Source: an uncultured cyanobacterium (lineage in GTDB: Bacteria; Cyanobacteriota; Cyanobacteriia; PCC-6307; Cyanobiaceae). Taken from it: DNA of 64,000 bases. Positions 1-64,000 of this stretch are shown here, piece after piece; positions within the stretch are counted from its first letter, which is position 1; every line of letters begins with the position of its first letter. The stretch spans positions 128,001-192,000 of the forward strand of contig CAVXWZ010000002.1 in the NCBI GenBank assembly GCA_963765575.1, read 5' to 3'. The notes beneath the pieces are model-generated. The model saw only the letters and a program-made list of their open reading frames with translations, was not told the origin of the DNA and searched no databases. Position numbers and translations under genes: made by a program.

Positions 1-31
1 CCGTGCCACCTCCCGGGCAACGGCGTCGGGG

Positions 32-1453
32 TCATCGAGTGCGGTCAGCGCCAGGCGCTGGCGAACGGCGGCGCTCAAGCGGGCTCAGCGCGGGAGCGTA
101 GGGTCGCAGCTGCGTACCCCGGTAGTAGTGGCTGAGGATGCGCTCGTGGGTCTCCCCGCGGCGGGCCATGGCGTAGGCGCCCCACTGGCTCATGCCCACC
201 CCGTGGCCGAAGCCGCGGCCCACCGCCAGCAGGGCCGGCTGGGTCGGCGTTTGGGGCGTGGCGAGAGCCCCGCGATCGCCACCCGAGACTGCAGCGCTGG
301 CCAGGCGGACGCTGGGGATCGGCGGCGGCGGCGGCGGCAGCAGGGCCAAGGGGGAGGCCTGGGCCGGGACCCGCTGGGAAGCGAGCACCTCGAAGCGCAC
401 CTGGGTGCTGCGCAGCCCCAGCCGCGAGCGCAGCTGCGGGCCGGTGACCACCAGGGTGCCTCGGGGACCCACCACCCGGGCCTGACGCACCCGGCCGGTG
501 GCCGTGGTGGTGAGCACATCGATGCGATACACCCCGCCGGTTTCAACGAAGGCCTGGCGCAGGCGTTCGGGGGGGAGCAGTTCCCGCCACTGATGCACCG
601 GACTGTCGTCGTCGAAATCGGGCACGCTCACCAGGTAGGGCAGCTGGCGCTGCCAGATGTCACCGCTGTTTTCAGTGAGACCACCGCTGCTGCTGTGGAA
701 GACCGCGTTGGCCAGGCTGGAGCCGAACATCAGCACCTGGCCGCGGGTGCTGGCCACCGCCTGGCGGGTGGACGCGGTCTCCGACTCCAGCCCTTTGTAG
801 ACCTGGCTGCTGACCGTGGACTTGAGGTCGTAGTTGGCCTCTGGCTTGCGTTGGCGCAGGGCATAGGTGCGGGCAGCCACGGCCTGGGCGCGCAGGGCCG
901 ACTGGGGCCAGCTGGCGGGCATTTCGCTACCCACCACGCTGGGCAGATAGGTCTCGAGCGGCACGTGGTTGATGGCCTGCAGCCCGCCGCCGCTGGCCAG
1001 CAGCCGCAACCGTCCCCGGTAGCGGCGCTGCTGCAGCTGGAACACCCCTGCCTGGTCGGTGCGGCTGCCGGGCACGGCTTCCAGCCAGTAGGCGGAGGCC
1101 TGGGGCAGCAGCACGCTCCTGGCGGCGGCACCGCCTGTGGCCTGCGGGATGACCAGGCGCACCCGCCCCCCCTGCATCGACACGGTGGTGGTGGTGGCAG
1201 GCGGCAGCTGCACCCCACCGGGCTGGAGCCGCACCGGCTGCCCCAGGGAGCCCACCGAGAGGCTGGCGCCTTCAGCCAGCAGCACCCGCACTTCGGGCTC
1301 GCCCGAGCGGGCCTGCAGGGTGGCATCGCCGCCGGCGATAACGGCTGGCACGGACACGGCCACCAGCGAGAGCACCGGTGTCCAGGGGCGCAGGGACAGG
1401 GCCACGGCTGAGAGGAACGACAAGGCCACCCATTGTGACCGGCGTGGCAGCAT
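32..1453 (-). CDS. SpoIID/LytB domain protein (lytic transglycosylase-like)
   Basis: Motifs [45 protein letters not shown] and [15 protein letters not shown]; signal-like N-terminus. Confidence 0.9.
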
Positions 1454-1473
1454 GCGCCAGAGGCCATCCCCCC

Positions 1474-2451
1474 GTGCAGGTCACCTTTCTCGGCACGAGC
1501 TCCGGGGTGCCGACCCGGGGCCGCAACGTTTCGGCGGTGGCCCTGCGCCTGCCCCAGCGGGCCGAGCTCTGGCTGTTCGACTGCGGCGAGGGCACGCAAC
1601 ACCAGTTTCTGCGCAGCGATCTGCGGGTGAGTCAGCTGCGGCGGGTCTTTGTGACCCACATGCACGGCGACCACGTGTTCGGACTGCCCGGCCTGCTGGC
1701 CAGCCTTGGCCTGGCGGGCACCTGCACGGGCATCGACCTCTACGGCCCGGACCGGCTGCGCGATTACCTCGACGGTGTGCTGCACACCAGCTCCACCCGC
1801 ATCAGCTATCCCCTGCGGCACCACCGGGTGCGGCAGGCCGCCGATCGGGGCATCCCGCTGCTGGAGCTGGAGGACATCAGCGTGCGCTGCGCGCCCCTGA
1901 CCCACCGCGTGCCCGCCGTCGCCTACCGGGTGGACCAGAAACCCAGGCCCGGCCGCTTCGATGTGGCCAAGGCCGCGGAGCTGGGCATCCCCCCCGGGCC
2001 GATCTACGCCCGTTTGAAGCGGGGGGCCAGCGTCACCCTCGAGGACGGGCGCATCATCAACGGAGCCAGCCTGTGCGGGCCCGAGCGGCCCGGCGCCAGC
2101 ATCGTGTACTGCACCGACACGGTGTTCTGTGAGGCGGCGGTGGAGCTGGCGGCGGGCGCCGATCTGCTCATCCACGAGAGCACCTTTGCCCACGCCGAGG
2201 CGGAGCTCGCCTTCGCCCGGCAGCACTCCACCACCACCATGGCGGCCCAGACGGCCCTGGCCGCCGGGGTGAAGCAGCTGGCCCTCACCCACCTCAGCCC
2301 CCGCTATGGGCCCGGCAATGCCGTCACCCCCGACGACCTGCTGGCGGAGGCCCGGGCGATCTTCCCGAACACGCTGCTGGCCCGGGACTTCCTCAGCATC
2401 GACGTGCTGGCGGAGGAGCCGACGCCGGCGCGGGCGGCCGCCCGCACCTGA
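1474..2451 (+). CDS. rnz: Ribonuclease Z
   Basis: GTG start at 1474, [12 protein letters not shown]; metallo-beta-lactamase motif [25 protein letters not shown]. Confidence 0.95.
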
Positions 2452-2580
2452 ACCGGCGCTGGCCTGGGCGCCAAGCGCCTGCGCCTGCAACAGTTCTCCC
2501 GAATCCGGACCGGAGCCCCCGGCGCCCGTGATACAAGGTCTCCGATGCGGTTGTCACCGCCCCCCATCCGGCTTCTCCCC

Positions 2581-3135
2581 ATGGCCTCGACCCCCCCGGG
2601 CTTCGCCGCCCCCTCCCTGCACAGGCCCCTGCGCCGGGCCCTGCGTTCCGCGCTCCACACCCTGGTGGCCCTGCCCCTCGTGCTGCTGCTCTGCGTGGGC
2701 TTCAGCGGGCAGGCCCTGGCCGCCCAGTGGACCACCGAACAGCTCACGGTGCCCAGTGGTGCCGATGGCAGCACCGTGACCTTCACCGAGCAGGAGGTCA
2801 AGGCCGGACGCAAGCTGTTCAACTCCAGCTGCGGCGAGTGCCATGCCGGCGGCATCACCAAGACCAACCAGAACGTGGGGCTGGATCTCCAGGCCCTGGC
2901 CCTGGCCACCCCCTCGCGGGACAACGTGGACGCCCTGGTGGACTACATGAAGGATCCCACCAGCTACGACGGCGAGTATTCGATCGCCGAGGTGCACCCC
3001 AGCATGCGCAGCAGCGACATCTTCGTGAAGATGCGCGACCTCGATGACGAGGACCTCAAGCTGATGGCCGGTTTCATCCTCACCGCTCCCAAGGTCCAAG
3101 GCGTGCAGTGGGGCGGCGGCAAGATCTACTTCTGA
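2581..3135 (+). CDS. psbV: Photosystem II cytochrome c550
   Basis: CGECH heme motif, GGITKTNQNVGL, MKDPTSYDG, C-terminal WGGGKIYF; signal peptide. Confidence 0.95.
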   Translation: MASTPPGFAAPSLHRPLRRALRSALHTLVALPLVLLLCVGFSGQALAAQWTTEQLTVPSGADGSTVTFTEQEVKAGRKLFNSSCGECHAGGITKTNQNVGLDLQALALATPSRDNVDALVDYMKDPTSYDGEYSIAEVHPSMRSSDIFVKMRDLDDEDLKLMAGFILTAPKVQGVQWGGGKIYF

Positions 3136-3163
3136 ACGGGCTCAACGCGTTGAGCGCTCTGCG

Positions 3164-3194
3164 GCCCCCGGCACCTGAGGTGCCGGGGGCTTTT
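3164..3194 (+). terminator. Rho-independent terminator after psbV
   Basis: Inverted repeat GCCCCCGGCACCT-G-AGGTGCCGGGGGC followed by TTTT. Confidence 0.75.
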
Positions 3195-3214
3195 GGCTGC
3201 GCTCGCCTGCCGAG

Positions 3215-3634
3215 CTAGGCGCTGGCCTTCTGGCCCGGCCCAGCGGGCTCAACCGTGGGGCAGACGTTGGCGGGCTCAAGGGACGCCGGCAGCTTGCTGT
3301 ACCACCATTCCTGCAGCGGCGGCTGCAGCCGCACCGGGAACAGGGTCACCACCGTGCGGGTGGGCCGGGCGCCGGGCAGCAGCAGTTCAACGGCATAGGA
3401 GGGGCAGCGCCGCGCGGCCAGGTCGGCCACGAAGCGGCGGCCGATGCGCCGCCAGCTGGGCTCCTTGCTGCGCCAGGCCAGGCGACAGCAGGGCCAGGGC
3501 AGCTCCTCGCGGTCGAACAGGCGACAGCAGGGCCCCAGGATGCGGTAGCTGTACTGCCCGCCCACACTGGTGTGCTCCGAACCGGGCGGCAGCAGCTGCT
3601 CGGCAGCTCGGGTGAGGGGGAACAGGGAGGACAT
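3215..3634 (-). CDS. Hypothetical Cys-rich protein
   Basis: ATG at 3634; two PCCRL motifs, W-rich; lies directly downstream of petF. Confidence 0.7.
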   Translation of the reverse strand: MSSLFPLTRAAEQLLPPGSEHTSVGGQYSYRILGPCCRLFDREELPWPCCRLAWRSKEPSWRRIGRRFVADLAARRCPSYAVELLLPGARPTRTVVTLFPVRLQPPLQEWWYSKLPASLEPANVCPTVEPAGPGQKASA

Positions 3635-3635
3635 C

Positions 3636-3658
3636 AAAAAGCCACCCCGAAGGGTGGC
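3636..3658 (-). terminator. Rho-independent terminator after petF
   Basis: Minus strand GCCACCC-TTCG-GGGTGGC-TTTTT (cUUCGg tetraloop). Confidence 0.85.
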
Positions 3659-3688
3659 GGAGGACGAAGCGGAGATCAACTCCAGGAC

Positions 3689-3988
3689 TCAGTAGAGCTC
3701 TTCTTCGGCGTGGGTGGTGATGGAGCAGTCGCTGGTGGGGTAGGCGACGCAGGTGAGCACGAAGCCAGCCTCGATCTGGTCGTCGTCGAGGAAGCTCTGA
3801 TCCGACTGGTCAACGGTTCCGGAGGTGAGCTTGCCAGCGCAGGTGCTGCAGGCACCGGCACGGCAGGAGTAGGGGAGGTCGATGCCCTGCTCTTCAGCGG
3901 CGTCGAGGATGTACTGGTCGTCAGGAACCTCGATGGTCTTGTTGAGGCCCTCGCTCTCGTTGATGAGGGTGACCTTGTAGGAAGCCAT
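3689..3988 (-). CDS. petF: Plant-type [2Fe-2S] ferredoxin
   Basis: MASYKVTL...CRAGACSTC...LTCVAYP. Confidence 0.97.
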
Positions 3989-4165
3989 GAAAGGGATTGG
4001 AGCTCACAGGCACCCGGGCAACCGGGCCTGTAGGACCCGCCCTTCCTACATCCGACCACCGCCTTTCCCGTCGGTTTGGGAGGCGCGCCTGCGGAAGGCC
4101 AATCAAAGCCAGATCACTTATCAGCGTGCCTTATGCGACAAGGCCCGCCGTTTGCCGGTGCCGGT

Positions 4166-5098
4166 TCAGGTCCGTCGGATCGTGATCAGCCCCCAGTCGC
4201 TCTGGCGGGCGGTGAGTTCGGCGCTCCATCCCTGCCCCTCCAGCACCCGCCGCAGGGGCGGCTCCTGGCTCACCAGCAGGCCGCTGAGCAGGCCTACGCC
4301 TCCAGGGGCAAGCACGCTGGCGAAGGCCGGGCAGAGGGCCTCGATCACCGGCGCCAGAATGTTGCACAGCAGCAGGTCAGCCGGCCGGCCGCCGAGCAAC
4401 GCCACCAGCGGCTCCACCGACCCCAGGCCCACCCGCAGGCGCCCCTGCAGGCCGCAGGCGGCGGCGTTGCCGGCGGTGGCCCGCACCGCCAGGGGGTCGG
4501 TGTCGGTGGCCGCCACCTCCTTGGCCCCCAACAGCAGGGCGGCGATGCCGAGGATGCCGCTGCCGCAGCCCAGATCGGCCACCCGCAGGCCGGCCAGGCC
4601 TGGCGCGGGGTCGCCGGCGACGCTGCGCACGGCGGCGAGACGATCCAGCGCCTCCAGACAGAGGCGCGTGGTGGGATGGCTGCCGGTGCCGAAGGCGCTG
4701 CCGGGATCCATGCGGATCACCAGCCGCTGGGCGTGCTCAGGGGGCAGCTCCAGCCAGGCGGGCAGGATCAGCAGCCGCTCGCCCACCGGATCGGGCCGCC
4801 AATGGCGCTTCCAGCTCAGGCTCCAGTCCTCATCCAGCTGCTGCACCCAGGTGATCGGCGGCAGCCTGAGGTCGAAGGGCTCAGCCAGGGGGGCGAGGGC
4901 CGCCTGCAGCCGCAAGCGCTCCGGCTGCGGCCAGTCGGCGGCCGGTAACCAGGCCTGCAACAGCCGCCGCTGGGGATCGTCAGCACGGTGGCGCACGGCC
5001 AGGCGTGGAATCCCCAGGCACGCCAGTTTCCACAGCAGGGATTCCTCCAGCTCCGCAGGGCAAGGCATCTCCAGGCGCCACCAGGATCGATCCATCAC
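4166..5098 (-). CDS. prmA: Ribosomal protein L11 methyltransferase
   Basis: DPGSAFGTGSHPTT, DLGCGSGIL, NILA motifs. Confidence 0.93.
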   Translation of the reverse strand: MMDRSWWRLEMPCPAELEESLLWKLACLGIPRLAVRHRADDPQRRLLQAWLPAADWPQPERLRLQAALAPLAEPFDLRLPPITWVQQLDEDWSLSWKRHWRPDPVGERLLILPAWLELPPEHAQRLVIRMDPGSAFGTGSHPTTRLCLEALDRLAAVRSVAGDPAPGLAGLRVADLGCGSGILGIAALLLGAKEVAATDTDPLAVRATAGNAAACGLQGRLRVGLGSVEPLVALLGGRPADLLLCNILAPVIEALCPAFASVLAPGGVGLLSGLLVSQEPPLRRVLEGQGWSAELTARQSDWGLITIRRT

Positions 5099-5124
5099 GG
5101 GTTGGCCCAGCCGGGCCGGGGCGG

Positions 5125-6711
5125 TCAGAGGGTGACCGGGTGGGCTTCCTGAATGCCGTCGATCCGGTGAATGGCCTCCAGCAGGCTGGCGGGGATCGGG
5201 TCGTCGAGGCTCAGCACCATCACGGCATCGCCACGCACGATGCGGCGGCCCACCTGCATCGAGGCGATGTTGACGTTGTGCTCGCCCAGCACCGAGCCGA
5301 TGCGCCCGATGATCCCGGGCATGTCGCGGTGGCGGGTGAACAGCATCTGCTGGCTGGGACTCACCGACACGGGGAACTCGTCGATCGAGGTGACGCGCAG
5401 CTCACCATCGGCGAACACCGCACCACTGACGCTGTGGTTGCCTTGGCTGCTGCGGGAGCGCAGCTCCAGGGAACCGCCGGCGTAGTCGCGGGCGGCCTCG
5501 TCCTTCACCTCCAGCACGTGAATGCCCCGGTCCTTGGCCTCGAGGCTGGCGTTGACGTAGTTGATCGAATCGCCCAGGGCCGTGGAGAGCACGCCCTTGA
5601 GCACGGCCACCACCAGGGGCTGGGCGGGATGGGCGGCGAACTCGCCCTGCAGCCGCACCTCCAGCTCGCTGATCTGGCCGCCGGCCAGCTGGGAGAGCAG
5701 CTGCCCCAGGGTTTCCGCCAGCTGCAGATGGGGCTTGAGCAGCTCCATCACCTCGGCATTCAGGCCGGGGATGTTCACGGCACTGCGGGCGGGAAGGCCC
5801 AGCAGCACATCGCGGATCTGCTCGGCCACGTCGATGGCCACGTTCTCCTGGGCCTCGGTGGTGGAGGCCCCCAGGTGCGGGGTGAGCACGAGGCGCTGCT
5901 GCACCGTCCGCAACGGCGAATCGGCTGCCAGGGGTTCGCTGGCATACACATCGAGGGCGGCGCCGGCAATCACGCCCTGCTCCACCGCCTCGGCCAGGGC
6001 CGCCTCGTCGACGATGCCGCCGCGGGCGCAGTTGACCAGCCGTGCCGTGGGCTTCATCGTGCGCAGCAGCTCGGCGTTCACCAGGTTTTCGGTGTCGGGC
6101 GTGCGGGGCAGGTGCAGGGTGACGTAGTCGGCCTGGGCAAACAGCTCGGGCAGGGGCAGCAAGGTCACCTGCATGCTCTGGGCACGCTCGGGGGAGACGA
6201 AGGGGTCGTAGGCGAGCAGCTCCATGCCCATCGCCTTGGCGACCCGGGCCACGTGGGAGCCGATCTTGCCGAGCCCGACCACGCCCAACTTTTTTTTGTA
6301 GAGCTCATTGCCCACGTAGGTCTTGCGATCCCAGCCGCCAGCCATGGTGCTGGCGTGGGCGTGGGCCACGTGGCGCGACAGCGACAGCATCAGCGCCAGG
6401 GCATGCTCGGCGGCGGCGATGGTGTTGCCCTCCGGCGAGTTCACCACCAGCACACCGCGGCGGGTGGCGGCCGGCACATCGACGTTGTCGACCCCCACAC
6501 CGGCCCGGCCGATGATCCGCAGCTTGTCGGCGGCCTCGATGATCCCGGCCGTCACCGTGGTGCCGGAACGGATCATCAACGCTTCGTAGTCACCGACGAT
6601 GGCGCGCAGCTCCTCGGTCCCGAGGCCGGTGCGCACATCCACCGTGGCCACCTGGGAGAGGATGGCGATCCCCGCCTGGTCGATGGGATCCGAAACGAGA
6701 ACCTTGGTCAT
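5125..6711 (-). CDS. serA: D-3-phosphoglycerate dehydrogenase
   Basis: ATG 6711 MTKVLVSDPI; RAGVGVDNVD, GLGKIG, TPHLGAST; C-terminal ACT domain. Confidence 0.96.
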   Translation of the reverse strand: MTKVLVSDPIDQAGIAILSQVATVDVRTGLGTEELRAIVGDYEALMIRSGTTVTAGIIEAADKLRIIGRAGVGVDNVDVPAATRRGVLVVNSPEGNTIAAAEHALALMLSLSRHVAHAHASTMAGGWDRKTYVGNELYKKKLGVVGLGKIGSHVARVAKAMGMELLAYDPFVSPERAQSMQVTLLPLPELFAQADYVTLHLPRTPDTENLVNAELLRTMKPTARLVNCARGGIVDEAALAEAVEQGVIAGAALDVYASEPLAADSPLRTVQQRLVLTPHLGASTTEAQENVAIDVAEQIRDVLLGLPARSAVNIPGLNAEVMELLKPHLQLAETLGQLLSQLAGGQISELEVRLQGEFAAHPAQPLVVAVLKGVLSTALGDSINYVNASLEAKDRGIHVLEVKDEAARDYAGGSLELRSRSSQGNHSVSGAVFADGELRVTSIDEFPVSVSPSQQMLFTRHRDMPGIIGRIGSVLGEHNVNIASMQVGRRIVRGDAVMVLSLDDPIPASLLEAIHRIDGIQEAHPVTL

Positions 6712-6848
6712 GCCCGGCGGGGGTTGTGCAGCCGGAGGTGAAGTGTAGTGATCGACGGCTGAACGGGCCCTGGCGATGGCCTGATCGGCAGCCGCAGCAC
6801 CGCAGCAGCGAGAATCGAGCCGCAACCGCTTCAACGGGGACTGACGAG

Positions 6849-7349
6849 GTGACGAGTGTCGTGGTGGTGGTCGACGATCAGGGGCGACTGCATCAGCTGC
6901 GCGATCGCCTCGCCGACCTGCAGCCCCCCCTGGCCCAGCTGGTCACCGTGGGGGCCGGCGAAACATCGATGGAGGAGGTGGAACGCCTCAACCCGGCGGT
7001 GGGGCGACAACGTCGGCAGCGTTCCATGGCCCGCTGGCTGATCCCCTTCGGATTCTTCGCCGGGCTCACCTTCACCTACATCACTGACCTCGACACGTTC
7101 GCCTTCGCCGGCGACTGGAGCCAGCATCTGATCGGCGGCCTGCTGGGTCTCGGTTCGGGCTGGATGGGCAGCTTCGCGGCTGCCGCCAGCGTGCGCTCCG
7201 ACCAGGACGACCGTGTGCGCAGCCTGCGCAACCGGGTGGCCGAAGGCAGCTGGCTGCTGTTGGTGGAAACCGCCGTGGGCGCCGACATGCCCTGGAGCAC
7301 CCTCCAGCAGGCCCGCCCTCAGGCCGTGGTGCGTCTGGGCGACGCCTGA
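6849..7349 (+). CDS. Hypothetical membrane protein
   Basis: Two hydrophobic helices (WLIPFGFFAGLTF; IGGLLGLGSGWMGSF); stop overlaps the next ATG; GTG start is approximate. Confidence 0.7.
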   Translation: MTSVVVVVDDQGRLHQLRDRLADLQPPLAQLVTVGAGETSMEEVERLNPAVGRQRRQRSMARWLIPFGFFAGLTFTYITDLDTFAFAGDWSQHLIGGLLGLGSGWMGSFAAAASVRSDQDDRVRSLRNRVAEGSWLLLVETAVGADMPWSTLQQARPQAVVRLGDA

Positions 7350-8134
7350 TGCTGCCCCGCCGGACGCTGCTCGAAGGCAGCCGACATCCGGCCGTTCTCG
7401 CTGCGGTGCTGGATGTGGCCGACACAGCGCTGCGCACCTGGGAGCCCTGCTGGACGGGGTTCCTCGATCCAGCCGCCCGCGAGGAAGCCAGCGAACGCCT
7501 GGCGCCGCTGGCCGAGCTGCACGTGCACGGCGCGGGCGGCTTCCCCGGGGCGGAGCGCCAGCGCCTGCTGCTGCTGCGACGGGAGAGCGGGGTGGATCCG
7601 CAGGCCCTGCCCACGGATCTGGGCGGGCTGGAGATCAGCGGCAATTTTCTGTTTGATCCGGCCGAGCCCGCCGACCTGCGCCAGACCCTGCTCAGCCTCG
7701 GCACGGCCCCCGAGAGCATCGGTGATCTCTGGATGCGCGGCGACCGCGGTGGCCAGGGGGTGCTCTGCGAGATCGCCGCCAGGGCGCTCAGCGGCCGCCA
7801 GGGCCAGGTGCGCAGCGTGGATGTTCTTTGTCAGGCCAGGGCCATCGACGCCCTGCAGCCACCGCAGCCACGGCAGCCACGCCGCTGGCACAGCGTGGAG
7901 GCCTCCTGCCGGCTCGATGCCGTGGCTTCCGCCGGCTTCGGGATGTCCCGGGCACGCATGAGCAGCCTGATCCGCGCCGGCCAGGTGCGGGTGAACTGGA
8001 CTGCGATCACCAGTCCGAGCCAGGAGCTGGAGGCCGGTGATCGGGTGCAGATGGCCGGCCGTGGTGAGCTGGCGGTGCTGGGTGTGAGTCCCACCAAGCG
8101 CCAGCGCTGGCGCATCGAGCTGGAACGGCGCTGA
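7349..8134 (+). CDS. Photosystem II S4 domain protein (YlmH/Sll1252 family)
   Basis: GNFLFDP motif; S4 motif RLDAVASAGFGMSR...VRVNW. Confidence 0.88.
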   Translation: MLPRRTLLEGSRHPAVLAAVLDVADTALRTWEPCWTGFLDPAAREEASERLAPLAELHVHGAGGFPGAERQRLLLLRRESGVDPQALPTDLGGLEISGNFLFDPAEPADLRQTLLSLGTAPESIGDLWMRGDRGGQGVLCEIAARALSGRQGQVRSVDVLCQARAIDALQPPQPRQPRRWHSVEASCRLDAVASAGFGMSRARMSSLIRAGQVRVNWTAITSPSQELEAGDRVQMAGRGELAVLGVSPTKRQRWRIELERR

Positions 8135-8440
8135 GCCCGGGCGCCGGCAGCCCAGGGGTGGGAGGCCGGAGAGGGTGGGCTGCTAGTTTTTGCAGGCTCC
8201 TGAGCAGCTTCTGCCCAGGATGGCGATTGAGTTCAACAGTTGACACATTCAACTGTGTTGCAGATGTGAGTGGCAGAAGCTCTCAAGGCTTCATTCTCAG
8301 GACAACAATTCAGGGCTTTGTCCCGAAATGTTTCCCACCTCAGCCACTTCGCAACTGAACGAGTGTGGGCCTCGAATCAAATCCTTTTCAGGACGACATT
8401 CCTGCCGGCACCTCCAACACTCTTTCCCCAGTCCAAACTG

Positions 8441-8512
8441 GGGCGATTAGCTCAGAGGTAGAGCACTACCTTGACACGGTAGGAGTCACTGGTTCGATTC
8501 CAGTATCGCCCA
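8441..8512 (+). tRNA. trnV: tRNA-Val(GAC)
   Basis: Acceptor stem GGGCGAT/ATCGCCC, D-arm TAGCTCAG, anticodon stem CTACC-TTGACAC-GGTAG, T-loop GGTTCGATTCC; CCA not encoded. Confidence 0.97.
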
Positions 8513-8543
8513 CTTCCCCAGCCGCGGAAGTTTCTGCCCAGCC

Positions 8544-10004
8544 ATGCCCGGCACCCGAGACTCTGCCGCTGCCATCCCCCCGGATGGCTCCCCCTCCGGC
8601 AACCCAGCCCAGCCGGCGCCGCTGGCCGCGGTGATCGGCATGGGTCGTTCCGGCATCGGAGCCGCCCGGCTGCTGCAGGCCCTCGGCGAGCGGGTGGTGG
8701 TGATGGAGAGCCGTGGCAACCCGGAGCTGGAGCGGCAGGCCGCCGAGCTGCGCCACCAGGGAATTGAGGTTCGCCTGAACCACAGCCTCGATGCCGAAGC
8801 CATTCTCGCCCTGGGGCCTGACCTGCAGCGGGTGGTGGTGAGCCCCGGCATCCGCTGGGACCATCCCGCCTTTGCAACCCTGCGCGCCCGCGGCCTCACC
8901 GTGCAGGGAGAAGTGGAACCGGCCTGGCAGGCCAGCCGCCCCGCGCCCTGGATCGGCATCACCGGCACCAACGGCAAGACCACCGTCACCCATCTGGTGC
9001 ACCACCTGCTGCGCAGCGCCGGCAGGGATGTGGCGATGGCGGGAAATGTGGGCCAGTCGGCGGCCGAAACCGTGCTGGAGCGCCGCGACTCCAGCGAAGG
9101 CCTGCCCCAGTGGCTGGTGGTGGAGCTCAGCAGCTACCAGATCGAGGCCTCAACAGCAATCGCGCCGCGGGTGGGGATCTGGACCACCCTCACCCCCGAC
9201 CACCTGGAACGGCACGGCACGCTGGACAACTACCGCAGCATCAAACGGCAATTGTTGGAGCGCAGCGCTGTGCAGGTGCTCAACGGCGACGATCCCGATC
9301 TCCAGGCCAGGGCAGCCAGCTGGGATCGGGCGATCTGGGTGAGCGCCGGTCCGCGGCGGCAGCTGGCTCCGGGGATCGAACCGGAGCTGTGGATCGAGGC
9401 CGGGCGGGTGTGGCAGGCGCGGGCGGGCGGGCCCAGGGATCTGATGGCCGCCGATGCCCTGCAGATGCCCGGTTCCCACAACCGCCAAAACATGCTGCTG
9501 GCGGTGGCGGCAGGGTTGGAAGCGGGTCTGGATGGCCCCACGATGGAGGCGGCCCTGCGCCAGTTCCCGGGCGTGCCCCATCGCCTGGAGCACATCCGCA
9601 CCTGGGAGCAGGTGCGCTACTACAACGACAGCAAGGCCACCAACTACGACGCCGCCGAGGTGGCTCTCAAGGCCCTGGGCGGCCCCTTGGTGGTGCTCGC
9701 CGGAGGTCAGGCCAAGATCGGTGAGGCCAGTGCCTGGGTCCGCGCCCTCCAGGCTTCGGCGCGGGGCGTGGTCCTCTACGGCGAAGCCCAGGAGCGTTTT
9801 CAAACGCTGCTCAGGGAGCACGGCTACGCCGGCCGCATCGAAACCTGCCCGGGACTGGAGCAGGCCGTGCCCCTGGCCGCCGGCCTGGCCGCCGACCTCG
9901 GTTGCGGTGCCGTGCTGCTCTCGCCCGCCTGCGCCAGCTTCGACCAGTACCCCGACTTCGAGGCGCGGGGCGACCATTTCCGCCGGTTGGTGGCCGATCT
10001 CTGA
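8544..10004 (+). CDS. murD: UDP-N-acetylmuramoyl-L-alanine--D-glutamate ligase
   Basis: GMGRSG, VVSPGI, GITGTNGKTT, ELSSYQ, NDSKATN, SPACASFDQY. Confidence 0.96.
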   Translation: MPGTRDSAAAIPPDGSPSGNPAQPAPLAAVIGMGRSGIGAARLLQALGERVVVMESRGNPELERQAAELRHQGIEVRLNHSLDAEAILALGPDLQRVVVSPGIRWDHPAFATLRARGLTVQGEVEPAWQASRPAPWIGITGTNGKTTVTHLVHHLLRSAGRDVAMAGNVGQSAAETVLERRDSSEGLPQWLVVELSSYQIEASTAIAPRVGIWTTLTPDHLERHGTLDNYRSIKRQLLERSAVQVLNGDDPDLQARAASWDRAIWVSAGPRRQLAPGIEPELWIEAGRVWQARAGGPRDLMAADALQMPGSHNRQNMLLAVAAGLEAGLDGPTMEAALRQFPGVPHRLEHIRTWEQVRYYNDSKATNYDAAEVALKALGGPLVVLAGGQAKIGEASAWVRALQASARGVVLYGEAQERFQTLLREHGYAGRIETCPGLEQAVPLAAGLAADLGCGAVLLSPACASFDQYPDFEARGDHFRRLVADL

Positions 10005-10073
10005 CCAGCCGGCAACCGGCGGGCAAGCTCCGCTCGGATCCGTAGCATCTCCGCAGCAGAAACAACGCCGGCC

Positions 10074-10532
10074 ATGGCCTACTGGCTGATGAAGAGCGAG
10101 CCGGAGGTGTATGGCATCGACCACCTCCAACGGGAGCAGACCACCCTCTGGGATGGGATCCGCAACTATCAGGCGCGCAACTTCATGCGCAGCATGGATG
10201 TTGGTGATCAGGCCTTCTTTTATCACTCCAACACCAAACCACCGGGGATCGTGGGGCTGATGGAGGTGCTGGAGACAGGCCTTGTGGACCCCACCCAGTT
10301 TGATCCCGCCTCCAAGTACCACGATCCGGCCTCCAGCCGCGACAAGCCCCGCTGGGACTGTGTGCGGCTGGGCTTCCTGCGTCAGTTCCCGCGCCTGCTG
10401 TCCCTTGAGACCCTGCGGCAGACCTTCAGCGCCGAAGAGCTGGCGGTGGTGCGGCGCGGCAACCGTCTCTCGATCCTGCCCGTGCCCGACGGCAGCGCCC
10501 AGCGCCTCCTGACCCTGCTGGAGGGCGGATGA
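10074..10532 (+). CDS. EVE domain protein
   Basis: MAYWLMKSEP, WDGIRNYQARN, FFYHSN, RLSILPV. Confidence 0.92.
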   Translation: MAYWLMKSEPEVYGIDHLQREQTTLWDGIRNYQARNFMRSMDVGDQAFFYHSNTKPPGIVGLMEVLETGLVDPTQFDPASKYHDPASSRDKPRWDCVRLGFLRQFPRLLSLETLRQTFSAEELAVVRRGNRLSILPVPDGSAQRLLTLLEGG

Positions 10533-11323
10533 GGGGGCCGTCGCCCCGACCGCCGCCGATCGCCATCCGCCTGGCCCTGCAGGAGGGTTGGCGGGGATTT
10601 CGCCGGGGCAGCGGCACCCTGATGCTGTTCACCCTGCTGGTGGGCGGCGTCAATGTGGCCTGCCAGTTGGGCATCCGCTTCAGCGACGAACGCATCGTCA
10701 ATGTCTACGGCCAGACCGACCAGCTGGCCCAGGGGGGCTACGGGCTGGCCTGGCTGGCCTGGCTGCTCAGCAACCTCTGGTTGGTGGTGGGCCTGCTGCG
10801 GGGGGCCGATGCCGTCCTGGCGCGGGAACGGCCGCGCCTGAACGATCTGCTGCGCCTGAATGGCCGGCAGCTGCTGCGGGCCGCCGGCACCCTGGGCCTG
10901 GTGCTGCTGGTGCTGGGCCTGATCGTTCGCCTGGCCCAGGCCAGCGCCTGGCTGCTGGCCCTGGTGCAACCGCTGTTGATGGCTCTGCCCCTGCTGGCGG
11001 GGGTGGCCGCGGTGATCTACGTGGTCACTGATCAGCTCCTCAGCCTGCCCTTGAGCGTGCTGGACGGGCATGGCCCCGTGGAGGCGTTCCGCCGTGGCCG
11101 AACGGCGATTGATCCGCACTGGCTGCAGGCCCTGGGGCTGACGCTGCTGCTGGGATTGGTGGTGCTGGCAGGCTTCCTGCCACTGCTGCTGGGCCTGGTC
11201 GCGACCCTGCCGGTGGCCGCCTGCATCCTGGTGGCCGCCTATCGCCAGCTGTTCCCAGCGCCGCTGACGCGGCGGTCTCAGCCCCAGCCCCAGCCGCTTC
11301 AACCGCAGCGGAAGCGCCCCTGA
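10529..11323 (+). CDS. Hypothetical integral membrane protein
   Basis: About 6 hydrophobic segments; ATGA overlap with the EVE gene. Confidence 0.75.
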   Translation: MRGPSPRPPPIAIRLALQEGWRGFRRGSGTLMLFTLLVGGVNVACQLGIRFSDERIVNVYGQTDQLAQGGYGLAWLAWLLSNLWLVVGLLRGADAVLARERPRLNDLLRLNGRQLLRAAGTLGLVLLVLGLIVRLAQASAWLLALVQPLLMALPLLAGVAAVIYVVTDQLLSLPLSVLDGHGPVEAFRRGRTAIDPHWLQALGLTLLLGLVVLAGFLPLLLGLVATLPVAACILVAAYRQLFPAPLTRRSQPQPQPLQPQRKRP

Positions 11324-11613
11324 GCCGGGAAGAGATTGGCGAGGTAGCAGCGGGTCACGTCCCGGCTCTGCACCCCGTTCTGCACCAGAAAGCCAGCAAC
11401 GGCTGCCTGGAACAGGCGGTACTGGTCCCAGTTGGGGTGCTCCTCGATGAACAGGCGCATGGACATCAGCAGAGCTTCGGGCACCTCGGCCCGCAGGCTC
11501 ACCATCAGGCTTTCGATTCCCTCCTGGTCCGCCCCTTGATGGGACGGTTCGAGGCCATCCCCACCGGCACTGGTGCTGGTGCTGGGACCGCTGATCGTGA
11601 GCTTGGACTCCAT
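11299..11613 (-). CDS. DUF2811-like cyanobacterial protein
   Basis: EVPEALLMSMRLFIEEHPNWDQYRLFQAAVAGFLVQNG motif; ATG 11613. Confidence 0.8.
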   Translation of the reverse strand: MESKLTISGPSTSTSAGGDGLEPSHQGADQEGIESLMVSLRAEVPEALLMSMRLFIEEHPNWDQYRLFQAAVAGFLVQNGVQSRDVTRCYLANLFPAQGRFRCG

Positions 11614-11896
11614 GGCTGACCCCCGTCGTGAGCCCAACCTTCCCCGACGGTCCGGCGGGAGTCAAATGAGGACCAGCGGCGCTGCCGCAGCCGCTCCCAG
11701 GCTGAGATCCCTGTGCTGGCAAGAGATCCGCCCAGCACAGACGCAGCGCCGAGGCAACGCCGGTCGCCCGCAGGGGGCTGTCAAGGGCGAGGGTGACGCC
11801 TCTGCCGTATTCCCCAGCACCGAGGTGGCGAGAGCGGGCGCTGCCGTCCCCCTGCGGAAAACCTGGGGAAAGCGGCCGCCGTTCTGGGGGGATCGG

Positions 11897-11943
11897 CCCC
11901 TGACCGGCGCTGATCAGCACTCCTGATCAGCGCCGGTCAGGGG
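11897..11943. repeat. Perfect 21-bp inverted repeat with 5-nt spacer
   Basis: CCCCTGACCGGCGCTGATCAG-CACTC-CTGATCAGCGCCGGTCAGGGG. Confidence 0.95.
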
Positions 11944-12008
11944 GCCATTCTCAGCGCTGCTGCTGCTGCATGCTGGTCGCCCGCTTCCCCGCTCCCCCGG
12001 CCGCCGCC

Positions 12009-12908
12009 ATGTCAGTTGCCCTGCTGGGAACCGGTCTGCTGGGAGCCGCCATCGCCGAGCGTCTGCTGGAGCAGGGCCAGACCGTGCACGCCTGGAACCG
12101 CCATGCCGAGCGGCTGGCTCCACTCACGGCCCTCGGCGCGATCCCCTGCGCCACCGCAGCGGAGGCGGTGCAGGCCTGCGACTGGGTGATCACCGTGCTC
12201 AGCGATGGGGCCGCAACGCGCGCGGTGCTGGCGGGCGCCGGGCTGCTGGGCCACGGGCATGGCGCCTCAGGCGGGGGTGGGGCGGCGGACCGCGGGCGGC
12301 GGGTGCTGCAGATGGGCACCATTGCCCCACCCGAGAGCCGCGAGCTGGCCGCGGCGGTTGCGGCGGCGGATGGCGCCTATCTAGAGGTGCCTGTGCTGGG
12401 CAGCCGCCCAGAAGCCCTGGCCGGCACACTGCAGTTGATGGTCGCAGGTGCTGAAAGCCTGTTTGAGCAGGCCCTGCCCTTGCTGCGCCTGCTGGGCCCT
12501 GAGCCGCGGTTGCTGGGACCGGTGGGGTCAGCCCTGGAGACCAAACTGGCCCTCAACCAGCTGATCAGCAGCCTCACCCATGCCTTCAGCCTGTCGCTGC
12601 ATCTGGTCCAGGCCAGCGGCGTGGCGGTGGAGCAGTTCATGGAGCTGCTGCGGGGCAGTGCCCTCTACGCCCCCACCTTCGACAAGAAGCTGCCACGCCT
12701 GCTGGCGGACGACTACAGCGAGCCCAACTTCCCCACCGCCCACCTGCGCAAGGACCTGCTGCTGTTTCTGGCGGCGGCCCGGGAGCGGGGCCTGGACACC
12801 ACGGGCCTGCAGGGGCTGGCCGAGCTGCTGGCCCGGGCCGAGGGCAGCGCCCTCGATGGTCTCGACTACAGCGCCCTGCACCGGCTCACGGCCTCGGCAG
12901 GCAGCTGA
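12009..12908 (+). CDS. NAD(P)-dependent oxidoreductase, beta-hydroxyacid dehydrogenase family
   Basis: LLGTGLLG Rossmann motif, AWNR, EVPVLGS, catalytic KLALN. Confidence 0.88.
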   Translation: MSVALLGTGLLGAAIAERLLEQGQTVHAWNRHAERLAPLTALGAIPCATAAEAVQACDWVITVLSDGAATRAVLAGAGLLGHGHGASGGGGAADRGRRVLQMGTIAPPESRELAAAVAAADGAYLEVPVLGSRPEALAGTLQLMVAGAESLFEQALPLLRLLGPEPRLLGPVGSALETKLALNQLISSLTHAFSLSLHLVQASGVAVEQFMELLRGSALYAPTFDKKLPRLLADDYSEPNFPTAHLRKDLLLFLAAARERGLDTTGLQGLAELLARAEGSALDGLDYSALHRLTASAGS

Positions 12909-13272
12909 GCTCCCGGGCCTGGCGCAGGGCCGCCACCATCGCGCCAGCGGCGGCCTCGCTCCAGCCCCCCTCCACCCCCCGTTCGCTCAGGCCGGGGGCG
13001 AGCACAAAGCGCAGGCGCCACGCCTGGGGATGCCCCTCCAGCTCCAGCCACAGGGGGCCGCTCTCGAGCTCCAGCGTCAGCTGTTCCTGCGGCATCAGGC
13101 GCTCGGCCATCACCGCCAGTTCATCCACCAGCCGGCAGCATCCGTCCCAGAGGGCCCGGGCCTCCTCGGCCCTGAGCTCAACGGCCCAGCCCTCGCCGCC
13201 GATCAGCACCGGATAGGGGCTGCGGTCGGGTTCGACGGCCAGCCGCCAGCCGGGGCCTTCCTGAACCTGCAA
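12886..13272 (-). CDS. DUF1818-like protein
   Basis: EGPGWRL...LIGGEGWAVEL...RGVEGGW; follows rpoZ. Confidence 0.75.
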   Translation of the reverse strand: MQVQEGPGWRLAVEPDRSPYPVLIGGEGWAVELRAEEARALWDGCCRLVDELAVMAERLMPQEQLTLELESGPLWLELEGHPQAWRLRFVLAPGLSERGVEGGWSEAAAGAMVAALRQARELSCLPRP

Positions 13273-13274
13273 GC

Positions 13275-13505
13275 TCAGCCGGGCAGCAGGGCAGGCTGAT
13301 CCTGCTCATCGCTGAGTTCGATGATCGCCCGCTGCACGGGCTTGATCATCGAGTCGTCCAGCAGGCCATCGAAATCGTCGAAGCGGCGCTGCTTGGCACG
13401 GAAGGCGATGCGCACGGTGGTGAGGTAGCGGTTGCTGGAATGGCGAATCAGGCTCTCGGCCCGCTGGGCCAGGTCCTTGGAGTTCACCTCGAGTCCGGTT
13501 TGCAT
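13275..13505 (-). CDS. rpoZ: RNA polymerase omega subunit
   Basis: [18 protein letters not shown]...[13 protein letters not shown]. Confidence 0.93.
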
Positions 13506-13556
13506 CCGTCGGCAGCCACAACCCCCAACCTAGGGGAAGGCCGCTAGAAGACCCCC

Positions 13557-15098
13557 ATGCAGGGAACCGTGGCCATTGACCTGGGCAGCAGCACCACCGT
13601 GGTGGCGCACCAGGCCCCCGGCGCCGGCGCCGAGCTGCTGGCCCTGCCCCCCTACAGCCTGGCCACACCGGTGGTGGTGCCCTCGTTGCTGTGGCTCAGC
13701 CACGGCGAGCAGTCCCGCCCGCTGATCGGCAGGCAGGTGCTGGAGGCTGGCCTGGCCCACGGCGACGACCCGCGCCTGCAGCGCGACTTCAAACGGCGCA
13801 TCGGGGCGCCCCCAGGCGAGACCGGCAGCGCCGCGGCCGAGCGGGCCGGCAGCCTGCTGCTGCGCCGGCTGTGGCATGCCCTGCCGGACGGCCTGGAACC
13901 GAGGCGGCTGGTGCTCACCGCTCCAATCGAGGCCTACCGCGGCTACCGCCAGTGGCTGCTCAGGGTGTGCAGCGATCTGGAGGTGGAGGAGCTGGCCCTG
14001 GTGGACGAACCCACCGCAGCGGCGATCGGGGCTGGTTTGCCGGCCGGGAGCACGGTGCTGGTGGTGGACCTGGGCGGGGGCACCATCGATCTGTCGCTGG
14101 TGCAGCTCGAGGGGGGCGAGGGCCGGGCGGCGCCGATCGCCCAGTTGCTGCGCTTCGCCGGTCGCGACCTCGACGACAGCCGCCAACGGCTGCGCTGCGC
14201 CCGGGTGATCGGCAAGGCCGGCGTGGGCCTGGGGGGGCGGGACATCGACCGCTGGATCGCCCATCGGCTCTGCCCCGACCAGCCCCCCAGCGGCACCCTG
14301 CTGGAGGCCTGCGAACGGCTCAAGTGCCAGCTCAGCGAGCAGGACGAAGCCCTGACGCTGTGGACACCGCCCCAGGCCCCCGCGCGCGAACTGCGGCTGA
14401 ATCGGGAGCAGCTGGCGGCGCTGCTCGAGGGGCACGGCCTGCTGGGGCAGCTCGACGCCATGCTCGACGAGGTGCTGGCAGCGGGCCGCAGGGCCGGCCT
14501 TGACCTCAGACGGGTCACGGCGGTGTTGCCCGTGGGCGGCTCCAGCCAGCTGGCGGCGATCCGCGACTGGCTCCGCCAGCGCTGCGGGGCAGTACCAATC
14601 CGCGACCAGCGGCCGGTGGAGGCCGTGGCGATCGGCGCCCTGGCCCTCACCCCCGGCGTGCAGGTGAAAGATGTGCTGGCCCGGGGGGTGGCGCTGCGCT
14701 GCTGGGAGCGACGCAGCGGCCGGCACCACTGGCACCCGCTGTTCGTGGCTGGCCAGAGCTGGCCCACTGACCGGCCCCTGGAACTGGTGCTGGCCTGCAG
14801 CCAAGACGGGCAGGAGGCCCTGGAGCTGGTGCTGGGGGAGCCCCTCGACGACCAACGCCGGGAGGTGGTGTTCGAAGCGGGCTTGCCGGTGCTGCGCCCC
14901 CGCCAGGCCGGCGCTGCCGACGTGATCCCCTGGGCCCAGGAGCCCTCGTCCCTTGCCCTCAACCCTGCCGGGGAGCAGGGCCAGGACCGCCTGCGGCTGG
15001 CCTTCACGATCGACGCCGACAGCCAGCTGCTGGTGGAGACCACCGATCTGCTCAGCGGCGAGCGGTGCGCACCGGTCCGCCTGGGGGCCGTGCGCTGA
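13557..15098 (+). CDS. Hsp70-family (DnaK-like) protein
   Basis: AIDLGSSTT, EPTAAA, VDLGGGTID, LGGRDID, VGGSS actin-fold motifs. Confidence 0.88.
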   Translation: MQGTVAIDLGSSTTVVAHQAPGAGAELLALPPYSLATPVVVPSLLWLSHGEQSRPLIGRQVLEAGLAHGDDPRLQRDFKRRIGAPPGETGSAAAERAGSLLLRRLWHALPDGLEPRRLVLTAPIEAYRGYRQWLLRVCSDLEVEELALVDEPTAAAIGAGLPAGSTVLVVDLGGGTIDLSLVQLEGGEGRAAPIAQLLRFAGRDLDDSRQRLRCARVIGKAGVGLGGRDIDRWIAHRLCPDQPPSGTLLEACERLKCQLSEQDEALTLWTPPQAPARELRLNREQLAALLEGHGLLGQLDAMLDEVLAAGRRAGLDLRRVTAVLPVGGSSQLAAIRDWLRQRCGAVPIRDQRPVEAVAIGALALTPGVQVKDVLARGVALRCWERRSGRHHWHPLFVAGQSWPTDRPLELVLACSQDGQEALELVLGEPLDDQRREVVFEAGLPVLRPRQAGAADVIPWAQEPSSLALNPAGEQGQDRLRLAFTIDADSQLLVETTDLLSGERCAPVRLGAVR

Positions 15099-15203
15099 AC
15101 GGCAGGCCAGGGCGACCCCGGCGGTGGACGCCGCCAGCGCCGCACCCACCGCCGTGCATGGGGCCTGCCCTACCGTCAAGATGGGAGATCGCGCGCTTTC
15201 GCC

Positions 15204-16031
15204 TTGGCCCTGCGCCAGCACAGGCTGCCTCGACTCTGGCTGGGTCTCACCCTCGGACTGGTGGCCGTCGCCATCGGCGGTGCTTACTGGTGGGAACGTC
15301 AGCTGCCCGCCCGGCTGGACGCCGCCGCCGCCAGGGGCGACCTCGATGCCTGCCTGCGCTACGGCGAGCAGTTGCAGGCCCTGCGCTGGCTGGGAGACGG
15401 GGCCCCGGGCGCCCAGGGGGAATGCCGACGCCGCAAGGCTGCCCAGCTCTGGGAGCAACAGCAGTGGTCCCCAGCCCTGCAACTGCAGCTGCAGCTTGTG
15501 AATTCGACGGTGGGTGAGCCTGAGGATCGCCGCCAGCTCGACGCCTGGCAGGAGGAGCTCAAGCAGCAGGCCCTCGCGCTGTTCCAGTCCGGCGATCTGG
15601 AGGGCAGCCTGGCTCGTCTGGAGCCCATGGGTGAGCACCGGCGCCCGGATCGCTCCGCCCTGGGCGATCAACTGCGCCAGATCTGGGAACGCAACAGTCA
15701 GAGCCTGGAGCGGGCCCGGCGCCTGGTGGATGAACAGCGCTGGTGGGAAGCCCTTGACGCGCTCAACCGTCTGGACCATCCCTGGTGGCAGGAGCAGGGA
15801 CAACCGGTGCGCGCCCAGGTTCAGGCCAGTCTCAACCGACTGAGCGAGCAGGAGCGCCAGCGCGACAGCCATGGCGCCCTGACCCATGGCGTGCCCATCG
15901 AGCGTCTCGACGCCGAAGTCGGCCGGCTGATCGCCCAGGGGATGGATGACTGGGAGGCGTTCAACCAGGCCTGCCAGTCCCTGGGGGGCAGGGTGGTGCA
16001 GATGGGGCCCGAATCGGCCTGCCAGCGCTGA
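15204..16031 (+). CDS. Hypothetical membrane-anchored helical protein
   Basis: N-terminal TM helix followed by Q/E/L-rich helical region. Confidence 0.7.
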   Translation: MALRQHRLPRLWLGLTLGLVAVAIGGAYWWERQLPARLDAAAARGDLDACLRYGEQLQALRWLGDGAPGAQGECRRRKAAQLWEQQQWSPALQLQLQLVNSTVGEPEDRRQLDAWQEELKQQALALFQSGDLEGSLARLEPMGEHRRPDRSALGDQLRQIWERNSQSLERARRLVDEQRWWEALDALNRLDHPWWQEQGQPVRAQVQASLNRLSEQERQRDSHGALTHGVPIERLDAEVGRLIAQGMDDWEAFNQACQSLGGRVVQMGPESACQR

Positions 16032-16072
16032 CGGCCTGCGTGACAGGATTGCCTGGGAATCCAGGCGGTGCC

Positions 16073-16291
16073 ATGCAGCAAGGAGATCAGGTCAAGGTCT
16101 GCCTCAGCGTGGTGGTGTATCACCACCCCAAGCACCGCGGAGAGGCCTTCGACCTGCAGGGGCAGCAGGGTGAGGTGCTGTCTGTGCTGAACGACTGGAA
16201 AGGCCGGGTGATCAGCCCCAACCTGCCGGTGGTGGTGGCCTTCGGGAAATTCCGGGCCCACTTCCGCCCCGACGAACTGGAGCTGGCCTGA
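16073..16291 (+). CDS. ftrV: Ferredoxin-thioredoxin reductase variable chain
   Basis: VVVYHHPKHRGEAFDLQG...WKGRVISPNLP...AHFRPDEL. Confidence 0.9.
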   Translation: MQQGDQVKVCLSVVVYHHPKHRGEAFDLQGQQGEVLSVLNDWKGRVISPNLPVVVAFGKFRAHFRPDELELA

Positions 16292-16325
16292 AGCCAAGGG
16301 CTGTCACGGCTTCAGCGGGAACCCC

Positions 16326-16856
16326 TCAGGGCCGCAGCAGGTAGACGCCCTCTTCGCCGTCAATTCCCATCAGGCAGAGCTGAATGGTCTCCTGGCGGCC
16401 GGTGGGCACGGTCCGGCCGCAGAAATCGGGCTGGATGGGCAGTTCCCGATGCCCCCGGTCCACCATCACCAGCAAGCTCACGCGCCGCGGCCGTCCCCAG
16501 GCCTGCAGGGCATCGAGGGCGGCCCGCACGGTGCGACCGGTGAAGATCACATCGTCCACCAGCACCACATGGCGGCCGTCGAGATCCGCCGGCAGGTCGG
16601 TGGCCTGCACCAGGCGGGTACCGATGCGATCGAGATCATCGCGGTGGAAGGTGGGATCGAGGCTGCCCCGCTCCACCGGATGGCCACAGAGTTCGGCCAG
16701 GCGCACGCCCAGCACCTCCGCCAGGGCCACACCGCGGGTGGGAATGCCGAGCAACACCAGGCCGCGGCTGTCACCGGTGGCCTCGAGCACCTGGGTGGCC
16801 AAGCGATCCAGGGTGCGGGCCAGGTCGGTCGCCGACAGGATCTCCAGGCGCTCCAT
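16326..16856 (-). CDS. pyrR: Pyrimidine regulatory protein / uracil phosphoribosyltransferase
   Basis: GIPTRG, FHRDDL, VLVDDVIFTGRTVRAA, DRGHRELPI. Confidence 0.95.
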   Translation of the reverse strand: MERLEILSATDLARTLDRLATQVLEATGDSRGLVLLGIPTRGVALAEVLGVRLAELCGHPVERGSLDPTFHRDDLDRIGTRLVQATDLPADLDGRHVVLVDDVIFTGRTVRAALDALQAWGRPRRVSLLVMVDRGHRELPIQPDFCGRTVPTGRQETIQLCLMGIDGEEGVYLLRP

Positions 16857-17093
16857 TGGGCCGCCGCAGTTGGAACGATCCTAGGAAGCCATGGATGTGA
16901 CCAAAACCTGACGGAACTGGGAACTGGGCTGGAGTCCAAACAATCTCGCTGTAGGTTGGCTTATGCCAGGTGGTGACATCGTACGCGTACGCTCTGATGA
17001 GTGCACTCGTGATGACTACCGGCCGTCAATGTGTCCCTGCCATCAAGATGTGAGTCGGGTGGCAACAGTTCGGTGAATTCAGGTCCGTCCCAG

Positions 17094-18831
17094 ATGTCAG
17101 CGTCCTCCCCAGCCTCCTCTTCCAGGCCCGGCCAGGGAGGCCCTTCCCCCAGCCCCTCTGACACGCTGGGTGACCAGAACGCCTCCCGCGAGACAGCCCC
17201 TCGCGACAGCGATCGCAGCACCAAGCCCGCGGCGTCGAAAGGTCCGATCGCACCGGTGGTGCTCACCATCCTCGACGGCTGGGGATACCGACCTGTCGAC
17301 GACCACAACGCCATCCGGGCCGCCGACACCCCGGTGATGGATGCGCTCTGGCATGCCTATCCCCACACCCTGATCGAAGCCAGCGGTGCCGCGGTGGGGC
17401 TGCCCGAAAACCAGATGGGCAATTCCGAGGTGGGACACCTCACCATCGGTACGGGGCGCATCATCCGCCAGGAGTTGGTGCGCATCAGCCAGGCGCTACG
17501 CAACGGCTCGTTGGCGGCCAATCCAGTCCTCAACGGCCTGGCCGATCGGCTGCTCGTGAGCGGCGGCACCCTGCATCTGATCGGGCTCTGCTCCGATGGG
17601 GGGGTGCACAGCCATGTCGAACACCTGGGCGGGCTGCTGCGCTGGGCTGCCAGCCGGGGGCTGGCGGATGTCTGCGTGCATGTCATCACCGACGGTCGGG
17701 ACACGGCGCCGAACAGCTCACCCCAGTTCATCGCCCAGGTGGAGCGCGCGATCGCCGACGCAGGCGTCGGCCGCATCGCCACCCTCTGCGGCCGCTACTG
17801 GGCCATGGACCGCGACAGCCGCTGGGAGCGCACCGAAAAGGCCTACCGCCTGCTCACGGAGACCGGCCCCCTGTCCACCCTCAGCCCGGCCGAGATCATC
17901 GAGGCCTCCTATGCGGCGGAGGTGGGCGATGAATTTCTCGAGCCAGTGCGACTGGACGAGGGGATGGTCAAAGCCGGGGACGGGCTGGTGTGCTTCAACT
18001 TCCGTCCCGACCGGGTGCGGCAACTGATCCGCGCCCTGGTGCTGCCGGAGTTCAGCGGCTTTGCCCGCACCCCGATCCCCGACCTCGACGTGGTCACCTT
18101 CACCCAGTACGAGAAGGGCCTGCCGGTGGCTGTCGCCTTCCCGCCCCAGTCCCTTGATGGACTGCTGGGACAGGTGGTCTCCGAGGCCGGCCTGCGCCAG
18201 TTCCGCACCGCCGAAACCGAGAAATACCCCCACGTCACGTACTTCATGAACGGAGGCATCGAGCAGGCCTTCCCCGGCGAGGATCGCCATCTGGTGCCGT
18301 CACCGCGGGTGGCCACCTACGACCAGGCACCGGAGATGTCGGCCAAGCAACTCACCGACAGCTGCATCGCCGCCATCGAGAAGGGCATCTATTCCTTGGT
18401 GGTGATCAACTACGCCAATCCGGACATGGTGGGACACACCGGCAAGATGCAGGCTGCCACCGCCGCCATCGCTACCGTTGACGGCTGCGTCGGGACGGCT
18501 GCTGGCGGCCACGGGCCGGATGGGAGGCACCATGCTGATCACCGCCGACCACGGCAACGCCGAGCTGATGGAAGGTCCCGACGGCCGGCCCTGGACCGCC
18601 CACACCACCAACCCGGTGCCCGTGATCCTGGTGGAAGGTGAGGGTCGCAAGCTGCCCGGCCACGGCAATGACATTCAGCTGCGCGAGCCTGGCGGTCTGG
18701 CCGACATCGCACCCACCCTGCTGGAGATTCTGGCGCTGCCCAAGCCCAACACCATGAGCGGCGTCTCCCTCGTGCTGCCGGCGGCGGTGGGCGCCGTTGC
18801 CGACCGAGTGCCAGAGGCTTTGGGCGTCTAG
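17094..18831 (+). pseudogene. gpmI: 2,3-bisphosphoglycerate-independent phosphoglycerate mutase, split by one extra base at 18492-18495 (probably a sequencing error)
   Basis: [14 protein letters not shown] and NPDMVGHTG lie in ORF 17031-18641; TADHGNAE and HTTNPVP lie in another frame (18478-18831). Confidence 0.9.
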
Positions 18832-18858
18832 GCTGAAGCCGGTGTACACAACCCGCCG

Positions 18859-19089
18859 ATGCTCACCACCGTGCTCTCCTGGATGTGGGTGATGTCAGCG
18901 GTGCTGCTGATCATCACCGTGCTCCTGCACAGCCCCAAGGGTGATGGCATGGGTGGTCTGGCCTCCAGCGGCGGTTCAATGTTCACCAGTGCCCGCAGCG
19001 CTGAACAGACGCTGAACCGCATCACCTGGACCCTGCTGCTGGTGTTCATGGCCCTGGCCGTGGTGCTGAGCGCCGGCTGGCTGGGATGA
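18859..19089 (+). CDS. secG: Preprotein translocase subunit SecG
   Basis: VLLHSPKGDGMGG...SAEQTLNRITW; two TM helices. Confidence 0.93.
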   Translation: MLTTVLSWMWVMSAVLLIITVLLHSPKGDGMGGLASSGGSMFTSARSAEQTLNRITWTLLLVFMALAVVLSAGWLG

Positions 19090-19099
19090 GACCGTGCAG

Positions 19100-19597
19100 A
19101 TGAGCCGCCGCACTTTGCTCGCCGTCCTTGGCCTCACCGGCCTCGGTTCAGGACTTGCTGCTCTGCTCAGCCGGTCACGGCCTGCCGATGCCGCCGGGGC
19201 CGCGCTTGATCCGGCCTGGCGGCTCAGCGACAGCCAGTGGCGCGAGCGCCTCAGCCCCGAGGCCTACGCGGTGCTGCGCCGGGACGGTACCGAGGCGCCC
19301 TTCTCCAGCCCGCTCAACGCCGAGAAGCGACCGGGCACCTACCTCTGCGCCGGCTGCGATCTGCCCCTGTTCAGTTCCACGGCCAAATACGACAGCGGCA
19401 CCGGCTGGCCCAGTTTCTTTGCCGCACTGCCCGACGCGATCAACACCCAACGCGACTTCAAGCTGGTCATACCGCGCACCGAATACCACTGCCGGCGCTG
19501 CGGTGGCCACCAGGGCCACGTCTTCAACGACGGTCCGCGCCCGAGCGGCAAGCGCTACTGCAACAACGGTGTTGCGCTGAGCTTCCAACCCGACTGA
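19100..19597 (+). CDS. msrB: Peptide-methionine (R)-S-oxide reductase with Tat-like signal peptide
   Basis: SRRTLL twin-arginine signal; KYDSGTGWPSF, GHVFNDGP, RYCNNG; two CxxC. Confidence 0.93.
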   Translation: MSRRTLLAVLGLTGLGSGLAALLSRSRPADAAGAALDPAWRLSDSQWRERLSPEAYAVLRRDGTEAPFSSPLNAEKRPGTYLCAGCDLPLFSSTAKYDSGTGWPSFFAALPDAINTQRDFKLVIPRTEYHCRRCGGHQGHVFNDGPRPSGKRYCNNGVALSFQPD

Positions 19598-19632
19598 GGG
19601 CCGCAGCCAGGCTCACGCAGCAGGCGGCCATG

Positions 19633-19656
19633 AAAAAGGAGGGCACTGGGCCCTCC
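19633..19656 (-). terminator. Rho-independent terminator after groEL
   Basis: Minus strand GGAGGGC-CCAGT-GCCCTCC-TTTTT. Confidence 0.8.
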
Positions 19657-19706
19657 GTGGTCGCGAACGCCGGGGCAGAAGCCCCGGCTTGTGAGCCCAA
19701 CTGGGA

Positions 19707-21401
<1,695 letters not shown>

Positions 21402-21482
21402 TCAGTGAGACAGTCCTGGAACCAGGGGCTGTCGCAGCCTTGAGGGCTGCACAGCACTGAAAACTCAGTACTGAGCGGCAGT

Positions 21483-21794
21483 TCAGCTGACGACGGCGAG
21501 GATGTCCTTCTCGGACAGCAGCACGTACTCGTCGGTACCGAGCTTGATGTCAGTGCCGGCGTACTTGCTGTACAGAACCTTGTCGCCAATACCCACTTCG
21601 GGGGACTGGCGGGAACCGTCATCGTTGCGCTTGCCGGGGCCGACCTGCACCACTTCGCCCACTTGGGGCTTCTCCTGGGCCGTGTCGGGCAGCAGGATGC
21701 CGCCGGCGGTGCGCTCGTCAGAGGCAGAGACTTTGATGAAAATGCGATCTCCAAGGGGCTTAACAGTGGAGACGCTGAGGGAAACAGCAGCCAT
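21483..21794 (-). CDS. groS: Co-chaperonin GroES
   Basis: ATG 21794 [17 protein letters not shown]...[13 protein letters not shown]...YSKYAGT. Confidence 0.97.
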
Positions 21795-21846
21795 GGATGA
21801 ATGCGACAGCAACGACATGGCGTCACAGACGCCATTGCAATGGTGA

Positions 21847-23676
<1,830 letters not shown>

Positions 23677-23708
23677 GTCCCTTCCCGTTGTCCTGAGGAG
23701 CACAAGTC

Positions 23709-24116
23709 ATGACTCTCACCCTGCGCGTACTGGCCCCTGACCAGAGTGTTTTCGATGGCAGCGCCGATGAGGTGATTCTGCCTAGCACCACGGGCCAGAT
23801 GGGCATCCTTCCTGGCCACATCACCTTGCTCACGGCGCTCCAAACTGGTGTGATGCGCCTGCGCGAGGGCGGTCAATGGACAACCATTGCCCTGCTTGGC
23901 GGCTTTGCCGAGGTGGAAGCTGACGACGTCACCGTCCTGGTGAACGGCGCTGCCTTGGGCAGCAGCATTGACCCCGCTGATGCCGAAGCTGTCTTTGAGA
24001 AGGCCCAACAGGCCGCCCAGAGCTACGAAGGACAGCCCAACAGCACCGAAAAGATCAAGGCCAGTCAGGATTTCGACCGTGCCAAGGCCTGGCTCCAGGC
24101 CAGCACGGCTGACTGA
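23709..24116 (+). CDS. atpC: ATP synthase F1 epsilon subunit
   Basis: LPSTTGQMGILPGH, GGFAEV; follows the beta subunit. Confidence 0.95.
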   Translation: MTLTLRVLAPDQSVFDGSADEVILPSTTGQMGILPGHITLLTALQTGVMRLREGGQWTTIALLGGFAEVEADDVTVLVNGAALGSSIDPADAEAVFEKAQQAAQSYEGQPNSTEKIKASQDFDRAKAWLQASTAD

Positions 24117-24219
24117 TCAATGGGCCGCGATCGCAGAGCACAGCAACCCAGTTCCATGGCCCATTTCCGCCTGCAGGAGCCGAAAAGCCTCGCGGCCATT
24201 GAAGGCAGTCGTAGCCAGT

Positions 24220-24240
24220 AAAAAAGCCCCTGATCGGGGC
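24220..24240 (-). terminator. Rho-independent terminator downstream of the PSRP-3 gene
   Basis: Minus strand GCCCC-GATCA-GGGGC-TTTTTT. Confidence 0.65.
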
Positions 24241-24387
24241 GGTCACGCTGTCGTTGCCGTGGGCTGATGGCGGCACCAATGCCAGGCCAGTGCTGTGGCG
24301 GCCGGTTCCCCTGAAGAGCATCGCCAACCTCGGCCCGTGACCATGCCCGGCACCCACGGTCCGGGCATGGTCAGGCCAGTCGACAGG

Positions 24388-24981
24388 TCAAGCAGTGCCG
24401 CAGAAGGTGACGGTGGGGAACTTGGCCTTGGCTTCGTCCAGGCCCTTGCCCTTGCCTTCTTCCTGCCAGTAGTTGATCACTTCGGTGGCCTGGTTGAGAA
24501 TATCAACCCGTTCATTTTCGGTGATCCAGCTCTTGGCCTCAAGCTCAGACTTCAGTGTTTCCCAGGCATCCTCCCGCGGCCAGAAGAAATAAGAACTCAA
24601 GGGGCTGGGGCCACCGCCGACGATCTGGTCTACAGCCAGGGCGACGTTGTCCGGAAGCCAGAGAATCTTGAGCAGGAAACGGCCTTCATCGGCCTTCGGG
24701 GTGTAGCCGGAAGGAACTCCGTCGGCATCGATCGTGGCACTGGCCAGGGCCGAGCTGCCGGTCCGCAGCACGGGACGACCTGCCGTTGCACTGTCTGCGC
24801 TTGGACTGTCTGCGCTTGCACTGTCCGCAGGAGCAGTTTCGGCCGCAGCCGCTTCCGCTGGGGCAGCTTCCGCAGCAGCAGCTTCCACTGGGGCAGCTTC
24901 CGTTGGGGCAGCTTCAGTGGCGGGAGCCACCTCGGGCGCCTCGCTCACGGCAGCGCCGGCGGCGCTCTCGGTGGCTGTCAT
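24388..24981 (-). CDS. ycf65: 30S ribosomal protein PSRP-3 (Ycf65) with low-complexity N-terminus
   Basis: [18 protein letters not shown]...[19 protein letters not shown]-terminal EAAPx/DSxSA pentapeptide repeats. Confidence 0.88.
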
Positions 24982-25105
24982 GGGGTCTGCGGTCAAGACG
25001 GAGAATCAAAGGATTAACCTACCAGTCGCTCTTGCTTGCCTCCTGCAGCCCGCCCCCCAGCCCCCTTCGGCCGGCCGGCCACTGCCGGAATCGCAGCCCC
25101 GGGCC

Positions 25106-25857
25106 GTGCTGCTGTTGGACATCGATGGGGTGGTGCGCGATGTGGCGGCCAGCTATCGCCGTGCCCTGGCCGAAACGGTTCACCACTACGGCGGCTGGCG
25201 ACCGGATTCCGCCTGCGTTGACGCCCTCAAGGCCGAGGGCCGCTGGAACAACGACTGGGACGCCAGCCTGGAACTGCTACGCCGCCGCGGCCTTGATCCC
25301 CTGCCCGAGTTCAGCGCCCTGGTGGCGGTGTTCAGCGGCTTTTATTTCGGTGGAAATCCCGACGGGGACCCGGCCCAGTGGCGGGGATTCATCGGCGACG
25401 AAGCCCTGCTGCTGGATCGCTCCTGTTTTGAACAGCTCAGCGCTGCGGGAATCGCCTGGGGCTTTGTGAGCGGCGCCGAGCCGGCCTCCGCCCGTTACGT
25501 GCTGGAGACGCGCCTGGGCCTGACCGACCCGCCGCTGGTGGCCATGGGTGACGCCCCGGACAAGCCCGACCCCACCGGACTGCTGCGGCTGGCCGGGGTG
25601 CTGGGGGGGAGCCCGGGCCGCTGGCTCCGCCGGTGGCCTATCTGGGGGACACGGTGGCCGATGTGCTCACCGTGCACAACGCCCGGCGAGCCTGCCCGAA
25701 CCAGCGCTTTCTCAGCCTCGCCGTGGCGCCACCCCACCTGCACGGCCAACGGGAGGCTCGCCGCAGCTACGAGAGCAGCCTCACCCGGGCCGGTGCCGAT
25801 GCCGTGATCGAGAGCAGTGCAGCCGTGCTTGGAGCGCTGCAGCAACTGCTGCCTTAG
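25106..25857 (+). pseudogene. HAD-superfamily hydrolase (TIGR01548-like), frameshifted in a G7 run at 25603-25609
   Basis: LDIDGVVRD, WNNDWD and KPDP in one frame; VAYLGDTVADV in the -1 frame; start approximate. Confidence 0.8.
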
Positions 25858-27176
25858 CCGCGCTGCATGGCCGCCGTGGCCTTGAGGGCGGCGGCGCTGA
25901 GCACCTCATGGCCGTGGTCGGTGACGGCCACATCGTCCTCGATGCGAATGCCGATACCCTTCCAACGCTCCTCAATGGCGGGCTGATCGTCCGGGACAGG
26001 CAGACGATCGCTCACGTACAGCCCTGGTTCCACGGTGAGCACCATGCCCGGCTCCAGCTGCTGGGGGTGCTCACCCAGCCGGTAAGCCCCCACATCGTGA
26101 ACGTCGAGCCCGAGCCAATGGCCGGTGCGGTGCATGTAGAGGTGGCGGTAGGCGCCGCGCTCGATGATCCCGTCCACCTCGCCGCGCAGCAGACCGAGCG
26201 CCACCAGGCCCTCCACCAGCACCCGCACGGCGGTGTCGTGCACCCGCTCGGCCGTCTGCCCGGGGGCCACGGCAGCCAGCGCTGCCTCCTGGGCCGCCAG
26301 CACCAGCTCGTAGAGCTGCCGCTGCTCGCCGGAGAAACGCCCGTTCACGGGGAACGTGCGCGTGATGTCGCCGTTGTAGTAACTCCCCAGCGAGCAGCCG
26401 GCATCGATCAGCAACAGGTCGCCGTCCCGCAGCACACCGCCGTTGGCGGTGTAGTGCAGCACGCAGGCGTTGTCGCCGCCGGCGACGATCGAGCCGTAGG
26501 CAGGCCCACGTGCCCCCTGCTCAAGGAAATGCTGCTCGATCACCGCCTGCACCTGCCGCTCCCTGAGGCCGGGACGGGTGACCTCCCGGGCCAGTTCATG
26601 GGCCTGCGCCGAGATCCGGCAGGCCTCCCGCATCTGCTCCAGCTCTTCGGGCTGCTTGCGCAGGCGCAGTTCATGCAGCAGGGGACAGGGGGCCACCAAC
26701 CCCAGGGCCGCAGCGCCGCTGCGGGGGGCGCGGTCCAGCTGCCGGGCCCAGGCCGAGAGCACCAGCGGTTCCACCGCAGGATGCCGACCGATGCGAAAGG
26801 CGATGCCCTCAGCGCCGTCGAGGTAGTCGGCCAGGCGCTGGGGGAGCTCCGCAAGGGGATGGGCGAGGTCCGCCGCAAACCGCTCCACGGCCCCTTCGGT
26901 ACCCCAGCGAAAACCGGTCCACACCTCAGCGCTGGCGAGCCGCGGCTGCACAAACAGCACAAAGCGCTCGCCGGCCGGACGATGGGGCAGCAGCAGGGCC
27001 ACGGCATCGGGCTCGTCGAACCCGGTCAGATACCAGAAATCGCTGTTCTGCCGGAACGGGTACTCGCAGTCCGCGTGGTGGGTCACCAGGGGCGCGGCCG
27101 GAATCACCGCCGCCACCCCCCCGAGCCGCTGCAGGAAATGCTCGCGGCGTTGGGCATAGATCGATGTCAAACGCAC
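25854..27176 (-). CDS. pepP: Xaa-Pro aminopeptidase
   Basis: FRQNSDFWYLTG, DAGC...DITRTFP, GHWLGLDVHD, TVEPG, IRIEDD. Confidence 0.95.
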   Translation of the reverse strand: MRLTSIYAQRREHFLQRLGGVAAVIPAAPLVTHHADCEYPFRQNSDFWYLTGFDEPDAVALLLPHRPAGERFVLFVQPRLASAEVWTGFRWGTEGAVERFAADLAHPLAELPQRLADYLDGAEGIAFRIGRHPAVEPLVLSAWARQLDRAPRSGAAALGLVAPCPLLHELRLRKQPEELEQMREACRISAQAHELAREVTRPGLRERQVQAVIEQHFLEQGARGPAYGSIVAGGDNACVLHYTANGGVLRDGDLLLIDAGCSLGSYYNGDITRTFPVNGRFSGEQRQLYELVLAAQEAALAAVAPGQTAERVHDTAVRVLVEGLVALGLLRGEVDGIIERGAYRHLYMHRTGHWLGLDVHDVGAYRLGEHPQQLEPGMVLTVEPGLYVSDRLPVPDDQPAIEERWKGIGIRIEDDVAVTDHGHEVLSAAALKATAAMQRG

Positions 27177-27265
27177 CCCCCGACAGGCCTGATCTGGGGG
27201 CCAGTCTGGAGCAGGCCTCGCCAGGCCCGATTAAATGGGGTGATGGCCCAGGGCCCACCCACCCC

Positions 27266-28279
27266 ATGAACGACCTTCTGGTCCTGGCCGCCCTGGTGCT
27301 GGTGGTGCTGGCCGGCTCGGCTCTCTGCTCCGGGGTGGAGGCGGCCCTGCTCACCGTCAATCCGGTGCGCATCCACGAACTGGCGGTGCGGACCCGCCCC
27401 GTCAAAGGGGCCCTGCGGCTGGGGCAGCTGCGCCAGCGACTCGGGCGCACGCTGGCGGTGCTGGTGATCGCCAACAACGGCTTCAACATCTTCGGCAGCC
27501 TGATGCTGGGCGCCTATGCCGCCCGGGTGTTCCAGAGCCGCGGCATCGAAGGCCTGGCACTGCCCCTGTTCTCGGTGGGGCTGACGGTGCTCGTGATGCT
27601 GCTGGGGGAGATCCTGCCCAAGGCCCTGGGCAGCCGCCTGGCCCTGCCGGTCGCCCTGGCCAGCGCCCCACCGCTGCACCTGCTGGGGCTGGTGATGCGG
27701 CCCCTGGTGCTGCTGCTGGAGCGGCTGCTGCCGGCGATCACCGCCGAGAGCGAACTCAGCACCGACGAGAATGAGATTCGCCTGCTGGCCAGGCTGGGTT
27801 CGCAGAAGGGGCAGATCGAGGCGGATGAGGCCGCCATGATTGCCAAGGTGTTCCAGCTCAACGACCTCACCGCCAGGGATCTGATGACTCCGCGGGTGGC
27901 CGCGCCGACCCTGGAGGCGGCGGAGCGGTTGGAGGGGGCCAGGCCCCAGCTGCTGGCCAACCACGCCCCGTGGTGGGTGGTGCTGGGGGAGGAGGTGGAT
28001 GAGATCGTGGGGGTGGTGAGCCGCGAACGCCTGCTCACCGCCCTGCTGCAGGGCCAGGGTCAACGAACGCCAGCAGAACTCAGCGAAGCGGTGGAATACG
28101 TGCCGGAAATGATCCGCGCCGATCGCCTGCTCACCGGCTTCCGGCGCAACAGTGGCGGCGTGCGGGTGGTGGTCGATGAGTTCGGCGGCTTCGTCGGCGT
28201 GATCGGCGCCGAATCGGTGCTGGCCATGCTCGCCGGCTGGTGGCGCCCCCCCCAGCCCGCCGACCAGGAGGCCGGCTGA
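27266..28279 (+). CDS. CNNM (DUF21)/CBS domain membrane protein
   Basis: CSGVEAAL, GEILPK, DLMTPR, VVDEFGG. Confidence 0.88.
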   Translation: MNDLLVLAALVLVVLAGSALCSGVEAALLTVNPVRIHELAVRTRPVKGALRLGQLRQRLGRTLAVLVIANNGFNIFGSLMLGAYAARVFQSRGIEGLALPLFSVGLTVLVMLLGEILPKALGSRLALPVALASAPPLHLLGLVMRPLVLLLERLLPAITAESELSTDENEIRLLARLGSQKGQIEADEAAMIAKVFQLNDLTARDLMTPRVAAPTLEAAERLEGARPQLLANHAPWWVVLGEEVDEIVGVVSRERLLTALLQGQGQRTPAELSEAVEYVPEMIRADRLLTGFRRNSGGVRVVVDEFGGFVGVIGAESVLAMLAGWWRPPQPADQEAG

Positions 28280-29676
28280 TGGCCAGCCGCCAGAGCTCAG
28301 GGCGAGCCGTGGCCGGCGCGGCGGCGTCCCCCACGGCCAGCGAGCGCTGCCTGCTGCTGCTGCGGCAGTGGCGCCGCGACCTGCGCCTCAACGGCCGCGA
28401 ACGCAGCCTGCTGGGCGGTTCCCTGGCGGTGCTGGATCGCCAGCTGGAGCGCCTGGAACGGCGCCAGCTGCGGGTGGCGGTGTTCGGCCGGGTGGGGGTC
28501 GGCAAGTCAAGCCTGCTCAATGCCCTGCTGGAGGAGTCGGTGTTTGCCACCGACGTGGCCCACGGCTGCACCCGTCACCAGCAGACGGCGAGCTGGGGGG
28601 TGGCGGTGGGCGGTCTCGAGCGGGTGGAACTGGTGGACACCCCGGGGATCGATGAGATCGCCGCCCCCGGCCGGGGGCGGCTGGCGGCCCGGGTCGCCCG
28701 CGGCGTGGATCTGGTGCTGATGGTGCTCGATGGCGACCTCACGGTCGTGGATCAGGACGCCATCGCGGCGCTGCTGGAGAGCGGCAAACCGCTCCTGCTC
28801 GTGCTCAACCGCAGTGACTGCTGGCCGCTGGAGGAGCGCCAGGCGCTGCAGGCCAGCATCCAGCGCCGGCTGCGGGCCTTGCTGCCGCCGGCGGTGGGGT
28901 CATTGCCGCTGCTGGCGGTGGCGGCGGCGCCCCGCCGGGCCAGGCTGCGGCCCGATGGCCGCGTGCGCGCCGATCCGGAGCCGCCCCGGGTGGAACCCCT
29001 GCAGCGCCATCTCACCGACCTGCTGGAGGCCGAAGGCGGGCTGTTGCTTGCCCTCAACAGCCTCAGCGCCGCCGAGTCATTCCAGCGCCAGCTGCACCAG
29101 GGTCGCCTCGGCCGCGGGCGCCGAACGGCCCAGGGACTGATCGGCCGTTACGCCGCCCTCAAGGCCACCGGCCTGGCCGCGAACCCCCTGCTGCTGCTGG
29201 ATCTGGCCGGTGGCCTGGCCTGTGACGCCGCCCTGGTGGCCCAGCTCTGCCAGCTCTACGGCCTGCCGATGGACGGCCCCGCGGTGCGGGAGCTGCTCGG
29301 CCAGCTGTCCCGCCACAACGCCCTCATCGGCGGCGCCCAGGTCGGCATCCAGATAGCCCTGGGGGCGCTGCGGCAGCTGTTGCTGCTGGCGGCCCCCCTC
29401 ACCGGCGGCCTCAGCCTGGCCCCGGCGGCACCGGTGGCCCTGGCCCAGGCCGCCCTGGCCGTGCACACCACCCGCCGCACCGGACAGCTGGCAGCACGGG
29501 AACTGCTGCGGCGGGGCGAGCGGGGCGGCCAGCCCGGGGCCCTGCGGCGCCGGTTGATGGCCAGCGATCCGGCGGTGCGGGACTGGCTGGCGGGCCGCGC
29601 GACCTCCACCAGCCGTGGCGCCGCGCCGCCGGCAGACGGCGCCGCACTGTCCCCCGGGCTGGTGCTGCTGCCGTGA
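28279..29676 (+). CDS. GTP-binding protein with DUF697-like C-terminus
   Basis: GRVGVGKSS, DTPG, NRSD G-motifs. Confidence 0.85.
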   Translation: MASRQSSGRAVAGAAASPTASERCLLLLRQWRRDLRLNGRERSLLGGSLAVLDRQLERLERRQLRVAVFGRVGVGKSSLLNALLEESVFATDVAHGCTRHQQTASWGVAVGGLERVELVDTPGIDEIAAPGRGRLAARVARGVDLVLMVLDGDLTVVDQDAIAALLESGKPLLLVLNRSDCWPLEERQALQASIQRRLRALLPPAVGSLPLLAVAAAPRRARLRPDGRVRADPEPPRVEPLQRHLTDLLEAEGGLLLALNSLSAAESFQRQLHQGRLGRGRRTAQGLIGRYAALKATGLAANPLLLLDLAGGLACDAALVAQLCQLYGLPMDGPAVRELLGQLSRHNALIGGAQVGIQIALGALRQLLLLAAPLTGGLSLAPAAPVALAQAALAVHTTRRTGQLAARELLRRGERGGQPGALRRRLMASDPAVRDWLAGRATSTSRGAAPPADGAALSPGLVLLP

Positions 29677-30254
29677 GCGGCCGCTCCGGCATCGCCCTGC
29701 TGGGCACCAGCGCCGACCCGCCCACCCGGGGTCACCAGGCTCTGCTGGAGGGCCTGCTGGAGTGCTTTCCACAGGTGGCCACCTGGGCCAGCGACAATCC
29801 CAAGAAAGAGCACGGTGCCCCCCTGGAGCAGCGCGCGGCCCTGCTGGCCGCCGTGGTGGCAGCGATCGGCAACCCGCGCCTTGAGTTGGCCCAGGATCTG
29901 AGCAGTCCCTGGACGATCACCACCCTGGAGCGGGCGGCGCAACGCTGGCCGGGAGATGACCTGGTGTTCGTGGTGGGCAGCGATCTCGCCAGCCAGATTC
30001 CCCGCTGGAAGCAGGCTGCGGCAGTTCTGCAGCGCTGCCGCCTGGCGGTGGTGCCGCGGGACGGCTGGCCCCTGCGCGAAGAGCAGCTGGAGGCGCTGCG
30101 CCGCCTGGGGGGAAGGGTGGAGGAGCTGGCGCTGCCAATCCCCGCCAGCGCCAGCAGCCAGGCGCGGCGGCAACCGCTACCGGAGCAGGTGGCGGCGGCG
30201 GCCTGGCCGCTGCTGCTCCAGCACAATCTCTACGGCCTCAGCGCCCCCTCCTGA
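29673..30254 (+). CDS. nadD: Nicotinate-nucleotide adenylyltransferase
   Basis: GTSADPPTRGH, FVVGSD, SSS motif; upstream of nadE. Confidence 0.9.
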   Translation: MSGRSGIALLGTSADPPTRGHQALLEGLLECFPQVATWASDNPKKEHGAPLEQRAALLAAVVAAIGNPRLELAQDLSSPWTITTLERAAQRWPGDDLVFVVGSDLASQIPRWKQAAAVLQRCRLAVVPRDGWPLREEQLEALRRLGGRVEELALPIPASASSQARRQPLPEQVAAAAWPLLLQHNLYGLSAPS

Positions 30255-30257
30255 TCC

Positions 30258-31970
30258 ATGCATCTCGCCCTGGCCCAGCTCAACCCGGTGGTGGGAGACC
30301 TGGCCGGCAATGGCGAGCGCATCCTCGAGGCCTGCCAGCAGGCCCACCGGCAGGGGGCGAATCTGGTGCTTACGCCGGAGCTCTCCCTGTGGGGCTACCC
30401 CCCCCGGGATTTGCTGCTGCTGCCCTCCCGCCTGCAGGCGCAGGAGCAGACCCTGGCGCGGCTGAGCAGCCAACTGCAGCGCCACAGCCCCGAGCTGGCC
30501 CTGCTCGTGGGGATGGCCGAAGCCAGCGGCGACAGCCACCTGCCCAACCTCCACAACGCCATCGCCCTGGTGCAGGGAGGGCGCTGGCAGGTGGTGGCCC
30601 GCAAGCAGCTGCTGCCCAGCTACGACGTCTTTGACGAGCGGCGTTATTTCCGCCCCGCCCATGCCCCGGCGGTGCTGGAGCTGAACTGTGGCGACCGCAG
30701 CCTGCGGCTGGGTCTGACGATCTGCGAGGACCTCTGGGTGGAGGAGGAGCTGCTGGGCCAGCGGCTGGTTGGGCCGGATCCGGTGGCGGCCCTGCAAGCC
30801 GCGGGGATCGACCTGCTGGTGAACCACTCCGCCTCGCCCTTCGGCCAGGGCAAGCTGGCCCTGCGGCAGGATCTGGCGGCGCGGGCGGCGCAGCGGCTGA
30901 ACTGCCCGGTGGTGTACGTCAACCAGGTGGGCGGCAACGACGAGCTGGTCTTCGATGGGGCCAGCTTCGTGGTGGATGGCAGCGGTTCGGTGGTGGCCCG
31001 CATGCCCTGCTGCACAGAAGCCCTGCAGACATGGCAGCTGGCCGGTGGGAACGGGACGAGCAAGCCCGCTCCCGAGCCGCTTGAGCACCCGCCCGAGCCC
31101 CTTGAGCAGCTGCTGAGAGCCCTCGTGCTGGGGGTGCGCGACTACGCCCGCAAATGCGGCTTTCAGCGCGCCCTGCTGGGCCTCAGCGGCGGCATCGACT
31201 CGGCCCTGGTGGCCGTGATCGCCACGGCCGCCCTGGGCGCTGATCAGCTGCTGGCGTTGCTGATGCCCTCCCCCTGGAGTTCAGCCGGCTCGATCGACGA
31301 TGCGCAAGCCCTGGCCCGGCGCCTGGCCCTGGCCACCCACACCGTGCCGATCCACGGGCTGATGGACGGGTTCGATGCCGCCCTCACCCCCGCCCTCAAC
31401 CAGCCGCCCCAGGGTCTGACGGCCGAGAATCTGCAATCGCGCATCCGCGGCACCCTGCTGATGGCGATGGCCAATCAGCAGGGTCGCCTGCTGCTCTCCA
31501 CCGGCAACAAGTCGGAGCTGGCGGTGGGCTACTGCACCCTCTACGGCGACATGAACGGCGGCCTGGCGGTGATCGGCGATCTCTACAAGACCACCGTGTT
31601 CCGGCTCTGCGCCTGGCTGGACAGTCCCGCCTCCCAGCCCTGGCGGCGGGAGCTGGGGCTACCGCCGGAGGGGGACCTGATCGGTGCGCCCATCCGGCAG
31701 AAGCCCCCCAGTGCCGAACTGCAGCCCAACCAGCGCGACAGCGATTCCCTGCCCGACTACGCCCTGCTCGATCCGCTGCTGAAGGAGCTCGTGGAGCGCC
31801 GCCGCAGCCCCGAGCAGCTGGTGCTGGAGGGCGCCGATCCGCAGCTGGCGCAGCAGGTGATGGCGCTGCTGCGGCGCTCTGAATTCAAGCGGCGACAGGC
31901 GGCACCGGTGCTCAAGGTGAGCGCCCAGGCCTTCGGCAGCGGTTGGCGAATGCCGATCGCCGCCGTCTGA
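30258..31970 (+). CDS. nadE: Glutamine-dependent NAD+ synthetase
   Basis: Nitrilase domain (PELSLWGY, ICEDLW) plus GLSGGIDS, NKSE, YCTLYGD. Confidence 0.96.
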   Translation: MHLALAQLNPVVGDLAGNGERILEACQQAHRQGANLVLTPELSLWGYPPRDLLLLPSRLQAQEQTLARLSSQLQRHSPELALLVGMAEASGDSHLPNLHNAIALVQGGRWQVVARKQLLPSYDVFDERRYFRPAHAPAVLELNCGDRSLRLGLTICEDLWVEEELLGQRLVGPDPVAALQAAGIDLLVNHSASPFGQGKLALRQDLAARAAQRLNCPVVYVNQVGGNDELVFDGASFVVDGSGSVVARMPCCTEALQTWQLAGGNGTSKPAPEPLEHPPEPLEQLLRALVLGVRDYARKCGFQRALLGLSGGIDSALVAVIATAALGADQLLALLMPSPWSSAGSIDDAQALARRLALATHTVPIHGLMDGFDAALTPALNQPPQGLTAENLQSRIRGTLLMAMANQQGRLLLSTGNKSELAVGYCTLYGDMNGGLAVIGDLYKTTVFRLCAWLDSPASQPWRRELGLPPEGDLIGAPIRQKPPSAELQPNQRDSDSLPDYALLDPLLKELVERRRSPEQLVLEGADPQLAQQVMALLRRSEFKRRQAAPVLKVSAQAFGSGWRMPIAAV

Positions 31971-32000
31971 GTCAGGCTTGGGAGCACCTGGCCCGGCTTG

Positions 32001-33143
32001 ATGGCAGCCTCCCCCACACTCAACGCCCCGATGGCGACCATCGGCGTACCCACGGAAATCAAGCGTGACGAGCGGCGCGTGGCCCTCACTCCCGACGGGG
32101 TGAGGGAGCTGGTGGGCCAGGGCATGGAAGTGCGGGTGCAGGCCGGCGCCGGCCTCGGCGCCGGCATCGACGACGAGGCCTTCGCTGCAGCCGGCGCCCG
32201 CCTGGTGAGCTGCGAGGAGGCCTGGGCCGCCCACCTGGTGGTGAAGGTGAAGGAACCCCAGCCCGAAGAGTTCACGCACCTGCGTGCTGATCTGGTGCTG
32301 TTCACCTACCTGCACCTGGCGGCCTACCCCGACGTGGGCCGTGCCCTGCTGGAGGCCGGCACCACCGCCGTGGCCTACGAGACCGTGCAGCTGGAGGACG
32401 GCAGCCTGCCGCTGCTGGCGCCGATGAGTGAGATCGCCGGTCGCCTGGCGGCCCAGGTGGGGGCCCATCTGCTGGAGCGCCCCCATGGCGGGCGCGGGGT
32501 GCTGATCGGTGGCTGCACCGGCGTGCGGCCGGCGCGGGTGGTGGTGCTCGGTGCCGGCACCGTGGGCTGGAATGCCGCCCGCATCGCCGCTGCCATGGAC
32601 GCGGAGGTGTTGCTGCTCGACCGCTCCCCCCAGCGCCTGCGGGAGCGGGAGGCCGAGCGGCGTGGCCGGCTGGTGGGCCTGGTGAGCAGCCGCAGCCTGG
32701 TGGAGCGCCTGGTGCCGGCGGCCGATCTGGTGATCGGCGCCGTGCTCACCCCCGGTGGCCGGGCGCCGACCCTGGTGGAGGAGGCGCTGGTGCAGCGCAT
32801 GAAGCCCGGTTCGGTGATCGTGGATGTGGCCATCGACCAGGGGGGCTGCATCGCCACCAGCCGTGAAACCACCCACACCGATCCCGTGCACACCCTGCAC
32901 GGTGTGCAGCACTACGCCGTGGGCAACATGCCCGGCGCCGTGCCGTTCACCTCCACCGAAGCGCTGGTGAGCGTCACCCTCCCCTACATCCTCGTGATGG
33001 CGGGCCGGGGGCTGGCGGAGGCGGTCACCGATCGGCCTGAACTGCTCTCCGGGCTCAACACCGCCGCCGGGGCGGTCTGCCACCCCGGCGTCGCCAGGGC
33101 CCTGGGTGTGGCCACCCGCCACCCGATGGCCTGCCTGCGCTGA
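32001..33143 (+). CDS. ald: Alanine dehydrogenase
   Basis: [45 protein letters not shown]. Confidence 0.96.
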
Positions 33144-33165
33144 GGCTGACAGGAGCAGAACGGCC

Positions 33166-33603
33166 ATGCTGAATCCGGGCCGCCTGCGCATCCTGGCGGT
33201 GGGCAAGGTACGCAAAGGCTGGATCCGTGAGGGGGTGGAGCTCTACAGCCGCCGCCTGCCGGGCCTCTCGATCGTGGACATCCGCGACTCCACACCGGCC
33301 CGCGAAGCGGCGGCCATCGGCGCCGAGCTGCGCCCTGGTGAGCAGCTGGTGGTGCTGGCCGAGGAAGGGGGGCCTCTGGGGTCGGTGGCCTTCGCCGAAC
33401 GGCTGCGCGACTGCGGCTCAACCCGCCTGGCCTTCGCCATCGGTGGCGCCGACGGCCTGGCTGCCGAGCTGAAGGCCCGCGCCGCCTGGCGCCTCAGCCT
33501 CTCGGCGATGACGATTCCCCATGAGCTGGCGCGCCTGCTGCTGCTGGAGCAGCTCTACAGGGCCCAGGCGATCCTCCAGGGCAGTCCCTACCACCGCCCC
33601 TGA
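33166..33603 (+). CDS. rlmH: 23S rRNA (pseudouridine1915-N3)-methyltransferase
   Basis: [34 protein letters not shown]. Confidence 0.93.
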
Positions 33604-33615
33604 GTCCGCCCCCTG

Positions 33616-34719
33616 TCAGCCCTGCAGCGGCGCCAGGGGGCGGCGCAGGGCAGCCGGGGCCAGGCCCTCGCGCAGGGCCAGCACCAGCCCGGCGGCCTCG
33701 GCATAACTGCTGGCGTTCAGCACCATGGCGCCGTCCTGCTCCAGAGCCAACGCTGCGGCAGTGACCTCCAGCAGGCAGGGGTTGTCGACCGCGATCAGGG
33801 GAACCCCACGCTCCACGCTGGCCAGCACCCCCTCGCCCCCCAGGGCACCGGCCGGGGCGACCACCGCACCAATCCGCTCGCTGTCGAGCAGCAGGCCAGC
33901 CGCCGCTGGGGGCTGGCCCGCAGGCGCCCCCCACAGCGGCAGCAGATCCGGCGCCCGGCTGAGGCCCACCAGCACACAGGGCAGGAAGGTGGTGCCCAGT
34001 TCCTCGCCGGCGGCGCGGGGATCAAGACCGGGCTGCAGCGGCAGGGGCCGCAGGGCGGGGGCGTGGGCGCAGGGAAGGCAGAGGTGCCGGCTGAGCAGAT
34101 GGCTGATCACCGCCTCGGCCCCCGCCAGCGCGTCCACACCCACACCCTGCCGGTAGGCCGCCAGCGCCTCGCTGTGGGGATCGTCGGGGAAGCGGGCCAC
34201 CACGGCGATGGCTGTGGCACCGGCATCCCGTAGTCGCTCCCCCGCCCGCAGCAGGGCATCAGGCCGCCCCAGAGTGCCCCAGCTGACGCCGCTCGGCCCC
34301 CGCTCCAGGCTCACGGCCAGGGGCTCCTCGGTGGTCACCACCGCTGCGATATCCAATCCCAGCGTGGCCCGGCAACCATCGGCCACCTGCAGGTGGCGCA
34401 GGCGCAGGTCCTCCTCGATGCCGGCATCCAGCAACAATCCCAGACGCTGGCGCCGCACCACCCGCAGGGCCAGGTCGCCGGCGGCGAAGCGATCCAGGGC
34501 CCAGCCCTCCACGTAGTGGATGCGCGGGTCGCTCCAGTAGAGCGCCGCGCCGTTGATCACGTTGGGATGGGTGATCAGGCAGCCGCTGGCCGCCGCCAGC
34601 AGACGGGCCGCTGGCAGGGCATCGCCGGCATAGCCACCGGTGGCACAGCCCACTCCCGTGGGCAGCACCAGCAGGGTGGGCAGGACGTCCGCTGTGGCCA
34701 GGGCCATGGCGACGGTCAT
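33616..34719 (-). CDS. DUF3326-like protein
   Basis: PTGVGCATGGYAGDA, THPNVING, GVDALAGAEA. Confidence 0.82.
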   Translation of the reverse strand: MTVAMALATADVLPTLLVLPTGVGCATGGYAGDALPAARLLAAASGCLITHPNVINGAALYWSDPRIHYVEGWALDRFAAGDLALRVVRRQRLGLLLDAGIEEDLRLRHLQVADGCRATLGLDIAAVVTTEEPLAVSLERGPSGVSWGTLGRPDALLRAGERLRDAGATAIAVVARFPDDPHSEALAAYRQGVGVDALAGAEAVISHLLSRHLCLPCAHAPALRPLPLQPGLDPRAAGEELGTTFLPCVLVGLSRAPDLLPLWGAPAGQPPAAAGLLLDSERIGAVVAPAGALGGEGVLASVERGVPLIAVDNPCLLEVTAAALALEQDGAMVLNASSYAEAAGLVLALREGLAPAALRRPLAPLQG

Positions 34720-34895
34720 CGCCCTGGTGAGGTGATGAGCACCACCGCCTCCAGGCAGAGATCGTCGCCGTCCACGGCGGTGATCGCCCAGCGCAGCGGC
34801 TCGCCATGGGGGGCCAGGGCAGCCTTGATCTGGGGCCGCAACGCCCCCGGCCGGCGGCGAAACCGCAGCACCAGGGGACGCAGGGTCACCGTCAC
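34716..34895 (-). CDS. Small hypothetical protein (59 aa from GTG), absent from the ORF track
   Basis: Manual translation VTVTLRPLVLRFRRRPGALRPQIKAALAPHGEPLRWAITAVDGDDLCLEAVVLITSPGR*; stop overlaps the DUF3326 ATG; fills the operon gap. Confidence 0.75.
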   Translation of the reverse strand: MTVTLRPLVLRFRRRPGALRPQIKAALAPHGEPLRWAITAVDGDDLCLEAVVLITSPGR

Positions 34896-34932
34896 AGGGC
34901 TGGGGGGGGCTGGCTGGCTGAACCCATCCCCA

Positions 34933-35256
34933 TCATTTCTGAAACTGACCGAACTGGATCTCGTAGAGGGCGTCCTCCATGCCTCCCTGGAGCTTCAGAT
35001 CGCTGCGGGGGCTGGCCACGCAGAGCAGGGCATAGCCCTGTTGCTGGAGTTCGGCTTTGACGCCCATGGCGTCGGGCTGGTGCACCGTGCCCTCCTTGAT
35101 CAAGGCGGCGCAGGTGGTGCAGACCCCCGAACAACAGGAACTGGGCAGCGGCACAGCGGCCGCCTCCGCGGCGGCCAGAACCGTCTGGTCATCGCGGCAG
35201 GGGAAGGTGTAGGTCTCGCCTGCATAGGTGGCGACAACGGTGAAGCTGGCACTCAT
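34933..35256 (-). CDS. [2Fe-2S] ferredoxin-like protein
   Basis: SSCCSGVCTTCAA...LLCVASP; YEIQFG C-terminus. Confidence 0.9.
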   Translation of the reverse strand: MSASFTVVATYAGETYTFPCRDDQTVLAAAEAAAVPLPSSCCSGVCTTCAALIKEGTVHQPDAMGVKAELQQQGYALLCVASPRSDLKLQGGMEDALYEIQFGQFQK

Positions 35257-35294
35257 GGGTGATTGCGCATGGATTCAGGACCGCCGCGAGCGCT

Positions 35295-36062
35295 TCAGCC
35301 CGGCTGGCCCCCATCTTCCGTGATCGCCTGCCACTGACAGGGGTGGGGCGCCAGGTATTCGGGCGGGGCCTGGCCTGCGGAGGTGGGTGGAGCGGTGAGG
35401 GCGAAATCGATACTCAGCGAACAGCGCAGATCATCGGGATCGTCGTTGGCCAGCACGGCATGGTCGATGCAGGAGGGGAACAACAGCAGCAGCCCAGCCC
35501 GCGGCGCCACATCCAGCCATGGGCGGGTCCAGGCCGTGGGCGTCAGGGGGCCACCGTGGCCCACGCCCAGACCCGGCACCAGCTCATTGAGCTGGCGGGG
35601 TGGCCAGAGGCGCAGGCAGCCGCTACGGCCGCTGCCATCGCCACTGAGGTAGTAAACCGCGCTCAGATGGGCATTGGGGTGGTGGTGGCGCCCCACCACC
35701 TGTCCCGGTTCACTGAGCACGGGCCAGCAACGCTGCAGATGCAGGGCCACCCGCTGGCGATCGAAACCGAGCTGCTGGAGGTATCGGCTGGCGTGGCCGC
35801 TGAGCTCGTCGATCAGGGGGGCGAATGCAGGGTGATGCTGCAGCTGCCAGACGCCATTGAGGTCACCGGTCCAGGCGCAGCCTGGATCGGGGTTGCTCTC
35901 GGCGGCACCTCGCAGGGCATGCAGGGCCTGCAACTGCCCGGCCAGATCCAGAGGATCTGGATGCAACTGCACCTGGCCCAGAGCCAACGGAAACAGGGAC
36001 TCGATGGCCAGCACGGGAGCCCCTGAGAGCGGAGCCCCTGAGAGCGGAGATGGAGGCATCAA
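35295..36062 (-). CDS. Putative 2OG-Fe(II) oxygenase (TIGR02466-like)
   Basis: HHHPNAHLSAVYY, LLLFPSCIDHAV, R..S motif. Confidence 0.78.
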   Translation of the reverse strand: MMPPSPLSGAPLSGAPVLAIESLFPLALGQVQLHPDPLDLAGQLQALHALRGAAESNPDPGCAWTGDLNGVWQLQHHPAFAPLIDELSGHASRYLQQLGFDRQRVALHLQRCWPVLSEPGQVVGRHHHPNAHLSAVYYLSGDGSGRSGCLRLWPPRQLNELVPGLGVGHGGPLTPTAWTRPWLDVAPRAGLLLLFPSCIDHAVLANDDPDDLRCSLSIDFALTAPPTSAGQAPPEYLAPHPCQWQAITEDGGQPG

Positions 36063-36104
36063 GCGGCGTCCAGCTGGGGTCAGGGGCAGACCTCAGACGA
36101 GCCC

Positions 36105-37058
36105 TCAGACAGAGGCCGTCGAGCCGCCGACCACCTCCAGAATCTCCTGGGTGATGGCAGCCTGGCGAGCCTTGTTGTAGTCGAGGGTGAGGGTCTTGGC
36201 CAACGCCTTGGCGTTGTCGCTGGCGTTGTTCATGGCCGTCATGCGGCTGGCCAGCTCCGAGGCCGCCGCTTCCTGAAGGGAGCGCAGCAGCTGATTTTGG
36301 ACGTAGAGCGGCAACAGCGCATCGAGCAGCTGCTCGGGGCTCTGCTCGAAGATGATGTCCGCAGGCAGGGCCGGGGTCTCATTGGGCTCGTTGCCAGCCT
36401 CCACCACCAAGCGACCGGCACGGGTGGTGAGTCGGAAGATCTCATCCTCCGGCGTGGCGATGCCCTGGGGATCAAGGGGCAGGAGCGTCTGGATCACCGG
36501 CCGCGAACTCACCAGGTTGATGAACTTGGTAAAGATCATTTCCACACGGTCTGAGGAACCGGAAAGGAATCCAGCCAGGATTTCATTGGCAATTTCACCA
36601 GCCTCCTCGGCATTGGGGACCTGCTCCAGCCCGGTGAAGGTGGCTCGCACCGTGTAGGTGTCGCGGCGGTTCTGGAAGTAGGTGATGGCCTTGCGGCCGA
36701 TCAACACCAGATCAACCTTGTAGCCCTGGCCCACGAGTTCAGCGAACCGCTGCTCGGTGCGCTTGATGATGTTGGCGTTGTAGCCACCACAAAGGCCACG
36801 ATCACCCGTCACCGCCAGAAGCGTGATGCTTTCGAGGCTGCGACTGGTGAGCAGGGGGACATCGGCATCGGCGAAGCCGATGCGCGATTGCAGGTTCTCG
36901 AGCACCCGGGCGAGGCGATCGGCGAATGGGCGGCTGCGCAAGACCTGCTCCTGGGCACGCCGCACTTTGGCTGCCGCCACGAGGCGCATGGCCTCGGTGA
37001 TCTTGCGTGTGTTCTTGACCGAGCTGATGCGGTCGCGGATTTCCTTGAGATTGGCCAT
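36105..37058 (-). CDS. atpG: ATP synthase F1 gamma subunit
   Basis: [27 protein letters not shown]. Confidence 0.98.
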
Positions 37059-37070
37059 CGGCTGGGTTCC

Positions 37071-39242
<2,172 letters not shown>

Positions 39243-39243
<1 letters not shown>

Positions 39244-39773
39244 CAGGCGTTCCCCAGCTTCTGGATGGACTGATCAATCAGGCGCGCCTGGGCATCCCCA
39301 TCAAGCCTGCCGGGCAGGGTGGCAAGGGCCTGCTCAATGGCCTGGCGGGCGGCTTCACGGCGCAGCAGGGCCGTGACACGGGAGGCCTCGGCCTTGAGAT
39401 CGGCACTGGCGTCTTCTTTCAGCCGGGCCATCTCCTCAAGGGTGCGCTGCTGACTGTCAGAGCGCACCGCCTCGGCGCGGGCCTGGCCATCAAGGCGAAT
39501 CTTCTCGGCCTTCTGCTGGGCCGCCGCCAGGTCCTGCTGGGCCTGAGTGAGGGCGGTGGAGCCGGCCTGGAGGCGCTGCTCAGCATCGGCGAGTTCGGCA
39601 AGAATGCCCTGGCGACGGCGCTCCAGGATCCCGCCCAGAAAGCCACGCAGGAACCACACCAGAACCCCGATCACAATGATCAGGTTGATCAGGTTGGTCT
39701 CGAAAAGATTGAGATTGAGCCCGAACCCACCCTGATGAGCGAACAGGGCGGTGGTGGCGAAGGAGACACTCAT
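39243..39773 (-). CDS. atpF: ATP synthase F0 subunit b
   Basis: FETNLINL plus TM helix and coiled coil. Confidence 0.95.
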
Positions 39774-40264
39774 CAGGCTGCGAGCAGGCGATCGACGATG
39801 AGGAGGCCGAGTTGGTCGGCCTCAGAACGCAGCGAGGCCAAGGCCTCGGATTTTTCAGCTTCAATCTGGGTGCGAGCCTTTTCCCTTACGGCAATCGCTT
39901 CGGCCTGGGCGGTGGCGAGCGCAGCTCTGTAGAGCTGGTCGGCCTCCTGCTCGGCTTCAACGATCAGGGCCTGGGAGTCCTGGCGGGCCTCGCGCAACCG
40001 CTCGGCCAGATCGCCGGCCAGCCGCTCAGCCTGGGCCAGCTTCTGCTTGGCCTCGGCCCGGCTGGTGGTGATGTAGCCCTCACGCTCCTCGACCGCTCGT
40101 CCAACGGGACGGAAGAACAGGGCATTGAGGATGAAGGTGAGCAGCACCACCTGCACCGCCATCAGCGGCAGGGTGGCGTCGAGGTCAAAAAGACCCCCCT
40201 TCGAGGCATCGGTTGCTGCGCCGTTGACGGCATCAGCGGAGGCGAGCAGAAGCCAGCTGGTCAT
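39773..40264 (-). CDS. atpF2: ATP synthase F0 subunit b'
   Basis: [16 protein letters not shown]...FFRPV. Confidence 0.94.
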
Positions 40265-40337
40265 GGGCAAGGGAGCGCCGAAATGGAAGGAGAAGCCGTC
40301 ACGAAGGGGCCGTTGTCAGCGGCCCCACGGGGCGTGA

Positions 40338-40655
<318 letters not shown>

Positions 40656-40758
40656 TCAGGGAATGGGCCCGGTTCCACCCGGACCTGCGCGCGTTGAGTT
40701 TGGCAGACGGCCTGCTCGCTGCTTCAGCAGGCGGCCGCCAGGGAGCCAGGCGAGAGGT

Positions 40759-41487
40759 TTAGTGATGTTCCTCGTGCACGGCCTCACCGATGTAGTTGGC
40801 CGCCAGGGTCGCAAAGATCAGGGCCTGAATGGCACTGGTGAACAGCCCGAGGAACATGGCAGGCAGCGGCACAATCAACGGCACCAGGAAAGCCAGAACC
40901 GCAACCACCAGTTCGTCGGCGAGGATGTTGCCGAACAGACGGAAGGAGAGCGAGAGCGGCTTGGTGAAATCCTCGATGATCTTGAAGGGGAGCATGATCG
41001 GGGTGGGATCCACGTAATACTCGAAGTACCGCAGCCCCTTTCGGCTCAAGCCGGCATAGAAATAGGAGAGAGACACCAGCAATGCCAACGCAACCGTGGT
41101 GTTGATGTCAGCGGTGGGTGCACCCAGCTCACCGTTGGGAAGTTCGATGATCCGCCACGGGATCAGGGCACCGCCCCAGTTGCACACGAAGATGAACAGG
41201 AACAGGGTGCCGATGAAGGGAAGCCAATCGCGGTAAGCCTTCTCACCGATCTGCTCGCGGGCCAGATCCCGCAGGTAGGTCCACAGATACTCCAAAAGGT
41301 TCTGCACACCGCGAGGATCGCGCTTCATGTTTCGACTTCCCAGAACCACAAGCGCGAGCAGGGCAGAGATCACCACCCACGAGCTCAGGAACACCTGGCC
41401 ATGAAGATGGAGATTGCCGAGTTGCCAGTAGAACTGCTGACCCACCTCCAGTTCGGCGAACGGAAGGGCGAGGGGCAAGGGAACCAT
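40759..41487 (-). CDS. atpB: ATP synthase F0 subunit a
   Basis: [30 protein letters not shown]. Confidence 0.97.
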
Positions 41488-41501
41488 GGGAAGCGGTTGG
41501 T

Positions 41502-42002
41502 TCAGGGGGTGATGAAGGCCTGCAGCAGCAGGGCCGGTTTGTAGAGCACAAAACCGGCCAGGGCCGGCAGAATCTCGATGGCAGGCACGCGGGTAGCGGC
41601 CACCACCAGCAGGGCTGGAACCAGGATCTGAAAGCGCCCCAGGGAGCGCGAATCAGGTCCGATCCGGCCCACGCTGCGGGCCAGCAGCCGAAGATAGAGC
41701 AGGCCGCAGGTGCCACCCAGAAACAGGCTGCGGGCAGCCTGCGCACCGAACAGGGGCCAGCAGATGCCGCTGACCACGATGGTCACCAGCAGGGTGGCCA
41801 AGAGCAGACGACGCTGAAGCCGGCCATACTCATCAGGAGCGCTGAGCGCGCCTGCGGTATCGGGTCCATCGCCATTGGCTTCCACCTTGACGCCACCTGG
41901 AACGCCAGTTGTGCTCTCTGTCGCGGCCAGTGGTGTGGCGTCGGTGTGGGCGGCGATGGAAGCCTGCAAGCGCCTGGCGCAGATGCTCGCGCAACTTATC
42001 AC
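41502..42002 (-). CDS. atpI: ATP synthase protein I (Atp1)
   Basis: [20 protein letters not shown]; first gene of the atp operon; start uncertain. Confidence 0.82.
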
Positions 42003-42008
42003 GCAGCG

Positions 42009-43208
42009 TTAGGCCACCAACTGCAACACTCCCTGCGCCATCAGGCGCCGGGCCCGGTGGCAGCGCTCGCCAGGCGCGAGCTCCAGCGGCAGCTCCCCCA
42101 GCGGGCAATGCGGAGCCGCTTCGGCGGCCCGCACCAGCTCCAGATCTTGCTGATCGATGGACAGGGGCATCAGGTCGGGGCCCAGCAATCCGGTCGCAGG
42201 CCAGCCCCAGAGGCAACGATTGCGCTGTCCCCGGGCGGCCAGCAGGGCGGCATCCTCAGCCCAGTTGTGGCGCTGCAGCGGTCCCTTGACGAGGAAGAAC
42301 TCAAAGTGGCTGATATCGGGATCGAGGTCCTCCACCAGGGCCCAGCGCTCCAGCTCCGGCAGGGCCAGGGCCCGCTCCAGCAGCTCTCCGCTGAGCAGCC
42401 GGGCGGGATCCCAGACCTGGGGGTTGGAGAAGCCGGCGAACTGCAGATCCGCGCTGGCCACGAAGGCCATCAGCCGCCGCAGGTCATAACTGCTCTCCTG
42501 GGGATGCAGGTACATATCGGCGAAATTGGCATCCGCCCTGGTATCCAGGGCCCAGCGCTGCTCGTGGTGACGGCGCAGGCGATTGGTTTCCGGCAGATCG
42601 CTGAACAGCCCGCGGCCCAGGCGCAGCCCTTCCCCATCGCCAGCCACCCCCAGACGGCAGAGGCTGCGTTGAAGGCGATGGATCTCCCAACGCCCCCCAT
42701 CGGCATACAGGAAGAGATGCAGGAGGCCCCCGGGAGCCAGCAGATCAGCCAGGGCCCGCAACCCGGCTTCCGGTTCGCGTAGGTGGTGCAGCACCCCCAC
42801 GGAATTGATGTAGTCGAATGGCCCCTGCCCGGCCAGATCCAGCAGGCTGCGCTGCTCCAGGCGCAGCTCCACCACCTGGTCGGCAGCACCGGAGCGGCGG
42901 GTGCGTTCCCGCGCCACTTCCAGGGCACCGGCGCTGATGTCCACCGCCAGCACGGAGCTGGACGGATTCAGGTGACAGAGGTAGTCGGTGCTCACGCCTG
43001 TGCCGCAGCCGGCATCGAGGATCCGCCAGGGCCGCACACCGCCCGGCGGGGGCGGCGGCAAGGCACCGTTGCAGAAGGCCTTGACGCTGTCCACACACCA
43101 ACGCCAGTTGTAGCCGGGAGGGGGACCGTCCTGCAGGGGATCGGCCGGATAGGGGAAGCGGTCGTAAAAGGCGCTCACCACCGGGGTGGCGGCATCGCTG
43201 GCTGGCAC
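42009..43208 (-). CDS. Class I SAM-dependent methyltransferase
   Basis: ILDAGCGTG, FDYINSVGVLHHL. Confidence 0.88.
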   Translation of the reverse strand: MPASDAATPVVSAFYDRFPYPADPLQDGPPPGYNWRWCVDSVKAFCNGALPPPPPGGVRPWRILDAGCGTGVSTDYLCHLNPSSSVLAVDISAGALEVARERTRRSGAADQVVELRLEQRSLLDLAGQGPFDYINSVGVLHHLREPEAGLRALADLLAPGGLLHLFLYADGGRWEIHRLQRSLCRLGVAGDGEGLRLGRGLFSDLPETNRLRRHHEQRWALDTRADANFADMYLHPQESSYDLRRLMAFVASADLQFAGFSNPQVWDPARLLSGELLERALALPELERWALVEDLDPDISHFEFFLVKGPLQRHNWAEDAALLAARGQRNRCLWGWPATGLLGPDLMPLSIDQQDLELVRAAEAAPHCPLGELPLELAPGERCHRARRLMAQGVLQLVA

Positions 43209-43333
43209 GGCTGGTGGATCGCTGCAGCGAGCATTTCACGCTGGCGGCGCCAAGGCTGCAAACATTTGTTCATCCCCTCCCGGGGCTTTCGGGGGGCAGC
43301 CGTAAGTTGACCCAGCCCGGTTCGCTCTCGTCC

Positions 43334-46300
43334 ATGACCGTGACCGCCAGCAGCGGCAGCACCAGGGTTGCTCCCCAGCGCTACGACACTCTGCCGCTGG
43401 CCAGCGTCCGTCAGGCCGAACAGGAGGATCGCTTCCCGGACGGGGGAGAACTGGGCAGCCTGATCACCTTCTTCCAGAGCGGCCAGCGGCGCGTTGAAGC
43501 CGCCCGGCGCATCACCGCCAACGCCGAGTTCATCGTCGCCAAGGCCGCCAACCGGATCTTCTCCGGCGGCACTCCGCTCTCCTATCTCGATGCCCCGCTG
43601 ACCCCCGCCTCCACGGGCCAGGGCGAGCAGCTGGCGGCAGATCAGGCCGCCTTCCAGCGCTCAGTACAGACGTTCGTGGGGGCCGCGGCGGCCCCGAAGC
43701 GGGGCAACCTGATCGGCCGGCTGCTGGAGGGTGCCGGGGGCGATGCCGACGTGCGCGTCGTTCTGCCTTCCGGCTTCAGTCCGATCGCCGTGGGGCGCTA
43801 CGGAACGGCCCGGATGAAGAAGTCGATCCGCGATCTGGCCTGGTTCCTGCGCTATGTGGGCTATGCCCTGGTGGCTGGCGATCCGAGCATCCTGGCGGTG
43901 AACACCCGCGGCCTGCGCGATGTGCTGGAAAAGGCCTGCTCCCTGGCTGCCACCAACGTGGCCCTGCAGGAGATGCGCGCCGCAGCCGCCGGTCTCTTCA
44001 AGGATGAACCGCAGACACGGGCCCTGGTGATTCAGTACTTCAACGTGCTGATCGGTGAACTGGCCGTGCCCACTCCCTCGGCTCGCCAGCGGCTGGGCAG
44101 CCCGGTGAATCAGGGCCTGCAGTTGCCGGCCACCTATGCCCTCGCTGCCCGGGGCAAGGCCCAGCGCTTCGTGATGAAGCCCGGCATGAGCGGGGCCCAG
44201 AAGGCCGAAGTGGTGCGTGCCGCCTACCGCCAGGTGTTCGAGCGCGACATCGTCAAGGGATACAGCCTGGAGGTGTGTCCGGTGGAGGCCACCCAGGTGC
44301 GCCAGGGCCAGATCTCCATGCGTGAGTTCGTACGCGCCCTCGGCCGCAGCAAGGACTACCAGAAGCAGTTCTACGGACGCTTCTCCAACAGCCGCGCCGT
44401 CGAACTGGCCTTCCGCCACTTCCTCGGACGGGGCATCAGTTCCCGCGAGGAATTCACGCGCACCTTCGACATCGTCAGCGCCCAGGGGCTGCCGGGGTTG
44501 GTGGATTCCCTGCTCAACTCCATGGAATACGCCCGGATGTTCGGGGAGGAAACAGTTCCCTTCCTCCGCGACCTCGGCGAAGAAGCCCAGGAGAGCGCCG
44601 GCTGGGGCAGCAACCGCAAACTGTTCCGCTTCAGCGCCCCCTTCGAGGGAGCCCCCCAGTACGTGACGCTCTACGCGTCCTACCGCCAGCCCCTGGCTGA
44701 TCAGCACCCCTACGGCGGCGGCAACGATCCCCTCGCCCTCACCTACGGCGCCATCTTCCCCTCAGCTACAGCGAAGGTGACCACCCGGCCGGCACCATTC
44801 AGCTACGACACCCGGCGGATCCTGATCGGCAACGGTCTGGCCCAACCGGGCCAGATGGACAGCCCCCAGTTCCGCCGGGCCAGCCCCCGCAGGGTTGGGC
44901 CCCGGGTGGTGCGGTTGCAGCAGATCGCCACCGGTGGCAATTCCGTGCCCCGGCGCGGTGGTCAGCCCAGTGTGCGCAACACCGAAAGCAGCACTCAGGC
45001 GGTGATCAACGCGGTGTATGTGCAGGTGCTCGGCACCTCCGGCTATGCCGGTGAGCGCACCAAGGTGGAGGAGATCAAGCTTGAAAATGGCGACATCAGC
45101 CTGCGGGAATTTGTGCGCCAGGTGGCACGCAGCACCGCCTTCCGCCGCCGCTACTGGAGTGGTCTTTACATCACCAAAGCCATTGAAGTGATGCACCGGC
45201 GCCTGCTCGGCCGCCCCACCTTCGGGCGCTGGGAAATCGACAGCTACTTCGACACGGCTGCCCGCAAGGGTTTCTACGGAGTCGTCGATCGGATGCTGAA
45301 CAGCCAGGAGTACAACGAATGCTTCGGCGAGGACACGGTCCCCTACGAACGGTTCATCACCCCGGCCGACCGCAACGCCCGCCAGGTCCCCACCCTCAAT
45401 GCCGGCTTCGATGCCAGCCGCTTTGTCGATCCGGTGGCTCGCCAGCGTCCTGAGACCAAGGGCGATCAGAGCCTGCGCACCACTGCCGATCTGACTCCGC
45501 GCAATCTGCCCGATCGGCGCACGGTGGTGCGAGGGGTGTGGAGCGCCAGCATCGCCGGCGGCGAATCCGCTTTGCCGGCGAGCCCTGCCAGGAGCGCCGG
45601 GCCAGGCAGCATCCGCACCAGCCCCCCCCCGGCCCGGCGCTGGCGCCCCGATCAGGCCCCAGCCGCCTGGAGCACCCCAGGCGGTGGCGGTTTCCCAGCA
45701 CCCAGTGCCCCCACCACGGTGCCCGGCGGCTGGACCAAGTCCATGGGCTCCAATCTGGCCGCCACCCCAGCGCGCCAGCCCGGAGCAGCCATGGCCCAGG
45801 CCCTGCGACCGGCTCAGCCCCAGGGCTTCAAGCGACGCCAGAGCCTGGGCCGCCCGATCCAGGTGGGACGCACCACCAATGAGGCCGACATCCAGACAGC
45901 CATCGAGGCGGTGTACCGCCAACTGCTCAACCGCTTGCCCCTTGCGGCTGAGCGGCTGGGCGACAGCGAGTCGCAGTTCCGCAACAGCCAGCTCACCGTG
46001 GCCGAATTTGTCGCCGTGGTGGCCGGCAGCGACCTGTTCCAGCAACGCCTCAACCGCCTGCCCCCCCTGCGCGCCGCCGCCGCCGCCCATCTCGCGTTGC
46101 TGGGCAGGGCTGCCCAGCCAGCCGAGTCCAGTCGCTTTCTGGCCCTGCGGACCAGCCGCGGACTGGTGGCTGCGATCGAGGAGCTGCTCGACAGCCCCGA
46201 TTACGCAGCGGCCTTCGGTCAGGACACCGTTCCCTACCTGCGCGGCCTGGCCACGAGCGACGGCATTCCCCTGCTCACGGTGAATCGCACGGCTGCCCTC

Positions 46301-46348
46301 TATGGCGGCAATGCCGGCCTGACCCCCTCGCCGAAGGGAGCGATCTGA
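43334..46348 (+). CDS. apcE: Phycobilisome core-membrane linker (LCM)
   Basis: Phycobiliprotein domain with EKACS chromophore Cys; three REP linker domains (AAYRQVF, AVYVQVL, AVYRQLL). Confidence 0.97.
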
Positions 46349-46461
46349 GCCGCTGCCACTGCGGTCCAGGAGACTGCGGCGGGAATGGCTGAGCAGACAT
46401 GGCTTTCAGAGAGGTGAGCGCGGGCTCTGGCCGCCAACGCTTGGGAGCAGCGCATCCCGTC

Positions 46462-46489
46462 AAGGCCCCGCTACCGCGGGGCCTTTTTT
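46462..46489 (+). terminator. Rho-independent terminator after apcE
   Basis: AAGGCCCCGC-TACC-GCGGGGCCTT-TTTT. Confidence 0.85.
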
Positions 46490-46757
46490 GCGAAAACGAG
46501 ATAGATCTGCCGCGGAATCAATAGATTCCAGAGGTCAACAACTGTGTGGCGATGGAGCTATCATTAACCAAGCCGAGAAGCACTGCGCTGCAACGGATCT
46601 GAGGCAAGCCTTGGCCGTGAAGAACTGTTACCGCTGCCAGGGGCTGGCGGGGGCGTTGGCACAGAATGATTCGGCGGTCGACGCGAGTCGGCCTCTTCCC
46701 TTACTCACCGGATACCGGTCACCGTCAAGGCGGCCGCTTGTTTCGAGGCAGAACTGC

Positions 46758-47243
46758 ATGAGCATCGTCTCCAACTCGATCATCAACGCGGACGCCGAAG
46801 CCCGCTATCTCAGCCCTGGCGAACTCGACCAGATCAAATCGTTTGTGGCTGCGGGCCAGCGCCGTGTGCGCGTGGCCCAGGTCCTGAGCGAGAGCCGCGA
46901 ACGCATCGTCAAGACCGCTGGCGGCGCTCTGTTCCAGAGGCGTCCCGATGTCATCTCCCCCGGCGGCAACGCCTACGGCGAGGAGATGACGGCCTCCTGT
47001 CTGCGGGACATGGACTACTACCTCCGCTTGGTGACCTATGGCGTTGTTGCCGGCGATGTCACCCCGATCGAAGAGATCGGCATCATCGGCGCCAAGGAGA
47101 TGTACCGCTCTCTCGGCACACCATTGGATGCCATGGCCGAGGCCATCCGCGAAATGAAGAACGTGGCCACGGGCATGCTGACCGGTGCTGATGCCGAAGA
47201 AGCTGGCTTCTACTTCGACTACGTCATCGGCGCCCTCTCCTGA
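46758..47243 (+). CDS. apcA: Allophycocyanin alpha subunit
   Basis: [29 protein letters not shown]. Confidence 0.97.
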
Positions 47244-47288
47244 GGCTGCTCCACCGCCCCATTTCTTCCTACGCCTTCAGCAGGATTC

Positions 47289-47777
47289 ATGCAAGACGCC
47301 ATCACCAACGTCATCAATCAGGCCGACGTTCAGGGTCTGTACCTTGACGGCTCTGCCATGGGCCGCCTGGAGCAGTACTTCGCCAGCGGTGAGCTGCGCG
47401 TCAGAGCTGCGGCCACCATCAGCGCCAACGGCTCCGCCATCATCAAAGAAGCCGTTGCCAAGTCGCTGCTGTACTCGGACATCACCCGTCCGGGCGGCAA
47501 CATGTACACCTGCCGTCGTTATGCGGCCTGCATCCGCGACCTCGACTACTACTTGCGCTACGCCACCTACGCCATGCTGGCGGGTGACACCTCCATCCTC
47601 GATGAGCGAGTCCTCAACGGCCTCAAGGAGACCTACAACTCCCTGGGTGTGCCGATTGGAGCCACCGTCCAGTCGATTCAGGCCATGAAGGAAGTCACCG
47701 CTTCCCTGGTTGGCCCTGACGCCGGCCGCGAGATGGCCGTCTACTTCGACTACATCTGCTCGGGTCTGGGCAACTGA
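47289..47777 (+). CDS. apcB: Allophycocyanin beta subunit
   Basis: [22 protein letters not shown]. Confidence 0.97.
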
Positions 47778-47812
47778 TCCAGAGCCTGCGGCACCCCCTG
47801 CGGATCTCTTCC

Positions 47813-48013
47813 ATGCGCCTGTTCAAGATCACGGCCTGCATCCCCTGCCCGGAGAAATCCCGCACCCAGCGGGAGCTCCAGAACACCTTCTTCACCAAGT
47901 GGGTTCCTTTTGAGAGCTGGTTCGCCGAGCAGCAGCGGATCATGAAACAGGGAGGCAAGATCCTGAAGGTGGAACTGGTCACCGGCCGCCCTCAGGTCAA
48001 TGTCGGCAACTGA
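47813..48013 (+). CDS. apcC: Allophycocyanin core linker Lc7.8
   Basis: MRLFKITAC...RTQRELQNTFFTK...EQQRIMKQGGKI. Confidence 0.96.
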   Translation: MRLFKITACIPCPEKSRTQRELQNTFFTKWVPFESWFAEQQRIMKQGGKILKVELVTGRPQVNVGN

Positions 48014-48041
48014 AGCCCTTCCCTGCTGACCATGCGTCTTG

Positions 48042-48071
48042 AGCCCGGCCCATAGCCGGGCTTTCTGTTTT
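48042..48071 (+). terminator. Probable terminator after apcC
   Basis: AGCCCGGC-CCATA-GCCGGGCT followed by TTCTGTTTT. Confidence 0.7.
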
Positions 48072-48192
48072 CCCACTCCCCGTTCGAGGCCTGCGCGCTT
48101 GTGCGGCCGTCAGATTGAGGCAGCCGGGCCTCGACAAGCCCACCCCTGGCGCGTCTCAATGGGGGCACATCGGCCCCTGCGCCAACGGCACG

Positions 48193-49428
48193 TTGAGCAT
48201 CTCCGTTCTCCGCCCCACGACAAGGCCAGCTCCCTCAAAGAGCCCGGCCCAGAATCGCCTTGCCTCGCCGCTGAAACGCCTGCTGCCCTGGCCATGGGAG
48301 GACTGGCCGGCCGAAGCGCGGCTGCTGATCGGCCTGGTGGCGCTCTGGAGTGTCTTGGGTTTGCTGGTGCTGGCCTCCGCCAGCTGGTGGGTGGCCGAAC
48401 GGGAGATGGGTGACGGCGCCTACTACCTCAAGCGCCAGCTGATCTGGATGGTGGCCAGCTGGGGGCTGCTGCTGCTGGGGGTGCGCACCCAGCTGCGCCG
48501 CTGGCTGCACATCGCCCCCATGGCTCTGCTGGTGGGCTGCCTGCTGGTGGGGGCCACGCTGGTGGTGGGGAGCACCGTGAACGGAGCCAGCCGCTGGCTG
48601 GTGATCGGTCCCCTGCAGCTGCAACCGTCCGAACTCGTCAAGCCCTTCGTGCTGCTGCAGGGGGCCGCCCTGTTCGCCCACTGGCGGCGCATCGGCCTTG
48701 ACCAGAAGCTGCTCTGGCTGGGGGTCTTCGGGCTGCTGATCCTGATGATTCTGAAGCAGCCGAACCTCAGCACCGCTGCCCTGACCGGGCTGCTGCTCTG
48801 GTTGATGGCCCTGGCTGGTGGCTTGGGGCTGCCCCTGCTGTTGGGGGCGGCCACGGCTGGTGGCGTGCTGGGAGCCGCCAGCATCTCCCTCAACACCTAC
48901 CAGCGGCTTCGGGTGGTGTCGTTCCTCAATCCCTGGCGCGATGCCCAAGGCGATGGCTACCAGCTGGTGCAGAGCCTGCTGGCCATTGGTTCCGGCGGGC
49001 TGTTCGGAGAAGGCTTTGGCCTCTCGACCCAGAAACTTCAATACCTGCCCATCCAGAGCACGGATTTCATCTTCGCGGTATTTGCCGAAGAGTTCGGCTA
49101 CGTGGGATCGCTGGTGCTGCTGCTGTTCCTGCTGCTGTTCGGGTTCGTGGGACTCAGGGTGGCCCTGAGCTGCCGCAGCAACCAGCATCGGCTGGTGGCC
49201 ATGGGCTGCACCACGCTGCTGGTGGGGCAATCGATTCTCAACATTGCCGTGGCCAGCGGCGCCATGCCCACCACCGGACTGCCGCTGCCGCTGATCAGCT
49301 ACGGCGGCAATTCCCTGATGTCCAGCCTGTTCGTCTGCGGCCTGCTGATTCGCTGCGCCCTGGAATCCGGCGGGCTGGTGCCCGTTGCCCGCGTCAGCCG
49401 TCGTCGACGCCCTGGGGCAGCCGGATAG
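48193..49428 (+). CDS. ftsW: SEDS family peptidoglycan polymerase FtsW/RodA
   Basis: NGASRW, QPSELVK, GYQLVQS, TDFIF, EEFG, PLISYGG; start uncertain. Confidence 0.92.
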   Translation: MSISVLRPTTRPAPSKSPAQNRLASPLKRLLPWPWEDWPAEARLLIGLVALWSVLGLLVLASASWWVAEREMGDGAYYLKRQLIWMVASWGLLLLGVRTQLRRWLHIAPMALLVGCLLVGATLVVGSTVNGASRWLVIGPLQLQPSELVKPFVLLQGAALFAHWRRIGLDQKLLWLGVFGLLILMILKQPNLSTAALTGLLLWLMALAGGLGLPLLLGAATAGGVLGAASISLNTYQRLRVVSFLNPWRDAQGDGYQLVQSLLAIGSGGLFGEGFGLSTQKLQYLPIQSTDFIFAVFAEEFGYVGSLVLLLFLLLFGFVGLRVALSCRSNQHRLVAMGCTTLLVGQSILNIAVASGAMPTTGLPLPLISYGGNSLMSSLFVCGLLIRCALESGGLVPVARVSRRRRPGAAG

Positions 49429-49437
49429 GCTGGCCCC

Positions 49438-50217
49438 ATGAGCGTGATCGGGCTAGCACTCTCGACTTGGGCCCTCACGATCAGTGATCTGGCCCAGCAG
49501 AGCGAGACTCTCCTGCAGCGCTCGCTCAGCACACCCGGGCCGGCAACCCTCGCGCTGGTCTTCGGGGGCGGCCTGCTCACCAGCCTTGGCCCCTGTTCCC
49601 TCTCCCTGCTGCCCGTGACCCTCGCCTACCTGGCGGGCTTCGGCGGCACGGAAGAGCGCTCCAGCGAGGCAGTGTCCAGAGACCTGACCAGCACACCCTG
49701 GCAGCGCAGCCTCTGCTTTGCCGCTGGCATCGTCGCCGCCCTGGTGCTGCTGGGCCTGGCCAGTGGCCTGCTGGGCCGGCTCTATGGCCAGATCCCTGGA
49801 TTGATCCCCACCCTGGTGGCCCTACTGGCCCTGCTGATGGGCCTCAACCTGCTGGGGTTGCTGCCCCTGCCCCTGCCGGCGGGGCCTGATCCGGAGCTCT
49901 GGCGCCAGCGGGTGCCGGCCCCCCTCGCTCCCATGGCAGCTGGCCTGGCCTTTGGCCTGGCGGCCACCCCCTGCACCACACCGGTGCTGGCCGTGCTGCT
50001 GGGCTGGATGGCCCAGACCGGGCGTCCCCTCGAGGGCATGCTGCTGCTCACCTGCTTTGGCGCCGGCCAGGTCCTGCCCTTGCTGCTGGTCGGCACCGCC
50101 GCCGCCAGCCTGCCCGGCCTGCTGAGGCTGAGGCAGGTGGGGCAGTGGGTTCCGCCGATCAGCGGCGCCGTTCTGGTGAGCACCGGCTTGCTCACGTTGG
50201 TGGCCAACTGGACGTGA
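49438..50217 (+). CDS. ccdA: Cytochrome c biogenesis protein CcdA
   Basis: SLGPCSLSLLP and TPCTTPVL Cys motifs. Confidence 0.9.
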   Translation: MSVIGLALSTWALTISDLAQQSETLLQRSLSTPGPATLALVFGGGLLTSLGPCSLSLLPVTLAYLAGFGGTEERSSEAVSRDLTSTPWQRSLCFAAGIVAALVLLGLASGLLGRLYGQIPGLIPTLVALLALLMGLNLLGLLPLPLPAGPDPELWRQRVPAPLAPMAAGLAFGLAATPCTTPVLAVLLGWMAQTGRPLEGMLLLTCFGAGQVLPLLLVGTAAASLPGLLRLRQVGQWVPPISGAVLVSTGLLTLVANWT

Positions 50218-50242
50218 ACCGGCACCCTGAGCACGAACAGCG

Positions 50243-51556
50243 ATGAACGGATCCGCCCCAAGGTTCCTGAGCCGTCTGGCGGCCTGGATCGCCGACCTGC
50301 GCGTGGCCATCGGCCTGCTGGTGGTGATCGCCATCGCCAGCGGCATCGGCACCGCCATCCCCCAGAAGGAGCCGGAGAGCCTGTACCACCGGCTCTACGA
50401 CGACCAGCCCTGGCTCGGGCTCCTCAACGGTGATCGGCTCCTGGACCTGCAGCTCGATCACGTGTACTCCAGCAGCTGGTTTCTGGGCCTGCTGGCCTGG
50501 CTCGGGCTGGCGCTGCTGCTGTGCAGCTGGCGACGGCAGTGGCCGGCCCTGCAGGCGGCCTTGCGCTGGATCGACTACCGCTCGCCGCGCCAGCTCAGCA
50601 AGCTGAGCGTGGCCCAGACCCTGCCCGCTGAGGACGCCGGTGCCAGCCTCACCCGCCTGGAGCAGCTGCTGCGCAGACAGGGCTGGCAGGTGCTGCGCCA
50701 TCCCGACCGGCTGGCGGCTCGGCGGGGCGTGCCCGGGCGTGTGGGGCCCCTGTTGGTGCATGCCGGCCTGGTGGTGCTGCTGGTGGGTTCCGCCTGGGGG
50801 GCGCTCGGGGGGCAACGGGCGGAGCAGTTTCTGGCCCCCGGCCGCACCCTCGACCTGATCGACAGCCGTGGCCACAACCAGCTCACCCTCGCCCTGGACG
50901 CCTTCGGCGTGGATCGGGATCCGGCCGGCCGGCCGGAGCAGTTTCGCTCCCAGCTGCGCCTGCTGGAGAGCTCGGAAGCCGACGCTCCGGCCCTGCTCGA
51001 ACAGGCCGAGATCAGCGTCAACCACCCGCTGCGCTTCCGCGGCGTCACCTTCTATCAGGCGGACTGGAGCCTGGCCGCCATCAGCGTGCGCCTGGGCCGC
51101 AGCCCGGAGCTGCAGTTGCCACTGCAGACCTTTCCGCAGCTCGGTGACCAGCTCTGGGGCCTGGTGCTGCCCACCCGCCCCGACGGCAGCGATCCCGTCC
51201 TGCTCAGCCTCACCAGCGAACAGGGGCCCGTTGACATCTATGGCTCCGACGGCGGCCTGATCGGTTCCCTGGCAGTGGGCGGCGATGCCCTCGAGGTGAA
51301 CGGCCTGCCGCTGCGGGTCACGGCGGTGCTGCCGGCCAGCGGCATCCTGCTCAAGCGCGACCCGGGCGTGCCCCTGGTTTACGGGGGCTTTGCGATCGCT
51401 CTGGTCGGCGGAGCGCTCAGCCTGCTGGCCACCCGCCAGCTCTGGGCCATCGCCGAACAGACCCCGGCCACCAACAGCCTGCATGTGGCGGGACTGTGCA
51501 ACCGCAATCTCACGTCCTTCGCCGCCGAACTTCCCCAACTGCTCAGCCAGGTCTGA
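50243..51556 (+). CDS. ccs1: Cytochrome c biogenesis protein Ccs1/ResB
   Basis: IGTAIPQ, LVHAG, ISVNHPL, YQADW, DPGVP. Confidence 0.92.
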
Positions 51557-51583
51557 GCACGACCGCACAGCACAGCGGCCCGT

Positions 51584-52018
51584 TCAGCAGGGCTGCCGCG
51601 TGCCGTGGCTCACCCGCACCACGGTGTGGACATTGCCCCGGGGGTTGAAGTCAGCCTCGAGCTGCATCCACTGGGGCGCACAGGCGGCCACGACGTCATC
51701 GAGGATGCGATTGGCGGCTTCTTCGTGGGAGATGGCGCGGTTGCGGTAGCTGTTTGCATAGAGCTTGATGGCCTTGAGCTCCATCACCCGCGGGCCTGGC
51801 TGATACAGCAGGCGCAGGGTGGCGAAATCGGGATAGCCCGAAAACGGGCACAGGCAGGTGAACTCCGGCAGGGTGATGGCGATCTCGTAAGGGCGGCCGG
51901 GTCGGGGATTGTCGAAGCAGATCAGTTCAGCCGCGGCGATCGCCCGCTCGCCGTAGCGGGGCGTGCGGGTCTGATCGGGGCTGGTCTGATCGGAGCTGGA
52001 CTGATCGGGGGTCGACAT
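51584..52018 (-). CDS. queF: NADPH-dependent preQ0 reductase
   Basis: EFTCLCPFSGYPDFA, ELKAIKLY, SHEE, PRG. Confidence 0.95.
   Translation of the reverse strand: MSTPDQSSSDQTSPDQTRTPRYGERAIAAAELICFDNPRPGRPYEIAITLPEFTCLCPFSGYPDFATLRLLYQPGPRVMELKAIKLYANSYRNRAISHEEAANRILDDVVAACAPQWMQLEADFNPRGNVHTVVRVSHGTRQPC
51971..52015. repeat. 3 x 15-bp imperfect tandem repeat in the queF 5' end
   Basis: CTGATCGGGGCTGGT CTGATCGGAGCTGGA CTGATCGGGGGTCGA, encoding STPDQ/SSSDQ/TSPDQ. Confidence 0.8.
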
Positions 52019-52066
52019 CGCGGCAGGCCGGCGCTGGCCGCGATCCTATGGAGCGCCAGGGCAGCC

Positions 52067-52080
52067 GTAGCAATCGCTAC
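52067..52080 (+). promoter_or_regulatory. NtcA-binding site upstream of glnB
   Basis: GTA-GCAATCGC-TAC is an exact GTA-N8-TAC; -10-like TGTGAT lies 22 nt downstream. Confidence 0.8.
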
Positions 52081-52144
52081 GACAACCCCCGATCAGCTCA
52101 GGTGTGATGGGCCTCGTCCTCGCCCAAGGGCAGGGACCCTCTGA

Positions 52145-52525
<381 letters not shown>

Positions 52526-52564
52526 GCCCTGAGCGCTCTGGCCCGCGGCTACCTCCGGCGACGC

Positions 52565-53416
52565 TCAGGGCGTCGCCAGGGTGGCCTCCACCAGGCGCCG
52601 GATCATGGCTGCGTCAAGGGGGCCAGCCCATGGCGTCCCTACTCCAGCCGGCGGGTCGCCGCCCCGTAGCCAGAGCAGATATTCGTGATTGCCCGCCGGT
52701 CCGGTGATTGGTGAGGCCACCAGGCCTGCGGGAGTCAGCTCCAGGGCGGCCGCGGCAGCGATCACTGCCGTGATTGCATCGCAATGGGCGGCGGGGTCCC
52801 GCACCACCCCACCCTTGCCCACCCGGGCCCGGCCCACCTCGAACTGGGGCTTGACCAGCACCACCAGGTCGACCCCCGCACCGGGATTCGTCGGCCGCAG
52901 CAGCGCCAGCAGCGCCGGCAGCACCAGCGCCAAAGAGATGAACGACAGATCGGCCACCGCCAGATCGGGCCGCGGGTCGGTCGGGCTGAAGAGGTCGTCC
53001 GGGGTGAGGTGACGCAGGTTGGTGCGCTCCCTGAGCACCACGCGCCCATCACTGCGCAGGCTCCAGGCCGTCTGGCCGTAGCCCACATCGATGCCATAAA
53101 CCCTGGCGGCACCACGCTGGAGCAGGCAGTCGCAGAAGCCGCCTGTGGAGATGCCGGCATCGACACACACCCGGCCCTCCAGCGGCAGGGCGAAGGCCTC
53201 CAGAGCCGGCTCCAGCTTCTCGCCACCACGGGAGACAAAGCGAGGCGGCTGGCGCACCTCCAGGGGCAGATCAACAGCCACCTCGGTGCCGGGCTTGTCC
53301 AGCACCCGATCGCCGCTGCGCACCCTGCCGGCCCGGATCAGCTGCTGACCCTGCTGACGGCTGGCGGCCAGACCCCGGGCGACCAGTTCCAGATCCAGGC
53401 GTTGCTTGCGGGCCAT
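52565..53416 (-). CDS. tlyA: TlyA family rRNA methyltransferase
   Basis: S4 domain (RLD), VSRGGEKL, GISTGGF, LVKPQFE, GNHEYL. Confidence 0.93.
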   Translation of the reverse strand: MARKQRLDLELVARGLAASRQQGQQLIRAGRVRSGDRVLDKPGTEVAVDLPLEVRQPPRFVSRGGEKLEPALEAFALPLEGRVCVDAGISTGGFCDCLLQRGAARVYGIDVGYGQTAWSLRSDGRVVLRERTNLRHLTPDDLFSPTDPRPDLAVADLSFISLALVLPALLALLRPTNPGAGVDLVVLVKPQFEVGRARVGKGGVVRDPAAHCDAITAVIAAAAALELTPAGLVASPITGPAGNHEYLLWLRGGDPPAGVGTPWAGPLDAAMIRRLVEATLATP

Positions 53417-53540
53417 GGCGCCACGCGGTGGAGCTCTGAGGTCGTGTGATCAAACCACAACCGAAACGAAACAGATTGCCTGCAGGCTCCGGGTTGTCCG
53501 GTAGTCCACGGGAAGATTGCCCCAGATCAGCCTCGCCGTC

Positions 53541-53825
53541 ATGGCCCCGCGCCTTGCCAGCCCCTCGCCCCAGGCCACCAGCCAGGCCAACAGGTGGTCC
53601 AGCCATCGCGGAGCCCGGGGCGCGCGCAGGTCCATCCGCAGCTGCGCCGAGGTGGTGGACCTGCTCCGGCCCGGCAGCTTCGTGAGACTGCGCAACCAAC
53701 CGGCGGACCTGCCGCCCTTCGAGTTGATCCGCTGCCGGGGAGGGCGCTGCTGGGTGCGGCAGCAGGCCTGGGGGGGTGCGGTGCAGTGGGAGGTGGCCCA
53801 CCGCCAGCTGAAGGCCGCCGGTTGA
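53541..53825 (+). CDS. Small hypothetical protein
   Basis: LLRPGSFVRLRNQPADLPPFELIRCRGGRCWVRQQAW; fits the gap before purB; start uncertain. Confidence 0.6.
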   Translation: MAPRLASPSPQATSQANRWSSHRGARGARRSIRSCAEVVDLLRPGSFVRLRNQPADLPPFELIRCRGGRCWVRQQAWGGAVQWEVAHRQLKAAG

Positions 53826-53905
53826 AGGCTGGGCTCGCACCCATCCTCCCGGCGCAGCCATACATTGGATGGCTGTGATGGTGGGCGTCAGCGCTCCCGC
53901 AGGCA

Positions 53906-55201
53906 TTGATCGAGCGCTACACCCTGCCCGAGATGGGCGATCTCTGGAGCGAGCAGGCCAAGTTCCAGAGCTGGCTGGATGTGGAGATCGCCGCCACTGA
54001 GGCCAACGCCGAACTGGGGCGGGTGCCCCCTGAAGCGGTTGCCACGATCAAGGCCAAAGCCGGCTTTTCGGTGCAGCGGATCCTCGAGATCGAGGCGGAG
54101 GTGCGCCATGACGTGATCGCCTTCCTCACCGATGTCAATGAGCACGTGGGCGATGCGGGCCGTTACATCCACGTGGGCATGACCAGCTCCGACGTGCTCG
54201 ACACCGGCCTGGCCCTGCAGTTGAAGGCCTCGGTGCAGCTCCTGCGCGCCGAACTCGACCAGTTGGCCGTGGCAATCCGCGAGCTGGCCCGCGCCCACAA
54301 GGGCACGGTGATGATCGGCCGCAGCCACGCCATCCATGGCGAGCCCATCACCTTCGGCTTCAAGCTGGCGGGCTGGCTGGCGGAGACGGAGCGCAACCGT
54401 GAGCGCCTGGAGCGCCTGGAGCGGGTGGTGAGTGTGGGCCAGATCAGTGGCGCCATGGGCACCTACGCCAACACCGATCCCAAGGTCGAGGAGCTCACCT
54501 GCGCCAGCCTGGGCCTGGTGCCCGACACCGCCAGCACCCAGGTGATCTCCCGGGATCGCCATGCCGAGTACGTGCAGACCCTGGCCCTGGTGGGTGCGGC
54601 CCTGGAGCGCTTCAGCACTGAGATCCGCAACCTGCAGCGCACCGACGTGCTGGAGGTGGAGGAGAACTTCGCCAAGGGGCAGAAAGGCAGCTCGGCCATG
54701 CCCCACAAGCGCAACCCGATCCGCAGCGAACGCATCAGCGGCCTGGCCAGGGTGCTGCGCAGCTACGTGGTGGCGGCGCTGGAAAACTGCGCCCTCTGGC
54801 ATGAACGCGACATCAGCCACAGCTCAGTGGAGCGGATGATGCTGCCCGACTGCTCAGCCACCCTGCACTTCATGCTGCGCGACATGACCGAGGTGGTGCG
54901 CGGGCTGGGGGTGTATCCCGACAACATGGCCCGCAACATGAATGTGTACGGCGGGGTGGTGTTCAGCCAGCGGGTGTTGCTGGCCCTGGTGGAGGCCGGC
55001 ATCAGCCGTGAACAGGCCTACCGGATCGTGCAGCGCAACGCCCACAGCGCCTGGAACACCCCCGGTGGCGACTTCCACGCCAACCTGATCGACGACCCTG
55101 AGGTGAGCAGCCAGCTCAGCGACGACCAACTGGAGGCGTGCTTCACCACCGACCTGCACCAGGCCAATCTGGGGGTGATCTGGGAGCGGCTGGGCATCTG
55201 A
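53906..55201 (+). CDS. purB: Adenylosuccinate lyase
   Basis: IERY, RHDV, TSSD, GSSAMPHKRNP. Confidence 0.97.
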   Translation: MIERYTLPEMGDLWSEQAKFQSWLDVEIAATEANAELGRVPPEAVATIKAKAGFSVQRILEIEAEVRHDVIAFLTDVNEHVGDAGRYIHVGMTSSDVLDTGLALQLKASVQLLRAELDQLAVAIRELARAHKGTVMIGRSHAIHGEPITFGFKLAGWLAETERNRERLERLERVVSVGQISGAMGTYANTDPKVEELTCASLGLVPDTASTQVISRDRHAEYVQTLALVGAALERFSTEIRNLQRTDVLEVEENFAKGQKGSSAMPHKRNPIRSERISGLARVLRSYVVAALENCALWHERDISHSSVERMMLPDCSATLHFMLRDMTEVVRGLGVYPDNMARNMNVYGGVVFSQRVLLALVEAGISREQAYRIVQRNAHSAWNTPGGDFHANLIDDPEVSSQLSDDQLEACFTTDLHQANLGVIWERLGI

Positions 55202-55237
55202 ACCAGGCCGCTCAGCCCCTGCCGTCCTTAACCGCCC

Positions 55238-56581
55238 TTAATTGGTGAAGATGCGATAGATGGAGGCGGCGTTGAGCACCGGACCCAGGGGGGTCACGGC
55301 CTGCAACAGGAAGTCGTTGAAGCGGGTCCAGCCGTTGCGGGGCACCACCACCATGTCGCCGTTGTGCAGGGAGGGATTGGCCGGCGAATCCAGCGGTGCC
55401 GAGGGGTCAAAGATCACGCTGCGCACACTCACCTCACCGCTGGGTTCCACCCGGATCAGGCGGATCTCCTTGGTATTGGCCCGCAGCGGATCCACATCCC
55501 CAGCGGCGATCACAGCGGAGGCCAGCGGGCTGTTGGAGCGCACCTGGGTCAGGCCCGGCTGCACCACCTCACCCACCACCATGACGCCGATGGTGTCCGG
55601 GGCGAAGTTGGAGGCGGCCGTGCGGATCAGCACATCACTGGGCTGGGGTGTCTCTGCGCGGGCCACCCGAACCATGTCGCCGTCGTAGAGCAGGGGATTG
55701 ACGGTGCTGCGGTTGTTCATCAGCACCTCCAAGTAGTCGAAGCGGTACTCCACAGGCTGTCCACCGGGCACGGCGCTGGGGCGGCTGAGCACAACCTCGG
55801 AGAGGTCGGCGATCGCGGTGATGCCACCGGCCCGCTGCACCGCATCCACCAGGGTGGGCCAGCCGGCCGTGGCGATCGTGGTTTCCGAGGCGGCCGGCCC
55901 AGCCGCCGCCAGACGGGCCGCCTCCCCACCCTGGGTGAGCGTGTAGAAACCGGGCCGCTGCACCTCGCCCAGCAGGGTCACGCGCACCGGACGCGGTGCC
56001 AACAGATCGAGGTACACGAGCGGGTTGCGCAGGAAACGGTCGTAGCCCTCGGTGATGCGTTGACGCGCCTCGTCCATGGTCAGCCCCCAGACGGGCACGG
56101 CGCCCAGCCGGGGCAGGTTGACCGTGCCGTCGGCCAGCACCTCAACCACCGCCTCGTAGCCCTTCACCATGAACACGGACATGGTCAGTCGATCCCCCGG
56201 GCCGAGGCGATAGCGAAAGCCCCTGCTGCCGGGATCAATGCTGACCACGTTTGGCTGGCGCAGGGCCTGGGGCGCCGCTGGGGCGCTGCCCAGGGGAGAG
56301 CGCTTGCGGGTTTCTGCCCCCCTGGCGGCCGGCTGGGTGTCGGTGGCGGCAGGAATGGATTCGGCGGCGGCGGGAATCGGATCGCCGGGAGCCTGATCGG
56401 GGATCGGGAAGGCCTCGGGCTGGTTGGCGCCCTGGGCCAGGGTGCGGGGCGGCGCCCCCAGGGCCGTCACCAGCGCTCCGACGGGCAGCAGGCTCAGGGG
56501 GGTGAGCAGCAGGGCGGCGGCCCGGCGTCGCAGCCCGCGGCGGGCGGCTCGGTCTGCTGCGGTGAGGGGGGTAGAAGACAC
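55238..56581 (-). CDS. Polysaccharide export outer-membrane protein (Wza/KpsD-like, SLBB domains)
   Basis: YRLGPGD, DGTVNLPRLG, GEVQRPG, AGG, GDMVVVP; signal peptide. Confidence 0.88.
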   Translation of the reverse strand: MSSTPLTAADRAARRGLRRRAAALLLTPLSLLPVGALVTALGAPPRTLAQGANQPEAFPIPDQAPGDPIPAAAESIPAATDTQPAARGAETRKRSPLGSAPAAPQALRQPNVVSIDPGSRGFRYRLGPGDRLTMSVFMVKGYEAVVEVLADGTVNLPRLGAVPVWGLTMDEARQRITEGYDRFLRNPLVYLDLLAPRPVRVTLLGEVQRPGFYTLTQGGEAARLAAAGPAASETTIATAGWPTLVDAVQRAGGITAIADLSEVVLSRPSAVPGGQPVEYRFDYLEVLMNNRSTVNPLLYDGDMVRVARAETPQPSDVLIRTAASNFAPDTIGVMVVGEVVQPGLTQVRSNSPLASAVIAAGDVDPLRANTKEIRLIRVEPSGEVSVRSVIFDPSAPLDSPANPSLHNGDMVVVPRNGWTRFNDFLLQAVTPLGPVLNAASIYRIFTN

Positions 56582-56675
56582 GGACCTGGGGGCAGAGGGA
56601 ACCGGTAGCCGGCCAGGGTGACGCTGGGGAGCACCGGGACAGGCGGGCTAATCTTCACGCACCCCCAACCCAATC

Positions 56676-57644
56676 GTGAAGACGACCGACGGAAATCCGC
56701 TGAATCTCTCCGCCGCGATCGCTCTTCCCCAGGATCGGGTCCAAGCGGATCTGGCTCCCTTCCTGCTGCTGTCCTCCCAGGGCCTGGATCTCTACCTGCT
56801 GCCCGGCGAGCGCTTTGGTCCCTACGCCGAACCGGTGGGGGAGCTGCGCGAACTCACCTACCGACAGCAGCTCTCGGGCTCCGGCAAGAGCCGGGATCTG
56901 GACAGCCGCGATCCCCATTACGACCACTTCCTGCTGGTGGAGAGCAACAGTGGCGAATTGGCGGGATCGGCACGCCTGCAGTTCGTCCCCGCTCGCGCGA
57001 GCGGCGACCAATCCGCAGCGGGGTTGCCGCCCTTGCCGGGTGGGGCGCAGTCCTACCTGGAACATGTGTATCCGGGCATCAAGGCCCATCTGGCCAGCCA
57101 GGGCAACCACCTGGAGATCGGCCGTGTGGCCCTGGCGCCACGGTTTCAGCGTCAGCCCCACACCCTGATGCTGCTGTTTCGCGGCGGTCTTCAGGTGGCC
57201 GTGGGAGCCGGTTACAGCTCCATCCATGGTCTGGTCTCCTACAACCACTTCGCCTACGACGAAACGGTGAACCGGGAGTTTCTCAGCACCCTGCTGCGTC
57301 CCCCCTTCCTCGATCCCTCCAGCCCCCATCCACAGCCGCGCCATCCGGTGGCAGGTCTCGCCCCCGCGCCCAGCCCCGCTGCCGTGGCCAGCATCCAGGA
57401 ACTGGAACTGCACATCCGCCACGACCTGGACCCATCCTTCCGTCTGCCCGTGCTGCTGCGCCAGTACTTCAACCTGATGGAGGCCAGCGTGCGCAACCTC
57501 TCTCTGGCCCGGGACTTCAACCAGATCACCGAGATCCTGATGGCCGCCGATCTGCGGCGGATCCCGACCCGCCGGCTGGAACACTTCATCGACGTCGACC
57601 ATCGGCCGATCTACCGGAGTTTCAGCTGGTACCGGGGAGGATGA
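56676..57644 (+). CDS. GNAT-fold N-acyltransferase of OlsB / OlsF C-terminal type
   Basis: GELRELTYR..GSGKSRDLDSRDPHYDHFLL, LEIGRV...RFQ, LPVLLRQY, DF..I..L..ADL. Confidence 0.75.
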   Translation: MKTTDGNPLNLSAAIALPQDRVQADLAPFLLLSSQGLDLYLLPGERFGPYAEPVGELRELTYRQQLSGSGKSRDLDSRDPHYDHFLLVESNSGELAGSARLQFVPARASGDQSAAGLPPLPGGAQSYLEHVYPGIKAHLASQGNHLEIGRVALAPRFQRQPHTLMLLFRGGLQVAVGAGYSSIHGLVSYNHFAYDETVNREFLSTLLRPPFLDPSSPHPQPRHPVAGLAPAPSPAAVASIQELELHIRHDLDPSFRLPVLLRQYFNLMEASVRNLSLARDFNQITEILMAADLRRIPTRRLEHFIDVDHRPIYRSFSWYRGG

Positions 57645-57701
57645 GGCCGTGCCATTGAACTGGTACGTTGCCATCCGATCAAGGCGTGGCCGAGGGACTT
57701 G

Positions 57702-58052
57702 ATGCACGCAGGCCCCGACAACGACAGCAGCGGAGCCGCGTCCCCCATTCCTGGCGCCAATCGCCAACCGAGGGCCCACGACACCGCCACTCCCGGCCGG
57801 CAGAGCCTGCAGGAGCGGCTGATCGAGATTCTGCAGCGCATCTCAGGGGCTGATCCGGAGCAGATCACCCCTGATGCCCGGCTGATCGAAGACATCGGCA
57901 TCGACTCCCTGGGCTTCTACGAAATCCTGATCGAGGCGGACGAGTGCCTGGGCATCAAGATCCGGGAAGAGGATCTGCTCGGCTTCCGCACCGTGGGGGA
58001 TGTGCAGCGGCACCTGGAGTCCCTGGAGCGGGACCATGGCCCGAACAACTGA
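57702..58052 (+). CDS. Acyl carrier protein
   Basis: ITPDARLIEDIGIDSL phosphopantetheine motif; LGIKI; TVGDV. Confidence 0.88.
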   Translation: MHAGPDNDSSGAASPIPGANRQPRAHDTATPGRQSLQERLIEILQRISGADPEQITPDARLIEDIGIDSLGFYEILIEADECLGIKIREEDLLGFRTVGDVQRHLESLERDHGPNN

Positions 58053-59292
58053 GCGCATCGCGGTCACCGGCTGGGGGGCCATCACCCCGCTGGCCGCCGA
58101 TGCCGACGCCACCTGGGCGGCCATGGTCGCGGGCCACTCCGGCATTACGGCCCTAGACCAGGCCTGGGCCAGCGACCTGCCCGCCCGCATCGGCGGCTGC
58201 GTTGCCGAGGACATCGCCAGCGAGCTCGAACCGCTCCAGCGCCGCCGCCTGGATCGCTGCTCCCAGCTCGGCCTGCTGGCCGCGCGCCAGGCCTGGGCCC
58301 AGGCCCGACCGCAGCTGGCGGGGATCGATGCGGCCCGGGTGGCGGTGGTGATCGGCACGGGCATCGGCGGGCTGGCGACCCTGGAGCGGCAGCACCGCAA
58401 TCTGCTGGAGGCCGGCCCGAGCCGGGTCAATCCGCTCACCGTGCCGATGCTGATTCCCAATGCCGCAGCCGGCCAGATCGCCATTGACCTGGGCTTGCAT
58501 GGCGGCGCCCACACGCCGGTGTCGGCCTGCGCCTCCGGAGCGGAAGCGCTGCTGCTGGCCCAACTGCTGCTCAACGACGACCGCGCCGACGTGGTCATCG
58601 CCGGCGGCAGTGAGGCGCCCGTGAACCGGCTGGGCCTGGTGGGCTTTGCGGCCATGCGTGCCCTCTCCTGCCGCAATGGGGCCCCGGATCAGGCCTCCCG
58701 CCCCTACGGCCGCGACCGGGACGGCTTCGTGCTCTCGGAGGGGGCGGGGGCGCTGGTGTTGCAGCGGCAGAGCGACCTTGCCCCCGGCGCTCCCCAACCC
58801 CTGGGCTGGCTGCTCGCCTGCGGCAGCAGCAGCGACGGCCACCACATCGTGGCGCCGGAGCCGCAGGGGCTGCGGGCCAGCGCCGCCATGGCCGACGCCC
58901 TCAGACGGGCCGACATCGGCGTTGACGCCCTGAGCTTCGTGCAGGCCCATGCCACCGGCACGCCGCTGGGCGATCTGGCGGAGGCCCGGGCGCTGGCCCG
59001 AACCCTGGGTGCCCGCGTCGAGGACCTGCCGGTGACGGCCCCGAAGGGCCAGCTGGGCCACCTGCTCGGAGCCGCCGGAGCCGTGGAGACGATCCTGGTG
59101 CTGCAGGCCCTGCGCCAGGGCCTTGTGCCCCGCAGTGTCAACGCCGACCCCCTCGACCCGGCGATCGCGCTGGCGGTGGTACAGGACGGTCCACTCCGGC
59201 TGCCGGGCGGTGCCGACGGCGGCGAGCGCTACGCCCTCAAGAACGCCTTCGGTTTCGGCGGCCACAACATCAGCCTGGTGCTGGCGGCCTGA
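58036..59292 (+). CDS. Beta-ketoacyl-ACP synthase (FabF-like)
   Basis: VTGWGAITP, catalytic Cys in SACASG, HATGT, KGQLGH, NAFGFGGHN. Confidence 0.92.
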   Translation: MARTTERIAVTGWGAITPLAADADATWAAMVAGHSGITALDQAWASDLPARIGGCVAEDIASELEPLQRRRLDRCSQLGLLAARQAWAQARPQLAGIDAARVAVVIGTGIGGLATLERQHRNLLEAGPSRVNPLTVPMLIPNAAAGQIAIDLGLHGGAHTPVSACASGAEALLLAQLLLNDDRADVVIAGGSEAPVNRLGLVGFAAMRALSCRNGAPDQASRPYGRDRDGFVLSEGAGALVLQRQSDLAPGAPQPLGWLLACGSSSDGHHIVAPEPQGLRASAAMADALRRADIGVDALSFVQAHATGTPLGDLAEARALARTLGARVEDLPVTAPKGQLGHLLGAAGAVETILVLQALRQGLVPRSVNADPLDPAIALAVVQDGPLRLPGGADGGERYALKNAFGFGGHNISLVLAA

Positions 59293-61312
59293 GGGCGGGG
59301 CCGGCGTAGTGGGCCTGAACGGCCTGCACGAAGGCGCGGCGGTCGCCCGGCTGCTCCTGGATCTGCAGCTCCCGGGCGCGGCCCCGGCGGCAGTGGATCG
59401 TGGCCAGGGGGGCCGTGAGCCGGGAGAGCAGCAACCGCAGCGGCCGATAGAGGTCGCTGGCCGAAGTGGAAAGCCCGTAGTAGCTGAAGGTCCAGGGCAC
59501 GATCAGGGCTCCATGCTTGCGGGCCAGGATCAGGGCGCTGGCGGAAACCCGCTCGCTGATCGGCGTCACCAGGGAGCCATTGGGGGCCAGCATCACCTGG
59601 CCACGCTGGGCCAGCGTGCGCGACGCCCCGTACACGGCCGAGGTGCGCGAGCGGCCATCGCGATGGTCCATCAGGCCATGGCCGGCATTCGCCGCCGAGG
59701 CCGCGAACCAGGGCATGATCCGGCTCAGGTGCAGGCTGGCGGTGGTGATGCTGGGGAGCCGCAGCACCCCCTGAACCACCAGCACATCGGCGGGGTGCTC
59801 GTGGTTCCAGATGTGCACCAGGGGAAGGCCCTCGGGCTCGCTGGGATGGCTGTCATCCACCACCACGCTGATGCCCAGGGCCCGCAGTCCCACCAGGGCC
59901 GTGGCGACGAGCAAGCGGGCGGCCAGCCGGCGGCAGCCCAGAGCCAGCGCCAGCAGTTGCAGCCCGTAGACCAGGAAATAGGAGACCCCCCAGAAGGATC
60001 GGGCCAGCACCCGCAGCGGCAGCAGCAGGCGGTTGTCCCGGGCCGCTTGGCCGGGGGCGGGAAGCTGCGGGCGCGGTGACAGCCGGCGGGCCTCCGGTCC
60101 AATGGGGAAGGTGGTGCGGAAGGGGAAGTCGCCGTCGAAATTGCCGTTCACCTGCGTGGTGGTCACCAGGTGGTCGTAGAAGCGGTAAAAGAGCGGCCGG
60201 TCGCTGGTATGGGGTTCGCGCCAGAACTGATCCAGGGGCTGCTGATCGGTGAGACCGGGGAGGTTGTAGAAGGTCTGGCCCATCACCTTGGTGGGTACCG
60301 CGTGATAAAGGGCCTGCAGTCCCACGGAGCTGTTGACGGTCACCACGCCGCGACAGGTGCGCAGGAAGCGGCTGAGGGCACCGTCATGGAAGTAGTGCAC
60401 CCGGCCCGCCAGCCCATGGCGATGGGCCAACAACTGGATCAGCCGTCCGTAGTGGTTGTAGCCCCGGTCGCGGGGGTGGTGCTTGAAGGCGAGGTGGTCG
60501 GAGGCATGGGCATGGCGGGCAAAGGAGGTGATCACGTCTTCGATGAAGTCGTGCATTCCCCGGTAGGGCGAACCCAGCTGCACCTGGGAATCACTCGACA
60601 CCTGCAACACCACCAGAAAGAACGAGAGGTGCTCCAGCAGGCGCTGTTTCAGGGTGCGCTGCTGCCAGCGATAGAGCCAGTAGCGCCAGTTGCCGCGCAG
60701 CTGGCACCAGAGAAAACGCGGCGAGGGCTGCAGCTTGTGCTCACCCTCGATGATCGGGTACCGGGTGAAGGCGTGCTGGATGAAGGTGGGGGCCTTCCAG
60801 AGCTTGCGCCAGCGCCAGCCGGGATCCAGCTGGCCCTGGGGGAGCGCATCCACCGGCGGCAACTGGTGGTAGAAGTCGGCGGGCTGGTTGAGATTGGAGC
60901 GGGCATTGACCCGCTCGCGCTCAAGGGTCACGTAGTTGGGCCGGATGTAGCCGAGCTCGAACACCCAGGCCTCGATGCCGGCGCTGCGCGCCTCTTCGAT
61001 GGCCATGCGGTGGGGAATGATGAAGTCGCCATACATGAAGATGTGGCGAATTCCGCGCTCGACGATCAGCTGGCGCAGAAACGGCCGCCACTCCTCCATC
61101 GAGCCACTGAAGGGCACCCGCACCTCCCGGGGGAAGCCGAACTCATGCAGCGGGAAGCTCACCTTGGTGACGGGAATGCCGCAGCCGCGCAGGTAGCGGC
61201 AGAAGCGGGCGAAGAACAGTCCGATCGGCCCCATCAGCAGCAACACCGGCCCGTCGATCTGCACCTGAACCAACTGCACCGGAGCCGGAGCGGGGGCCCG
61301 TTCTGTGGTCAA
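59270..61312 (-). CDS. kpsS: KpsS-like capsule glycolipid Kdo-transferase fused to a C-terminal PlsC-like acyltransferase domain
   Basis: LLLMGPIG, VFELGYIRPNYVTLE, QVSSDSQ, KHHPRDRG, VNSSVG; then a TM-like segment, NHEHPAD (NHx4D) and LAPNGS. Confidence 0.82.
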   Translation of the reverse strand: MTTERAPAPAPVQLVQVQIDGPVLLLMGPIGLFFARFCRYLRGCGIPVTKVSFPLHEFGFPREVRVPFSGSMEEWRPFLRQLIVERGIRHIFMYGDFIIPHRMAIEEARSAGIEAWVFELGYIRPNYVTLERERVNARSNLNQPADFYHQLPPVDALPQGQLDPGWRWRKLWKAPTFIQHAFTRYPIIEGEHKLQPSPRFLWCQLRGNWRYWLYRWQQRTLKQRLLEHLSFFLVVLQVSSDSQVQLGSPYRGMHDFIEDVITSFARHAHASDHLAFKHHPRDRGYNHYGRLIQLLAHRHGLAGRVHYFHDGALSRFLRTCRGVVTVNSSVGLQALYHAVPTKVMGQTFYNLPGLTDQQPLDQFWREPHTSDRPLFYRFYDHLVTTTQVNGNFDGDFPFRTTFPIGPEARRLSPRPQLPAPGQAARDNRLLLPLRVLARSFWGVSYFLVYGLQLLALALGCRRLAARLLVATALVGLRALGISVVVDDSHPSEPEGLPLVHIWNHEHPADVLVVQGVLRLPSITTASLHLSRIMPWFAASAANAGHGLMDHRDGRSRTSAVYGASRTLAQRGQVMLAPNGSLVTPISERVSASALILARKHGALIVPWTFSYYGLSTSASDLYRPLRLLLSRLTAPLATIHCRRGRARELQIQEQPGDRRAFVQAVQAHYAGPALRPPAPG

Positions 61313-61367
61313 CGCGGTGTCCTGCAGGGCAATGCCTGGCTCAACTCTGCCACCCCAGGCAAGGCGC

Positions 61368-63377
61368 TCAGCGCTGCCGCAGCCGCCCCCAGTGCCGGAA
61401 GATCCGCTGCCGCAGGCTCAGGGGACGGGGCGGTGCCGAGCGCCAGGCCAGCAACTCCTCGATCGCCTGCTCCGGCTCGATGAACAGGCCGCTATGGCGG
61501 CTCACGTACAGCGGATAGTCGATCAGGGCGGCATGGACCAGGGCATCCAGGGGCAGGGGCCGCCCCCGGCGCTCGCAGCTCAGGCGGTCGTGGCTGAGGC
61601 CCCAGCCGGCGTAGAAGGGCAAGCCCCAGGTGTGCACCTCCAGCTCCCGCAGCAGGGCCTCGAAACCGGCGATCGAGGTGAGCACGTGCAGGGCATCGAC
61701 CTGGGTGAACAATTGCTGGATCGAGGCGTCCACCAGCAGCTCGTCACACCAGTCCAGTGCCGCGTGTTCCCCCGAACCCGGCCGGCACAGCCCCGCCACC
61801 ACGTCGGGGTGGGGCTTGTAGACGAGATGGGCCGAGGGCTCGGCGGCCCGCACCGCCTGCAGCAGAGCCAGATTGGTGCGCAGCCCGGGGGCCCCCAGCC
61901 GGATTGAGGCATCGGCTTCCACCTGTCCCACCACCAGCACCACCCGGCGGGCAGCGTCCGGACGGCGCCAGGCCGGGGCCAGGAGGTTGTACTTCGTGAT
62001 CGCCTGCTCCACCAGCCGGCTGCGCAGACCCCGGGCCCGCAGCAGTTGCCTGTCGTCCCATGACCCGGTGGCCAGCAGCTGTTCGAGCTCACTGGGGGCG
62101 CTGGCGTCGTAATAGATGCCGCGCCGGTCGATCACCCAGGACATCGGATCGATCAGGTCGGCCCCAAGCCCCACCGAGCGCAGGAAGCCGTCCTCGGCGT
62201 GCAGCAGCGGCAGATCGCGGCGGCGGGCCGCCTGCAGCAGGGCGGGCTTGGCGCGCCGGCCCCACACCGCCAGCGCCTCGGCGCGGCGGCCCGGCCGCTG
62301 CCAGGGAAACCGGAACCGCAACCGGCTGCCGGCCAGGAAGCGGCGCAGCACCCGCTGTTTCCAGGGGGTGAAGCCGAAGGCCTCGATGCGCTCGGGATTG
62401 CGGCAACGGTGCCGGCGCTGCAGGCCGATCGCCGTGATCAGGTCCTCCACCGCGCAGGGCCGCTGCCGGTGGGGATCGATGTACACGGCGTAATCGACCA
62501 GGGCCGCATGGATCAGATCACCGAGCTGCCGCGGCCCCCGCCGCGCGGGCGCGGGGGCGTGGTCCCGGGTGAGTCCCCAGCCGCCATAGAAGGGCATGCC
62601 GAAGCAGTGCACCGGCCGGCCCCAGAGCAGGGCCTCAAAGCCCAGCTGGGAGGTGACCACATACACCGCCTCAGCCCGCTCGAGCAGGGCCGCGGGGTGG
62701 CCGCCGCTGGCCTCGAGCTTGATGCGCGGATGCCGCAACTGGCGGGCCTGGAAATGGCCGCGCTTGCGGCCGCGGACCACATCCGGATGGGTCTTGACGA
62801 CCACCGTGCGCTGCGGATGGTCGGCCAGGGCGGCGGCGAGCATGGCGGCGAAGCTGCCGCGATCGGCCCCACCCAGGCCGATCGAGAGGTCACCGGCCGT
62901 CTGATCGACCACCAGCACGAAGGGCTCGGCCGGCGCCGCCGCCTCGCGGCTGCCGTTGTACTTGCTCACCCGCTGCTGGCACCACAGGCGGCGGATGGCG
63001 GCGGCCCGCAGCAACTGGGCCGGGCTGTGGGCGGCAGCGATCAGGCGCTCCAGGCGGGAGGGGGCGGCGGCGGCGTAATAGATGCCGGCGTCATCGATCA
63101 CCAGGCCCAGGGGCACGCTGTCGGGCCCCAGGCCCAGGGAACGCAGAAAGGCGTCTTCACAGCGCCAGAGCGGCAGCTTGCGCCGCCGTGCCAGCCGCTC
63201 GGCCCGGCGGGCGCTGGGCTTGTGGCCCCAGGCCAGCAGGGCATCGAGCTCGGCGCCGGCGCAGCGGGCCGCCCCGCTCACCAGGTGGTGGTCGGCCAGC
63301 AGCGCCGCCAGGGTGCTGTGGCGCAGCATGCCGGCGGCCGGCAGCCCCAGACGGGCCGCGGGGAGAGGAGAGGCCAA
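61368..63377 (-). CDS. kpsC: KpsC-like two-domain capsule Kdo-transferase
   Basis: Tandem domains each with ED.FLRS, QTAGD/QVEAD, K.HPD, TS..GFEALL and G.PFY.GWGL. Confidence 0.9.
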
Positions 63378-63441
63378 GGGCGTGGAGGCGCCTGCAGGCG
63401 GGGCGCCTGGCTGGAGCGGGGCTCAGGTTACCGACCGCGCC

Positions 63442-63744
63442 ATGGCTGCTACGTTCAGCCCCACCGCTGCCGGGGACACGGCCAAGGTGCTGATCGACAG
63501 CTTCATGGACTCCTCCATCGACCGGCTCTGCGCGGCGGTCGCTGAAGAGGTGGGCATGCCCGTGGGGCGGGTCCGCCGGGTGGTGCTGGCCCTCCAGCGC
63601 CAGCGGCAGCGCTCCATGGCCGGCATCGCGGCGGCGAGCGCCGCGGCTCCCGGTCTGGAGGCCGCTGCGCCCGATGATCCCCTGCGCTGGTATCCGCTCG
63701 GGGCCAATGGCCGGCTGCGTCCCCCCGGGCCGGATCAGCCATGA
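63442..63744 (+). CDS. Small hypothetical protein with a possible helix-turn-helix
   Basis: ATG 63442; VAEEVGMPVGRVRRVV; stop overlaps the next ATG. Confidence 0.55.
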   Translation: MAATFSPTAAGDTAKVLIDSFMDSSIDRLCAAVAEEVGMPVGRVRRVVLALQRQRQRSMAGIAAASAAAPGLEAAAPDDPLRWYPLGANGRLRPPGPDQP

Positions 63745-64000
63745 GCAGCCCCGGCGCCGCGGCCGCCATCGATTCCGACCTGCCGGCCCTGGCCCTGATC
63801 CCGGCACGGGGCGGCTCCAAGGGCGTGCCGGGCAAGAACCTCCGCAGCGTGGGGGATGTCGCTCTGCTCGCCCGTACGGTGCGTGCCAGCAGAGCGGCCC
63901 ACAGCATCGGTCCCGTGTGGGTGAGCAGCGACGACACGGCCATCGGCGCCCTCGCCGAGCGTGAAGGGGCCGGCTGGTTGCGGCGACCAGCCGACCTGGC
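63741..64000 (+). CDS. Acylneuraminate cytidylyltransferase family protein (NeuA-like), truncated by the window end
   Basis: Manual translation ALIPARGGSKGVPGKNLRSVG...VWVSSDD...RRPADL; not in the ORF track because no stop lies in the window. Confidence 0.88.
   Translation, partial: MSSPGAAAAIDSDLPALALIPARGGSKGVPGKNLRSVGDVALLARTVRASRAAHSIGPVWVSSDDTAIGALAEREGAGWLRRPADL

Follow-up and report, generated by a model that had tools for sequence, protein, structure and literature searches.

Gene content of the capsule locus

The window that we analyzed is a stretch of 64,000 nucleotides from an uncultured cyanobacterium of the family Cyanobiaceae, and its last part holds a capsule locus next to purB (Table 1). 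The preliminary description named seven genes after purB, and profile searches found all of them, intact. It also described a compact cluster: the seven genes are adjacent, but they form opposed units (kpsD; the GNAT, ACP, and ketosynthase genes; kpsC and kpsS) rather than a single operon. A search of the locus for sigma-70-like promoters found none, and the single terminator-like site that it found is within chance. The cytidylyltransferase gene is present as proposed, but its type is NeuA/PseF-like and it is paired with a NeuB gene past the window. This genome's stronger match to PF02348 is a gene beside kdsA, 350 kb from the capsule locus.

The NeuA/PseF-like gene opens a sugar block that also includes three DUF6716 glycosyltransferases and NeuB. 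Genes like kpsM/T/E lie downstream as well, past the window. The KpsM-like gene scores just below the cut-off for PF01061 (25.9 bits; cut-off 26.9), and the names of the KpsE- and KpsT-like reading frames, which have no Pfam match, rest on sequence and position. The locus had also been called an island, but composition gives no support for this: the GC content is 0.68-0.74 at the locus and 0.63-0.74 over the window. Because the GC content is like that of the window and the GNAT is present in 26/29 genomes of the same genus, we rejected a recent island for this genus.

Table 1. Features of the capsule locus, in window coordinates
Feature	Position	Strand	Details
purB	53906-55201	+	directly precedes the capsule locus
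kpsD/wza-type OPX outer-membrane polysaccharide exporter	55238..56581	-	447 aa; PF02563 E 5e-17, PF10531, PF22461; SLBB
OlsF/GlsB-like GNAT N-acyltransferase	56676..57644	+	322 aa; PF13444 E 1.9e-11
Second ACP (accessory)	57699..58052	+	start uncertain; PF00550 E 3e-12
FabF-type ketosynthase, fabF2 (accessory)	58036..59292	+	418 aa; PF00109/PF02801; NF005589 404 bits, cut-off 387
KpsS-acyltransferase fusion	59270-61312	-	680 aa, one frame; PF05159 + PF01553
N-terminal KpsS beta-Kdo transferase domain of fusion	60098..61312	-	PF05159 E 1e-57
C-terminal HX4D O-acyltransferase domain of fusion	59288..60025	-	residues ~430-675; PF01553 E 5e-5
KpsC, two beta-Kdo transferase modules	61368..63377	-	669 aa; PF05159
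NeuA/PseF-like cytidylyltransferase	63741..64000	+	250 aa; cut by window end (full end 64493, window numbering)

Although the preliminary description presented the system as undescribed, the gene set is already published: it is Syn-eCAG_008 of Doré et al. 2023 (PMC10119275), classed there as an E. coli group 2/3-like capsule cluster, and a kps cluster of marine Synechococcus clades III and WPC1 was reported earlier (Doré et al. 2020, PMC7522525). Syn-eCAG_008 comprises kpsD, the N-acyltransferase, ACP, fabF2, kpsS, and kpsC. Across Syn-eCAG_008/009, the order is the same as here: kpsD, CK_00002156 (acyl-CoA N-acyltransferase), CK_00002157 (ACP), fabF2, kpsS, kpsC, neuA, glycosyltransferases, and neuB, with kpsM/E/T near. 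We equated the two by gene names and order, not by sequence. In its accessible text, the published account is silent on the fusion of KpsS to an acyltransferase, on a role of the acyl genes in anchoring, and on the variants that lack the ACP and ketosynthase or have a dead acyltransferase. A KpsS that is fused to one lipid enzyme and lies beside another suggests that these cells may synthesize a capsule anchor themselves and not rely on the usual phospholipid.

Similarity of the GNAT to aminolipid synthases

The GNAT matches PF13444 with 45 bits (cut-off 22.4), and it matches the OlsF model NF052615 at positions 278-569 of 570. OlsF is a single chain with two domains, of which the C-terminal one carries out N-acylation (PMC12971839), whereas here only that C-terminal half is matched, at 44.8 bits with a cut-off of 620. 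All 18 members of the GNAT family match NF052615, each under its cut-off; the GlsB model matches 9/18 and the OlsB model 3/18, weakly. With hhalign, the family aligns over 262 columns to the C-terminal half of a fusion that resembles OlsF (probability 99.3, E 1e-20), and its nearest relatives outside the family are the C-terminal halves of such fusions. Among solved structures, there was no sequence match for the GNAT profile. The predicted structure has a pLDDT of 92.9, and Glu147 is kept in 100/100 sequences. The best matches to this model were the amide-forming enzymes TofI, LasI, RpaI, and FeeM (Z 13.2-13.6). Generic GNATs came within 1 Z unit of them, which counts against an aminolipid product, as does the low score against NF052615. 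Predictions of a complex between the GNAT and the KpsS fusion scored 0.00 in 2/2 runs, which is evidence neither way.

Co-occurrence of the GNAT with kpsS and kpsC

We examined 150 genomes of the family, which are related and hence not independent. KpsS is present in 21 of these, and 20 of the 21 contain the GNAT, as the preliminary description would predict; none of the genomes without KpsS gave a strong GNAT match. The GNAT adjoins kpsS in all 20 loci retrieved. In total we obtained 80 GNAT loci, of which 75 contain kpsD and 74 are long enough to reveal the KpsS fusion; all 74 have it. The GNAT, KpsS, and KpsC are the invariant core. Every part of the locus has a dN/dS of 0.04-0.27. Both the GNAT and the acyltransferase domain are under purifying selection and keep catalytic-type residues. 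Distances in the GNAT and KpsS trees are correlated (r 0.94, 83 loci), and shared ancestry accounts for this. In a sample of 300 genomes from the phylum, 11 had PF05159, and 6 others matched the GNAT weakly (E 4e-8 to 5e-6), with no overlap; we did not find the GNAT/KpsS module outside the family in that sample. We also scanned metagenomes twice to learn in which context distant stand-alone relatives of the GNAT (P0159 and P0153) occur, and found nothing.

The GNAT and the acyltransferase domain might instead yield a free aminolipid that aids export or retention of the capsule and is not a covalent acceptor for Kdo. The products of OlsB/OlsA, OlsF, and GlsB/GlsA are free membrane lipids, and standard acyloxyacyl aminolipids would have no free hydroxyl for Kdo. 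However, that the O-acyltransferase and the initiating transferase are fused in 74/74 loci is a better fit to the hand-over of a substrate, and a free lipid does not account well for the lack of strong GNAT matches in the sampled genomes without KpsS. We consider this explanation improbable.

It is even less probable that the acyltransferases modify capsule sugars, for instance by N-acylation of a nonulosonic acid, and are unrelated to the anchor. GNAT folds are versatile, and this genome and its closer relatives have NeuA- and NeuB-like genes next to the locus. But the NeuA-like gene is present in just 10/20 loci, and the GNAT in 20/20; because the GNAT is kept with kpsS and kpsC where the NeuA-like gene is absent, it tracks the anchor genes and not that sugar block. 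Also, the closest relatives of the GNAT are lipid synthases, and HX4D enzymes work on lyso-lipids.

The ACP and FabF2 are accessory: both are missing from 33/74 GNAT loci. The ACP keeps its carrier serine in 64/64 sequences and is 24% identical to the housekeeping AcpP, and FabF2 keeps Cys/His/His in 60/60 and is 37% identical to the housekeeping FabF. Five genomes without the ACP and FabF2 of the locus each had a single ketosynthase (5/5).

KpsS and its fused acyltransferase

The KpsS domain scores 275.6 bits against NF050054 (cut-off 600). It has the QxxxD (237-241) and HP (279-280) motifs described for KpsC (PMC10148158), each in 88/89 sequences. Structural alignment of its model gave matches to KpsC 6MGB (Z 12.5, rmsd 4.2) and to WbbB 5FA0 (Z 12.2, rmsd 4.0). 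KpsC itself has both motifs in both modules, and solved KpsC chains match each half (E 4e-67 and 1.5e-64).

By sequence and modeling, the C-terminal domain is predicted to have a PlsC fold with an HX4D dyad. The motif is NHEHPAD, at residues 503-509 of the fusion, with the histidine in 91/91 sequences and the aspartate in 90/91. Amphipathic or hydrophobic helices lie N-terminal to the domain. PlsC 5KYM was the only solved structure to match in profile searches (E 4e-4), and the model aligns to it over 221 residues (Z 14.3, rmsd 4.4). A Foldseek search with the whole fusion returned mostly GT-B folds, and PlsC was matched only with the wide aligner. The domain scores 17.4 bits against TIGR00530 (cut-off 102.95), and a separate gene in the plsX-fabH-fabD block of this genome has a stronger match to PF01553. 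More members of the domain family match PlsC (28/33) than OlsA (3/33, E 6e-4 at best); PlsC is a phospholipid enzyme, so this counts against an aminolipid. We rejected an origin from a split OlsF: the O-acyltransferase domain of OlsF is HX5D (bioRxiv 2022.08.18.504050), this one is HX4D, and the match to the domain at the N terminus of OlsF-like fusions had a probability of 1.9.

The catalytic motif of the domain is lost in 4/20 loci, all from one genus, and we found no substitute in those four draft genomes. This also counts against an aminolipid. A pathway of five enzymes had been proposed for the anchor. Its ties between kpsS/kpsC and both the GNAT and the fused acyltransferase stand, but since the ACP and ketosynthase are dispensable and the acyltransferase is degenerate in some loci, the five-enzyme pathway is not obligatory.

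That the domain resembles PlsC and can be lost would also fit an anchor that is still based on phosphatidylglycerol (PG), with the PlsC-type domain re-acylating or remodeling (lyso)PG, and the GNAT and the ACP/FabF2 pair acylating some other conserved portion of the linker region. For the canonical, characterized KpsS the acceptor is PG, and termini are normally (lyso)PG (PMC10148158), which counts against an aminolipid; two invariant arginines in the domain could bind an anionic head group. This explanation leaves the most constant partner, the OlsF-type N-acyltransferase, without a clear job. The DR and PEGT motifs of PlsC appear here as DH/NH and PNGS/PSGS, which is a hint of another acceptor, not proof. 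A KpsS match turned up in 102 plasmid records, none of which covers 80% of the fusion. Overall, we think that a PG-based anchor is possible but somewhat unlikely.

A proposed lipid acceptor for the capsule

All 21 genomes with KpsS contain kdsA, as compared to 65/150 overall, and WaaA is absent from 4/5 KpsS genomes tested, so these cells can be taken to have Kdo and to use it for something other than LPS. In this genome a kdsB-like gene lies beside kdsA, and kdsA is split over two frames, which counts against the aminolipid proposal.

We read the locus as the conserved first section of a capsule system of the ABC-transporter-dependent (group 2/3-like) kind, and this system most likely makes an amide-linked lipid acceptor of its own. 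Given the genes, folds, motifs, co-occurrence, and selection, we see a roughly even chance that such a purpose-built lipid is the acceptor for the beta-Kdo linker. More tentatively, the KpsS/KpsC capsule may be primed on a phosphorus-free aminolipid made by the OlsF-type N-acyltransferase and the KpsS-fused O-acyltransferase; by analogy, this pair would follow the logic of OlsB/OlsA.

In the pathway that we propose, the GNAT would take an acyl group (probably 3-hydroxyacyl) from acyl-ACP and join it to a small amine, giving a lyso-aminolipid. The second ACP and FabF2, where present, would provide a tailored chain, with the help of housekeeping reductases, and lineages without them would draw on AcpP. 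At the membrane, the HX4D domain would then attach another acyl chain, and through the fusion the lipid would pass to KpsS; the genus with a dead acyltransferase would omit this step and have a mono-acyl anchor. By homology, KpsS would put the first beta-Kdo on a free hydroxyl, KpsC would lengthen the linker, glycosyltransferases would polymerize the chain, and KpsMTED would export it. Because an ordinary ornithine or glycine lipid would not have the free hydroxyl that Kdo needs, a different head group would be required: a hydroxy-amino acid, an amino alcohol, or an amino sugar. No genes in the locus point to the amine substrate, and ornithine lipids are not identified in cyanobacteria, according to the accessible part of PMC12971839; both points count against an aminolipid.

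Among known systems, the E. coli group 2 capsule, which has a PG-(beta-Kdo)n terminus, shares capsule genes with the locus: both have KpsS, a two-module KpsC with QxxxD and HP, an OPX exporter, an ABC permease (here a KpsM-like candidate), and Kdo genes. Unlike the E. coli protein, this KpsS bears a C-terminal acyltransferase, has an N-acyltransferase partner, and scores below the NCBIfam cut-off. The rkp locus of Sinorhizobium and the wcb locus of Burkholderia also have lipid-synthesis genes next to kpsS/kpsC homologs, but those encode large type I PKS-like proteins instead of a GNAT, a free ACP and ketosynthase, and a KpsS fusion. The OlsB+OlsA, GlsB+GlsA, and OlsF systems likewise combine an N-acyltransferase like OlsF's C-terminal domain with O-acylation of a lyso-lipid. 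Here, in contrast, scores are far below the cut-offs, the enzymes are tied to a capsule initiator, and they may have their own ACP and ketosynthase. In the Vi antigen, a dedicated acyltransferase (VexE) in an ABC-dependent capsule locus leads to a non-PG, diacyl-HexNAc anchor; Vi loci lack kpsS and kpsC, which are both present here (PMC8760489). Vi was termed the sole known variation on the prototype (PMC8760489). Our literature search, mostly of papers outside subscription, found no title on a capsule anchor like the one proposed here.

Significance

PG-linked beta-Kdo is regarded as the defining anchor of KpsS/KpsC capsules (PMC10148158). If our proposal is correct, then a KpsS that uses a purpose-built amide lipid breaks this rule in very abundant phototrophs, the picocyanobacteria of lakes and seas. 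It would be a KpsS with an acceptor other than phosphatidylglycerol, and it would add an aminolipid to the cyanobacteria and give the hunt for such lipids a concrete target. The natural variants, without the ACP and ketosynthase or with a dead acyltransferase, are ready-made controls. The published kps cluster is reported to be enriched in nitrogen- and phosphorus-depleted waters (PMC10119275), and an aminolipid anchor would provide a chemical reason for this. At one lipid per polymer, little phosphorus would probably be saved. A more plausible benefit is that capsule initiation would not depend on a PG pool that shrinks: when phosphorus is scarce in the water, these cyanobacteria would be able to initiate capsules regardless of how much PG they have.

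Gene content of the locus

The preliminary description proposed that this locus makes its own lipid anchor for the capsule. Its observation of the gene cluster was right: all seven genes are present and intact, and the named proteins most similar to theirs belong to Cyanobium and Synechococcus. It suggested looking for kpsM/T/E and sugar genes in the flanks; sugar genes and kpsM/T/E-like candidates lie downstream of the window. Three DUF6716 glycosyltransferases, NeuB, a sulfotransferase, and more sugar genes come next on the contig, and kpsE-, kpsM-, and kpsT-like ORFs are found ~35 kb past the window (from our own gene calling, with Pfam support for KpsM alone). Because the genome has its housekeeping acpP and fabF as a pair at another place, as well as a plsC-like gene, the locus's acyl carrier protein (ACP; 24% identical to its housekeeping counterpart), ketosynthase (KS; 37%), and fused acyltransferase domain are extra copies.

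Coordinates of the locus and of other features (G000, genome holding the window; C, its contigs; L, loci from relatives)
Location	Feature	Remarks
Window 55238-64000	Capsule locus	Exporter, OlsF/GlsB-like N-acyltransferase (GNAT), ACP, KS, KpsS with C-terminal HX4D O-acyltransferase (AT) domain, KpsC, cytidylyltransferase
Window 63442-63744	100-aa ORF, weakly coding	Between kpsC and cytidylyltransferase; homolog in 1/20 related loci
L081:12460-13182	Second, stand-alone AT	Between fusion and fabF2, the locus's KS gene; marine locus
L085:12414-13133	Second, stand-alone AT	As in L081
L025	Second, stand-alone AT	As in L081
L036:6990-7982	GT-B glycosyltransferase	Beside the GNAT
G000 C11:10251-10508	ACP-like gene	Isolated
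G000 C11:81436-81678	ACP-like gene	Isolated
G000 C11:127249-133270	Five-gene block: acyltransferase, waaA (PF04413), lpxK-, lpxB-, msbA-like ORFs	Directly after psbEFLJ region; lpxK, lpxB, msbA labels by eye from sequence
G000 C2:543610-544399	kdsA broken across two reading frames	Due to a frameshift or to faulty assembly; second part continues in frame into an ORF that we take to be kdsC-like

The GNAT consistently accompanies KpsS and KpsC

Among 150 genomes from the family, 21 had a match to KpsS and 21 to the GNAT, with 20 in common (the genomes are kin, so co-occurrence counts are not independent trials). The exceptions are G136, a draft genome (88% complete) in which the KpsS match is partial, and G060, whose single GNAT match is weak (72 residues, E = 4e-4). 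We retrieved 20 of the 21 KpsS loci. The GNAT adjoins KpsS in all 20; 17 of these loci have ACP and KS, 16 keep an intact AT domain, and 10 have a NeuA-like gene; purB lies within the retrieved stretch in 10. A larger sample of 400 family genomes yielded the GNAT in 68, among them 26/29 from the window's genus. Scanning species genomes with a GNAT alignment confirmed 95 places; among the best 80 of these, 74 have KpsS with a fused AT, and the other six stop at a contig edge. Four loci (L058, L090, L112, and L125) hold this picocyanobacterial cluster, yet their record titles name other organisms; these are probably mislabelled assemblies.

The linkage of the GNAT to KpsS is strong. We consider it improbable that the product is a free companion lipid.

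ACP and KS had been expected to co-occur with kpsS/kpsC as the GNAT does, but they are missing from 33 of the 74 loci with the fusion (best 80 of 95); there, the GNAT immediately adjoins the fusion, and 41 loci have both genes. A single ketosynthase was found in each of five such genomes tested (one is a single-contig genome, and two have no completeness figure). In a tree of GNAT and KpsS from 24 loci, the main group without ACP/KS is nested among loci with them (support 99 and 95; rooted only at the midpoint) and L041, which also lacks them, is separate, which favours at least two losses. A GT-B glycosyltransferase adjoins the GNAT in 36/36 KS-less loci versus 5/61 loci with KS, and no counterpart was found in G000. 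This enzyme may be the transition transferase, or it may belong to the pathway that makes the anchor.

The AT domain is degenerate in four loci from one genus (g8): both the His and the Asp are gone, along with a stretch of ~50 residues, and a search of these four draft genomes found no intact copy. Purifying selection nonetheless acts on what is left of the domain (dN/dS = 0.22), and GNAT, ACP, and KS are retained (0.13-0.26). The GNAT is thus the constant companion of KpsS and KpsC, and the proposed second acylation is dispensable in this lineage.

Functional residues and predicted folds

We examined near-complete matches from the window and 100 loci (including 5 duplicates). Conserved residues include the KS Cys/His/His (60/60), the ACP carrier Ser (64/64), GNAT Glu147 (100/100), the AT His (91/91) and Asp (90/91), and the KpsS QxxxD and HP motifs (88/89 each). 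Across three groups of five close loci, dN/dS was 0.04-0.27.

Among 50%-identity representatives, the sequences next closest to the GNAT form the C-terminal halves of larger proteins (550-640 aa); the eight that we scanned are OlsF-like, with scores under the cut-off. The GNAT model (pLDDT 92.9) aligns best to TofI, LasI, RpaI, and FeeM (Z 13.2-13.6, rmsd 3.1-3.8, 170-186 residues), which we take to form amides from acyl-ACP or acyl-CoA; generic GNATs align at Z 12.8 and lower, so close that the ranking does not settle function. In the fusion model (pLDDT 78.9, pTM 0.55), the N-half resembles a beta-Kdo transferase and the C-half resembles PlsC. An OlsF-type HX5D domain, as characterized in the available portion of bioRxiv 2022.08.18.504050, was ruled out for the AT. 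Acylation of the capsule sugars is very doubtful.

A possible aminolipid acceptor for KpsS

The most economical reading, to which we give an even chance, is two-step aminolipid synthesis: the GNAT and then the AT would make a lipid that is handed to KpsS as acceptor. The 3-hydroxyl of acyloxyacyl lipids is taken up by an ester bond (PMC12971839, available text), so Kdo must use another hydroxyl, a chemical constraint that the preliminary description overlooked. This hydroxyl would be on a head of the serine, amino-alcohol, or amino-sugar type; no gene in the locus identifies the head group. A remodelled PG anchor is a somewhat unlikely alternative.

Kdo supply was also examined. kdsA is present in 21/21 KpsS genomes versus 65/150 overall. 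WaaA was found in one of five complete KpsS genomes tested besides G000, which itself has a waaA block. Since four of these five lack a WaaA match and the LPS of WH8102 is reported to lack Kdo (available part of PMC4515613), Kdo plausibly serves the capsule linker in strains without WaaA or LPS Kdo.

KpsS/KpsC are restricted to few cyanobacteria, according to the accessible text of Pereira et al. 2015 (PMC4594306). Although proposed as an undescribed system, the locus is already published, and the portion of Doré et al. 2020 available (PMC7522525) reports a 12-gene kps cluster common to clades III and WPC1. Our literature search, whose coverage left out most subscription papers, found no paper that treats the KpsS-AT fusion or the anchor. 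The idea of a dedicated anchor thus seems to be unpublished, and it is open to direct test.

Follow-up and report, generated by a model that had tools for sequence, protein, structure and literature searches.

A KpsS-acyltransferase fusion in a picocyanobacterial capsule locus and the anchor lipid it may help to build

Capsules of E. coli groups 2 and 3 are described as carrying oligo-beta-Kdo that KpsS and KpsC place on (lyso)phosphatidylglycerol, with export by KpsMTED. The KpsS of these systems is described as monofunctional, whereas the KpsS encoded in the window, i.e. the whole stretch of 64,000 nucleotides from an uncultured member of the Cyanobiaceae that was analysed here, bears an acyltransferase of 280 aa, and we asked which lipid such a protein would serve. 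The first-pass annotation had read the gene as KpsS joined in frame to a PlsC-like acyltransferase and had proposed a domain search as a check. This search placed both Pfam families in one 680-aa frame (Table 1), with PF05159 (Capsule_synth) at residues 91-392 (E 1e-57, 196 bits versus a curated cut-off of 20) and PF01553 (Acyltransferase) at residues 493-609 (cut-off 23 bits; 23.5 bits within the whole protein and 25.6 bits when the C-terminal piece is scored by itself). The annotated motif positions were correct as well, with QVNGNF closing the KpsS part at residues 387-392 (60154-60137), NHEHPAD at 503-509 (59806-59786) and APNGSL at 576-581 (59587-59570), and so was the order of a Pro-rich linker at about residues 393-430 and a hydrophobic segment, which hydropathy resolves into stretches at about 440-460 and 463-486. 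This segment aligns in part with the N-terminal region of T. maritima PlsC, and its two predicted helices are probably a membrane tether. The NCBIfam KpsS equivalog NF050054 aligned with residues 22-392 at 275.6 bits, under its cut-off of 600 bits, and the protein with its second domain also departs from the single-domain form of that family. Residues E119, Q237, D241, H279 and P280 of the KpsS domain are invariant in 44 aligned proteins and belong to catalytic motifs; the roles of the QXXXD Asp, the His and the Glu are known from KpsC (PMC10148158), the general-base Glu of which would correspond to E119.

Table 1. Features of the capsule locus within the window
Feature	Position	Strand	Remarks
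KpsD/Wza-type outer-membrane export protein	55238..56581	(-)	Poly_export + SLBB
OlsF-C-half/OlsB-type GNAT N-acyltransferase	56676..57644	(+)	322 aa; PF13444
Second acyl carrier protein	57783..58052	(+)	DSL motif; start uncertain, frame opens 57699
Second FabF-type ketosynthase	58000..59292	(+)	23-nt overlap of its end with the end of the fusion
KpsS-acyltransferase fusion gene	59270..61312	(-)	680 aa, single open frame, TTG start; same frame kept in homologues
PF01553 acyltransferase core	59486..59836	(-)	residues 493-609
Motifs of the acyltransferase core	NHEHPAD 59786-59806; TTASLHL 59726-59746; APNGSL 59570-59587; RVSAS 59537-59551	(-)	
Two hydrophobic/amphipathic helices (predicted)	59855..60022	(-)	residues about 431-486; from hydropathy
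Pro-rich linker	60023..60136	(-)	residues about 393-430; second half variable
KpsS (beta-Kdo transferase-type) domain	60137..61249	(-)	residues 22-392
Motifs of the KpsS domain	FELGY 60947-60961; QVSSD (= QXXXD) 60590-60604; KHHP 60473-60484	(-)	
kpsC	61368..63377	(-)	QXXXD and HP motifs in both of its modules; translation probably starts about 19 codons inside the frame
Start of CMP-transferase (NeuA-like)	63741..64000	(+)	opens the variable sugar block, which runs past the window

The frame could have arisen from an assembly error or frameshift joining two genes, as the first-pass annotation had allowed. Scattered frameshifts do divide 9 of 163 compared genes of this assembly, and split forms of KpsS and acyltransferase occur in nature. 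All 56 full-length homologues (601-700 aa) match the C-terminal part, however, 54 of them with both Pfam domains precomputed, which refutes the artefact, and the C-terminal extension is present without a break in 41/41 KpsS frames examined from related genomes. A contig from another run covers 59820-60176 gap-free, leaving an artefact with a vanishingly small chance. At the level of sequence comparison, a real fusion of a KpsS domain with a predicted membrane-bound HX4D acyltransferase is confirmed. One low-depth contig of run X1 omits 72 nt at 59929-60002. In a search of 61 genomes, the C-terminal domain was found in 28, in 27 of them without a stop within the match. Outside this family, the search for the fusion gave no match in 24 other families of the class, nor any in plasmids. 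One of 250 other genomes of the phylum has PF05159 at E 1e-35, a strict cut-off that misses divergent PF05159 proteins in a published table of KpsS-like proteins, and this one is a KpsC-like protein without the neighbours of the fusion; 12 other profile matches, mostly longer, are HAD-acyltransferases or plain acyltransferases. The published table gives KpsS-like proteins of 650-675 aa for the cultured strains WH8102 (SYNW0400), CC9902, CC9605, BL107 and PCC 7001, and as these lengths equal that of the fusion, the anchor question would be directly testable in culture. No description of the fusion/N-acyltransferase module was found in the literature searched, and promoter and terminator scans gave nothing exceeding shuffles.

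The HX4D dyad (NH-x4-D), with its catalytic His and Asp, is kept in 56/56 homologues and together with the PF01553 score places the C-terminal domain in the PlsC/LPLAT superfamily; 29 of 30 Atlas matches are PF01553, the first at 0.97. Its dN/dS, 0.05-0.19 across 14 pairs in which the domain is intact, indicates purifying selection. The nearest solved relative by sequence is T. maritima PlsC (5KYM; E 0.54 with the profile and 0.006 with P0114), which shares HX4D and N-terminal hydrophobic helices. Unlike PlsC proper (LPA acyltransferase), the domain is without the block II Lys, the Glu and Arg of the block III motif FPEGTR and the block IV Lys, scores 17-32 bits with TIGR00530 (cut-off 103) and forms its own clade. 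A housekeeping PlsC was rejected, since these residues are replaced and the genome has other PlsC-type genes. The first-pass annotation had seen in block III an E-to-N change hinting at a non-glycerophosphate acceptor; the loss of Glu stands, but not the specific exchange, as Asn is found in 52/56 and Ser in 4/56 close homologues and Ser in 15/16 more distant rows. The losses of the Arg and of two conserved Lys are the stronger signs of an altered acceptor: the LPA phosphate is believed to be bound by Arg159 of PlsC, in place of which the aminolipid acyltransferase SalA has Val (PMC8319176), and the block III of SalA, as described, resembles the fused domain in being without this Arg. The acceptor is likely to be something other than lysophosphatidic acid, in keeping with the annotated hint. 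Arg556 and Arg588 are new and invariant. The motif also differs from the HX5D described for OlsF-N, SalA and SqdA (bioRxiv 10.1101/2022.08.18.504050); P0002, P0103 and P0114 gave no match to the OlsA, GlsA and OlsF models, and the domain here, unlike these enzymes, is joined to a glycosyltransferase. A detached N-half of OlsF is likewise unsupported (hhalign probability 0.4%).

The main and most constant partner of the fusion is an OlsF-type GNAT. It carries PF13444 and matches the C-half of OlsF along its full length, aligning with positions 278-569 of NF052615 (E 7e-12) and, by hhalign (98%, 257 columns), with the C-half of a Flavobacterium protein of 601 aa; at 44.8 bits against the OlsF equivalog cut-off of 620 it is a homologue, not OlsF. 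Of 111 family genomes, 24 have the GNAT, and precisely these 24 have PF05159 (KpsS/KpsC), a pattern that reflects one inherited cassette and not 24 independent events. In none of the 87 other family genomes was the GNAT subfamily found without KpsS/KpsC, and only 4 further genomes have any PF13444 protein. GNAT adjoins KpsS in the loci fetched, and in most of them a second ACP and FabF (25% and 37% identity to the genome's other ACP and FabF, respectively) lie between GNAT and fusion; both are absent in 4 genomes. The first-pass annotation made no mention of the gene at 56676-57644. A constant N-acyltransferase neighbour, accompanied in most loci by a dedicated ACP and FabF, sets this locus apart from E. 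coli groups 2 and 3; the pairing of an N-acyltransferase of the OlsF-C-half type with an acyltransferase of the PlsC family instead resembles OlsB + OlsA, OlsF and GlsB + GlsA, although the Ols, Gls and SalA products are described as membrane lipids and not as glycan anchors.

The remaining locus resembles E. coli groups 2 and 3 in the Glu, QXXXD and HP motifs of KpsS, the two-module KpsC, an island of kpsD-, kpsE-, kpsM- and kpsT-like genes, and Kdo synthesis genes located elsewhere in the genome. With kpsE, kpsM and kpsT at C2:225.6-229.9 kb, the gene set kpsC, kpsS, kpsD, kpsE, kpsM and kpsT of a group 2-type ABC-dependent capsule is complete, the kpsE and kpsM matches being under their family cut-offs; kpsE is frameshifted in this assembly and whole in G008 and G010. 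The GNAT-fusion pair lies within a conserved kpsD/C/M/T/E cassette. Beyond the window, the variable sugar block holds 3 DUF6716 genes, NeuB, and glycosyl- and sulfotransferases, and the DUF6716 block is present in only 15 of the 24 KpsS genomes. kdsA is found in 24/24 KpsS genomes, lending weak support to a Kdo-primed anchor as it occurs in 65/111 family genomes overall, and 15 of the 24 are without a waaA match. Use by KpsS of the nonulosonate from the NeuA/NeuB/DUF6716 block in place of Kdo is weakened by the distributions of the DUF6716 block and kdsA.

A decayed fused domain is followed immediately by an intact low-GC stand-alone copy in G302, G295 and G323. In G061 and G091 the His and part of the core are gone from the fused domain, and no replacement was found. 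Acyltransferase activity thus seems to matter more than fusion, and the second acylation would not always be needed. A Prochlorococcus-type contig has the acyltransferase domain as a stand-alone gene adjoining kpsS, as do all stand-alone copies of known context. The first-pass annotation had suggested that the fusion couples acylation to first-sugar transfer; the fusion itself holds, yet these copies show that physical coupling is not required.

To our preferred reading we give about an even chance: an ABC-transporter-dependent (group 2-like) capsule system making its own Kdo-primed anchor, a purpose-built and probably phosphate-free N,O-diacyl lipid. On this reading, these abundant phototrophs would build their capsule anchor lipid rather than borrow a membrane phospholipid. 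The GNAT would move the first, probably 3-hydroxy, acyl chain from acyl-ACP, supplied by the dedicated ACP/FabF pair where present, onto the nitrogen of a small hydroxy-amine such as serine, an amino sugar or an amino alcohol. The second chain would be attached by the HX4D domain of the fusion, which its two helices would hold in the inner membrane. The KpsS domain would then put the first beta-Kdo from CMP-Kdo on the free hydroxyl of the diacyl lipid, KpsC would lengthen the Kdo linker, and the polymer would be made by variable glycosyltransferases and exported by KpsMTED. That the KpsS acceptor itself is acylated, we infer. Pairs of N- and O-acyltransferases make acyloxyacyl aminolipids (PMC12971839). 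We favour a dedicated anchor because GNAT and PF05159 co-occur in 24/24 genomes with the pair in a conserved cassette while the DUF6716 block varies, because the whole GNAT aligns with the N-acyltransferase half of OlsF, because PlsC block residues are lost in a genome with other PlsC-type genes, because low-GC stand-alone copies replace the decayed domain in three genomes, and because of the kdsA and waaA distributions. Against it stand the characterised KpsS, which uses (lyso)phosphatidylglycerol (PMC10148158), a review reporting no aminolipids in cyanobacteria, the failure of the HX4D domain to match OlsA, GlsA or OlsF models or the OlsF N-half, the decay without replacement in G061 and G091, and the 4 genomes missing ACP and FabF.

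The anchor could still be phosphatidylglycerol, with the fused domain re-acylating lyso-PG or Kdo-lyso-PG or installing a special chain made by ACP and FabF, and the GNAT acting elsewhere. The conserved KpsS motifs and the lipid used by known KpsS fit this, HX4D enzymes are described as acylating lyso-lipids that bear head groups (bioRxiv 10.1101/2022.08.18.504050), and such an acceptor would also account for the lost phosphomonoester-binding Arg, with Arg556 and Arg588 possibly binding an anionic head. We consider it unlikely, as the 24/24 link to an aminolipid-type N-acyltransferase is left unexplained by a lipid without an amine. Alternatively, the two acyltransferases might act on the amino and hydroxyl groups of a linker or polymer sugar, either following the first Kdo transfer or independently of it; the product would be a Vi-like diacyl-hexosamine end or an acyl decoration. 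Vi antigen is described with a diacyl-HexNAc terminus and, inside its ABC-exported capsule locus, a dedicated acyltransferase, VexE, which shapes the anchor and is likened here by its role; SqdA acylates an already glycosylated glycerol (bioRxiv 10.1101/2022.08.18.504050), and the low-GC stand-alone copies are swapped in and out, a common pattern among surface-modifying genes. Vi loci are, however, described without kpsS and kpsC, both of which are kept here with the acyltransferase fused to KpsS, and an anchor suits a pair that does not vary with the sugar block better than a serotype decoration does, making sugar acylation rather improbable.

Still more doubtful is a free membrane aminolipid, made by GNAT and acyltransferase and merely travelling with the capsule island, with the fused domain mainly tethering KpsS to the membrane: the GNAT subfamily was not found without KpsS/KpsC (87/87 other genomes) and the stand-alone acyltransferases of known context all lie next to kpsS, even though such copies exist, decayed domains retain the N-terminal hydrophobic part in 5/5 cases and the decayed G061/G091 domain has a dN/dS of 0.18. 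As for dedicated anchors in other bacteria, the Sinorhizobium K-antigen (rkp) and Burkholderia wcb loci have lipid-synthesis genes beside kpsS/kpsC-like genes and are thought to make their own lipid carrier, using a polyketide synthase and an aminotransferase-type enzyme, not a GNAT and a fused HX4D domain. The Sinorhizobium K-antigen is described as poly-Kdo with a lipid anchor on which rkpA has an effect.

According to reviews, ABC-exported capsules as a rule share a conserved phosphatidylglycerol-oligo-Kdo terminus, from which only Vi antigen is known to depart. If KpsS here works with N- and O-acyltransferases of its own, the locus would add a second exception, in which KpsS and KpsMT accept a different lipid. 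More specifically, and with somewhat less than an even chance, picocyanobacteria may have a third lipid terminus, a phosphate-free acyloxyacyl aminolipid with oligo-Kdo. It would come from an OlsF-like pathway in which KpsS carries the O-acyltransferase, encoded in a low-GC cassette that strains exchange. Such a terminus would be neither phosphatidylglycerol-Kdo nor the Vi diacyl-HexNAc, and would represent an aminolipid in cyanobacteria. Among 111 genomes sampled from the family, to which Cyanobium, marine Synechococcus and Prochlorococcus belong, 24 possess the module, and a phosphate-free anchor would suit organisms that are sparing with phosphorus.

The frame 59270–61312(−) runs for 680 codons without a stop, and a Pfam scan placed Capsule_synth at residues 91–392 (E 1e-57) and PF01553 Acyltransferase, barely above the cut-off, at residues 493–609; the C-terminal 280 aa alone scored 25.6 bits to PF01553, and 29 of 30 Atlas look-alikes were PF01553 clusters. 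The union of KpsS and acyltransferase in one frame, proposed in the first-pass annotation with motif coordinates that were correct on recheck, was borne out by 56 homologues of 601–700 aa matching the C-terminal part, 54 of which carry both Pfam domains. A search of 61 genomes detected this part in 28 (26 of 31 within the genus; one match, in G030, contains a TGA), with no match in 24 other families. Both domains were continuous in 16/16 relatives' loci, the named relatives being Cyanobium and related picocyanobacteria, and all 41 KpsS frames from the window and the fetched loci extended at least 238 aa further. As a comparison with the relative G008 shows 9 of 163 genes broken into separate frames in the source assembly (G000), three of them at the first 36–51 residues only, it is fair to doubt the join; a contig from another sequencing run (X1) spans 59820–60176 with 18 substitutions and no gaps. 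An artefact is extremely improbable: the fusion is real, conserved and family-restricted, and sits centrally in a capsule cassette.

The window corresponds to G000:C2:128001–192000, and its gene order is purB, kpsD-like (−), a GNAT-type N-acyltransferase gene, ACP and FabF (+), kpsS-acyltransferase and kpsC (−), and the start of a sugar block, continuing past the window, with NeuA-like, three DUF6716, NeuB, sulfo- and glycosyltransferase genes. kpsE, kpsM and kpsT lie about 36 kb further along in G000 and no more than a few kb from the core in G124, G112, G126 and G104. The GNAT protein aligned to positions 278–569 of the OlsF model, in its C-half (E 7e-12), and, at 98% probability, to the C-half of a Flavobacterium protein of 601 aa; the OlsF C-half is an N-acyltransferase according to the accessible text of two sources (bioRxiv 10.1101/2022.08.18.504050; PMC12971839). 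Among 111 family genomes of at least 96% completeness, G000 included, PF05159 occurred in 24 and the GNAT subfamily in the identical 24 (any PF13444 protein in 28), the acyltransferase domain at E 1e-20 in 22, kdsA in 65 including all 24, DUF6716 in 15, all within the 24, and waaA in 15 from two genera, nine within the 24. KpsS is patchy by genus (1/7, 1/5 and 2/3 in several) and GNAT accompanies it every time, for which no statistic is claimed because the genomes are kin sharing one cassette. ACP and FabF are missing from the KpsS loci of G124, G112, G126 and G308, genomes in which a 38% paralogue was the only FabF found in place of the dedicated one.

Further features are listed in the table. 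The NeuA-like/DUF6716/NeuB genes, a candidate nonulosonate polymer block whose product we take to be possibly Kdn-like, are present in 15/111 genomes, each KpsS-bearing. In one subgroup (G002, G012, G019, G009 and G016; L037–L041) kpsC and kpsS lie in opposite orientations, and the two are therefore not always one transcript. Since about 1 in 20 compared genes is split, the broken kdsA and kpsE-like frames of G000 more likely reflect assembly error than decay. kdsA without a KpsS/KpsC or waaA match in 35/111 genomes makes another Kdo-using enzyme in the family likely, and a second PF13444 subfamily of ~395-aa frames (G063, G093, G147 and G157, all without kpsS) is possibly a true OlsB-like aminolipid gene.

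Coordinates of features in the source genome and a related locus
Feature	Position	Remark
NeuA-like CMP-transferase, 3 DUF6716 putative glycosyltransferases, CBS-NeuB-SAF-TIM-barrel synthase	window 63741-64000 + L044:1742-8467	
kdsA, split in two frames	G000:C2:543610-544399 (L048, L049)	one-base insertion vs relatives
kpsE-like gene, split in two frames	G000 C2:225604-226666 (L099, L100)	one-base insertion vs relatives
gap between kpsC and kpsS fusion	L069 (G154) 7042-8399	1.3 kb; close relatives without gap
acyltransferase gene running straight into waaA, then third gene	G000:C11:127.2-130.1 kb (L057:677-3530)	second acyltransferase/Kdo-transferase pairing; presumably DUF374-like (acyltransferase) and lpxK-like (third gene)
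apcE, apcA, apcB, ftsW, ccdA, ccs1, queF, glnB, tlyA, purB	window 43214-55201	presumably ordinary cyanobacterial genes

The NCBIfam KpsS model spans residues 22–392 with a score below its cut-off, and none of E119, Q237, D241, H279 and P280 varies among 44 aligned proteins; in KpsC the nucleophile is the Asp of QXXXD and the other catalytic residues are a His and a Glu (accessible part of PMC10148158). dN/dS was 0.02–0.11 for the KpsS domain in every computable pair and 0.05–0.19 for the acyltransferase domain in 14 pairs with intact domains. The ACYLTRANSFERASE domain keeps NH-x4-D in 56/56 homologues, with PNGS as block III in 52 of them and PSGS in the other 4; this block is given as FP[E/S]G[T/V] in PMC8319176 (in part). 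Alignment with T. maritima PlsC, the sole solved relative found, led to a small or variable residue for Lys105, Asn/Ser for Glu157 and Leu for Arg159, and the FKxG-block Lys is replaced by Ser. Arg159 is thought to bind the LPA phosphate, Lys105 works on the ACP side, and in SalA, an aminolipid enzyme, Val takes the place of Arg159 (same part of PMC8319176). The earlier hint of a non-glycerophosphate acceptor is thus upheld by the lost Lys105, Arg159 and FKxG Lys, while the E-to-N change on which it had been based is not the best reason; the missing phosphate-side Arg159, as in SalA, is stronger ground. Fused and stand-alone acyltransferases form one clade (37 of 51 tree rows, support 97/94) separate from the FPEGTR proteins, with Asn in 20/21 rows of one subclade and Ser in 15/16 others under a midpoint root with long branches. 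Of the other PF01553 genes in G000, one retains the Lys105 and Arg159 equivalents.

Motifs are lost in 5/41 fused acyltransferase domains. In three genomes (G302, G295 and G323) the decayed copy is directly followed by a stand-alone acyltransferase that is intact, 250–270 aa long and of 42–44% GC within a 61% region, and in G110 both copies are intact; the low-GC stand-alone copies are inserted between the fusion and fabF (L058, L086, L087 and L088 for G110, G302, G295 and G323). The stand-alone copies form a clade of their own in the 51-row tree and are not recent duplicates. Low-GC insertion with fused-copy decay in three of four genomes may represent an exchange of anchor acyl specificity; decayed copies gave dN/dS of 0.29–0.56 in three pairs, one more pair being saturated. 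On a 2-kb contig kpsS, a stand-alone acyltransferase (whose cluster mate carries a Prochlorococcus label) and GNAT are three separate genes, and together with the stand-alone copies near decayed fusions this indicates that acyltransferase activity is kept near kpsS even without fusion. In G061 and G091 (L071, L072) the fused domain is shortened, with the catalytic His and part of the core gone, at a dN/dS still of 0.18; ACP and FabF are retained, and no replacement acyltransferase was found in either genome, which is evidence against necessity of the domain. Their GNAT is changed at otherwise invariant residues, which fits a coupled pair, in one lineage.

An N-acyltransferase plus an O-acyltransferase is the route to acyloxyacyl aminolipids (PMC12971839, in part). 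Here the GNAT/acyltransferase pair is placed in the serotype-independent part of the capsule locus, with its second enzyme fused to the predicted first-Kdo enzyme. The simplest reading, to which we give an even chance, has the locus make a dedicated N,O-diacyl lipid whose free hydroxyl accepts Kdo: GNAT would N-acylate and the fused domain O-acylate the putative anchor lipid, the KpsS domain would put the first Kdo on that hydroxyl, and the ketosynthase and ACP, without a reductase or dehydratase of their own, might provide 3-hydroxyacyl donors of a fixed chain length. A re-acylated PG anchor is unlikely, though the foremost alternative. Known KpsS is described as monofunctional with (lyso)PG as acceptor (accessible part of PMC10148158). 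Somewhat less probable still is acylation of a linker or polymer sugar as in Vi antigen, which with VexE is presented as the single known variation in the parts available of PMC8760489 and PMC13721041. We consider improbable, slightly more so, that the product is a free membrane aminolipid and the fused domain a tether.

The rkp and wcb loci serve as comparison systems. In Sinorhizobium poly-Kdo is carried on a lipid anchor (PMC5539429, in part), the accessible text of PMC13171606 does not mention acyltransferases, and neither acyltransferase nor PF01553 appears as a word in that of PMC4594306, which lists Synechococcus and Cyanobium KpsS-like proteins of 650–675 aa. A literature search, with most subscription papers outside its reach, found no published description of the fusion or the module. 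The locus represents a variant group 2 capsule system, undescribed in the literature searched, and there is a fair chance that this variant uses an anchor lipid of a new kind.
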